A stretch of DNA of 32,000 nt from Candidatus Saganbacteria bacterium. GTDB taxonomy: Bacteria > Margulisbacteria > WOR-1 > JAKLHX01. Positions 1-32,000 of the stretch are shown here, piece by piece. Position numbers and translations under genes: made by a program. Positions within the stretch are counted from its first letter, which is position 1. Every line of letters starts with the position of its first letter. The stretch lies in the NCBI GenBank assembly GCA_026387835.1, contig JAPLKZ010000010.1, positions 114,325-146,324 on the forward strand, read 5' to 3'. The notes beneath the pieces are model-generated. The model saw only the letters and a program-made list of their open reading frames with translations, was not told the origin of the DNA and ran no database searches.

Positions 1-769
1 CATCGACTTCGCCGGCTTCAAGTGCGATAAGCCTTGAATTCTCGTCGGGGATTATCTTAAATAATACCGATGAAAGAAGAGGGCTGCCTCCGTAGTATTT
101 TTCATTCCTCACCAGTGTCACATGGTCCCCCGACACCCATTCTTTAAAAATGAAAGGCCCTGTCCCTACCGGATGCTGGTTGAAAGAGGCCGAGTTGATG
201 TCCTTTCCGCGCAAAATATGCCCCGGAAGAATGCCCATGCCCATGCTCGCAAGAAAAGGAGCGAACGGTTTGGGAAGTATGGCTTGCATTATATAAGGTC
301 CGGCAACATTGAACTTTATCGGCTTTCCGTCGATCATGTAATCGCCCCTGCGGACCGAATTTACTTTCGGGTCAAGGATGGAATTAAAGGTGAATTTGAC
401 GTCCTGCGCGGTGAATTTTTTGCCGTCATGCCATAAGACATCATCCCTTAAATAGAAAATGTAGACCCTCCCGTCTTTTGAAACGGTCCACTTCCTTGCA
501 AGGTCCGGGATTATTTCAAGGCGTTCGTTCACTTTTGTAAGGCCCGAATATATGGGCCCCTCGACAGCCGAAGAAGAGCTGTCGGAAGACAGTACCGGGT
601 TGAGAATGGATATCTCGCCGCCAAGACAGAAGACCAGAGTGCCGTTCTTATCGATTTTTGTTTTTCCGTCGTTGGCGGCTGTATTGTTTTCACATAAACT
701 TGTCGTCTGACGGCATCCCAGGATGCCTAATAAGATCAGGATAAATATTGCTTTTACTGCTGTTTTCAA
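1..769 (-). CDS. ABC-transporter solute-binding lipoprotein, family 5 (peptide/nickel, OppA/DppA-like); 3' end lies beyond the left edge
   Basis: Absent from the ORF track because it runs off the window. My translation of the minus strand from TTG 769-767 gives MKTAVKAIFILILLGILGCRQTT (signal peptide plus lipobox-like ILGC). It continues ...GGEISILNPVLSSDSSSSAVEGPIYSGLTKVNERLEIIPDLARKWTVSKDGRVYIFYLRDDVLWHDGKKFTAQDVKFTFNSILDPKVNS...HPVGTGPFIFKEWVSGDHVTLVRNEKYYGG...FKIIPDENSRLIALEAGEVD, the characteristic N-terminal half of SBP_bac_5 proteins. GGAAGGG lies 8 nt upstream of the TTG. The frame is open to nt 2. Confidence 0.8.
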   Translation of the reverse strand, partial: MKTAVKAIFILILLGILGCRQTTSLCENNTAANDGKTKIDKNGTLVFCLGGEISILNPVLSSDSSSSAVEGPIYSGLTKVNERLEIIPDLARKWTVSKDGRVYIFYLRDDVLWHDGKKFTAQDVKFTFNSILDPKVNSVRRGDYMIDGKPIKFNVAGPYIMQAILPKPFAPFLASMGMGILPGHILRGKDINSASFNQHPVGTGPFIFKEWVSGDHVTLVRNEKYYGGSPLLSSVLFKIIPDENSRLIALEAGEVD

Positions 770-798
770 CGGAAATGCCCTTCCTGCCTTTTTATCCA

Positions 799-807
799 AT
801 TATATCA
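799..807 (-). promoter_or_regulatory. Candidate extended -10 promoter (TGATATAAT) for the solute-binding protein gene
   Basis: The reverse complement of 799-807 reads TGATATAAT, with the TGA being the pilin stop codon. The same 9-mer occurs at the metG promoter. It is followed by a 29-nt leader containing GGAAGGG and then TTG 769. The -35 is poor (AGGAAC). Confidence 0.4.
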
Positions 808-1224
808 GTCCAGGTTCGTCAGTTCCTGCACTTTTGATGTCCCGTTCTTTTTATATCCCGTGATCGTGTAGCCGTTCTTTGCCGCATCATACGTGTAAAT
901 TATTTTCCCAGCGGTATCTGACGCGGCATAAGCTTTTCCGGTAAAAGGGTTTTTGGGAACCGTGGTGTACCCTATTGCGCTAAGATAATTTTCGTAAAGA
1001 GTCTTTATCGGAATCTCCGTTGCGATGGGGAACGTCTCGTTCTCCATATTATAGGATTCTACGGCCAGCTGCACGGAATGCATCACCGATTTCACTCCGG
1101 CTTCCTTTGCTTTATCCTGCACGCCTACAAAAGTCGGCAGTAAAAACGCGGCAAGCATTCCGATGATCCCTATCACTACCAGAAGTTCTATCAAAGTGAA
1201 ACCTTTTTTTCTCTTCACTTTCAT
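805..1224 (-). CDS. Type IV pilin / T2SS pseudopilin-like protein (prepilin-type N-terminal cleavage/methylation domain)
   Basis: The N-terminus ..KVKRKKG|FTLIELLVVIGIIGMLAAFLLP has a basic leader, a G|F cleavage site, Glu at +5 and a roughly 20-aa hydrophobic helix. The start is ambiguous: GTG 1227 (ORF track), ATG 1224, or GTG 1218. The last gives MKRKKGFTLIE and sits 8 nt after GGAGG (1228-1232), the best SD spacing. Confidence 0.85.
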   Translation of the reverse strand: MKVKRKKGFTLIELLVVIGIIGMLAAFLLPTFVGVQDKAKEAGVKSVMHSVQLAVESYNMENETFPIATEIPIKTLYENYLSAIGYTTVPKNPFTGKAYAASDTAGKIIYTYDAAKNGYTITGYKKNGTSKVQELTNLD

Positions 1225-1243
1225 CACCTCCTTTCTTTATTGA

Positions 1244-1301
1244 CCACCCTCTCCCTCTCGCCCTGAGCCTGCCGAAGGGCTGGGAGAGGGAAGGGTGAGG
1301 G
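1244..1301 (-). promoter_or_regulatory. GC-rich imperfect stem-loop between the platform-protein stop and the pilin RBS (REP-like palindrome)
   Basis: CCCTCTCCC (1247-1255) is perfectly complementary to GGGAGAGGG (1282-1290). An inner GCCC (1260-1263) pairs with GGGC (1277-1280), with a 13-nt loop tgagcctgccgaa. CACCCT/AGGGTG gives an alternative register. No U-tract follows on the transcribed strand, so it is not a canonical terminator. Confidence 0.5.
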
Positions 1302-2288
1302 TTATAAACTTCCCATTATCTTCATCATCGGAGAGAACATCTGTATCACCACAAAGCCGACGACCGCTCCTACCAGTACTGTCGACAACGGTTCGACGAG
1401 CAGGGTAGCGGCTTTTATGTTCTCGTGCGCCTCTTCTTCAAGGATGTCGGCGGATCCTTCTAAAACATCTTCAAGGCAGGCGGATTCCTGCGCGGCAGCA
1501 AGGATCCTTGTCATATCGCTGTCAAAACACTTTTCGCCCCTGAAAGCATCCGACGGCGTGCAGCCGGACGATATTTTTTCGGCTACTTTTTGGAGCGCGC
1601 TTTTATATGTGACCGGCTTTACGGATTTTTCGGCATGCCCGAGCGCTTCCAGGAACGGCATCCCGGACCTCAGAAGCATGGAAATGTTCCTGCAGATCAT
1701 GGAAGTCTCCAGTTTTGCCGCGATCTTCCCGAAGAAAGGGATATTATATTTAACGAATTCCAACTCCCTGCGGAACATCCCTTTGCTGGTGCAGAATGAC
1801 AACACCGATATCGCAAAGATAATGACAATTCCGATCAGAGGCGTCATCTTTGAGATATTGCTCATGACTGCCAGCGATCTTGGCGGCGGCATCCCGAAAG
1901 AAATAAATATCTCGTTCATTTTGGGGATGCCTACAACTATGAAACCTATAAGCGTCATAAGGCTTGCCGAAAGTACTATCAGCGGATAAGCTAATGCTTT
2001 TGTCAGTTTGCTTCTAAATTCTTTTTTTCTTTCGAGGATCTGCGCGGCTTTCAGGAACATTGTGTCCAGCTCCCCTGTCCTCTCTCCTATTCTGACCAGG
2101 TCAATTACATCCCGGGAAAAGTACTGCTCTATCGAATCTGAGACGGCCTTTCCGTCCATTATCATCTCTGCCGCTTTTTCCGGAATATCGGCGATACCAA
2201 GAGCCTTTGCGAGCGGCACGCCTCCCTTGATAAGCCGCGACATCTGCCTGCATATCTTGATCTGTTCTTTTATGGATAATTGTTTCAT
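1302..2288 (-). CDS. Type II secretion system F family platform protein (PilC/GspF-like), short form (328 aa)
   Basis: It has two T2SSF-like halves. The first is ...ICRQMSRLIKGGVPLAKALG... and ...GERTGELDTMFLKAAQILERKKEFRSKLTKALAYPLIVLSASLMTLIGFIVVGIPKMNEIF. The second is ...ICRNISMLLRSGMPFLEALG...LVEPLSTVLVGAVVGFVVIQMFSPMMKI. The ATG abuts the tatD stop with 0-nt spacing. It is shorter at the N-terminus than typical ~400-aa PilC/GspF. Confidence 0.8.
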   Translation of the reverse strand: MKQLSIKEQIKICRQMSRLIKGGVPLAKALGIADIPEKAAEMIMDGKAVSDSIEQYFSRDVIDLVRIGERTGELDTMFLKAAQILERKKEFRSKLTKALAYPLIVLSASLMTLIGFIVVGIPKMNEIFISFGMPPPRSLAVMSNISKMTPLIGIVIIFAISVLSFCTSKGMFRRELEFVKYNIPFFGKIAAKLETSMICRNISMLLRSGMPFLEALGHAEKSVKPVTYKSALQKVAEKISSGCTPSDAFRGEKCFDSDMTRILAAAQESACLEDVLEGSADILEEEAHENIKAATLLVEPLSTVLVGAVVGFVVIQMFSPMMKIMGSL

Positions 2289-3053
2289 TTAGGAAAGTTT
2301 AAAAAACGCCTCGGCGTTTCTTGAAGTTCTTTCGGCTATAATTTCGACCGGGATATTTTTTATTTCGGCCAGTTTTTCCGCAACGGACCGGACATAAGAC
2401 GGCTCGTTCCTTTTTCCCCGCATCGCCTGCGGCGCAAGATACGGACAGTCGGTCTCGAGCATGATACTCTCAAGCGGCACATATCCGGCCACTGTCCGCA
2501 CATTGTGAGCGTTCTTGAACGTTATCACCGCGGTGAAAGATACCATTAACCCCATTTCCAGGACCTTTGCGGCAAACTCCCTGTCTGAAGAAAAACAGTG
2601 GAATACACCTTTGATCCTGCCCTGGCCGTGTTCTTTTATGATCTCGATCATGTCGCCGTCCGCGTCCCTGCCGTGGAAGATAAGCGGGAGACCGAGCTCT
2701 TTTGCCAGCTCGATATGTCGGGCAAAAGCTTTTTTCTGAACTTCTTTAGGTACCGGGTTCTCAAAATAATCAAGCCCCGTCTCTCCTATAGCCACGACTT
2801 TATTATTTGCGGCAAGCTCTCTTAATCCGTTTATAGACGCGTCATCGACAAAGTCCGCGTGATGAGGATGTATCCCCACCGAGGCAAAGATCATGTCATG
2901 CTCTTTTGCCAGACTAACACTTTTTTTTGACGATTCGAGATCAAAGGAAGCATTTATTATTTTAGTGACGCCGTTGTCCTTTGCTCTCTTCAGGACTTCA
3001 GGGAGGTCGGTAAATTCATCCATCGTAAGATGCGCGTGAGTGTCGATATACAT
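2289..3053 (-). CDS. tatD: TatD-family metal-dependent hydrolase/DNase
   Basis: The N-terminus MYIDTHAHLTMDEF carries the DTHxHL metal motif. Also present are SVGIHPHH, AIGETGLDY, IFHGRDA, GVFHCFS and ETDCPYLAP, the full TatD motif series. Confidence 0.9.
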   Translation of the reverse strand: MYIDTHAHLTMDEFTDLPEVLKRAKDNGVTKIINASFDLESSKKSVSLAKEHDMIFASVGIHPHHADFVDDASINGLRELAANNKVVAIGETGLDYFENPVPKEVQKKAFARHIELAKELGLPLIFHGRDADGDMIEIIKEHGQGRIKGVFHCFSSDREFAAKVLEMGLMVSFTAVITFKNAHNVRTVAGYVPLESIMLETDCPYLAPQAMRGKRNEPSYVRSVAEKLAEIKNIPVEIIAERTSRNAEAFFKLS

Positions 3054-3064
3054 ATGCTTTGGGA

Positions 3065-4558
3065 TTAGTCCTGTTTTTCGATCCTGGGAAAAAGCGGTTT
3101 TCCTTTATTGATCTTTTCTGAACCCGGTTCAAGGCCAAGCTGTTTTTTCATTTCCACGCAGGTTGAGGGCATGAAAGGCGCTATCAGGTCGGATACCACC
3201 TTCAAGACCTCGAACAGATTGCCGAGGACTGTTGAGAGCTCTTCTTTTTTACCGTTCTTTGCAAGAGACCAGGGAGCCTGTTTCTCAATATAATTGTTTG
3301 AAAGACTTATCAGGTCGAATATACACGACAGCGCCTCGGTCAAAGCGATCTTGTCCATGCATATTGCATATTTTCTCGGCGTGTCTTTGATTAGCTCTGT
3401 CATCTCCCTGTCCAGACCGTTCATTTTATCGTTTTTTTGAGAAGGGACTTTCCCGTCAAAATATTTCTCTATCATTGTCAGCGTCCTGCTCAAAAGATTG
3501 CCAAGATCGTTCGCGAGATCGGCATTATAGCGTTTTATCAGATTTTCCCTTGAATAATCGCCGTCAACTCCGAAAGGCACTTCCCTTATCAGAAAATATC
3601 TCACGCCGTCAAGGCCGAATTCCTGTGACAGGGCTATCGGATCGACAACGTTGCCTTTTGATTTGCTCATCTTGCCGCCCTCGACCGTCCACCAGCCGTG
3701 TCCGAATACTTTTTCAGGCAACGGCAGGTCCAGAGCCATCAGCATCGCCGGCCAGATGACGGCATGGAATCTCACGATCTCTTTTCCCATGAGATGAAGG
3801 TCCGCGGGCCATAGTTTTTTGAATCTTTCTTCGTCCCATGTATAGCCTATGGCGGAAATATAGTTTATCAGCGCGTCGAACCACACATATATGACATGCT
3901 TAGGGTCAAATGGCACCGTGACACCCCACGAAAAATTGGTCCTGCTCACATTGATGTCCTTGAGCCCGCTCTCGATGAAACGCATGACCTCGTTCCTTCT
4001 TGACTGAGGGCAGATAAAGTCGCTGTGGCTTTCAATATATTTGAGCAGCCCGTCCTGATATTTTGACAGTTTGAAGAAGTAGGCTTCTTCTTTCGTATTT
4101 TTCACGGGTCTTCCGCAATCCGGACAGTTTTCTTTTCCGTCAAGCTGGAAAGCCGTCCAGTACGATTCGCACTGAGCGCAATACCACCCTTCGTACTCGC
4201 TTAAATATATATCGCCTTTTTCATGAAGTTTCTCGAATATCTTCTGCACGGTCTCCTCGTGACGGCTGTCCGTGGTCCTGATAAAACCGTCGTAAGTTAT
4301 GCCCAGTTTTTTCCACGCTTCGATGAACTTTTGTGCCATTATGTCCACATGCTCTTTCGGCGACCTGCCCGCTTCTGCTGCTGCCTGAGCAATTTTCATG
4401 CCATGTTCGTCGGTCCCGGTCAAAAAGAACACCTTATATCCCTGGCTTCTCTTCCATCTCGCAAGTACATCCGCAGCAATTTGAGTATAACTATGCCCGA
4501 TATGGGGCACATCATTCACGTAATAAACGGGTGTTGTAATGTAGTATTTAGACTTCAT
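3065..4558 (-). CDS. metG: Methionine--tRNA ligase (short, ~497 aa form)
   Basis: YITTPVYYVNDVPHIGHSYT (HIGH motif), KMSKSKGN (KMSKS motif), and a Zn knuckle CAQCE...CPDCG. The ORF track starts at TTG 4564. I prefer ATG 4558 (MKSKYYITTP) because TGaTATAAT sits exactly 8 nt upstream of it. Confidence 0.95.
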   Translation of the reverse strand: MKSKYYITTPVYYVNDVPHIGHSYTQIAADVLARWKRSQGYKVFFLTGTDEHGMKIAQAAAEAGRSPKEHVDIMAQKFIEAWKKLGITYDGFIRTTDSRHEETVQKIFEKLHEKGDIYLSEYEGWYCAQCESYWTAFQLDGKENCPDCGRPVKNTKEEAYFFKLSKYQDGLLKYIESHSDFICPQSRRNEVMRFIESGLKDINVSRTNFSWGVTVPFDPKHVIYVWFDALINYISAIGYTWDEERFKKLWPADLHLMGKEIVRFHAVIWPAMLMALDLPLPEKVFGHGWWTVEGGKMSKSKGNVVDPIALSQEFGLDGVRYFLIREVPFGVDGDYSRENLIKRYNADLANDLGNLLSRTLTMIEKYFDGKVPSQKNDKMNGLDREMTELIKDTPRKYAICMDKIALTEALSCIFDLISLSNNYIEKQAPWSLAKNGKKEELSTVLGNLFEVLKVVSDLIAPFMPSTCVEMKKQLGLEPGSEKINKGKPLFPRIEKQD

Positions 4559-4566
4559 ATTCAAAA

Positions 4567-4575
4567 ATTATATCA
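4567..4575 (-). promoter_or_regulatory. Extended -10 promoter TGATATAAT, 8 nt upstream of the metG ATG (leaderless-type)
   Basis: The minus strand reads gTGaTATAAT-ttttgaat-ATG(4558). There is no SD sequence between the -10 and the ATG. Confidence 0.55.
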
Positions 4576-4582
4576 CTTTTAT

Positions 4583-4636
4583 GGGTGCTTGCACCGAGCG
4601 AAGGAGCAATAGCGACTGAGTCGAGGTGTCGAAAAT
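4583..4636. repeat. Copy of a dispersed short repeat (GGTGCTTGCACYGAGC...TCGAGGTG...TCGAA) related to the argF 5' end and to 17741-17809
   Basis: gggtgcttgcaccgagc[gaaggagcaatagcgactgag]tcgaggtgtcgaaaat compares with 17751-17800, ggtgcttgcactgagctttgtcgaggtgcttgcactgagctttgtcgaa, and with 17036-17058, gatgcttgcaccgagccttgtcg. The core GGTGC-TT-GCACC is a 5+5 inverted repeat. Confidence 0.6.
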
Positions 4637-4650
4637 CCCTACACTCTATC

Positions 4651-5784
4651 CTAATTTTCTACAGGGAATAATATCCTGACATGCGTCACGTTCTTCAGCG
4701 CGGTGTTCGCCCAGTCGGGAAGCTGCTTGCGCAGATCAGGATCGATCCAGAGCCGCGGCATCGGCTGCCAGCCGATATCATTGATCTTGACTTCTACGAG
4801 AAATCTTTTTAAAAGGTCCTCGCTCCATGTCTTTGAATCCAGGTCCATCGGCTTATATCTGGGCTGAAGATAGAGTGAAAATAACGGTGGCTGGCCTTCA
4901 AGGGTCTTTCCAAATATCGATGTCGGCCCTATAACCATCCACTGCGTCATGATCCTTGCGTTCAACATCTCCGGGCTCATCCCGTGCCTTGATGGGATTA
5001 TCTGGAAACCTCCGACCCTTCCCATAGGAGATGTTGAAACATCTATCACGCCCGTATGGTTTGCCCTAATGCGGCCCACATCGGCAAATTGGGTCCCCTG
5101 AAAACGCCCGATGCCCTGTACCGGCTTTAAGACTTCTCCTATCACGCTTTCCTCGTCTCCGCCGTAGTCTATACGTATCTTCCCTCCGAATTTATTCTCA
5201 AATATGATCGCTCTCGGGTAAGAAACAGGCCTTATGACAGAAATAATTATCGTTTGGCCTATATTAGGCACATAACCTTCCGTGATCTCCTTTATTTCTT
5301 TAAACTCATCTATGTAGCTGACGGGATTGCCTACTATCGGCGCAAAATCCCCGCCGAATATGGAGGTGCCTGCCGGAATATTTGTATATATCGAAGAATC
5401 CGGGCTCAGGAAAGAATTATAATATTCCGGAGGGTTCAGCATATCGGCCGGTATTATCGAAAATACCACGCCTTTGCCCTCTTCGGTGTTGGTCCCCGTC
5501 CTTATATGTATAGCATTGACCGCCGTTGCCGCGACAGCTCCGACACTAGCCCATTTGCTTGCAGTGTAACCGTCCCTGTTGACCTTCTGGCACGGATACA
5601 GGACTTTTCCGACTGCTTCCCAGCTGTTGCCTCCGTCCCTGCTCACTGCAACAATGCCGTTCTGCCTGTTCTCTACGGATATCCTGTAGATCTCCGCGGA
5701 CTTCACTGTCTTCTCAGCGGCGAACGAGATATGATACAGGATCAAGATCATTAAAAACGACAGCAATAATATTTTTTTCTTCAT
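4651..5784 (-). CDS. Secreted hypothetical protein with one Asp-box (BNR) motif
   Basis: It has a signal peptide MKKKILLLSFLMILILYHISFAAEK. VSRDGGNSWEAVG fits the Asp-box SxDxGxxW. I recognise no other family. The ATG lies 1 nt after the permease stop (TAAcATG). Confidence 0.6.
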   Translation of the reverse strand: MKKKILLLSFLMILILYHISFAAEKTVKSAEIYRISVENRQNGIVAVSRDGGNSWEAVGKVLYPCQKVNRDGYTASKWASVGAVAATAVNAIHIRTGTNTEEGKGVVFSIIPADMLNPPEYYNSFLSPDSSIYTNIPAGTSIFGGDFAPIVGNPVSYIDEFKEIKEITEGYVPNIGQTIIISVIRPVSYPRAIIFENKFGGKIRIDYGGDEESVIGEVLKPVQGIGRFQGTQFADVGRIRANHTGVIDVSTSPMGRVGGFQIIPSRHGMSPEMLNARIMTQWMVIGPTSIFGKTLEGQPPLFSLYLQPRYKPMDLDSKTWSEDLLKRFLVEVKINDIGWQPMPRLWIDPDLRKQLPDWANTALKNVTHVRILFPVEN

Positions 5785-5785
5785 G

Positions 5786-7078
5786 TTAGAAATATCTGAA
5801 GGCCGCTATTGCAAGTCCGGCTACCGCCAATATCCATATGTATAATATCGTCCTTTTCAGGATATCCTGGACGTTGATGTTCAAATAATTCGCTATCCAG
5901 ACGTTCTGCGTGTTAGTCGGGTCGCATACGCCCTGTATCTGGCCGACGCTCATCAGGGCCGCCATTATAGCTACGGGAGGCATGACATTTGAGGTGACCA
6001 TGAGCCCGATAAGTCCCGCGCCCATTCCCCAGATATTCAACGGTCCCCTGTACAGTGTGAGCGGTGAAAGCACTGCAAAGAACAGGACATAATACAGCGG
6101 GCTTGAGGGAAGTATCTTTACCAGCACGGGGGAAAGAGATGACGTGACATTCGGGTTCATCACTGCATTGAGAAGCATGCCGATCCCTATTATCAAAGCG
6201 ACGGCAGGGCCGACAGAGTTGATCCCTTCATATATAGATCTGCTCAGGAGATTTACGCTGTCTTTCCTGAGTGTCGTCAGGAATCCGTATAAAAGCCCGA
6301 TCACCATCGCTGTTATTATTGGGAATTCATAAGGATTTGCGGGTTTTGCTAAAATATTGTAGACCGAAAAGCCAAGTACAAGGACCAGAGGTATCACGGG
6401 CGTCAGGGCCGCGTACCAGGAAACGAACTTTGGTCTTTCTTCCTCAGTTTTTTCTGTCCATCCTATCGAAGTCCCGTGCCTTTTTATTTCTATGAAAAGG
6501 AACAGCACCGTGACAACAGAAAAACACAGGCCCAGAGGTATCGCGAACCTGAATATCTGGTCCTGCGAAAGCCCCAGGACGCTTATATAAAGCTGCCAGT
6601 TGATCAGGTTGAATATCCCGCCAAGGCTCATCCCGATCAGAAAGACACAACCTGTGACTATCCTGGGCAGCCCGATCGAAAGCATTATAGGAAGCACTAT
6701 CGTCGCGACCATTATCACCGAGCCAAGCCCTCCGAGGACCGAAAAAAGCACCGCCACCACCGCGGTGAGGACTATTGACACAAGAAAAGGATTGTCGCCC
6801 GATAGTTCGGCGACTTTCTTTATAAGTGTTTCCGCGATGCCGGACCTGCTCACGAACTGTGAGAGCATGGAACCGAAAATAATGACGATTATCGGTGTGC
6901 TCAGACGCGTCGCGCCGTCAGCGATCACTTTTGTCGAGACATCGGCCGGCGACAGGCCCGAGACAAAAGCTATCAGGACCGCCATCACCGGGAGTGCTAT
7001 CAAGGCCGGGACTTTGTTCAGGTACATAAGGACGGCGAAAATGATGAAGATAAGGAAGATGACAGAAAAAAGTATCAT
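5786..7078 (-). CDS. Polytopic inner-membrane permease (ion-transporter superfamily; GntP/CitMHS-like by N-terminal pattern)
   Basis: A 430-aa protein that is almost entirely hydrophobic helices. The N-terminus resembles GntP/CitMHS-type carriers: ...ALPVMAVLIAFVSGLSPADVSTKVIADGATRLSTPIIVIIFGSMLSQFVSRSGIAETLIKKVAELSG. The substrate cannot be called. Confidence 0.65.
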   Translation of the reverse strand: MILFSVIFLIFIIFAVLMYLNKVPALIALPVMAVLIAFVSGLSPADVSTKVIADGATRLSTPIIVIIFGSMLSQFVSRSGIAETLIKKVAELSGDNPFLVSIVLTAVVAVLFSVLGGLGSVIMVATIVLPIMLSIGLPRIVTGCVFLIGMSLGGIFNLINWQLYISVLGLSQDQIFRFAIPLGLCFSVVTVLFLFIEIKRHGTSIGWTEKTEEERPKFVSWYAALTPVIPLVLVLGFSVYNILAKPANPYEFPIITAMVIGLLYGFLTTLRKDSVNLLSRSIYEGINSVGPAVALIIGIGMLLNAVMNPNVTSSLSPVLVKILPSSPLYYVLFFAVLSPLTLYRGPLNIWGMGAGLIGLMVTSNVMPPVAIMAALMSVGQIQGVCDPTNTQNVWIANYLNINVQDILKRTILYIWILAVAGLAIAAFRYF

Positions 7079-7086
7079 GATTAGAG

Positions 7087-7115
7087 ATTATAACATGATA
7101 TATATTAAGTGTGAA
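7087..7115 (-). promoter_or_regulatory. Sigma70-type promoter TTCACA-N17-(TGt)TATAAT, 8 nt upstream of the permease ATG (leaderless-type)
   Basis: On the minus strand, TTCACA (7115-7110), a 17-nt spacer ending in TGt (7095-7093), TATAAT (7092-7087), ctctaatc, then ATG (7078). There is no SD. Confidence 0.6.
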
Positions 7116-7124
7116 GAATTCTTC

Positions 7125-7154
7125 AATAAAAAAGGCCGGACAAGCCGGCCTTTT
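7125..7154 (-). terminator. Rho-independent terminator after the PGI-like gene
   Basis: GGCCGG (7134-7139) pairs with CCGGCC (7145-7150) around a 5-nt loop, extended by A:T pairs. On the minus-strand RNA the stem is followed by UUUUUU (7133-7128). It lies 21 nt downstream of the stop at 7175. Confidence 0.85.
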
Positions 7155-7174
7155 AACAAAGTTAAATTATCCCA

Positions 7175-8947
7175 TTATTTCATTATATTCGGGGTTTCTG
7201 TCTGTATGACTTCGATCGGCGACTTATCCCCTCGCTGCAATAATGCTGTTGTGAGCCCTGTTGTTGTACTTCTCACCATCGCCACATTTGGATTTGAATC
7301 CGGATTTGTCCCGTTCATAATAAGGTAAGGATACATCAGGTTCTGATAGAAAGCGGTCATCAGTGCCAGGTTACGGAAGTTTACGCCGTCCATTGTTGTC
7401 ATGAAATTCGGCGCTCCGGCGAACGAGAATTTTGCCTGGTTCGGAAAGACACATGCCATCTTGAGCAGGTCTGACGTAAGCCCTGCATGCCCCTGCTCAC
7501 TTGCCAGCAGGTCCTTTATTGATAAAGCCGTATCTTTGGGGTTAAAGCTTGTATCAAATACAAAAGCACCGTATGAAAGCGCTGATACAGCTCCGCCCAG
7601 AAGCCCGTCCGCCCCTGCATGCGCGAACGGCAGCATCTCCATGCCTGCTCCAAAAGCAAACATCCCGTTGCCGATCTTTCCCACGGCTTCGTCGTGCAGC
7701 TGGAACACCTGCCGTAAACCGGCTTCAAGTACCGGATGATTGCTGCACGCAAAGAAACCTGGGATATTGTATGCGCTTGTGTACAGGTACAGGTGCGCTG
7801 CAAGGTCCCTTATCGTGGTGTCTTTCCCGACAGGCCAGAATTTGTCATCAAACTCTATCATCGCCTTTGTATAGTCCGCACATGCCTCGTCGCTTGCGCT
7901 GAGCATCATCGGTACAAGGACGATCTTGCCTTTTGCCCACATATACCTTCCTCCGATGTTCGGATTCAGGTCAAGGACTACTGCCCCGTTATCGTTAGCG
8001 AACTGTTTTACTTTCCCCTTGTTCGCATATGCCACCAAATACTTAAGATGCCCTCCTTTTTTTGCAAACTCCATTGATTTCAGGGTCTCTTCCGTACCGC
8101 CCCCCCTTGATATCGCGATGAAAAGTGTATTACCGGCCATCACATGTAAAGGAAGTTTAATGAGCTGGCTTGGTTCAAACACCGAATAAAGGCTCCTCTT
8201 GCTCTTCGGATCTTTGTTTACGAGCATTGGAAGATCTTTCAGATACATGTCGTTTGCGCCAATACCGAGAACAACGATATTCTTTATTTTATTCATCGTA
8301 CCGCTGCCGTATTTCTGATCCACGAGAGTATTGATATGTTTTGCGCTGTCATAAGCTTCCTGCACCGCGGCTTCCATGTTCCCGCGTATATTCCTTATAT
8401 CCGGGGTCTCGGTCGCCCAGGACGGATTATCCTCAAACAGCTGAACAGGACTAGGTCTTCCTGATGGGGCAGACATATTCTGTTCAAGCAGGGCTATCAC
8501 CTCATCTGCCCTTTTTGCATGGTCAGGCAATATTGCCTTTACCAGACTAAGCGTTTCAATTCCCGGATATACTGTAAGCCCCATCCCGCAGATATCATGA
8601 ACAGACGCCTTGCTTATCGGTCCGAAAAGCCTGTCAAGCTGCGAAGTTCTTTCAAATTCCTCACGGAGAGTTTTTAAAACTTCTCCACCTGGAGAGGTCT
8701 CCCCTGTTTTCATCTTTAACAGAAGACCATCCAGCCGTTGGCGGCCAAGTTCCACAACAAATGAATAGAAGCCCCTCGTCTGATGTGCCGACGCATCATC
8801 AATTGCCGGTTTTGACCATTTCTCCTCTCGTAGCGCCCACACTCCTACATTCGCCATGGCATGCCTTGCGTTCTGAGTTCGTAGTCTTAATCTCAACAGT
8901 GCCGCAGGATTTGTAATAACTTCATTCATATTTATTCTTATGCCCAT
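7175..8947 (-). CDS. SIS-domain sugar-phosphate isomerase, glucose-6-phosphate isomerase-like (divergent)
   Basis: PGI-type motifs appear in the canonical order. NIVVLGIGANDMY matches IGIGGSxLG. FIAISRGGGTEETL matches ISKSGxTxET. NIGGRYMWAKG matches GGR[FY]S. The motifs are substituted and there is a ~220-aa N-terminal region I cannot assign. AAGGAG lies 7 nt before the ATG. Confidence 0.55.
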   Translation of the reverse strand: MGIRINMNEVITNPAALLRLRLRTQNARHAMANVGVWALREEKWSKPAIDDASAHQTRGFYSFVVELGRQRLDGLLLKMKTGETSPGGEVLKTLREEFERTSQLDRLFGPISKASVHDICGMGLTVYPGIETLSLVKAILPDHAKRADEVIALLEQNMSAPSGRPSPVQLFEDNPSWATETPDIRNIRGNMEAAVQEAYDSAKHINTLVDQKYGSGTMNKIKNIVVLGIGANDMYLKDLPMLVNKDPKSKRSLYSVFEPSQLIKLPLHVMAGNTLFIAISRGGGTEETLKSMEFAKKGGHLKYLVAYANKGKVKQFANDNGAVVLDLNPNIGGRYMWAKGKIVLVPMMLSASDEACADYTKAMIEFDDKFWPVGKDTTIRDLAAHLYLYTSAYNIPGFFACSNHPVLEAGLRQVFQLHDEAVGKIGNGMFAFGAGMEMLPFAHAGADGLLGGAVSALSYGAFVFDTSFNPKDTALSIKDLLASEQGHAGLTSDLLKMACVFPNQAKFSFAGAPNFMTTMDGVNFRNLALMTAFYQNLMYPYLIMNGTNPDSNPNVAMVRSTTTGLTTALLQRGDKSPIEVIQTETPNIMK

Positions 8948-9097
8948 TTATGTTCTCCTTTGATTATATTTTTGGCACATTAATCCATCGAAAGGTTTAT
9001 TGGAAAATTTCATTAAATCTCATCAATATTGATTATATCTAAAAAACGGGGTGTTTTGGATTTTAAAGTCATGATGTGCCGGTGACGCGATGACTGT

Positions 9098-10117
9098 TTA
9101 CTGGGTCTTGTCTTGTTTAATGGCGTCTATGAGTTTCTCGATCGGGAATTTCACGGTGATCTTATTTTCTGTTGCCGTTATCTTTGCGCCTATTTGCGGC
9201 GCCTCGAATATGTTAGGGCTTTCAAACCTCATGATGAGGAACACTTTGCCGTCTTTTGCTCCTTTTACCAGGAACTTATCCTTGTTCATGACCATCGTGA
9301 CTGAAGAAAGTATCTCGACCCTCTTCTCGCCCTGGAGCATTTTTTCTTTCATCGATATCAGGACGTTGGGCGCGAACTCTCTTTCCTGGACAACAAGTAT
9401 GTCGGGCAGCGGGCCTGACGGGCTTGTCAGGGTCTGGCCTCGGTAATAGAGCCCGCTTGAGGAGCCGCCGTCAAGATTCATCGCGTCCTTGCAGCCGAGG
9501 TCCTTCATTACAACAGCCAGTTCCTCGAATAAAACCCCTGAATTAATAGTAACAAAAAGAAGGTTCTTATCCCATGTGACGCCTACCGCGCTTCTGTTTC
9601 TCCTCGTAAAAAGGTTGGGATCTTTAAAGCCCTCCGCCCGCGCGTCAACGATGACCCTGCCTTCTTCAAGAAGCTTAGGACCGCAGGAGATGACCGTTTT
9701 GTAGCGACCCCAGTTCATGTGGCGGTACTTTTCCACGGTGATGAATTCGATGTTATTGTCCTCTGTGATGCCCATGGCTGTACCGAGCCCCCCGAAATGG
9801 ACAAGCTCACCGTTTATCACCACATCCCCTACAGGTTTATATGTCCTCTTGCAGAAGAAATTGCCGTTTATTGCCGCTACCGGGTCTTCACGGGCGACCA
9901 TTTTTTCGAATGATTCCGGCGCCGCAGGGAACTGCTTGGACATGACCGGAGTCACGGTGATATGGGGATCCTTAAGGTCGACCTTGACCACATCCACGGG
10001 AAATCCCCTTACCGTAAGGTGTTCATATGTGACTGACCCTGATTGGCCAAACGATACGCCGCCTCCTAAAAGGAATAGGCACATTGCTATTATAAAGATA
10101 ATATATATCGTTTTCAT
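9098..10117 (-). CDS. Secreted phosphodiester glycosidase family protein (NAGPA/DUF2233-like) with a C-terminal extension
   Basis: Signal peptide MKTIYIIFIIAMCLFLLGGGVSFG. Family motifs AAINGNFF, RRNRSAVGVTWDKNLLFVT and DAMNLDGGSSSGLYY are present. The last ~90 aa are unassigned. Confidence 0.75.
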   Translation of the reverse strand: MKTIYIIFIIAMCLFLLGGGVSFGQSGSVTYEHLTVRGFPVDVVKVDLKDPHITVTPVMSKQFPAAPESFEKMVAREDPVAAINGNFFCKRTYKPVGDVVINGELVHFGGLGTAMGITEDNNIEFITVEKYRHMNWGRYKTVISCGPKLLEEGRVIVDARAEGFKDPNLFTRRNRSAVGVTWDKNLLFVTINSGVLFEELAVVMKDLGCKDAMNLDGGSSSGLYYRGQTLTSPSGPLPDILVVQEREFAPNVLISMKEKMLQGEKRVEILSSVTMVMNKDKFLVKGAKDGKVFLIMRFESPNIFEAPQIGAKITATENKITVKFPIEKLIDAIKQDKTQ

Positions 10118-10183
10118 AGGCTTATACTAGTTAATCGATTAAACTGAAAGAAAACTTGCAGGCAGAGATATCTATTTTATGGC

Positions 10184-11683
10184 TTATTTAAGCAAATAAT
10201 TTAATATTGTGAGCACGCCTGCCCCTGACGGTCCTTTGGCAAAATGGCGGAACTTCCTGTCAAGATCCGCTGTTCCAGCTATATCTATATGGACCCAGGG
10301 GGTGTCCTCGACAAACTTCTTGATAAATGTGGCCCCAGAGCTTGTGCTTGCTTTGCCAAGGTCTGAGGCATTTTTGATATCGGCAATATCACTTTTCAGG
10401 TATTCTTCGTATTCTTCATACAGAGGCAGTTGCCACAGCTTCTCGCCCGATGCCCCTCCCGCCGTGATCACGTCCCTGATGAAAGTCCGGTCATTGCCGA
10501 GTATGCCCGACGCCGCGTCTCCCAGCGCCACTATGCAGCCGCCGGTAAGGGTAGCTACATCCAGGATCTTCGTGACACCAAGCTTTTTTGCATAGGTGAC
10601 GGCATCAGCAAGGATCATCCTGCCTTCGGCATCAGTGTTTATTATCTCGATCGTTTTTCCGGACAGTGACTTGACGACATCCCCCGGTTTTGAAGCTATG
10701 CCTCCAGGCATGTTCTCGGTAAGCGGCATTACGGCAAGGATGTTCTTTTTTATCTTGAGTTTTGACGCGGCTTCCATGGAGCAGAGCACCGCCGCAGCGC
10801 CTGCCATATCGCCTTTCATCTCATGCATCTTTTTTGCCGGTTTTAAAGAGATCCCGCCGGAATCAAAAGTTATTCCTTTCCCGATAAGTGCCAGAGACAG
10901 CGGCTTATTTTTGCCCGCTCCAAAATACTTCAGGACAACGACTTTCGGCTCTTCGCGGCTTCCTTTTGCCACCGACCACAGGGCGCCCATCCCCATCTTG
11001 AGGATCTCCTGCTTGCCGAGTATATTACACTCAAGCCCGTTTTCAGCGGCGATTTTCTGGGCCTTTTTCGCGAACACGGACGGGGTCAGCATGTTTGACG
11101 GGATGTTCACCAGGTCCCTTGTATCGTTCACAGCTTCGCATATTATCTCTGAGATAGCCGCCGCTTTCCGGAACTCTTTTACTTTCTTTTTATCGTTGTC
11201 GACTATGACCTTTTCCTCGATCTTGAAGATGTCCTCTTTTTTATCGGTCTTGTAGCCCTCAAAATCGTATTCCGACAAAAGGGACGCTTCCACCAGGGCT
11301 TTGCACGCGTCAAAAGAAACAATGCCGGGCTCTCCGGAGCCGTGGACCACAGTGACGATCTTTTTTGCTTTTATCTTTTTTGCCGTTCTTACCGCGGAAG
11401 CTGCCGCTTCCCTTATCCTGTCGAGGCCGAACCCGGCCTTCTTTCCCAGGCCGACGATAAGGACGTGCCGCGCGGAAAAACCAGCCGGCGTGTGGATCAC
11501 GGTCACCGTTCCCGTTTTTCCCGTGATCTCTTTTGAAGAGATCAATTCTGATATCCGGCCTCCGAGCGCTTTATCCGCCGCGGCGGCAGCGCCCGACGGT
11601 TTTTCGACGCCCTCAAAAACATTCACGACCAGGACATCGCACTTTTGTTTTAAAAGATCCGAATTTTCTATATTAATTTTCAT
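10184..11683 (-). CDS. pepA: Leucyl aminopeptidase (peptidase M17)
   Basis: IGKGITFDSGGISLKP and IINTDAEGRMILADA (the M17 signature NTDAEGRL). The length is 499 aa. Confidence 0.9.
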   Translation of the reverse strand: MKINIENSDLLKQKCDVLVVNVFEGVEKPSGAAAAADKALGGRISELISSKEITGKTGTVTVIHTPAGFSARHVLIVGLGKKAGFGLDRIREAAASAVRTAKKIKAKKIVTVVHGSGEPGIVSFDACKALVEASLLSEYDFEGYKTDKKEDIFKIEEKVIVDNDKKKVKEFRKAAAISEIICEAVNDTRDLVNIPSNMLTPSVFAKKAQKIAAENGLECNILGKQEILKMGMGALWSVAKGSREEPKVVVLKYFGAGKNKPLSLALIGKGITFDSGGISLKPAKKMHEMKGDMAGAAAVLCSMEAASKLKIKKNILAVMPLTENMPGGIASKPGDVVKSLSGKTIEIINTDAEGRMILADAVTYAKKLGVTKILDVATLTGGCIVALGDAASGILGNDRTFIRDVITAGGASGEKLWQLPLYEEYEEYLKSDIADIKNASDLGKASTSSGATFIKKFVEDTPWVHIDIAGTADLDRKFRHFAKGPSGAGVLTILNYLLK

Positions 11684-11690
11684 GGGCTAT

Positions 11691-12257
11691 TTAGAACTTC
11701 ACTTTGGGTGCCTGATCTGCCCCTTTTTGGGCTTCGAACATCGGTTTTACTTTTTCAAAACCGAACATGCCTGCGATAATATTTGTCGGGAACCTGCGTG
11801 TCGATATATTGTAGACCTGCACAGCTTCATTGTATTGGCCCCTTGCATAAGATATCCTGTTCTCCGTTCCTTCAAGACTGTCCATCAACTGCCTGAAATT
11901 CGCGTCCGCTTTCAGCGTCGGATAATTCTCGACGATCATCAAAAGTCTTGATAAAGCGCCTTCAAGACCGTTAGTCGCTTCTACTTTTTCCGACACGGTC
12001 CGCGCTCCGGCCAGTTTCGCGCGCGACTGCGCTATGCTTTTGAAGACATCCGCTTCGTGTATTTTATATCCTTTTACTGTTTCAACAAGGTTAGGTATGA
12101 GGTCTAATCTTCTCTGGTATTGCGTTTCGACCTGCGCCCAGGCAGTTGTCACTGCCACGTCCTTCGAGACCAGCCCGTTATAAGAAGTTATCACCCATAA
12201 TACGGCTACCAGAAGTATTCCTGCTATCCCTATCAGCCACATTATTCCTTTTGACAT
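11691..12257 (-). CDS. lemA: LemA family protein
   Basis: An N-terminal TM helix followed by SYNGLVSKDVAVTTAWAQVETQYQRRLDLIPNLVETVKGY...NRISYARGQYNEAVQVYN, typical LemA. AAGGAGG RBS lies 9 nt upstream. Confidence 0.9.
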   Translation of the reverse strand: MSKGIMWLIGIAGILLVAVLWVITSYNGLVSKDVAVTTAWAQVETQYQRRLDLIPNLVETVKGYKIHEADVFKSIAQSRAKLAGARTVSEKVEATNGLEGALSRLLMIVENYPTLKADANFRQLMDSLEGTENRISYARGQYNEAVQVYNISTRRFPTNIIAGMFGFEKVKPMFEAQKGADQAPKVKF

Positions 12258-12285
12258 CTAACTTATCCTCCTTTCGATTATCTCC

Positions 12286-13188
12286 CTACCATGATCTTCC
12301 TGCCCCTCCGCCTCCTGATCCTCCGCCTCCAAACCCTCCGAAAGACCCCCCGCCTCCTCCGAAACTTCCTCCGCCAAATCCGCCGCCCCAGGTACCGAAC
12401 CCTCCGGAACCAAAATATCCGCCCCTGAAACCTCCTGCTCCCGAGGCCAGCCCCATTATAACACCAAAGATAAAACCCCCGACACCGGCGATTACGAGCC
12501 CGATGACGCCTCCGATCAATGCCCCGATCACGGCATTTCTGGTATTGTCTCCCATCTTTTTAGTGCTGGCAACTATGACTGAGACAACGAGCAGCACTAC
12601 AAGTATGCCGAGAAATATCATCATGCTTTTCTTCTTTTTCTCTTTTAGAGGCAAGGGTTTGTAATCTTTATAAATTTTCCTTGCTACCGCTATCGTACAT
12701 TTATAGAGACCTTCGCCGTAATGCTCCTGTTTAAAAGAAGGGATGATCTCTTCATCGATAAGTCTTCCGCAATAGCCGTCGGGAAGCACATCCTCAATGC
12801 CTTTTCCTGTCTCGATCTTGATGCGCCTGTCATCCTTAGACATAAGGATAAGCACGCCGTTGTCGAGGGCTTTTTTGCCAATCCCCCATTTATTGAAAAG
12901 CTCTACCGCGTAAGTATCTATATCCATCGGCTGAGTTGACTTTACCGTGACCACTACCACTTCGGCACTCGTCTTTTTTTCGAGCCTGATGAGTACCTGC
13001 CTCATCATTGCTTCGCTTGACGCGTCTATGACATCCGCATAATCGTTGACGTAGCCGACCGGTTTTGGGAATTTAAAGTCTGAGGCAGAAGAACTGGCAC
13101 AAGTTAAAGCAATTATCCCCGCAAAACAAAGCAATTTGGCGGCCATTCTTACTTTTGATTTTTGACTTGTATTTTTGACTTTACCCAA
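12286..13188 (-). CDS. TPM-domain (YgcG-like) membrane protein with a Gly-rich C-terminal tail
   Basis: VNDYADVIDASSEAMMRQVLIRLEKKTSAEVVVVTVKS...GIGKKALDNGVLILMSKDDRRIKIETGKG is the TPM/phosphatase-like fold pattern. It is followed by TM segments and a GGFGGG tail. The track start is TTG 13188. ATG 13146 (MAAKLLCFAGIIALTCASSSA, a clean signal peptide) is an equally good start. Confidence 0.8.
   Translation of the reverse strand: MGKVKNTSQKSKVRMAAKLLCFAGIIALTCASSSASDFKFPKPVGYVNDYADVIDASSEAMMRQVLIRLEKKTSAEVVVVTVKSTQPMDIDTYAVELFNKWGIGKKALDNGVLILMSKDDRRIKIETGKGIEDVLPDGYCGRLIDEEIIPSFKQEHYGEGLYKCTIAVARKIYKDYKPLPLKEKKKKSMMIFLGILVVLLVVSVIVASTKKMGDNTRNAVIGALIGGVIGLVIAGVGGFIFGVIMGLASGAGGFRGGYFGSGGFGTWGGGFGGGSFGGGGGSFGGFGGGGSGGGGAGRSW
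12289..12440 (-). repeat. Low-complexity Gly-rich coding tract (GGFGGG-type)
   Basis: Encodes GFRGGYFGSGGFGTWGGGFGGGSFGGGGGSFGGFGGGGSGGGGAGRSW. The DNA is a run of CCTCCGCC-like units. Its antisense yields the spurious Pro-rich ORF 12146-12664. Confidence 0.9.
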
Positions 13189-13597
13189 AAAATATCCCTG
13201 TCTCTCTTTTTGCGCTGGCTGCTGAATCCGACCCGTGAATTGTGTTCTTGATGATCTTCCCGTCCTGCTTGTCCGGTTTAAAATCCGCCCTGATAGTGCC
13301 TTTTTCCGCTTTTTCCGGGTCTGTATTTCCCATGAGACCCCGCATGACAGATACCGCCGACTCTCCCGCCACTTTCATGACCGTTACCTTGCCGGACATG
13401 ATATAGTCGACAAGACCGTTGTAAAAAGGCTTGTCTCTGTGCTCCCAATACAGGCGTTCTGCCTGTTCTTTTGTGACGTAGATATCTTTTTGTTCGGTCA
13501 CCAAAAGCCCTGCTGAACTTATTCTTTTTATTATCTCGCCCGCTAAACTTCTTTCCATCCCGTCCGGTTTAACGATGACGAAGCTCTGTTCTATCAT
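13181..13597 (-). CDS. ndk: Nucleoside-diphosphate kinase
   Basis: SFVIVKPDGMERSLAGEIIKRI, GTIRADF, and NTIHGSDS containing the active-site His. Confidence 0.95.
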   Translation of the reverse strand: MIEQSFVIVKPDGMERSLAGEIIKRISSAGLLVTEQKDIYVTKEQAERLYWEHRDKPFYNGLVDYIMSGKVTVMKVAGESAVSVMRGLMGNTDPEKAEKGTIRADFKPDKQDGKIIKNTIHGSDSAASAKRETGIFFG

Positions 13598-13602
13598 TCT
13601 GT

Positions 13603-14985
13603 CTATTTCTTCCTCATCTCCACTTTTGCCGCTCTTATCGCGAACTGCACCTGCCGTCTCGCAGTTCCTCCGATGATGTCCCTGCTGTTCACGCTGTTCT
13701 CGATGGTCAGGTGGTCATGGATGTCCTCGCCTATCCTGTCGCAGAACTTTTTAAGGTCCTTTTTTGACATCTGGTAAAGGTCAAGCCGGTTGTCCACGCA
13801 GTAGCGCACTATCTCGCCTGTCACTTCATGAGCTTTCCTGAAAGGCAGGCCTTTCCCTACCAGGTAATCCGCAAGGTCTGTTGCCGTGAGGCATCCTTTT
13901 TCCGTGGCTTCATGCATCTTTGCCGCGTTTATCTTTGTGGTCTTTAGCATCTCTTCCATTATTATCAGGACCGCTTTTACCGTATCGATCCCGTCAAAAA
14001 GCCTTTCCTTGTCTTCCTGCATATCGCGGTTGTAGGCGAGCGGAAGGCCCTTCATGACCGTAAGTATGGCCATGAGATCCCCGAAGACGCGTCCTGTCTT
14101 CCCTCTTGTCAGCTCCGCGACGTCCGGATTCTTTTTCTGCGGCATGATGCTTGAACCCGTCGCGTAAGAATCGGAAAGGTCCATGAACTTGAACTCGCTC
14201 GATGTCCAGAGCACTATTTCTTCCGACAGCCTTGAGAGGTGCACCATCAGGATCGAGATGCACGCGAGGAATTCGATGACAAAGTCCCTGTCAGAGACTG
14301 CGTCTATGCTGTTCCTGGAAATGGATTTGAACTTGAGGTCTTTGGCCAGTTTTTTTCTGTCTATCCTGTAACTTGTACCTGCCAGCGCGGCGGAACCAAG
14401 CGGCATGACATCCATCCTTTTAAGGCACTCCGCCAGTCTTTCCCGGTCCCTGAACAGCATTTCGTAATAGGCCATGATGTAATGCGAAAAAAGGATCGGC
14501 TGGGCCCTTTGCAGGTGCGTGTAGCCCGGCATTATCGCCCCGAGGCTTTCCTCGGCTATCTTCAAAAGCGTCTTCTGGAAATTTTTTATCAGTTCCATAA
14601 TAAAGGCCGTTTCTTCTTTTAGATACATCCTCATGTCGGTCGATACCTGGTCGTTGCGGCTTCGGCCCGTGTGGATCTTTTTGCCCGCTTCGCCGATCTT
14701 CTGGGTTAGAATGGTCTCGATGTTCAGGTGGATGTCCTCATATTCTTTTTTGAACAAAGTTTTGCCGCTCTCTATTTCCTTTTCTATCTTTTTCAGGGAG
14801 GAGATTATCTGGGATGTCTCTTTTTGCTTCAGGACTTTTGCGCCTAACAGAGCTTTGGCATAAGCGATATTCAGAGCGATATCCTGTTTATAGAGGCGTC
14901 TGTCAAAATGCACCGAAGAGTTGAAATCTTCAAGCGTCATGTTTATCTCGGTCGAGAACCGTCCGGACCTTGCCGCGCTTTTCAT
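13603..14985 (-). CDS. argH: Argininosuccinate lyase
   Basis: The N-terminus ...SGRFSTE...DFNSSVHFDRRLYKQDI matches the ArgH start. GSSIMPQKKNPDVAEL is the fumarate-lyase signature. GGGGAGA RBS lies inside the argG 3' end. Confidence 0.95.
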   Translation of the reverse strand: MKSAARSGRFSTEINMTLEDFNSSVHFDRRLYKQDIALNIAYAKALLGAKVLKQKETSQIISSLKKIEKEIESGKTLFKKEYEDIHLNIETILTQKIGEAGKKIHTGRSRNDQVSTDMRMYLKEETAFIMELIKNFQKTLLKIAEESLGAIMPGYTHLQRAQPILFSHYIMAYYEMLFRDRERLAECLKRMDVMPLGSAALAGTSYRIDRKKLAKDLKFKSISRNSIDAVSDRDFVIEFLACISILMVHLSRLSEEIVLWTSSEFKFMDLSDSYATGSSIMPQKKNPDVAELTRGKTGRVFGDLMAILTVMKGLPLAYNRDMQEDKERLFDGIDTVKAVLIIMEEMLKTTKINAAKMHEATEKGCLTATDLADYLVGKGLPFRKAHEVTGEIVRYCVDNRLDLYQMSKKDLKKFCDRIGEDIHDHLTIENSVNSRDIIGGTARRQVQFAIRAAKVEMRKK

Positions 14986-14988
14986 TTT

Positions 14989-16182
14989 TTATCTCCCCAT
15001 GCCTTTCATCTGAAGACCGAAAAGGTTGATGAATCCTTCCGCATCCTTCTGATTATAAACTTCGTCTTTTTCAAAAGTAGCAAGTGAGCGGCTGTAAAGC
15101 GACTTTTTTGCTTTTCTCCCGGCCACAGTACAGTTGCCTTTAAATAATTTTATTCGTACGGAACCCGTAACATTTTTCTGCGTGCTGTCGATAAAAGCAT
15201 CAAGAGCTTTTCGCAGCGGCGAGAACCACTGCCCGTTATAAACGATCTCCGCGTATTTTTTGGATATCAGTTCTTTGTAATGCGCGGTCTCACGGTCGAT
15301 CGTTATCGATTCAAGCGCCTTATGAGCCGCATAAAGAATAGTTCCTCCCGGAGTTTCGTAAACGCCCCTTGATTTTATCCCGACAAGCCTGTTCTCTACT
15401 ATGTCGATCCTGCCTATTCCGTTCTTGCCGCCGATGTTGTTCAAGCTTTGTATCAGAGCGACAGCAGTTATTTTCTTTCCGTTAAGGCTGACCGGTACTC
15501 CTTTTTCAAAACCTATTTCTATATAAGTTGCTTTACTTGGCGCTTTTTCAGGTGATACCGTTAGGATGAACATGTCATCCTTCGGTTCTTTCCACGGGTC
15601 TTCAAGGATGCCGCCCTCGTAACTGATGTGCCAGAGGTTCCTGTCCATTGAATACGGTTTTGCTTTTGTCGTGGTAACAGGAATATTGTTTTCCTTGGCA
15701 TAATCGATCTCATCCTGCCTTGACTTTAAATCCCACTCTCTCCACGGAGCGATTATTTTCAGTTCCGGAGCAAGCGCTTTGAATGTCAGCTCGAACCTGA
15801 CCTGGTCGTTGCCTTTTCCCGTGGCGCCGTGGGCCACTGCATCGGCTTTTTCTTTTATAGCTATCTCCACTTGTTTTTTCGCGATAAGCGGCCGCGCGAT
15901 GGAAGTGCCCATAAGATAATCGGCTTCATATACCGCTCCGGACTTCAGCATCGGAAAAAGAAAATCTTTCGCGAACTCTTCCTTCAGGTCCTCGATATAG
16001 ATCTTCGACGCGCCTGTCTTCAGAGCTTTTTCCTTGAGACCTTTCAGCTCTTCCGCCTGCCCCACGTCCGCCGCAAAAGCGATGACCTCGCATCCGTAAT
16101 TATCTTTAAGCCACTTGATCATTATCGAGGTATCAAGGCCTCCGCTGTAAGCCAGAACTATCTTGTTCACTTTTTTCTTCAT
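14989..16182 (-). CDS. argG: Argininosuccinate synthase
   Basis: [13 protein letters not shown] (PP-loop), [15 protein letters not shown] and [14 protein letters not shown]. The ATG overlaps the argF stop (ATGA). Confidence 0.95.
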
Positions 16183-17069
16183 TTATTTTCTCCAATCAGT
16201 TTTACTAATACAGCTTTCTGCACGTGCAGCCTGTTCTCGGCCTGGTCGAACACTATGGAGTTACTTCCGTCCATCACATCATCAGTTATCTCCATTCCCC
16301 TGTGCGCGGGCAGGCAGTGCATCACAAGCACATCCTTTTTGGCATTTTTTAAAAGAGCTTTATTGACCTGATATTTGGCAAAATCTTTCGTTCGTTTTGT
16401 TGTTTCTTTTTCCTGTCCCATAGACGCCCACACATCGGTATAAATGACATCCGCATCTTTGACCGCTTTGACAGGGTCTTTTTCGATATCCACACCCTGC
16501 ATCTCATAACCTTTTGGACAGCATAAAATAAAATCCATATCGACCTTTTTACAAAGTAAAGCAAGTGATCTAGCAACATTGTTCCCGTCACCGATAAAGA
16601 CCATCTTCAGTCCTTTGACATCGCCTTTCTTTTCCATGACAGTAAAGATATCCGCCAGCGCCTGGCACGGGTGCTCGGCATCGGAAAGCGCGTTTATTAC
16701 GGGAACGGAAGCATATCGCGATAATTCTTCGACATTCTTATGTTCGAACGTCCTCAAAGCTATCAGGTCAACATACCTTGAAAGCGTGCGGGCCACGTCT
16801 GCATAGGACTCTCTCTTGCCCACCTGTACCATTCCGGCTGAAAGCGAGACAGCGTGGCCTCCGAGCTGGTACATGCCTACCTCGAACGATACACGTGTCC
16901 TGTTCGAAGGTTTCTCAAAGATCATTGCTATCGTGCGCTCTTCGAGCAGTTTCTTGTTCGGATATTCTTTTAACTCGCCGGTCAATTTATATATATCAAT
17001 AATATCTTGAAAAGATAAATCATTAATTGAAACGAGATGCTTGCACCGAGCCTTGTCGGGATTGTTCAT
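16179..17069 (-). CDS. argF: Ornithine carbamoyltransferase
   Basis: [10 protein letters not shown]..., [14 protein letters not shown] (S-x-R-T-R carbamoyl-phosphate motif), and [11 protein letters not shown] (HCLP motif). The track start TTG 17108 coincides with a -35 hexamer. I use ATG 17069 ([14 protein letters not shown]), which has TATAAT 9 nt upstream. Confidence 0.9.
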
Positions 17070-17078
17070 AATTATATT

Positions 17079-17108
17079 ATTATAAGTTTTATTACTTGCG
17101 TTTGTCAA
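17079..17108 (-). promoter_or_regulatory. Consensus sigma70 promoter TTGACA-N18-TATAAT, 9 nt upstream of the argF ATG (leaderless-type)
   Basis: On the minus strand, TTGACA (17108-17103), an 18-nt spacer, TATAAT (17084-17079), aatataatt, then ATG (17069). There is no SD. Confidence 0.65.
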
Positions 17109-17131
17109 ACTTCATTCAGTTATGATAAAAT
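17102..17131 (+). promoter_or_regulatory. Divergent promoter TTGTCA-N18-(TGa)TAAAAT for the plus-strand orphan gene
   Basis: On the plus strand, TTGTCA (17102-17107), an 18-nt spacer ending in TGa, TAAAAT (17126-17131), AAGGAG (17138-17143), then ATG 17153. Its -35 overlaps the argF -35 (17103-17108) on the other strand. Confidence 0.5.
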
Positions 17132-17152
17132 ATATACAAGGAGAATATAATC

Positions 17153-17692
17153 ATGGTCACACCTTTAGGCCAAAAACAGCCTTTTTCGGTATCAGCCGCG
17201 CCGAAAAAAACCCAGACCGTCGAAACCGACTGGAAAGGCAGGGTAAACAAGGCCGCAAAATCAGCTGTCTCAAACAACCCAAAGCTCGATCCTAAAGCGA
17301 TACTTGCCGAGATCAAAAACTTGAACGGGCTTATCAGGCAGGAATACAATGCCGCCGGCAAACTGGTCACTGTTGAAGACAGCCGGCTAAATCAAGGGTC
17401 TCCTTCATATATTATTTTTCCGCCCGGAATGAAGGCGATCAGCGCCATGAAATATAACGAGGTCATGCTTATGACAAGAGCGGCGCACGTCCTCGGCGCC
17501 TTATCTTCCGCCGCCCCGGGAAAAACAGAAACTGTCACCCGGTCCAAACTCAGGCAGGCTGTCGCGGTTATCCAGGAACAGCATCAGATCAAGGTCGATG
17601 ATTATGAAAAAGGCAACAAAGTGGGTTTTAACACAATTAACGCCTTCATAGAAGAACTTGAGGCCCTGATTAAGGCCGGAAGTAAACCCTGA
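17153..17692 (+). CDS. Hypothetical protein (179 aa), the only plus-strand gene, with no family recognised
   Basis: A clean ORF with AAGGAG 9 nt upstream of the ATG. It is non-repetitive and has a soluble-looking composition, with no signal peptide or TM segment. It is convergent with the giant ORF. Confidence 0.6.
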   Translation: MVTPLGQKQPFSVSAAPKKTQTVETDWKGRVNKAAKSAVSNNPKLDPKAILAEIKNLNGLIRQEYNAAGKLVTVEDSRLNQGSPSYIIFPPGMKAISAMKYNEVMLMTRAAHVLGALSSAAPGKTETVTRSKLRQAVAVIQEQHQIKVDDYEKGNKVGFNTINAFIEELEALIKAGSKP

Positions 17693-17710
17693 TCATACCA
17701 AGCGTATTAA

Positions 17711-17809
17711 TTATCCTATTATCTTTTGAATAAATTCATTTATGGAAACGAGGTGCTTGCACTGAGCTTTGTCGAGGTGCTTGCACTGAGCTTTGTCGAA
17801 GTGTTTCAT
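17711..17809 (-). pseudogene. Relic copy of the argF 5' end (first ~30 codons) with its own relic leaderless promoter
   Basis: It translates to [32 protein letters not shown], versus Arg[25 protein letters not shown]. The DNA aligns from the ATG for about 75 nt. Upstream on the minus strand are TTGATT (17845-17840), N17, TGcTACATT (17825-17817), N7, then ATG (17809). Confidence 0.5.
17749..17803. repeat. Perfect 24-nt tandem duplication (2.3 copies) of CGAGGTGCTTGCACTGAGCTTTGT
   Basis: Unit 1 (17749-17772) and unit 2 (17773-17796) are identical. A partial third unit cgaagtg covers 17797-17803. The period equals 8 codons (DKAQCKHL x2 in the relic ORF). Confidence 0.95.
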
Positions 17810-17899
17810 AGAGGTAAATGTAGCATAGAACATATCGAAAATCAAAATGGAAAATACGGAAATAATCGGTAATTATTGAGGGTAAATCAGCACGAATAT

Positions 17900-20800
17900 T
17901 CAATATGGTTCTATGTCACCAGTGTATATATCGGCTGGCTGAAGCAACCCGTAATTTCTGGAGATCTCGGCCATTGCTTCCCTGCATTTACCGGCTTTCG
18001 ACACTTCTTTGTTGATCTCATTTATTCTCGCAAACTCCGAGTAATCCGCTTTTGACCTGCAAGCTTTCACAAGAATTTTTACGATCTCATCCCGTATAGC
18101 ACCGCCATTTCCTATTGCTTTGGCTATGGCGTCCGATGTCGCCTTATTTTCCAATATTATTCTTATACATTCACTTGTTGCGTTCCTTATCCTCGCGTTT
18201 TCAGCGGCGGTACCGATCCTTGAATTATGTATCCTTGAATAAAAGCCTAAAGCTATGTCATATTTGCCGCTACTAAATGCTGATTGTGCCTTTTCCCTGC
18301 AAGAAATGTATAACTGAATCTCATTCCCCAGCATTTCTTTTTTGGACGATTCGCTTTGCGCATATTCTATTTTTCTTCCAAGTTCGGCTATATTTGCATA
18401 AGCGCTCCATCTGGTATTTGACTTCGGCAACGCAGGCTGTTCCGGCTCAGCAGGAAGATAGATTTTCGATCCGAACCTGCTTTCAAGGAACCACCTGAAA
18501 CCCGAGACCAGGTTTGGATTCTGCTGAAGCCAATATATCGTATATTCACCATTACCAAGTCTGAGCATCGACTGGGAAGGGACTTCTTCCGGACATTTTA
18601 TATTGCACTTTATTTTCCCGGTAACTTTATCAATTTCATTTCCAAAGACATCATCTATATCCTTATCGCTGATGGAATCGGATATGCCCTGTCTATTACT
18701 TACATAGAATTCGGACAGTCTCTTTAAAAACTTTTCTCCCGTTGGCTGAAGCGAGACACGGCCGTTCTGTCCATTCTTTGTCTTCAAGAACTCATTAAAT
18801 TCTTTTATGAATATTGCAGCCTCTTCTTTATTCATTCCCTTTATAAAATTATCCAAGGTAAATAATTTTTCGATCTGGAAATCGGCCGTCTTATCGATCA
18901 GCACCCTGTTTTTGGCATATGCCCCTACGGATTTCCCGATGTTATATGCTACATACAATTTGAACAGAGCCAGCTTGTCATTGACCTCGGCAATATTTAC
19001 TCCCCTGATTGAGCAATACCCCTCGAACGCTTTTCTTTCGTTTTCTTTAAGCATGCCAAGATCAAAGACTGTTCCCACTATCGAATCCTGGATCTCTGCT
19101 GTCTTTTTCTGATATTCGCTCAGGTGAACTTTTCTGATATATTCCCTGAAAAGCGACGGACATTGTTCTTGTATATCGCGCTTCAGCGGGGTCGCGGGCA
19201 TTCCCTGGATCAGCATGTTATTCTGGCTCCTCGCAAACGCCGCATCGTCAGCTTTAAGCATAATACTTCTGGTCATTCTCTCAACCGAGGGTAGGTTGAC
19301 ATAAGCACGTCTTGCGATCTGTTCAAGGACGAGGTTTTTTATCTTTTCCTTTGCATCTTCCAGTTTTATTTCGTGTCTGTCTATCCTGCCAAAAAGAAAT
19401 GCTATTTCCTGAAATGCCTTTTTCTGATTGACGAATTGTTCCAGTGTTATTGAAGGATTATCTTTCCTTTGCTTTTCGAGCTGAGCGGATACTTTTTCCA
19501 TAAAAGTTTTACTGTCCAAATAACCAAGTTCATAATATTTCAAAATATTTTCAGTATTTTCACAAATTGACTTAATCGTCTTCATATAGCCTATCACTTC
19601 TGCTCCCTCCACCCATGAAAGAGCTGTGGTTGAAAACAGCCATTCTCTTACCGAGTCTTTTCCTTTTCTTATATAGGCGTTCTCCTGATCTCTGTAAGCC
19701 TTGCGCATAGGAACGACCCATTCTTCATATAATTTATTCCTTTCATCAATATCAGCCGACGAGTTTCCGTTCATTGCATCGCTGATGCGTGGGGCTCCCT
19801 CGCATATGACTGTTCCTATAAGAGCACCCAAGCCGGCTGCTCTGGAACCGACCGCTACCGAAGCTTTGCCTAAGTTTAAAGCCCAAAGAGAGGCTTTTGC
19901 GCCTATTTGAACATAGAGTTTATTAGCTAAAACATGAGATGTCCCGTCAAGAACATCTCCGGTCCTCGCTGCTGCCGGCGATGTCATTGCACTGTAAAGC
20001 CACGGAGCTTTCTTCATCGTCCAGTTATACCCTACTCCGAATATTTCCATTCCTGCCATTGCTACTACATTACCACCAAATTCCGCAAGCGGCCGCGGCA
20101 ACTTCTTGCTGAGCGCCCAAGTGGCAATCTTTTGTGTCAACATAAAGGAACCCAGATTACCTGCGCCCTGTACGGTCACGACTAATTTTCGATCCATGCT
20201 TGCAGATTTTATATCCCTTTGAGTATTCAGAAAGATTGCAAATGCTGTTCCCTGCCCGCCAGATAATCCGAGTAAAGCCTGCCCTACCCCTCTCTCAAGA
20301 CCGAACTTGGCCCATCCGATAGTGCCCTGGATAGTTTCGTCCTCTGTCTTTGCCCACATCGTAGCGCCTTCTCCGCGAAGACCGTAGAGCAGAAAATTCT
20401 TGCCTGCGCTGACAATTATGGAAGCAAGAAATCCTGAAGCGGCGTCATGAGCGGTATTCGCTCCAACCGATGTAAGCTTCTGGCCGAAATTCCCTCCCGG
20501 TGCACCGAGGCACATCCACTGCCAGGCCCCGACCATCTCTCTGACATTATATGTCCCGTCCGAGGCTGCCGGCATTGAAAACTCCGGCACTTTAAGGCCT
20601 TTTGCTTTGTATTTTTCCGCAAGAGACTGATATACGCTTGCAAGGTATTTGTCAACAGCCTCGCTGCCGAGCAGGTTAATATCTTCCCTCACTGCCATTT
20701 TGAAGATACTGTCCATTGACATCGGAGATGATATATCTTCGATTACACTGTTCGCTTTCTTTTTTGCCTGCTCTGTTTTTTTCTGGAAATCCGGGTCCTT

Positions 20801-23800
20801 CGGATCCAGTTTTGCTATCTCTCCTTCAAATATCTGCGCGGAAACAGAAGATGCCAGGTCGCCGAATGTCTGGCTGAACCTTGAAAGACACGTTATCTGG
20901 AATATCGTGCTGAACACCTGTGTTCTGGCGACTTTTTCGCTTACGCCTATTTTTTTCAGTTCGGCCGCAGCCTGACTTATAACTCTTTCAAGTTCATTTG
21001 CCGCGCTCTTGTATTCCTTTGATGACGACAGGCATTTCGTCAGGCAGGCAAGGGTCCTGTTGTTCAAAGAGACTGTTATCTGTGCTCTCCCGTCTTTGCT
21101 GTTGATGACAATTGCTGTTTCGGTGAAAGGCTTCAAAAAGTCTGATTTTTGCACTTTATTATATTCAGTATCGGCAGCCCTTGCTTGTTGTAATTGAGCG
21201 TCTATTTCTGCCTCAAGCTTTTTCACGGCTTCAAGATAAGCATCTGTCTCGGGAGAAGCGCTCATCAGCTCGGCTATCGTCCTCTTGCTGATCTTTACGG
21301 AATAAGTTTTCCCGCCTTTTTCAACCGCGATATTCTCATAAAGGATGTTCTCGCGGTTTCCGGAAATTATCACAAGCGGAATATCGCTTGAACCCTGCAC
21401 CTGGAGCTCGCTGATGCTCTGCGAGAGCCTGGTCCTTATGGCCTCCGGATCGAAGCCCTTTCCTTTATTTGCTTCAACGGCTGCGCTGATGATCTCGTCC
21501 AGCGCTTTCTGGCCATCGATCAGCGCCCTGGCATCCGAGACGGATATCTCCATCTTTTCGCCGTCGGCTTCTATCTCGATGATATCTCCGCTCTTGGTCA
21601 GCTTTATTGTCCCTGCGTCTGCATCTTCTGCCGTTTTTATCTCTATAACTGTAGACTTGTCTGTCAGGAACGGTTCAAGCCGACCTGAGCTTTGGGCCAG
21701 ATGCAGGGAGCCGGCAAGCAGATCATTTCCTGTCAGGACGTGTCTGACGACCCTGACATATTCCCTTAACTTTGCAGCCTGTTCCCCTGATACACTGTAA
21801 TCTATCCTTTCGGCGCTTTCATAATATATGTCGCTTCCCTGCGGAGTTCTTTCGATCTCCTCAAGCAGTTGCACAGGCGTCTTTGCTTTTTCATGGGAAA
21901 TGACTATACCGCGTGGACGTACGCTCGAGTGACGGCCAAGGTAATCCTCGGCTATCTGTGCGGCTTCATGAGGATCCATTCCCTGAATTACCATAAATCT
22001 AAAGTGTATCTCGGTAAGTTCATGGGTGAAGGCATCGGAGATCCTGAGGCTGCTGTTAATTGTCAGAGTGCCATTCGCGTCAAGTTTGACAGCTGATTCC
22101 CTTACGAATACTGTATCCCCAGCAAATGCCGCGTCACCGGATATGTCCGCATCAGTAAATACCTTGTCAGGAACAACTACTACTTTATTGATCGTCTTGA
22201 GAGCGCGTGGGTTTATCATCCCCTGGCCCATTTCAAAGAATAGCTTGGACAACGCGGGAATTTCTTTTCCGGAAGAAGCCGCTCTGATCAGGACATCGAT
22301 CTGGCTGGGAGCTAAATTACCTGATTGAGCTCCTGCAACTACTGGTGCTGCGGTCGGTGCCGGCACAGGAGAGGCTGCACTGGTGTCTGCCGTTGCAGTA
22401 ACGCTTGGCGCTTTCCACGCGCCTACAAAGCTTTTCGCTCCTACTGATTTGCTTATGGCATACAGCATCCTTTTTGCTGCGTTTATCCTGTTGTCCCTGC
22501 CTATGGCTGTCGCTTCCTGCTGGAGCCGCATTTCTATATTTTCGTCTTCCTTTATAAGCCCCGTGCGGAACCTTTCTACCAGTCCGAGCTGTTCATTACC
22601 AAGCTGCCTGTTAGCGGCACTGAAGACCTCTACTATGATATTTTCCCAGCTGTTCTCAATGTTAAAGCGCATGCCCTGCTGTTCCACTTCGAAACGCAGG
22701 CTTCCTGACGGCTTATGAGAACTCGAATATTTTGCCTTGCCGGAAGTCCCGGCCAGAAAACCGTCCACCATTGTCTGCAAGCGTCCTTTTATTTCTGTTA
22801 TTGACAGATTTTCTTTTGTTCCGGGATCAAGCGCTCTTGTCACTTCCTCTTCTTTTATCCCCAAAAGCCATGCAAGGTCTTTGCTCAGTTTTGCCAGAGC
22901 ATCTCTATTGAGAGGTTTGTTCCCGTCAGCGTGCCTTTCTATCACCGCTTCCACGCCTGCCATAATGAACTTTTTCGCACATTCTATTATGTTGAGACTT
23001 CTGTTCGGCACAACACCGACACCGTCCCGCGTAACGAACAATTCATCCGAGATCCCGCGATAGTGATCTTCAATTCCCTGAAAATATTTCCTGATTATCA
23101 GTCCTTCTTCAGCCTTTGCACAGGCCTGTTTTGCCTGTTCTGTCCTGAGATCATTCTGTATAATCCTCCTTGCTGTAGCCATATCTCTGCGTGAGACTGC
23201 AACCTTTAGTTCGTCGTACATATTTGGTTCATTGGAACTTGCGGAGCTTGGCATCACACTTAAAGTTGCTTTGATGTTCGGATCATCAATAGAATATATC
23301 GGGACCACTTCTACGCTGTCTATGAACCTCCCGCCGCGCTCTCTCAACTGAATGAATGCCCACTCGTTACCGGCCGGCGAAATAGGGATCACCATGATCC
23401 CTCTTCTGACAGCCTCGGAACCCGGAGCACCTTTCACCCTGATATCGTCCGCGCGGGCGAAAGAGCCTATCGTTATTCCCGGGGTCCCTGCATGAGCGAT
23501 CGCAGCGTTCCTTGCGTTCTTTCCGGACCTGATCTCATGGTCGCACAGTTCCACTCTTCCCTTTATCGCGGCTTTCTGCTGAGGAGACAGCCCGGCTTCT
23601 ATCGCATCAGTTATCTTTCTTCCTCTTTCGGAATCTCCGGCTGTTTGTATCAATATCGGTCTTGGGGCATGCCCCTTGCTTATTGCATAATCAATTTCTG
23701 CCTGTATCCTGGTAACGATTTCATTTATCTGAGTATCTTGATCGATAACTATATTCGGATCATGCCGGACGATCAGGCTCGGGATCAGCGGCAGATCCCT

Positions 23801-26800
23801 GCCGCTATTTTGCAGTGCCATCCCTCTCATCTTATCTGCAATATCACCCAGCAGACTGTAATAACCTGTTTCATTCCCGACTGTTTCACCGCCTTCAGCA
23901 TTTCTGGTCACAACCCTGCCGTCACGCATCTGGATACAGACCCTTACAGGCACGCATTCCTGATCAGCCGTGCCTCCCGGCAGTTTAAAGAACAGTGTCT
24001 CAAGCCTCACATCACCTGTTGTTGCAGCCCCGCTCGTTCTTGCATCAAATATAGCCTGCAAAGCTCTCCTGCATCCGTCTGCATCCTGTCCCGCGTAATC
24101 CCATTCGGAAACGTTCCTGCTCAGCTCGACAACTTCAATACCAAGCCTTTCAAAGAAAGCCCTGACCTCCGGAACCGTGAGGGTGCCTGACATGAATACC
24201 TTCAACCCCCGGAAGGAAAGCAAGAATTGCTGAGGTGTCTGCGACTGTATTGCCGTTAGTTCCTGCCTGATGGGGAATCCGCACATTGCCTCAAGCGCCT
24301 GATGGAGGCCTTCGTTAAACCTGTTGTCAACCATTATCTTCGAAACATTTTCATCGACAACATAAACTTGTCTTTTAACACGGTCCACATATACTTTTTT
24401 GTCATCGATAGTTTTTTGGGCTTTCATGCAATTTATGACCATATCCACTGTGCCCGGTTTGTTTGCCAATTCGCTGAATTGTTTATTGGCCATTAAAAGT
24501 GCTTCTATATTTGGCCTGTCGCTTTCTCCAATTCCTCTTGACATAACATATTTTGCTGCTTTGGCTGCTTTTCTCCATTGTTTTGCATTGGCTACTTCAC
24601 TTCCGTCCCCGCCTCCGGAAAGGATGAGAGGCGTCTTGCTCATGTCTATCATAAAATATTCGCCTTCATCCGCTGTATAGCTGCGCTGAAAATCGACAAA
24701 TGCGGCTTCCGCGGGCGGCATCGTCCTGCTTATCAGGTCAACCACCATGAAATCGTACAAAGAGCCGTAAACGACCGGCGATGAAAGTTCCGTCCTCAGC
24801 CTCGCCTGTGAAGATTTCGAATCCACCACGCCCACCTTTGGCACGCCCATCACCTCATAACATTCCCTGAAACACTCGGCATCGCGCTCGGCAAAGATAT
24901 GGTCTGTCGTGAAAGAATAACTCATACCCTTGTCCGCCCGCCACCTGTTTATGTTCACGCCAAAGCATATAGCCGATTTTCCTCCGCCGCATTCTTTATT
25001 GAACGAATACCCGAGATAACCTCTCGCGACCGCTTCCATCTGTGGGAATGTAAAGCGCAGGTGGTTATATTTGTATTCCACTTTCTTGGTGCCGGGGATC
25101 GTTCCGGGGACTTCATCCGCGCTTTTACCGAACAAATAGACCGAGATCCTGGTCAAAGCCAGTAGTTTTGTCCTCGCTTCAAAACTACTAAAATCACCGT
25201 GAAATCCTTCCATTTGTTCATTGAACAGTTTTTGATATCCTTCTTTTGCTCCTTTGATATTTCCGCTGTCGACCAATTCTCTTAATCTTTCTGTCTCAGC
25301 AGTGATCGTACGCTCATTGCATACTCTCATAGCATCTTCGACCATCTTTTGGACTGCTTGTTCCTGTGTCGTCACTCCGGCCGGCAAAACGAGTTCGACA
25401 TGTCTTCCGATATCAATTCCCAGGTCTTGAGCTATTTCGCTTAAGTTTTGGCCGCTCACAAATTTTATGTGGTCCGCTAAATCAACGATTGCTCCTCTTA
25501 AAGTCGCAACTTGCTCAGGTGCTGATATTACCTTTCTGTCAATTATCAATCTTTCCCGCCCTATCTTTATCCTTAATAGTTTTGCGCCCGAATTAGTTAT
25601 ATATGGGCTCATCGCAATCTCATTACCATCAACGATCTCTATCCTCCCTATCGGCAAAGTTTCGATAGACCTGTCAATACGAATAGTCTGTGTAGGTCCG
25701 CTTTCAAATATTTCCTCGACCGCGTCTCTGAATATCTCGCATCTCTTATCCCCTTCTATCACCGAGATCGGCTCATCCTGCCTTTTCACAAATCTGACAG
25801 CTCTTGCGGTCCGGGTGCTGTCCGGAAGGCTTTCGAATACAAATGTGCCGCTTCCGTTAAGATGTTCAGGGAATTTTGCGCGGTAATCAGGCTGATAAGA
25901 ACCGCGGATCGCCCTTCTCGTTACTGCAGACGGGCTTACACCGAGATCTGCGGCTGTCTGTCTTTTTTGATCGCCGACAAAAATAAAATCTTGAGGGTGT
26001 TCGGCTGCTTTTACCGCTCTTCCTACCCTGTCAGCTAAACAGCTGATGAAATATAAAGAGACGACCCTGTATGAAAATCTTCCTGTTTCGTACGCAGTTC
26101 TGCCCCCTGCCATTACCGCCGTCCTTAGGGCAGGGTGATCATTCAAATACTTCCTGACAGGGCCTATTTTGGTGGGGTCTCCGGAATAAGAATTCTTTAC
26201 CCATTCTGCGCCTCTGACTAAACAATCTTCAATCGTGATATGTACCCAGTCAAGCCCCTTCCCTATTTTCCCGTCCCTTCCTACACGGTCCATAGTCCAT
26301 TCGGCGCCGCTGCCTAAAACTCTGAATACTGTTCTTGTACCAAGAGGCAGAGTCTTATGGGACATATACGGCATACCGCGCGCTCTTCTAGTGACATAAT
26401 CCGCCCCCCGCAGGGCAGAATAACTTGCCGCCATTGTCTGGAGCATCCAGAACACTGATTTTCCTATTAATTTGTCCCAGTCGTCTTCAGTTTTCCAGAG
26501 ATCGTTAATTTTTGAAAGTCCCAAGCGCGGGTCTATTCCGTATCTTACAAATGCTTTAGTCATGCTTGCAAGCTGGTAAAGCAGGCCGTCTTCATATCCC
26601 GTCCCTTCGGTCCCGAAGAAAATATTGTCTGCCGCTGACCAGTTGCCTGTTGTTTCGCCTTTGATTATTGCTTCGGACCACGATTTCATCTTCCCGCCGA
26701 CATTTCCGATCTGCCAGCCGATCGCAGCCGGCATCGTCTGCCACGGCAGAGCCTCTTCAACCATGTTGAACAAAAATGGAACGCCGCTGAATGTCTTTAG

Positions 26801-29800
26801 CGGTGTCGCCCATGTGCCGTCGAATACAGGGTTCATCCTGTGCTCCGGAGTGCATTCCCCGTACATATTTAATTCGACCATCTGAGGTATTTTCTGGGTA
26901 CCGTTTATTCCGAAAGTCTCCCTCAGCCCGCGCTGGAGGTAATGCTGGACGTTGGCGAGGTCAAAGCTTGCTTCCGGAACTCCGGACGTCCTCTCGAACA
27001 GGTCGAGCACCGTGAAAGCGTCAAGCAGGGCGCCGGAAAAAGCTTTTTCAGCTTCGCTCTTTGCGGCCTCCGGATTAGAGATATCCGAGGCATCTTCCGC
27101 TTTGAAACGGTCTACTGGACTGATCCATTCCCATTTTTGCGCCTTATCATCAAACCTTAAATTATAAAGTCTCTTGCTTGCGGCGGACGGCCACATCGAT
27201 CTGTTATTATTTAATCTGTCAAGAACAAGGTTCAGGTTAGTTACTGTTCGTCCGATATCCTGCACGTCCACCTGGTTGAACCTTGCTATGCCTTTTTGAT
27301 CACCTTCGAACGGCCTGAAATCAGATATCATCTGCTTTTTTTGGCTTTCGGAAAACCTGTAGTTAAAGAATTTTACATAAAACCCTATTGATGTCTTTGG
27401 ATTAGCCTGCGTCATCGCGCCCATCGTTGCAAATATCCTTTGCCAGACGATATTCTTCGCGGACATCAGATTTTCTCCGGATACTGGCGCATTTGCCTTA
27501 AATTTTGTTGTGTCGGTATCCGCGGCATTTGCGCCCATTGATGTCAGCGCTATAGGCAAGCCGCCTGTCATTATTAAAGACGATGATATTAATGTGAGCC
27601 AGTTGAGGTCCGACGAAGAGACGGGTATTGCGAACATCATCCTTATCAGGAGCATCTTTGCTATCGTCGTGTCGCGGTTTTCTACCGGAAGCACCGTCAG
27701 AGTCGTCCAGCCGCCGTCCCTCTGGATCGTCTTTAAGATGAACTTTTCGATATCTTCAAACGTTTTCAGCCCCGTTGCTTCGGCAATATAATCCGAGATG
27801 GACTTTTCATATTTCGGCTTGCCCTGCTCGTCATAGACGACCATGTTTTGACCGAAAACATATTTCATTATATTTTCCGAGGTCTTTATCCTGCTGATGG
27901 CAGGGCTCAGCGACAGGAAGAAATTTTCATCGATCCTCGTATCCATCATCGGTGAAAGCTTCTTTGAAAGTTCTCTCCTCAGACTGCCGAGTTCCCTGTT
28001 AAGCGAAATTAATTCGGTATAATCATCCGGATATTCTTTTTTCCAGTCTTCCAGTTCCTTTTTCTTTGCACCTTTGGTTTTTTCGTTCAGGAACGAGTTA
28101 ATATTTGCCTCGATCGTTTTTATCTTCTGCATCGTAACGTCGATCTCACCCTGGAGCTCACCGATCTTTTTGACCGCGGCTGGCTGAAGAGAGGCTTTTA
28201 ACAGCATCACCTGCAGCCAGGCTTTTTCCCCGCTTATCCTCTGTCTCGGCACTGTCACCAGGGACCTAGTATCCTGGTTCCATACGCGCAGCATCACGCT
28301 TGCAGTCTTTGATAACCAGGAATCACCTCCCACCACTTCTCCCGGGATATCGGCGACAAGATCGACCTGGTCAAGCTGCCAGCATATCCTGTTCACTGTT
28401 TCCGCATATTTTCTGATGTTTTCAGGCAGGTCGTTCAGCCTTGTAGTCCTGAGGACTTCTCCGGATTCTTTCAGCCATTTTGCAAGCGCCATCAGTCCGT
28501 CTTTGTCTTCATCATTGTTTATCCCGCCCTGCACGGGGATAAAATAGCCTTCCATCTGGCCTCTTTTAATCACCGCGTCTGCATCGCTAAGCTCTTTAGG
28601 GCAAAGTTCCCTTGTGCCGACATAAAGATTTGCCAGCGCTTTTAAAGTTTTTAACTCCTTTAGAGTTGAACCGTTTAAAAGCATGATGTTTTCCGCTATC
28701 CTTTCGAATTTTTTCCGGTCGCTAGGATCTTTCAGAAATTGTGCCAGTTCGTCGAGGAATTGCTTCAGCTCGCCCTCGTCTTTTGGCGTGGCTTTTACAA
28801 GTTCTGTTTTCAATAATTCTGCCAGCCTCTTCCTTAATTTCCCGATATCATCTATATCCTGCAGGGTCAGGAACGTTTCCTGCCCGGGATTCACCAGACA
28901 TGTAAATAATTTGCCCAGAAGTTTATTTTCTTCGGCTGTCAGGCTTATCTCGTGTTTTTCTTTTACGACAAAAGAAAGAGAGGCTATAAAATCGTCAAAG
29001 TTGCTTACAGGCAGTGCCGATGATAAGTATATTCGGCCTTTCCTGTCGAGAAGGACGGCCAAGGCCGTGACGTCAGAAAAAGTCATGTAATTTTCTTTTG
29101 GTGATGAAATATTTCTGCATCCGGCGCCTATCATCATAGCCTTGGCAAGCGAGTAAGGCGCTTTCTGTCCGAAGACGTTTAGGTCTACTTTTTCGTTTTC
29201 ATTTGTCGGCTTTATTTTCGGTCTATCCGAGATCTCTTTCGGGGACGCTTCCTGGGCTTGGGTCGGTTTGTTTATTGTCGTGAACATTTTTCCGTCAAGT
29301 GTGACTGAACCTGCGCTCACATAGGTCTGCCTTGTCTTGGGATCGCCCTGGTCCATGAAATACACTCTGGCGGCGGCCCCTGCCAGTGATCCGGAGAATT
29401 TCTTTTTCAGTTCCTGCTGGTCAGGATCGAATTTTGTCTTTTCTTCTTCATTTTCGGTGATCCCGGAAGCCTTTATCCACGCGGCTGTCCTGTTCTCTTT
29501 TACGACAAGGCCGGCGGTAGCCAGAGCCCTGTTAATTTCCGAAATGCTGAAAGCTGCGAACTTCAGTGCTTCTCTTTTTTCCGGCTTCTCGTTTTTTTCG
29601 GCCTTCTCTGTAGCTTTAAAGAACTGCTGCGCAGCGATAAAGAAAGCCTCGCGTTCTTCGGCAGTCGCGTTATTCAGCCAGCCCAGAAAGGATGTTATCT
29701 TGTCTATTTCTTCTTTTGTCGGTTTGTATTTCAGAATCAGTGTGATCAGCTGCTTTTCCATGTCCGTAAATTTTGGTTTGGCTTCTTTTTGTCCGTAAAA

Positions 29801-32000
29801 AGTGCCTGTCAGGGGGGTAAGGATCCTGAGTATCTTTTCGCCCTTGTCCTTTTCGCCTTTCAGGGCGTTCTGCAGGCACAGCACATACGCCGCAGCCTGC
29901 TGATCGACAAGCGCGTCCCTGTATCTCGTCTGGTCTTTTGCGGTGGAAGACATCACCCTTCCGAATGATTCGTTGAGCAGCAGGTCTTCGGCCGTTATTT
30001 TTGTTGCTTTTGCCCCTTTTGACCTGAACGCGATCGTATTAAGCAGCATCACCAGGTTCTGGTCGGCTTTCCCCTTTTCATAGTTCTTGTATCCGTAGTG
30101 TTTTTCAAGGACATCCTGGATCGTTTCGATTTCTTTCAGCGTAGCAGGCACAAGCGAGTGTGTCCTGTCCCTTTTGAGCACGATGATATTTTCTATCCTG
30201 CCAGTCTCTGACGGGTCGTCAAGGTTCACGGGATAGTAGAATTCAAACCTGAAACCGTCAAGGATCGTCTTGGTGCCTGTGATAAAATCGCCCTCTTCGA
30301 GCTGCGGTATCTGTCCGAGCTGTCTTGGAGTGCTCAGTTTCTCCAGCCTTTGTCTTTCCTGATCCCATTTAGAATGGACCTCATCGATCGCTGATGTGAT
30401 CCTGTCAGAGTCCTTTTCACCGGGACAAAATACCTGATGGAATGTGTCAAGTGCCTGAAGCGTCGGTTTATCAAGCTTGTTCTCGTCCTGATTCACGTCA
30501 GAAGTGAATATCGCCTTGACCCTGAAATCTTTTTTCGCCGGATCGGGAAGCAGGCCCATGGGAGAAGATGCCAGCATCAGGCTGTCTTCCATGAAACCCA
30601 TCTGAGAAAGAGTCTTTTTCTTGTCCTCGCTGAAATGCGTACCCCTTGCGAAAGGAAGCCCCGGTCTGTCCTCCGGTGTCTTTTCTGGTTTTTCAGATTG
30701 TACATGTATATTCAACCTTCCTATGCCCGAAGCTGTCCAGCTGCCGCTGTCGTCTTCTTTGATCCCTAATTCTTCACTGTATTTTTGAAGGATCAGGGTC
30801 ACAGTCCTTTCGGCTTCTTCTTCTGAAGAACCCTTAGGGATAAGCAATGTTATGCTGAACGACCTGTCAGGACCGCTCTTTGTCCTTCTTGCTTCGGCAA
30901 GGGCCGTCTTAATGGATTTTAAAAATTCACCTTCCCTGACATGTGTATCTATTTCAGTCCCGAATGACGCCGACTGGTCTTTCCATGGCATGATATTGAG
31001 CTCTTTTTCGACCGCCGCCATCTCTTCTTCTGTCAGGCAGTCCATAACAGCCTGCACCTGGATGTTCCTGAACTGTTCCGCGAGCATTTTTATCCCGTCC
31101 TCGTTGAGCGGTATGCCGCCGAACGCCGTTATCTGGGCTTTTATCTGCTCCGCAGTTGAAGTTATTGTTATTTGTGAAGGATCAAGTATGAATTCATTTA
31201 CGGTAAGCCTGCTTCCTTCCCCTATTTTCTGGCTGAGAATATCCATTTTCAGCATCGAGAAATATCGTTTTCCTGCATTCGTCTTCAGGTATTTTTCGAT
31301 CAGCTCTTTTGTCCTGGGGCATTCTTCAGCCTTTTTCTGCTTTTCTCTGACATTGTTTAACCCGTCAAACAGCTTGCTTGAATACTCGCCGTATTTTTTC
31401 TGGTATTCCTCTATCCTGGCCTGGTTTTCGCTGACCCAGCTCCATTGTTCGACCGGGTTCCCGGCAAATAAAATAGATCTCAGGTTCGCGTCCCTTATTC
31501 TTTTCGAGTCCTGTTTCTTAGTCCCGGATATTTGTTCATCCGCGAATTTTTTCAGTCTTTCGGACGCATAATCACGGACAGCTTTCGTAACCGCCTCGGA
31601 GAAGGCATCCTTTGTCGCCACTTTTGCCTGGTCGGTGTTTATCTCGCCGAGCATCGTTAGCAGTTCATCGGCTCCCGGTATATCTTTTTCCTCGCCTTTA
31701 AATGTCGTCGCCCCGAGCTTTTTCATGATCTGGGCAAGCATCCATCTGGCACCTCTTGCCGCTGCATCTTCTTTTTTGACGGCCTCAAAGTCCCTTGATA
31801 CGATCAGCTGCGCAGCTTTGTTCTTTGCCGCTTCATCTGAAAATATTTCTTTCGGGGCTGTCTTGCAGATGTCGGCCAGCAGCGCTCTTTCCCCGGATAT
31901 CTCACTTGACCTCTGCAGGCCGGCTTTGTAGCTTTTTATTTCCGACAGGGCTTTTTTTATCGCCTGGGGAAGTTCCTGAGGTTTTACAGTATTCTGGGTT
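17900..32000 (-). CDS. Giant protein of unknown function, 5'-partial (at least 4,699 codons inside the window)
   Basis: The ORF track gives 4,613 aa from ATG 31741 to TGA 17900. I translated the same frame across 31742-31999 and found 86 sense codons with no stop: [86 protein letters not shown], then MLAQIMKK. The other two minus frames contain stops there. Confidence 0.85.
   Translation of the reverse strand, partial: [4699 protein letters not shown]
19790..20535 (-). other. Gly/Ala-rich hydrophobic block near the C-terminus of the giant protein (candidate membrane-inserting region)
   Basis: About 250 aa running from [16 protein letters not shown] to [17 protein letters not shown]. It contains [61 protein letters not shown] and [18 protein letters not shown]. 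These are several 18-22-aa hydrophobic stretches with small-xxx-small spacing, flanked by K/E-rich helical sequence. Confidence 0.5.
23282..25170 (-). other. SecA-like motor module (NBD1-PPXD-NBD2) embedded in the giant ORF, about aa 2190-2820 from Met-31741
   Basis: It is colinear with SecA as I recall it. [13 protein letters not shown]...[30 protein letters not shown] matches TGEGKTLTATL...[41 protein letters not shown] matches [67 protein letters not shown] matches [59 protein letters not shown] matches [38 protein letters not shown] matches [24 protein letters not shown]. Confidence 0.8.

Follow-up and report, generated by a model that had tools for sequence, protein, structure and literature searches.

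The minus strand of the window (the whole 32,000-nucleotide stretch of Candidatus Saganbacteria DNA analyzed here) carries, between positions 17900 and 31999, an uninterrupted run of 4,699 sense codons that closes with a TGA at 17902-17900 and contains no internal stop; its product ends in ...IYTGDIEPY. The mechanical ORF call opens at an ATG (17900-31741; 4,613 aa) and is identical to GenBank MCX5749535.1 (Candidatus Saganbacteria; our P0004), whose 4,613 residues start at the same Met-31741 (31739-31741, minus strand). GenBank lists it as a hypothetical protein, and the preliminary description of this DNA had likewise left its function open. We number residues from codon 31999-31997, which makes Met-31741 Met-87; adding 115 gives the numbering of the 4,814-aa product introduced below, and subtracting 86 gives that of MCX5749535.1. 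All features of the protein lie on the minus strand.

The giant gene and its locus

By codon-usage log-likelihood ratio, the 86 codons 5' of Met-31741 look coding: they score 28.5, where in-frame chunks of the gene score 20.8 +/- 5.5 and the other two frames of this stretch -36 and -28. Both of these minus frames contain several stops within 31400-32000, in line with the earlier remark that they are closed at the window edge. ATG, GTG, and TTG are all absent from the 86 codons, so the start is either Met-31741 or outside the window. A Logan contig agrees with the window at 100% identity across the 21,194 bases retrieved (4989-26182) and has the gene in its interior, ~7.1 kb of the contig lying upstream; on it Prodigal calls a 4,814-residue product. 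Only ~115 N-terminal codons therefore fall outside the window, the full gene call is 14.4 kb, and the ORF is indeed cut by the window edge, 14.1 kb being a minimum, as first proposed. On these grounds Met-31741 is probably internal to the gene, and the GenBank start codon probably lies ~200 codons too far downstream.

With 6.35% of off-frame codons in the gene being stops, a run of 4,699 open codons would arise by chance with a probability of ~1e-134, and one of 86 codons, as found upstream, with a probability of ~0.0035. Six independent assemblies from six sequencing runs are 100% identical to the window DNA over the parts that they cover, three of them spanning 17900-26182, which supports continuity of the gene. 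The nearest ArgG sequences (74-79% identity) all come from Margulisiibacteriota, Saganbacteria, or WOR-1; with the GenBank match, they place the DNA in Candidatus Saganbacteria (Margulisiibacteriota), where the preliminary description had assigned no taxonomy. This is almost certainly a real, single chromosomal gene and a member of a family of proteins with a SecA motor, described below. A phage or plasmid gene was considered and rejected, the context being chromosomal housekeeping.

The giant gene adjoins arginine-biosynthesis genes at four relatives' loci, one of which (L088) has the full argB-giant-argF order, as argC-argJ-argB-(278, 1317, 392 aa)-giant-162 aa-argF-argG-argH; the window points to the same arrangement. 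At another locus (L026) only ~2 kb separate argB from argF, and several related genomes have no giant ORF at the site. A gene of ~400-1,060 aa that matches no Pfam family lies immediately upstream of the giant in the seven relatives' loci inspected, and no dedicated secretion genes were found near the giant in these loci. Pairwise links between the upstream neighbors (L090_703 with L092_1062, and L093_594 with L094_436; each E ~1e-6) are weak but suggestive of a conserved partner family.

A SecA-type motor module

SecA normally drives proteins through the cell membrane as an ATP-powered motor. Of all Pfam families, SecA alone rises above noise in the giant protein and in three of its relatives; tiling of the giant under lax Pfam settings added nothing but sub-threshold noise such as Pirin_C, DUF6140, and KORA. 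No PADLOC family matched the giant at E<=0.01, and the single PHROGs match, to a family of unknown function, falls over the SecA region. A phmmer search against the PDB gave matches only to SecA and SecA2 (best 1nkt, 6.8e-15). We delimit a motor module at aa 2225-3110 (22670-25327), for which an AF2 model has a pLDDT of 77.9 and a pTM of 0.77. The top 36 Foldseek matches of this model in the PDB are all SecA (E down to 1.6e-26), the best by TM-score being substrate-engaged SecA-SecY (6itc); the alignment runs over ~900 columns of full-length SecA, without picking out the finger and wing individually.

The first nucleotide-binding domain (NBD1), with the inserted PPXD, occupies aa 2298-2629 (24113-25108) and is recognized by Pfam SecA_DEAD (35.2 bits; cutoff 24.6), Pfam SecA_PP_bind (28.8-32.9 bits; cutoff 23.5), and the PDB search. 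Its Walker A sequence GGGKS (aa 2338-2342; 24974-24988) aligns to GEGKT of SecA with the G and K invariant, and DEGE (aa 2444-2447; 24659-24670), the Walker B or DEAD-box equivalent, aligns to DEVD with the D and E invariant. Both Pfam and the PDB search place the PPXD core at aa 2499-2570 (24290-24505), with the motif NEGLHQALEA at its end. A beta-rich insertion between NBD1 and NBD2, seen in the AF2 secondary structure and as a gap in the SecA alignment, covers aa ~2658-2754 (23738-24028). NBD2, located with the family profile at aa ~2740-2905 (23285-23782), has SFARADD as motif V (R2849) and QLRERGGR as motif VI (Q2884, R2888, and R2891). The GK of Walker A, the DE of Walker B, and these R and Q residues of NBD2 are invariant in 61 sequences (10 giants and 51 SecAs).

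A helical, scaffold-like region follows at aa 2927-3088 (22736-23221), delimited by profile, AF2, and Foldseek. Built from aa 2625-3200, the family profile finds NBD2 and the scaffold of SecA (E=4.6e-23), with an alignment that covers residues 416-762 of E. coli SecA, and AF2 places after NBD2 a 46-residue helix and four more (segment 703-864) from an alignment rich in canonical SecAs; the dominance of canonical SecAs in that alignment itself favors a SecA-like fold for the scaffold region. From these comparisons and the model the motor appears to be complete rather than a fragment, with NBD1, the PPXD clamp, NBD2, and apparent scaffold helices. Since motif V reads ARADD instead of GRGTD, ATPase activity is plausible but unproven; with the catalytic residues retained, we consider it somewhat more likely than not that the motor is an active, polypeptide-handling ATPase.

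The module shares with canonical SecA and SecA2 the domain order NBD1-PPXD-NBD2-helical scaffold (the scaffold of the giant being apparent and partly AF2-based), as well as Walker A and B, the motif V arginine, motif VI (QLRxRxGR), and the PPXD stem NEGLHQALEA. Canonical SecA, however, is a stand-alone protein of 800-1,000 residues, whereas the module is internal (~2225-3110 of ~4,800), is only ~15-25% identical to it, and carries before NBD2 the extra beta-rich insertion that canonical SecA lacks. The NCBIfam SecA equivalogs score far below cutoff (PRK12904, 69.7 bits against 814; TIGR00963, 67.8 against 800), and no C-terminal zinc or SecB-binding tail was recognized in the module. Taken together, these differences mean that the giant is not the housekeeping SecA of the cell.

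A mosaic protein family

An exhaustive search of 1.84 billion representative proteins returned about ten relatives of 2,758-5,251 aa: six matches at E<1e-30 and further giants with a similarly placed motor. All relatives with a taxon label are from Saganbacteria or Margulisiibacteriota. Common to the family is a collinear core of ~1,800 residues (aa ~1250-3060), which gives matches to eight other full-length giants, and the PPXD clamp is kept throughout; the thirds at either end of the protein are peculiar to single lineages or have been shuffled among members. In the genome closest by housekeeping genes (L007; ArgG 79%), the giant ORF at the syntenic site detectably resembles the window protein only in a SecA_DEAD match, and its Walker A lies ~2,360 residues from the C terminus, as in the window protein. 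By these sequence comparisons the protein belongs to a rare, small, fast-evolving family; the family is unstudied, and any function assigned to it is inferred.

Scans of the N-terminal 500 aa against genome contigs and metagenome contigs, and of the motor region against viral contigs, gave no match. A word-indexed homology search with aa 2001-3200 returned only three canonical SecAs and did not recover the query protein itself, and the N-terminal 1,000 aa and the alignment of the HELTEIH module (below) gave no match there; the index evidently misses these giant proteins, so that absence from it means little.

The N-terminal region (aa 1-1250; 28250-31999) is lineage-specific and K/E/A-rich, with no relative or domain detected. 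It leads into the family-conserved pre-motor core (aa 1251-2224; 25328-28249), which is mostly helical, is defined by collinear phmmer matches to P0005-P0008, and contains the motifs DGGW..PGD..T.AK.LL and IGRIEIVDGN, with W, AK, P, and W invariant in its alignment (A1). A PDB profile search with this core gave no match, and AF2 on aa 1380-2200 with nine sequences reached a pLDDT of 47, too low for a fold search. Within the core, a Kyte-Doolittle scan located a conserved hydrophobic segment, WLTLISSSLIMTGGLPIALT (aa 1467-1486; 27542-27601), with a borderline 19-residue mean of 1.54 (family mean 1.33; above 1.2 in 6/9 members); it is a possible membrane-associating helix.

Beyond the motor, the Pro/Ala-rich linker reported earlier does exist, as ATADTSAASPVPAPTAAPVVAGAQS (aa 3202-3226), and the translation places it at 22322-22396 rather than 22326-22405. 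Overlapping its end is a module at aa 3217-3355 (21935-22351) that is common to P0009 and P0040 (phmmer E 1e-16 to 1e-20; jackhmmer) and whose alignment (A4) has an invariant H-E-L-x-E-x-H (HELTEIH, 22004-22024) and a second invariant HE downstream, consistent with a possible metal-binding or hydrolase fold. A resemblance by eye to DUF4157-like or zincin peptidases was rejected, the motif being H-E-x-x-E-x-H and not HExxH, and the module having no Pfam or PDB-profile match. A Gly/Ala-rich, weakly hydrophobic module follows at aa ~3660-4066 (19802-21022), most strongly hydrophobic at aa 4048-4066; it is common to P0006 and a second large protein of locus L092, had no match in a PDB profile search, and is possibly membrane-interacting. 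The HELTEIH and glycine-rich modules are each common to a different subset of the family. The C-terminal region (aa 4100-4699; 17903-19702) is again lineage-specific, with no relative detected and no Pfam match above noise.

Much of the giant protein is K/E/A-rich and helical in composition, which fits a cytoplasmic protein. Across the family the hydrophobic segments, of which most members have 0-2, reach only borderline 19-residue Kyte-Doolittle means (1.3-1.9), and by this heuristic a single segment of the window protein exceeds 1.6. No signal-peptide-like hydrophobic stretch was found at the N termini of eight complete relatives or of their upstream neighbors, and no secreted-protein domain or sorting signal was found in the giant protein. 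Self-BLASTP gave no off-diagonal match at E<=10, tile-against-tile phmmer gave a best E of only about 0.16, and Tandem Repeats Finder detected within the gene only trivial two-copy DNA repeats of 13-17 nt. A motif scan for LPXTG, GGxGxD, HExxH, and CxxC was negative throughout the giant. Only size is thus shared with the classical giant adhesins (RTX, Ig-like, cadherin-repeat, or LPXTG-anchored), and we agree with the preliminary description in rejecting this class, the giant having no tandem repeats and none of these anchoring or RTX motifs, and its relatives no signal peptide.

Related systems and possible roles

The likeness to giant ORFs of uncultivated lineages such as Omnitrophota, suggested in the preliminary description, finds a basis in an embedded, divergent SecA domain common to both. 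Giants of Omnitrophota and Actinobacteria carry divergent SecA_DEAD and PP_bind domains, and the authors propose export of the giant itself; such proteins are reported without scaffold and wing domains and are often near type II secretion genes, and Margulisbacteria are noted for many very large genes (West-Roberts et al. 2023, preprint, 10.1101/2023.11.21.568195). Like the window protein, these giants are very long, largely unannotatable, and fast-diverging, have embedded SecA_DEAD and SecA_PP_bind, and belong to uncultivated bacteria; in both cases a canonical SecA is expected elsewhere in the genome. They reach 10-150 thousand residues (10.1101/2023.11.21.568195; also 10.64898/2026.06.07.730766), whereas the window protein has 4.8 thousand, with at most one or two borderline hydrophobic segments, no other Pfam domain, an apparent scaffold region, and arginine-biosynthesis neighbors. 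The numerous transmembrane helices or signal peptide of the Omnitrophota type are not seen (by the Kyte-Doolittle heuristic, and with N termini taken from the relatives), nor are the traits of the Archaeovorin or Dockerin type (glycosyl hydrolase or transferase, peptidase C39, dockerin, NUDIX; at least 10,000 aa). Nothing larger than 5,251 aa appears among the best 150 matches of the exhaustive search, which thus does not demonstrate specific kinship with the Omnitrophota giants; we rate the Saganbacteria protein as a variant of the giants with SecA domains that have been described in Omnitrophota.

We tentatively favor a motor that translocates polypeptides at the membrane and is fused, in cis, to a variable protein of interaction or conflict. 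The embedded motor would hydrolyze ATP and act on polypeptide rather than nucleic acid, a substrate that we infer from the SecA-specific PPXD clamp kept throughout the family. It would dock at the cytoplasmic face of the membrane, either via SecYEG or through weakly hydrophobic parts of the giant protein itself (aa 1467-1486; glycine-rich module, aa ~3660-4066), and an interaction or conflict function would be carried out by the variable arms. A membrane or export role in cis, taken separately, is doubtful. One form of it, a signal-peptide-independent autotransport in which the protein's own SecA motor threads or inserts, in cis, the variable C-terminal half or the upstream Pfam-less proteins, we consider improbable; if it were true, export by a cis-acting SecA would have an origin separate from that of the Omnitrophota giants, and a hypervariable cassette lodged in the arginine-biosynthesis cluster would encode it.

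Some uncultivated bacteria with small genomes devote ~1% of their DNA to a single huge gene that defies annotation, and this family offers a tractable way into the question of why they do so: its members, at 3-5 thousand residues, are far smaller than the Omnitrophota giants, have one identifiable engine with all SecA catalytic residues kept and a conserved core that can be mapped, and occupy a defined chromosomal site at which alleles are swapped between close relatives. Should the motor work in cis, on the polypeptide that contains it, proteins would have a new route through or into a membrane; should it work in the cytoplasm, the SecA clamp would have a new use; the module at aa 2225-3110 can be expressed and tested directly, whichever reading holds.

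A serious rival, if itself rather unlikely, is an intracellular conflict or defense machine, in which a SecA/SF2-type ATPase serves as the cytoplasmic motor or switch of a large, fast-diversifying sensor-effector and nothing is exported, a logic likened to that of giant helicase-containing anti-phage systems. Conserved housekeeping genes flank the gene, whose island is variable: from one close genome to another it is present or absent, or one allele replaces another. The termini of the protein are mosaic, and signal peptides are absent and convincing transmembrane helices few, all as such a machine would have it. Several relatives moreover adjoin toxin-antitoxin or Abi-type genes (NTP_transf_2/HEPN, AbiEii, AAA_14-DUF4143, and PDDEXK_3), with 23S_rRNA_IVP genes also among their neighbors. 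These neighbors fit an intracellular conflict system as well as they fit an envelope protein; toxin-antitoxin and Abi genes are, however, common in such genomes, so that the association may be incidental, and none adjoins the giant in the window. The lack of any PADLOC match also argues against a defense role, which would leave unexplained the retention of the PPXD clamp and scaffold, features specific in SecA to polypeptide translocation.

Delivery of the protein as an effector or toxin, in which the variable C-terminal part (glycine-rich module included) enters the membrane of a target cell while the SecA-like domain serves for loading or acts inside the target, is quite unlikely. It would account for the fast evolution, for the lineage-specific, variable C-terminal region, and for the recurrence of the Gly/Ala-rich, weakly hydrophobic module in other large proteins. 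SecA-like helicase-related domains are, in addition, listed among the effector domains of Amoebophilus, as modules of large multidomain proteins (Zhang et al. 2012, PMC3482391); compared by description, these have a SecA-like ATPase module in a conflict or interaction setting as the giant does, but Amoebophilus is an endosymbiont with eukaryote-directed domains, unlike the Saganbacteria case. Against delivery, Pfam recognizes neither a toxin domain nor a domain for trafficking (RHS, HINT, or PAAR), no T6SS, eCIS, or T1SS genes lie nearby in the window or the relatives' loci, and the window has no same-strand immunity-like gene downstream, where a 179-aa ORF lies on the opposite strand. Nor are Saganbacteria known to be host-associated. 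With polymorphic toxins the giant shares only a variable C terminus, having neither their trafficking domain, RHS or filamentous repeats, and toxin cassette nor a downstream immunity gene.

Very unlikely, in our view, is a structural or housekeeping role in the cytoplasm, for instance as a scaffold akin to the cytoskeleton or as a chaperone/unfoldase, with the SecA-derived ATPase serving neither conflict nor export: the largely helical, K/E/A-rich composition (including the AF2 secondary structure) and the housekeeping neighbors would suit it, but such machines are conserved, whereas the syntenic ORF of the nearest genome cannot be aligned, and the distribution is patchy, several related genomes having no giant ORF at the site. 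An artefact (wrongly assembled sequence, several genes run together, or a pseudogene in decay whose frame is still open) has next to no probability: although the sequence is metagenome-assembled and one relative (L094) is split into 2,758 + 518 aa, the identity of the six independent assemblies, the minute chance of so long an open frame, the coding-like codon usage throughout, and the collinear homology to eight other full-length giants all speak for an intact gene.

Extent of the giant gene

Translation of the window places the giant gene on the minus strand, with 4,699 sense codons (31999-17903) followed by TGA at 17902-17900, zero internal stops in the reading frame and a C-terminal end of ...IYTGDIEPY. 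Close to the window edge, stop codons interrupt the remaining two minus frames, in agreement with the preliminary description of an ORF of at least 4,699 codons that is still open there. The off-frame stop rate within the gene is 6.35% per codon, and the chance of so long an open run is therefore about 1e-134. The mechanical ORF list starts the giant at ATG 31741, yielding 4,613 aa, and an exhaustive protein search returned this 4,613-aa version from GenBank (MCX5749535.1, annotated for a Candidatus Saganbacteria bacterium as "hypothetical protein NTZ10_04770", on a 363,715-bp contig), which also begins at Met-31741 (window 31739-31741). The 86 codons between this methionine and the window edge contain no ATG, GTG, or TTG, and their codon-usage log-likelihood ratio is 28.5, vs. 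20.8 ± 5.5 for in-frame chunks of the giant gene and about −30 for wrong frames. They are very probably translated, and their coding-like usage supports the earlier proposal that they belong to the gene.

A protein look-up with the neighboring ArgG retrieved 14 contigs from the Logan assemblies. We compared six of these with the window and found 100% DNA identity over the parts covered, and three of them extend across the final 8.3 kb of the giant gene; continuity, which the preliminary description had singled out for checking, is thus supported over the parts that they cover. The clone is present in samples ERR15302179, ERR15302182, ERR15302191, ERR15302206, ERR15302223, and SRR20698651. On the longest contig, ERR15302191_120336 (38,164 bp), the giant gene is internal, with about 7.1 kb of contig upstream, and is called at 4,814 aa. 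Only about 115 codons are therefore absent from the window. Codon statistics and this Prodigal call favor the longer form, which begins 201 codons upstream of Met-31741, and the GenBank annotation probably places the start about 200 codons too far into the gene. Metagenome-assembled genomes (MAGs) of Margulisiibacteriota, Saganbacteria, or WOR-1 supply all of the closest ArgG sequences, at 74-79% identity, which agrees with the Saganbacteria assignment.

Self-BLASTP, tile-against-tile phmmer, and Tandem Repeats Finder found no internal repeats in the giant, and regular expressions found no LPXTG, GGxGxD, HExxH, or CxxC. A repeat adhesin is rejected on the lack of internal repeats and of LPXTG and GGxGxD, both already noted in the preliminary description. 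The Pro/Ala-rich linker reported at 22326-22405 is present, with coordinates corrected to 22322-22396 (minus strand); in every material respect the first observation was borne out.

A SecA-type motor within a variable family

SecA is the sole kind of known domain detectable by sequence in the giant. At aa 2364-2629 (counted from the codon at 31999-31997), two Pfam models exceed their gathering thresholds, SecA_DEAD with 35.2 bits and SecA_PP_bind with 28.8-32.9 bits; the NCBIfam SecA models also match, with scores far short of the equivalog cutoffs. A PDB sequence search returns only SecA and SecA2 (best E 6.8e-15), in alignments that pair GGGKS with the SecA Walker A, DEGE...TPLILSG with DEVD...TPLIISG, and NEGLHQALEA with NEGMHQAIEA. 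Single-sequence searches give no further match past the first nucleotide-binding domain (NBD1) and the preprotein cross-linking domain (PPXD); a ten-member family profile of aa 2625-3200 extends the match (E = 4.6e-23) into NBD2 and the helical scaffold of SecA, over E. coli SecA residues 416-762. When giants and canonical SecAs are aligned together (61 sequences), G-K of Walker A, D-E of Walker B, R2849 (motif V), and Q2884, R2888, and R2891 (motif VI) do not vary. In a Foldseek search of the PDB, the top 36 matches to the AlphaFold2 model of aa 2225-3110 (pLDDT 77.9, pTM 0.77) are all SecA (E to 1.6e-26, about 900 aligned columns), with the best TM-score to 6itc, a substrate-engaged SecA-SecY; the model also predicts a beta-rich insertion between NBD1 and NBD2 (aa ~2658-2754). 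Judged by sequence, the motor is a SecA homologue at the domain level, with NBD1, PPXD, and NBD2 each recognized; a helical scaffold is likely, in a model whose input alignment consisted mostly of canonical SecAs. The giant holds an apparently complete SecA-type motor whose catalytic residues are all conserved.

No fold is assignable over two thirds of the giant. The pre-motor core (aa ~1251-2224) is family-conserved and mostly helical, includes a conserved, only moderately hydrophobic segment (aa 1467-1486), and has no recognizable fold (AlphaFold2 pLDDT 47, empty PDB profile search). Right after the Pro/Ala linker, aa 3217-3355 form a module, common to two relatives (P0009 and P0040), whose H-E-L-x-E-x-H motif is invariant and which matches nothing known in Pfam, the PDB, or a word-indexed homology search. 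This last search never returned the giant itself or any giant relative, though exact-sequence look-up finds them in the same collection, so its negatives for very long proteins do not amount to absence. A glycine/alanine-rich, weakly hydrophobic module (aa ~3660-4066), without a match in the PDB profile search, is common to the relative P0006 and to a second large protein beside it. The N-terminal (aa 1-1250) and C-terminal (aa 4100-4699) regions have no detectable relative. The second large protein near P0006 (L092:1-4839; called at 1,806 aa, 1,613 aa visible) is encoded on the opposite strand and shares the glycine-rich module with aa ~3660-4035 of the window's giant (E = 1e-13), so this module moves between large proteins.

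With aa 2200-3399 as query, an exhaustive phmmer search of 1.84 billion representative proteins gave 667 matches at E ≤ 1e-3, 20 at 1e-10, and 6 at 1e-30. The strong matches besides the giant itself are 2,758-5,251 aa long and have the motor ~1,300-2,000 residues from the N terminus, the remainder being ordinary SecAs, and all taxon-labeled family members are Candidatus Saganbacteria. None of the best 150 of the 667 matches exceeds 5,251 aa, so a specific tie to the Omnitrophota giants of 10-150 thousand residues is not demonstrated. Four relatives (P0005-P0008) are collinear with the giant over aa ~1250-3060 at 22-37% identity, and each of its other modules is common to a different subset of the family, a distribution that indicates mosaic evolution. 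The family consists of a conserved core with hypervariable arms.

The closest available genome by housekeeping genes, a Margulisiibacteriota MAG (L007, JBAZKW010000002.1; ArgG 79%, ArgF 68%, ArgH 63%, LemA 69%), has at the identical site, upstream of argF, a giant ORF (L007:2-8146) whose length is 2,715 aa or more. It has no BLAST or phmmer similarity to the window's giant; SecA_DEAD is present, Walker A lies ~2,360 residues from the C terminus as in the window's giant, and the C terminus is similar to those of P0040 and P0009. The giant of a more distant genome (L088, ArgG 73%) is 29% identical to the window's in the core. With the nearest giant unalignable and a more distant one alignable, the locus has therefore undergone allele replacement or extreme divergence. 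In a further related genome (L094:10001-19809) the giant is divided into two genes (2,758 and 518 aa, with a 25-nt overlap), the 518-aa product being homologous to the C-terminal part of the L007 and P0040 giants; the split reflects a frameshift or assembly error or, alternatively, true fission of the gene.

The gene order in L088 is argC-argJ-argB, three Pfam-less genes (278, 1317, and 392 aa), the giant, a 162-aa gene, and argF-argG-argH-ndk-TPM-LemA-pepA; argCJB also lies upstream of the giant in L087, and argF downstream of it in L094. By synteny with L088, argC-argJ-argB and then one to three Pfam-less genes would be expected upstream of the window's giant. In L026, only about 2 kb separate argJ-argB from argF, with no giant between, and several further relatives have no giant ORF at the arginine-cluster site. 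The cassette, present or absent between arg genes, is therefore a variable island inside the arginine cluster. Directly upstream of the giant, on the same strand, all seven relatives' loci inspected have a Pfam-less gene of ~400-1,060 aa, and weak pairwise similarity connects only a few of these neighbors.

Readings of function and comparison with known systems

Beyond "SecA-type ATPase," the role of the giant is one that we infer. The PPXD clamp, and probably the scaffold too, is kept across the family; these are the SecA parts that grip and push polypeptide, which suggests that the substrate would most likely be a polypeptide rather than nucleic acid. Fast, mosaic, presence/absence evolution is a signature of interaction or conflict proteins, and the giants may have such a role. 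We tentatively prefer a motor that would act at the inner face of the membrane, inserting or exporting part of its own polypeptide, or co-encoded neighbors, without a classical signal peptide. The same idea is advanced for Omnitrophota giants by West-Roberts et al. (10.1101/2023.11.21.568195). A hydrophobicity heuristic found no signal-peptide-like N terminus in the giant relatives or their upstream neighbors, and no secretion-system genes adjoin the giant in the relatives' loci inspected. The lack of signal peptides, strong transmembrane (TM) helices, secreted-type domains, and secretion genes counts against export, and so keeps two other readings alive: an intracellular conflict or defense ATPase, which we consider conceivable if rather doubtful, and a delivered effector or toxin, which is improbable. 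A housekeeping scaffold is quite unlikely, since housekeeping machines do not evolve in the rapid, mosaic manner seen here, and an artefact is hardly credible.

The giant differs from housekeeping SecA, in that equivalog scores are not reached and the motor is not stand-alone. It would work like the SecA-bearing giants of Omnitrophota and Actinobacteria, but the likeness is superficial: those proteins have many TM helices, carbohydrate-active, peptidase, or dockerin domains, and at least 10 thousand residues, all of which the window's giant lacks. The Omnitrophota preprint (10.1101/2023.11.21.568195) describes giant genes near type II secretion (T2SS) genes. A T2SS protein F/PilC-like gene in the window (1302-2288, minus strand) lies beside TatD and MetRS genes near the far end of the window, about 15.6 kb past the stop codon of the giant, and its link to the giant is doubtful given this distance and the housekeeping genes between. 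A recognizable polymorphic toxin and a known defense protein were likewise considered for the giant and rejected. Full-text searches found no literature on Saganbacteria together with SecA in the giant-protein sense. A giant protein with an embedded SecA domain is already known; new are the smaller size, the near absence of TM segments, the apparently complete motor, and the defined hypervariable chromosomal site. Such smaller giants appear so far only in Saganbacteria and Margulisiibacteriota.

Sequences flanking the giant gene

Downstream of the giant in the window lies a Pfam-less ORF of 179 aa on the opposite strand (17153-17692), followed by argF, argG, argH, ndk, a TPM-domain gene, LemA, pepA, and more housekeeping genes, among which two further Pfam-less ORFs are found downstream of pepA (7175-8947, 590 aa, and 4651-5784, 377 aa; minus strand). 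The 179-aa ORF is unrelated to the genes directly downstream of the giant, on its strand, in L088 (L088:20416-20904, 162 aa) and L090 (L090:18017-18466, 149 aa), whose products are 37% identical to each other. Defense-island-type genes recur in the flanks of five relatives' loci (L087, L090, L091, L092, and L094), several of which have toxin-antitoxin or Abi-type genes; the set comprises NTP_transf_2 with HEPN, AbiEii, three tandem AAA_14-DUF4143 genes, PDDEXK_3, and 23S_rRNA_IVP. No gene of this kind lies beside the giant in the window.

Just past the giant's stop, the intergenic region holds 2.3 tandem copies of a 24-nt unit (17749-17803; minus-strand reading GACAAAGCTCAGTGCAAGCACCTCG), and a degenerate third copy with 3 mismatches lies near the argF start (17033-17057). 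No copies are expected by chance, and the unit may represent a small dispersed repeat in this genome. A perfect sigma-70 consensus promoter (TTGACA, 18-nt spacer, TATAAT; 17079-17108, minus strand) overlaps the TTG given as the argF start in the mechanical ORF list (16179-17108), and argF is called at 296 aa on two Logan contigs, vs. 309 in that list. The argF start is probably near 17069, which would make the gene almost leaderless, with its own promoter apart from the giant gene.

Follow-up and report, generated by a model that had tools for sequence, protein, structure and literature searches.

Giant proteins with divergent SecA_DEAD and PP_bind domains and without scaffold and wing domains have been described in Omnitrophota and Actinobacteria, where self-export was proposed for the SecA-bearing giants and those of Omnitrophota were tied to a predatory or episymbiotic lifestyle (West-Roberts et al. 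2023, 10.1101/2023.11.21.568195). A PF07517 architecture cluster is listed among long proteins by Nielsen & Lui 2026 (10.64898/2026.06.07.730766). In addition, Planctomycetes, Verrucomicrobia and others have secondary SecA_DEAD proteins in which SecA_SW is wholly or mostly missing, and whose role is presumed to lie outside general secretion (Kamneva, Poudel & Ward 2015, PMC4452313). An earlier note on the DNA analysed here, which knew of no described architecture with SecA as an internal module, is superseded by these precedents. Since the architecture was described in 2023 in other phyla, the protein reported below is a new example rather than a new kind, and it is the family to which it belongs that is new.

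The window (the whole stretch of 32,000 nucleotides that was analysed) shares with the Omnitrophota giants an internal SecA DEAD motor and preprotein cross-linking domain (PPXD) inside a much larger open reading frame, no Pfam-detectable scaffold or wing, and very long branches relative to canonical SecA. Three of the named members of the window family, in contrast, belong to Saganbacteria, a lineage sibling to Cyanobacteria, rather than to Omnitrophota or Actinobacteriota; West-Roberts et al. 2023 (10.1101/2023.11.21.568195) make no mention of the Saganbacteria lineage and report sizes of >30 kaa, against 2.8-5.3 kaa in the window family. Unlike the Omnitrophota giants, the window giant has no glycosyl-, methyl- or peptidase-type, dockerin or other Pfam domains and no clear transmembrane helices by hydropathy, and its modelled fold points to a possible scaffold-helix/wing remnant. 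The SecA_DEAD genes of Planctomycetes and Verrucomicrobia have HlyD/OEP type I secretion-like genes as conserved neighbours and apparently encode separate proteins (PMC4452313), whereas no HlyD or OEP gene is present in the window or in homologous loci, and the SecA of the window is a module inside a giant.

A divergent SecA module within a giant protein

The giant open reading frame agrees residue for residue, from end to end, with MCX5749535.1 ('hypothetical protein NTZ10_04770', Candidatus Saganbacteria MAG) and runs uninterrupted over 13.8 kb (Table 1). As called and deposited it is shorter than the >4,700 aa given in the earlier note. An AAGAGG lies ~10 nt 5' of the ATG at 31741, although the frame stays open for 86 codons beyond this ATG to the window edge, so that the true start is not fixable from the window. 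Outside the SecA module, ~3,800 residues have no match in Pfam, PHROGs, NCBIfam, PADLOC or PDB, and the family-conserved region N-terminal to the module is likewise without a Pfam or PDB match.

Homology, domain order and fold show that the module truly descends from the SecA ATPase, from which it has diverged very far. About 600 residues are colinear with SecA in the native order, as had been read from the letters alone, and every motif quoted at that time lies exactly where it was placed. Pfam finds SecA_DEAD (1.1e-8; 35.2 bits, cut-off 24.6) and SecA_PP_bind (1.9e-6; 28.9 bits, cut-off 23.5) in the giant, and phmmer against PDB retrieves M. tuberculosis SecA1 (8.7e-16). A profile of the nine family modules matches SecA in PDB at 6e-53 in three colinear stretches corresponding to NBD1, NBD1 with PPXD, and NBD2, the third reaching 6e-14 against residues 446-622 of T. 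maritima SecA, while hhalign of the module against the canonical SecA profile returns a probability of 100% (E 4.9e-46). The top 36 Foldseek matches of the AlphaFold model are all SecA, the best at 3.1e-23. Identity to canonical SecA is 25-29% over a match covering about one-third of the 847-aa query segment.

Table 1. Positions of the giant gene, its SecA module and other features in the window
Feature	Residues (aa)	Position	Strand	Basis or remark
Giant ORF	4,613 in total	17900..31741	-	ORF call and match to NCBI MCX5749535.1
In-frame codons without stop, 5' of annotated ATG	86 codons	31742..31999	-	extends to window edge
Family-conserved region N-terminal to module	~1166-2180	25202..28246	-	common to both subfamilies
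SecA-homologous module (NBD1, PPXD, NBD1 return, insert, NBD2)	~2226-2825	23267..25066	-	profiles, alignment, fold
NBD1, first part	~2226-2381	24599..25066	-	approximate borders from SecA alignment
Q motif	Q2234	within 25028-25048	-	NBD1
Walker A CGGGKS	2251-2256	24974-24991	-	NBD1
Walker B DEGE	2358-2361	24659-24670	-	NBD1
IDMSKTPLILSG		24614-24649	-	NBD1
TPLILSG		24614-24634	-	NBD1
PPXD, includes DNRFNEGLHQALEA	~2382-2499	24245..24598	-	Pfam, hhalign
GLHQALEA, within DNRFNEGLHQALEA of PPXD		24287-24310	-	
NBD1 return, motif III	~2500-2548	24098..24244	-	family alignment
FMSGT (motif III)		24182-24196	-	S2518, G2519, T2520 invariant
Family-specific insertion, NBD1/NBD2 junction	~2549-2662	23756..24097	-	alignment and model
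NBD2	~2663-2825	23267..23755	-	family profile third stretch and alignment
Motif V FARADDIR		23438-23461	-	R2763 invariant
ARADDI		23441-23458	-	NBD2
Motif VI QLRERGGR		23327-23350	-	Q2798, R2802, R2805 invariant
Helical extension (~48-residue helix, then small helical bundle)	~2854-3001	22739..23182	-	model
Gly/Ala/Ser-rich, low-charge, moderately hydrophobic region	~3728-3985	19787..20560	-	hydropathy
Type IV pilus / T2SS-type genes		805-2288		annotation of window

The module shares with canonical SecA (TIGR00963 / PRK12904; PDB 1tf5, 1nkt, 3jux, 5eul) its fold, the order NBD1-PPXD-NBD1-NBD2, all ATPase motifs and the PPXD stem motif GLHQA.EA. Unlike canonical SecA, it lies inside a protein of 4,613 aa, from residue ~2226 onwards, and carries a junction insert of ~110 aa. 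Neither SecA_SW nor SEC-C is detected in the giant by sequence, and nothing in the module corresponds to the N-terminal ~60 residues of SecA, either with the family profile against PDB or by hhalign. The description of this SecA as complete therefore holds for the motor and the PPXD, but not for these parts. The accessory SecA2 (TIGR03714, NF012136; PDB 6sxh, 4uaq), a specialised paralogue with a reduced C-terminal region, is also a structural match to the module; it is, however, a free-standing protein of ~780 aa that resembles SecA much more closely, and the module scores only 36 bits on SecA2 against a cut-off of 930.

Identity along the 4,613 residues peaks in the PPXD/NBD1 block (aa 2301-2500). 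The insertion at the NBD1/NBD2 junction is present in all nine giants at variable length and missing from canonical SecA; the model shows it, with low to medium confidence, as a small strand-plus-helix subdomain. Running from SRNVSEWD to the start of NBD2, it comprises ~110-115 aa rather than the ~130 aa counted earlier, as by alignment the ~30 residues N-terminal to PILIQTAG correspond to the strand and helix that open SecA NBD2. After NBD2, SecA likeness is not significant by sequence alone, and the region is modelled at pLDDT 45-79. The helical extension in this model is a candidate for what is left of SecA's scaffold helix and wing domain; the module probably keeps a remnant scaffold helix, scaffold and wing being otherwise hinted at by the fold alone.

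A family of nine giants at a conserved chromosomal site

When the module was searched against 1.84 billion representatives, the best 150 matches contained nine giants scoring 31-82 bits on the canonical SecA HMM (74 bits for the window module), whereas the other 141 scored at least 299 bits. The nine clusters (2,758-5,251 aa), comprising the window protein and eight homologues, form a discrete clade by these scores. A source name is attached to four of them, three being Saganbacteria MAGs (the window protein and two homologues). None of these best 150 matches exceeds 5,251 aa, which indicates that the Omnitrophota modules are no closer to the window family than ordinary SecA is. In all eight homologues, which derive from independent samples (ENA, JGI, NCBI and Logan assemblies), the module occupies an equal relative position, and the flanks are homologous for hundreds of residues beyond it. 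The module is a fixed internal part of a lineage-specific family of giant proteins.

The giant is a vertically inherited, chromosomal gene whose site in the arginine gene cluster is conserved, with argCJB on one side and argFGH on the other. Locus L003 has the order argCJB-[unannotated ORFs]-giant-[162-aa ORF]-argF-argG-argH-ndk-TPM-LemA-pepA, with which the window agrees 3' of the giant, and argCJB also lies upstream of the giant in locus L001. The large ORFs upstream of the giants are not alike between homologous loci and are without hydrophobic segments.

Catalytic residues and alternative readings

Across the 720-residue module alignment of the nine giants (18-29% identity overall, 19-29% to the window module), only 19 columns are invariant, and 14 of these fall on classic SecA/SF2 motifs: Q2234; G2254 and K2255; D2358 and E2359; P2371 and I2373; S2518, G2519 and T2520; R2763; and Q2798, R2802 and R2805. 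The residues predicted to bind and hydrolyse ATP are invariant family-wide, a pattern that is consistent with purifying selection on catalysis. Relative to the SecA consensus, the substitutions in the window copy (GEGKT to GGGKS, DEVD to DEGE, IDEARTPL to IDMSKTPL, GRGTD to ARADD) affect non-catalytic positions only; contrary to the earlier note, the catalytic motifs are not functionally degenerate. Subfamily B retains near-canonical motifs (GxGKT, DE[FY]D, ARRGTD, QK..R..R.G) and appears to bridge canonical SecA and the window version.

These substitutions, together with a score far under the SecA equivalog cut-off (69.7 against 814 bits), might suggest the exapted, catalytically weak or dead peptide-binding module that the earlier note had raised, in which the SecA fold would serve as scaffold or clamp while ATP is no longer turned over. 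We consider this improbable because the catalytic motifs are conserved: the P-loop Gly-Lys-Ser/Thr, the Walker B Asp-Glu and motif III are kept in nine of nine giants, and the motif V arginine and motif VI Gln/Arg/Arg remain invariant despite the low identity, whereas dead ATPase domains normally lose catalytic residues first. It is similarly doubtful that the module is an SF2 helicase or translocase acting on nucleic acid and the giant a DNA- or RNA-handling machine. SecA is a member of helicase superfamily 2, and the next Foldseek matches after SecA are the SF2 helicases UvsW, DinG, LGP2/MDA5 and Hel308 (TM ~0.2-0.35). However, these matches are 16 orders of magnitude weaker (~1e-7 versus 3e-23) and reflect the shared RecA-like core only, and a search of the whole giant detects no domain that binds nucleic acid. 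Rather, the giant contains the PPXD, a domain particular to SecA and to the binding of polypeptide; it passes the Pfam cut-off, and no other segment is as well conserved.

The DNA comes from a metagenome-assembled genome, and the earlier note had already considered a mis-assembled piece of the real secA. In such an assembly or annotation artefact, a fragment of the housekeeping gene would have been joined to a long ORF by computation alone. This reading is effectively refuted by the uninterrupted frame, by an identity of at most 29% to any canonical SecA, by the 74 bits on the canonical SecA HMM, by the equal module position and homologous flanks in eight other clusters from independent samples and assemblers, and by the conserved gene order around the giant. 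The size of the giant, its otherwise unrecognisable sequence and the type IV pilus / T2SS-type genes in the window would be in keeping with an effector or toxin-like protein delivered to another cell, the SecA-like part mimicking or hijacking the Sec machinery of the target (a hypothesis of the earlier note), and a predatory or episymbiotic link exists for the SecA-bearing giants of Omnitrophota (10.1101/2023.11.21.568195). Nevertheless, we regard this as very improbable: toxin, adhesin, carbohydrate-active and peptidase domains are not detected in the giant, unlike in the Omnitrophota giants, and the gene is a stable, syntenic part of the chromosome, located within a cluster for amino-acid biosynthesis and not on an island. 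The nearest secretion-type genes (GspF-like and pilin) are ~15.6 kb away with housekeeping genes between, and the giant has neither an obvious signal peptide nor a secretion-system neighbour. Secretion, pili and giant proteins are also absent from the main genomic description of Saganbacteria, which reportedly portrays a fermentative, hydrogen-based lifestyle.

A proposed role in cis

On the sequence evidence, the most likely reading, to which we give slightly better than even weight, is that the SecA-derived module is an active ATPase that handles polypeptide in cis inside the giant family. It consists of two RecA-like domains, with the PPXD inserted in the first, the ~110-aa junction insert and a probable scaffold-helix remnant. 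Conservation along the giant is highest in the PPXD and its stem, from which we infer that the module may still clamp and move unfolded polypeptide. The loss of the SEC-C tail and of a recognisable wing and two-helix finger makes canonical-style work on SecYEG unlikely, and the module would not serve general secretion. Its substrate and direction are conjectural, but it would act either in cis or on a close partner. As its likeliest task, it would thread a part of the giant itself, for example the Gly/Ala-rich hydrophobic C-terminal region, across the membrane or insert it there, or else remodel or assemble the giant protein. Self-export as proposed by West-Roberts et al. 2023 (10.1101/2023.11.21.568195) provides a precedent.

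We note that marginal hydropathy (Kyte-Doolittle 19-residue means reach at most 1.4-1.65), an N-terminus with no obvious signal peptide in the translated ORF and the lack of a channel or secretion-component gene neighbouring the giant in the window speak against a membrane or export role. Several marginal hydrophobic segments make the Gly/Ala/Ser-rich region a candidate membrane-interacting region. A similar hydrophobic cluster is found near the C-terminal third of most other giants, and residues 3728-3976 of P0121, within the Gly/Ala/Ser-rich region, match residues 2974-3206 of P0123.

A SecA-homologous motor within a giant protein

The SecA-homologous module resides in the middle of a single giant open reading frame, where it spans from NBD1 at residue ~2226 of 4,613 through the PPXD, the return to NBD1 and a junction insert to the end of NBD2 at residue ~2825, and it is thus distinct from a free-standing canonical SecA. 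An earlier note on this DNA had read it as a complete SecA-type motor with partly degenerate catalytic motifs, in an architecture not known to be described. Its central observation, a SecA-homologous motor inside a giant protein, is confirmed, and the seven motifs quoted in it all lie where they had been placed, whereas the degeneracy, the lack of a described counterpart and completeness beyond the motor and PPXD are not upheld. The proposed similarity to SecA is borne out by profile searches, in which SecA_DEAD (PF07517; E 1.1e-8, 35.2 bits against a cut-off of 24.6) and SecA_PP_bind (PF01043; E 1.9e-6, 28.9 bits against 23.5) both exceed the Pfam gathering scores and establish a SecA motor domain with a PPXD within NBD1. 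The NCBIfam SecA models also match the module at 1.5e-19, yet far under their equivalog cut-offs (PRK12904, 69.7 bits against 814; TIGR00963, 67.9 bits against 800).

Comparison with solved structures leads to the same assignment. The PPXD of the module aligns colinearly with SecAs of the PDB, and a phmmer search of PDB sequences aligns residues 117 to 409 of M. tuberculosis SecA1 (8.7e-16). A profile of nine family modules matches every solved SecA at ~1e-53 as three colinear stretches, namely NBD1 around Walker A, NBD1 with the PPXD and the NBD1 return, and NBD2 to residue 622 of T. maritima SecA, the last of which covers T. maritima residues 446-622 at 6e-14. Likewise, a profile built from 20 canonical SecAs aligns with it in hhalign at a probability of 100% and an E-value of 4.9e-46. 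The AlphaFold2 model of residues 2181-2900 (mean pLDDT 74, pTM 0.67) has a fold that matches full SecA: its 36 best Foldseek matches are all SecA, the best at 3.1e-23 over ~690-740 columns, and the next are SF2 helicases at ~1e-7. Between the end of NBD1 (SRNVSEWD, residue 2548) and the first strand of NBD2 (IVIDQDTQ, residue 2664) lies an insert of ~110-115 residues that has no counterpart in SecA.

Extent of the SecA homology

While the motor and the PPXD are complete, SecA_SW and SEC-C are undetected and the first ~60 residues of SecA are unmatched. Alignments to SecA begin at SecA residue ~38-80, leaving these first residues without an aligned counterpart, and the AlphaFold2 model is disordered before residue ~2228. 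SecA_SW (PF07516) has no match at E<=1 in the 4,613-residue protein, nor does the SEC-C zinc motif of the canonical C-terminal linker (PF02810) match anywhere in it; SEC-C is also missing from some genuine SecAs. Compared alone with the C-terminal third of SecA, the region after NBD2 reaches an hhalign probability of <1%.

Three observations nonetheless hint at a remnant scaffold helix and wing after NBD2. Directly after NBD2, AlphaFold places a helix of ~48 residues (2854-2901) followed by a helical bundle to residue ~3001 (pLDDT ~60-79). The full-length profile alignment (hhalign MAC) has high posterior where this predicted bundle is aligned to the beginning of the wing domain of SecA, and the standalone comparison of the region after NBD2 gives the same register. 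When the model is extended beyond NBD2, the Foldseek columns to full-length SecAs rise from ~690-740 to ~900-950, as does the TM-score per target (for example, from 0.47 to 0.57 for 3jv2_A), whereas the columns to the truncated SecA-N68 and to the isolated motor stay at ~630-650.

Conservation of the catalytic residues

In contrast to the reported degeneracy of the catalytic motifs, the residues that matter are kept. Nine modules of the family were aligned, the other eight sharing 19-29% identity with that of the window protein; invariance is limited to 19 columns, of which 14 are canonical motif positions. They comprise Q2234 of the Q motif, G2254 and K2255 of the P-loop, D2358 and E2359 of Walker B, P2371 and I2373 of TPLI, and S2518, G2519 and T2520 of motif III, as well as, within NBD2, R2763 of motif V and Q2798, R2802 and R2805 of motif VI. 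In SecA and the other ATPases of SF2, it is these residues that bind ATP and carry out its hydrolysis. The P-loop lysine is followed by Gln in the homologue P0124 and by Ser or Thr in the other eight members, and QLRERGGR of the window protein shares six of its eight residues with the canonical QLRGRSGR. Three homologues, P0133, P0168 and P0215, retain GTGKT/GQGKT/SGGKT, DEFD/DEYD, ARRGTD and QK..R..R.G, and bridge canonical SecA and the KECGGGKS/DEGE/ARADD version of the window protein. The pattern of invariance is that which purifying selection on ATP turnover would give, and the module is almost certainly a genuine SecA-homologous motor on which selection for catalysis acts.

A discrete family of giant proteins

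An exhaustive phmmer search with the module against 1.84 billion representative proteins recovered the window protein and eight homologous clusters of 2,758-5,251 residues (2.9e-55 down to 2.4e-8), each with the module in mid-protein, and the remainder of the best 150 matches are of ordinary SecA size. Two of the eight clusters are named as Saganbacteria MAG proteins, and one bears the UniRef name 'SecA family profile domain-containing protein'; the database entry of the window protein itself is MCX5749535.1, 'MAG: hypothetical protein NTZ10_04770 [Candidatus Saganbacteria bacterium]'. With a canonical SecA HMM, scores lie at 31-82 bits for the nine giants and at 299 or more for the remaining 141 of the best 150 matches, so that the giants form a discrete, very divergent group. 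Homology among them extends beyond the module: in BLASTP, the window protein aligns with P0122 over residues 1312-2820, with P0123 over 910-2578 and 3728-3976, and with P0168, a more distant member, over 1235-1423 and 1992-2581; the architecture as a whole is of common origin. Along the giant, family identity is highest at residues 2301-2500, corresponding to the PPXD and NBD1 return.

Further searches for members were less productive. Homologue searches started from either the module or the family profile returned canonical SecAs only, even though giants are present in the collection searched, and the conserved region upstream of the module gave no match; it was solely through the exhaustive search of representatives that the family came to light. 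Genome contigs gave no match with the whole giant and one locus with a four-sequence alignment, and metagenome contigs gave one contig already known together with three matches of 24-25% identity over residues ~98-368, which are probably ordinary SecA genes.

Outside the module, the ~3,800 residues of the giant have no match in Pfam, PHROGs, NCBIfam, PADLOC or the PDB, and residues 1-1100, 1100-2180, 2900-4613 and 3650-4150 gave no match in PDB searches by profile or sequence. Self-BLAST detects no internal repeats, and no Pfam domain besides those of SecA was found in the window protein or five other members. A crude Kyte-Doolittle scan marks 3-6 marginal hydrophobic segments (maximum 19-residue mean 1.65), and residues ~3728-3985 are Gly/Ala/Ser-rich and low in charge, with analogues in most other family members; judged from these features of the sequence, membrane association is possible. 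At the N-terminus, databases begin the protein with the ATG at 31741, ahead of which lies AAGAGG, but the frame stays open to the window edge, so the window does not fix the N-terminus and the protein could be longer than 4,613 residues. We note that a PHROG profile of 806 positions and unknown function, phrog_32805, matches residues 2275-2541 (window ~24119-24919; 4.5e-11), so that some phage records may carry SecA-like proteins; tblastn matches to the module in the phage collection looked like ordinary secA.

Inheritance at the arginine cluster

The window is a chromosomal stretch with all sizeable genes on the minus strand. Downstream of the giant gene follow argF, argG, argH, ndk and genes for a TPM-domain protein, LemA, leucyl aminopeptidase and a NAGPA-type glycosidase, and further downstream those for a SIS/PGI-like protein, a transporter, MetRS, TatD, a GspF-type platform protein and a prepilin. 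At the locus of P0124 (L003, 1-28182), argC-argJ-argB and three unannotated ORFs precede the giant, which is followed by a 162-residue ORF and argF-argG-argH-ndk-TPM-LemA-pepA, the same gene order downstream of the giant as in the window; at the locus of P0271 (L001, 1025-21808), argC-argJ-argB and two unannotated ORFs lie upstream of the giant. It follows from this conserved order that in this clade the giant gene has been passed on vertically with the chromosome, at a fixed site in the arginine cluster; it is carried by no island, phage or plasmid. Such a stable chromosomal locus speaks for a role in the cell and against one tied to mobility or conflict.

In the window, no secretion component borders the giant. 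The large unannotated ORFs upstream of giants at four loci have no BLAST similarity to each other or to any giant, nor do they contain hydrophobic segments.

Relation to known systems

Proteins of this kind were described by West-Roberts et al. 2023 (10.1101/2023.11.21.568195) as giants of 30,000-85,000 residues with SecA-like motors from uncultured Omnitrophota, in which the SecA modules make up a long-branch clade separate from those genomes' normal SecA; it was proposed there that the giant protein itself is exported. The supposed absence of a described architecture is thus out of date, and our finding is an undescribed small family within an architecture known since 2023. Both groups combine SecA_DEAD and SecA_PP_bind in a far larger ORF without detectable SecA_SW. 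They differ in size (3-5 kaa against >30 kaa), in lineage, in the fixed position in the arginine cluster and in the possible scaffold and wing remnant of the present family. In addition, the window protein and five relatives have no glycosyl hydrolase, glycosyltransferase, peptidase or dockerin domains, and, where the published giants have numerous transmembrane helices, the crude hydropathy scan showed no clear ones in this family. Since no protein among the module's best 150 matches exceeds 5,251 residues, the Omnitrophota modules are not detectably closer to the family than ordinary SecA.

The module scores far below the cut-offs of accessory SecA2 (TIGR03714, 36.4 bits against 930; NF012136, 31.2 against 1100) and, unlike SecA2, is not free-standing, and the window has no accessory Sec genes. 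Secondary SecA_DEAD proteins without SecA_SW were reported by Kamneva et al. 2015 (PMC4452313); unlike these, the giant has no HlyD or OEP neighbours, its neighbours being arg genes, ndk, TPM, LemA, pepA and similar. Among long proteins, Nielsen & Lui 2026 (10.64898/2026.06.07.730766) found a PF07517 architecture cluster of 20 proteins. None of these three studies mentions Saganbacteria, and the main Saganbacteria genome paper mentions neither SecA nor giant proteins.

With this family, the embedded-SecA architecture reaches beyond the PVC and Actinobacteria lineages and occupies a stable locus on the chromosome. As the Omnitrophota giants are very hard to handle in experiments, a family ten times smaller makes the role of embedded SecA motors much easier to study. 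The module is cleanly delimited (~600-800 residues) with all catalytic residues intact, and one subfamily has motifs near those of canonical SecA. The module could be expressed alone for tests of ATPase activity, peptide clamping and SecY binding.

Possible function of the embedded motor

We lean towards the module being an ATPase of SecA descent that is active and has kept its ability to clamp polypeptide, working inside its lineage-specific giant either in cis or on a close partner. This reading draws on homology, fold and domain order, on the invariance of the catalytic residues, on conservation that is strongest in the PPXD and on chromosomal inheritance. The module would hydrolyse ATP and act on a polypeptide substrate, and it may serve to thread or insert part of the giant, perhaps the hydrophobic C-terminal region, or to assemble or remodel the giant. 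A dead scaffold that only binds peptide is contradicted by the motif invariance and appears distinctly unlikely. We give as little credence to a role as nucleic-acid helicase, which is contradicted by the conserved PPXD and by the much weaker matches to helicases. An effector acting between cells, for which there is no supporting domain or context, is very unlikely, and the chance that the embedded module is an artefact of assembly is practically negligible.

A bolder reading, which we hold to be fairly unlikely, is that the family constitutes a self-contained, SecYEG-independent translocation device, in which a cis-acting SecA-derived motor feeds the downstream Gly/Ala-rich hydrophobic region of the giant, or a partner, into the membrane. 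Here the motor would work with the lineage-specific junction insert and the remnant scaffold. If so, the motor would have been captured by its own substrate, and if this were also independent of the Omnitrophota giants, as it could be, motor capture by giant proteins would be a recurrent evolutionary solution.

Other features of the locus

Features of the window at and around the giant gene (window positions)
Feature	Position	Strand	Remarks
Prepilin with N-terminal methylation motif and GspF/PilC-type platform protein	805-2288	-	~15.6 kb from the giant, housekeeping genes between
MetRS	3065-4564
590-aa ORF	7175-8947	-	weak, partial glucose-6-phosphate isomerase / SIS-type similarity (E 2e-14, 53 bits against 487); no Pfam match
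LemA	11691-12257
Site of the giant in the arg cluster	16179-31741		giant between argCJB and argFGH in related genomes; odd site for a 14-kb gene
argF 5' coding-region repeat	17017-17058, 17733-17774, 17757-17798		42-nt piece, 86% identity, just downstream of the giant's stop
179-aa ORF	17153-17692	+	giant/argF gap, opposite strand; no Pfam or PHROG match
Giant ORF	31741 to 17900	-	4,613 aa, single ORF containing the SecA-like feature
SecA-homologous module	23267-25066	-	residues ~2226-2825 of the giant
Open frame upstream of annotated ATG	31742-31999	-	86 codons, no stop, reaches window edge

A phage or mobile-element origin was considered and rejected. The PHROG matches in the window are housekeeping genes (MetRS, OTCase, LemA), megablast against phages gave one 67-bp match, PADLOC gave no match, and tblastn of the module against phages and plasmids returned only ordinary secA on chromids or in host-contaminated records. 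One of the PHROG families matched by LemA and MetRS is labelled 'virion structural protein', and PHROG alone would mislead to a phage assignment.

At three loci of other giants, the giant is followed immediately downstream by an NTP_transf_2/Polbeta nucleotidyltransferase and an ORF next to it (L001 21931-22945, L002 12096-13110, L005 21837-22555); this second ORF matches HEPN in L005 and faintly in L002, but gives no HEPN match in L001, and the window lacks such a pair. Between the giant and argF, two loci (L003 and L004) encode ORFs of 162 and 149 residues on the same strand that are 37% identical over 86 residues and are likewise absent from the window. The G+C content at 17000-20000, the 3' end of the giant and the gap, is 0.42 compared with 0.46-0.49 elsewhere, and the adjoining 16-18 kb are at 0.445. 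Within this gap, the argF-derived 42-nt repeat is followed by a 24-nt partial tandem copy, which looks like the scar of a rearrangement, or of an insertion, that took place between argF and the giant gene.
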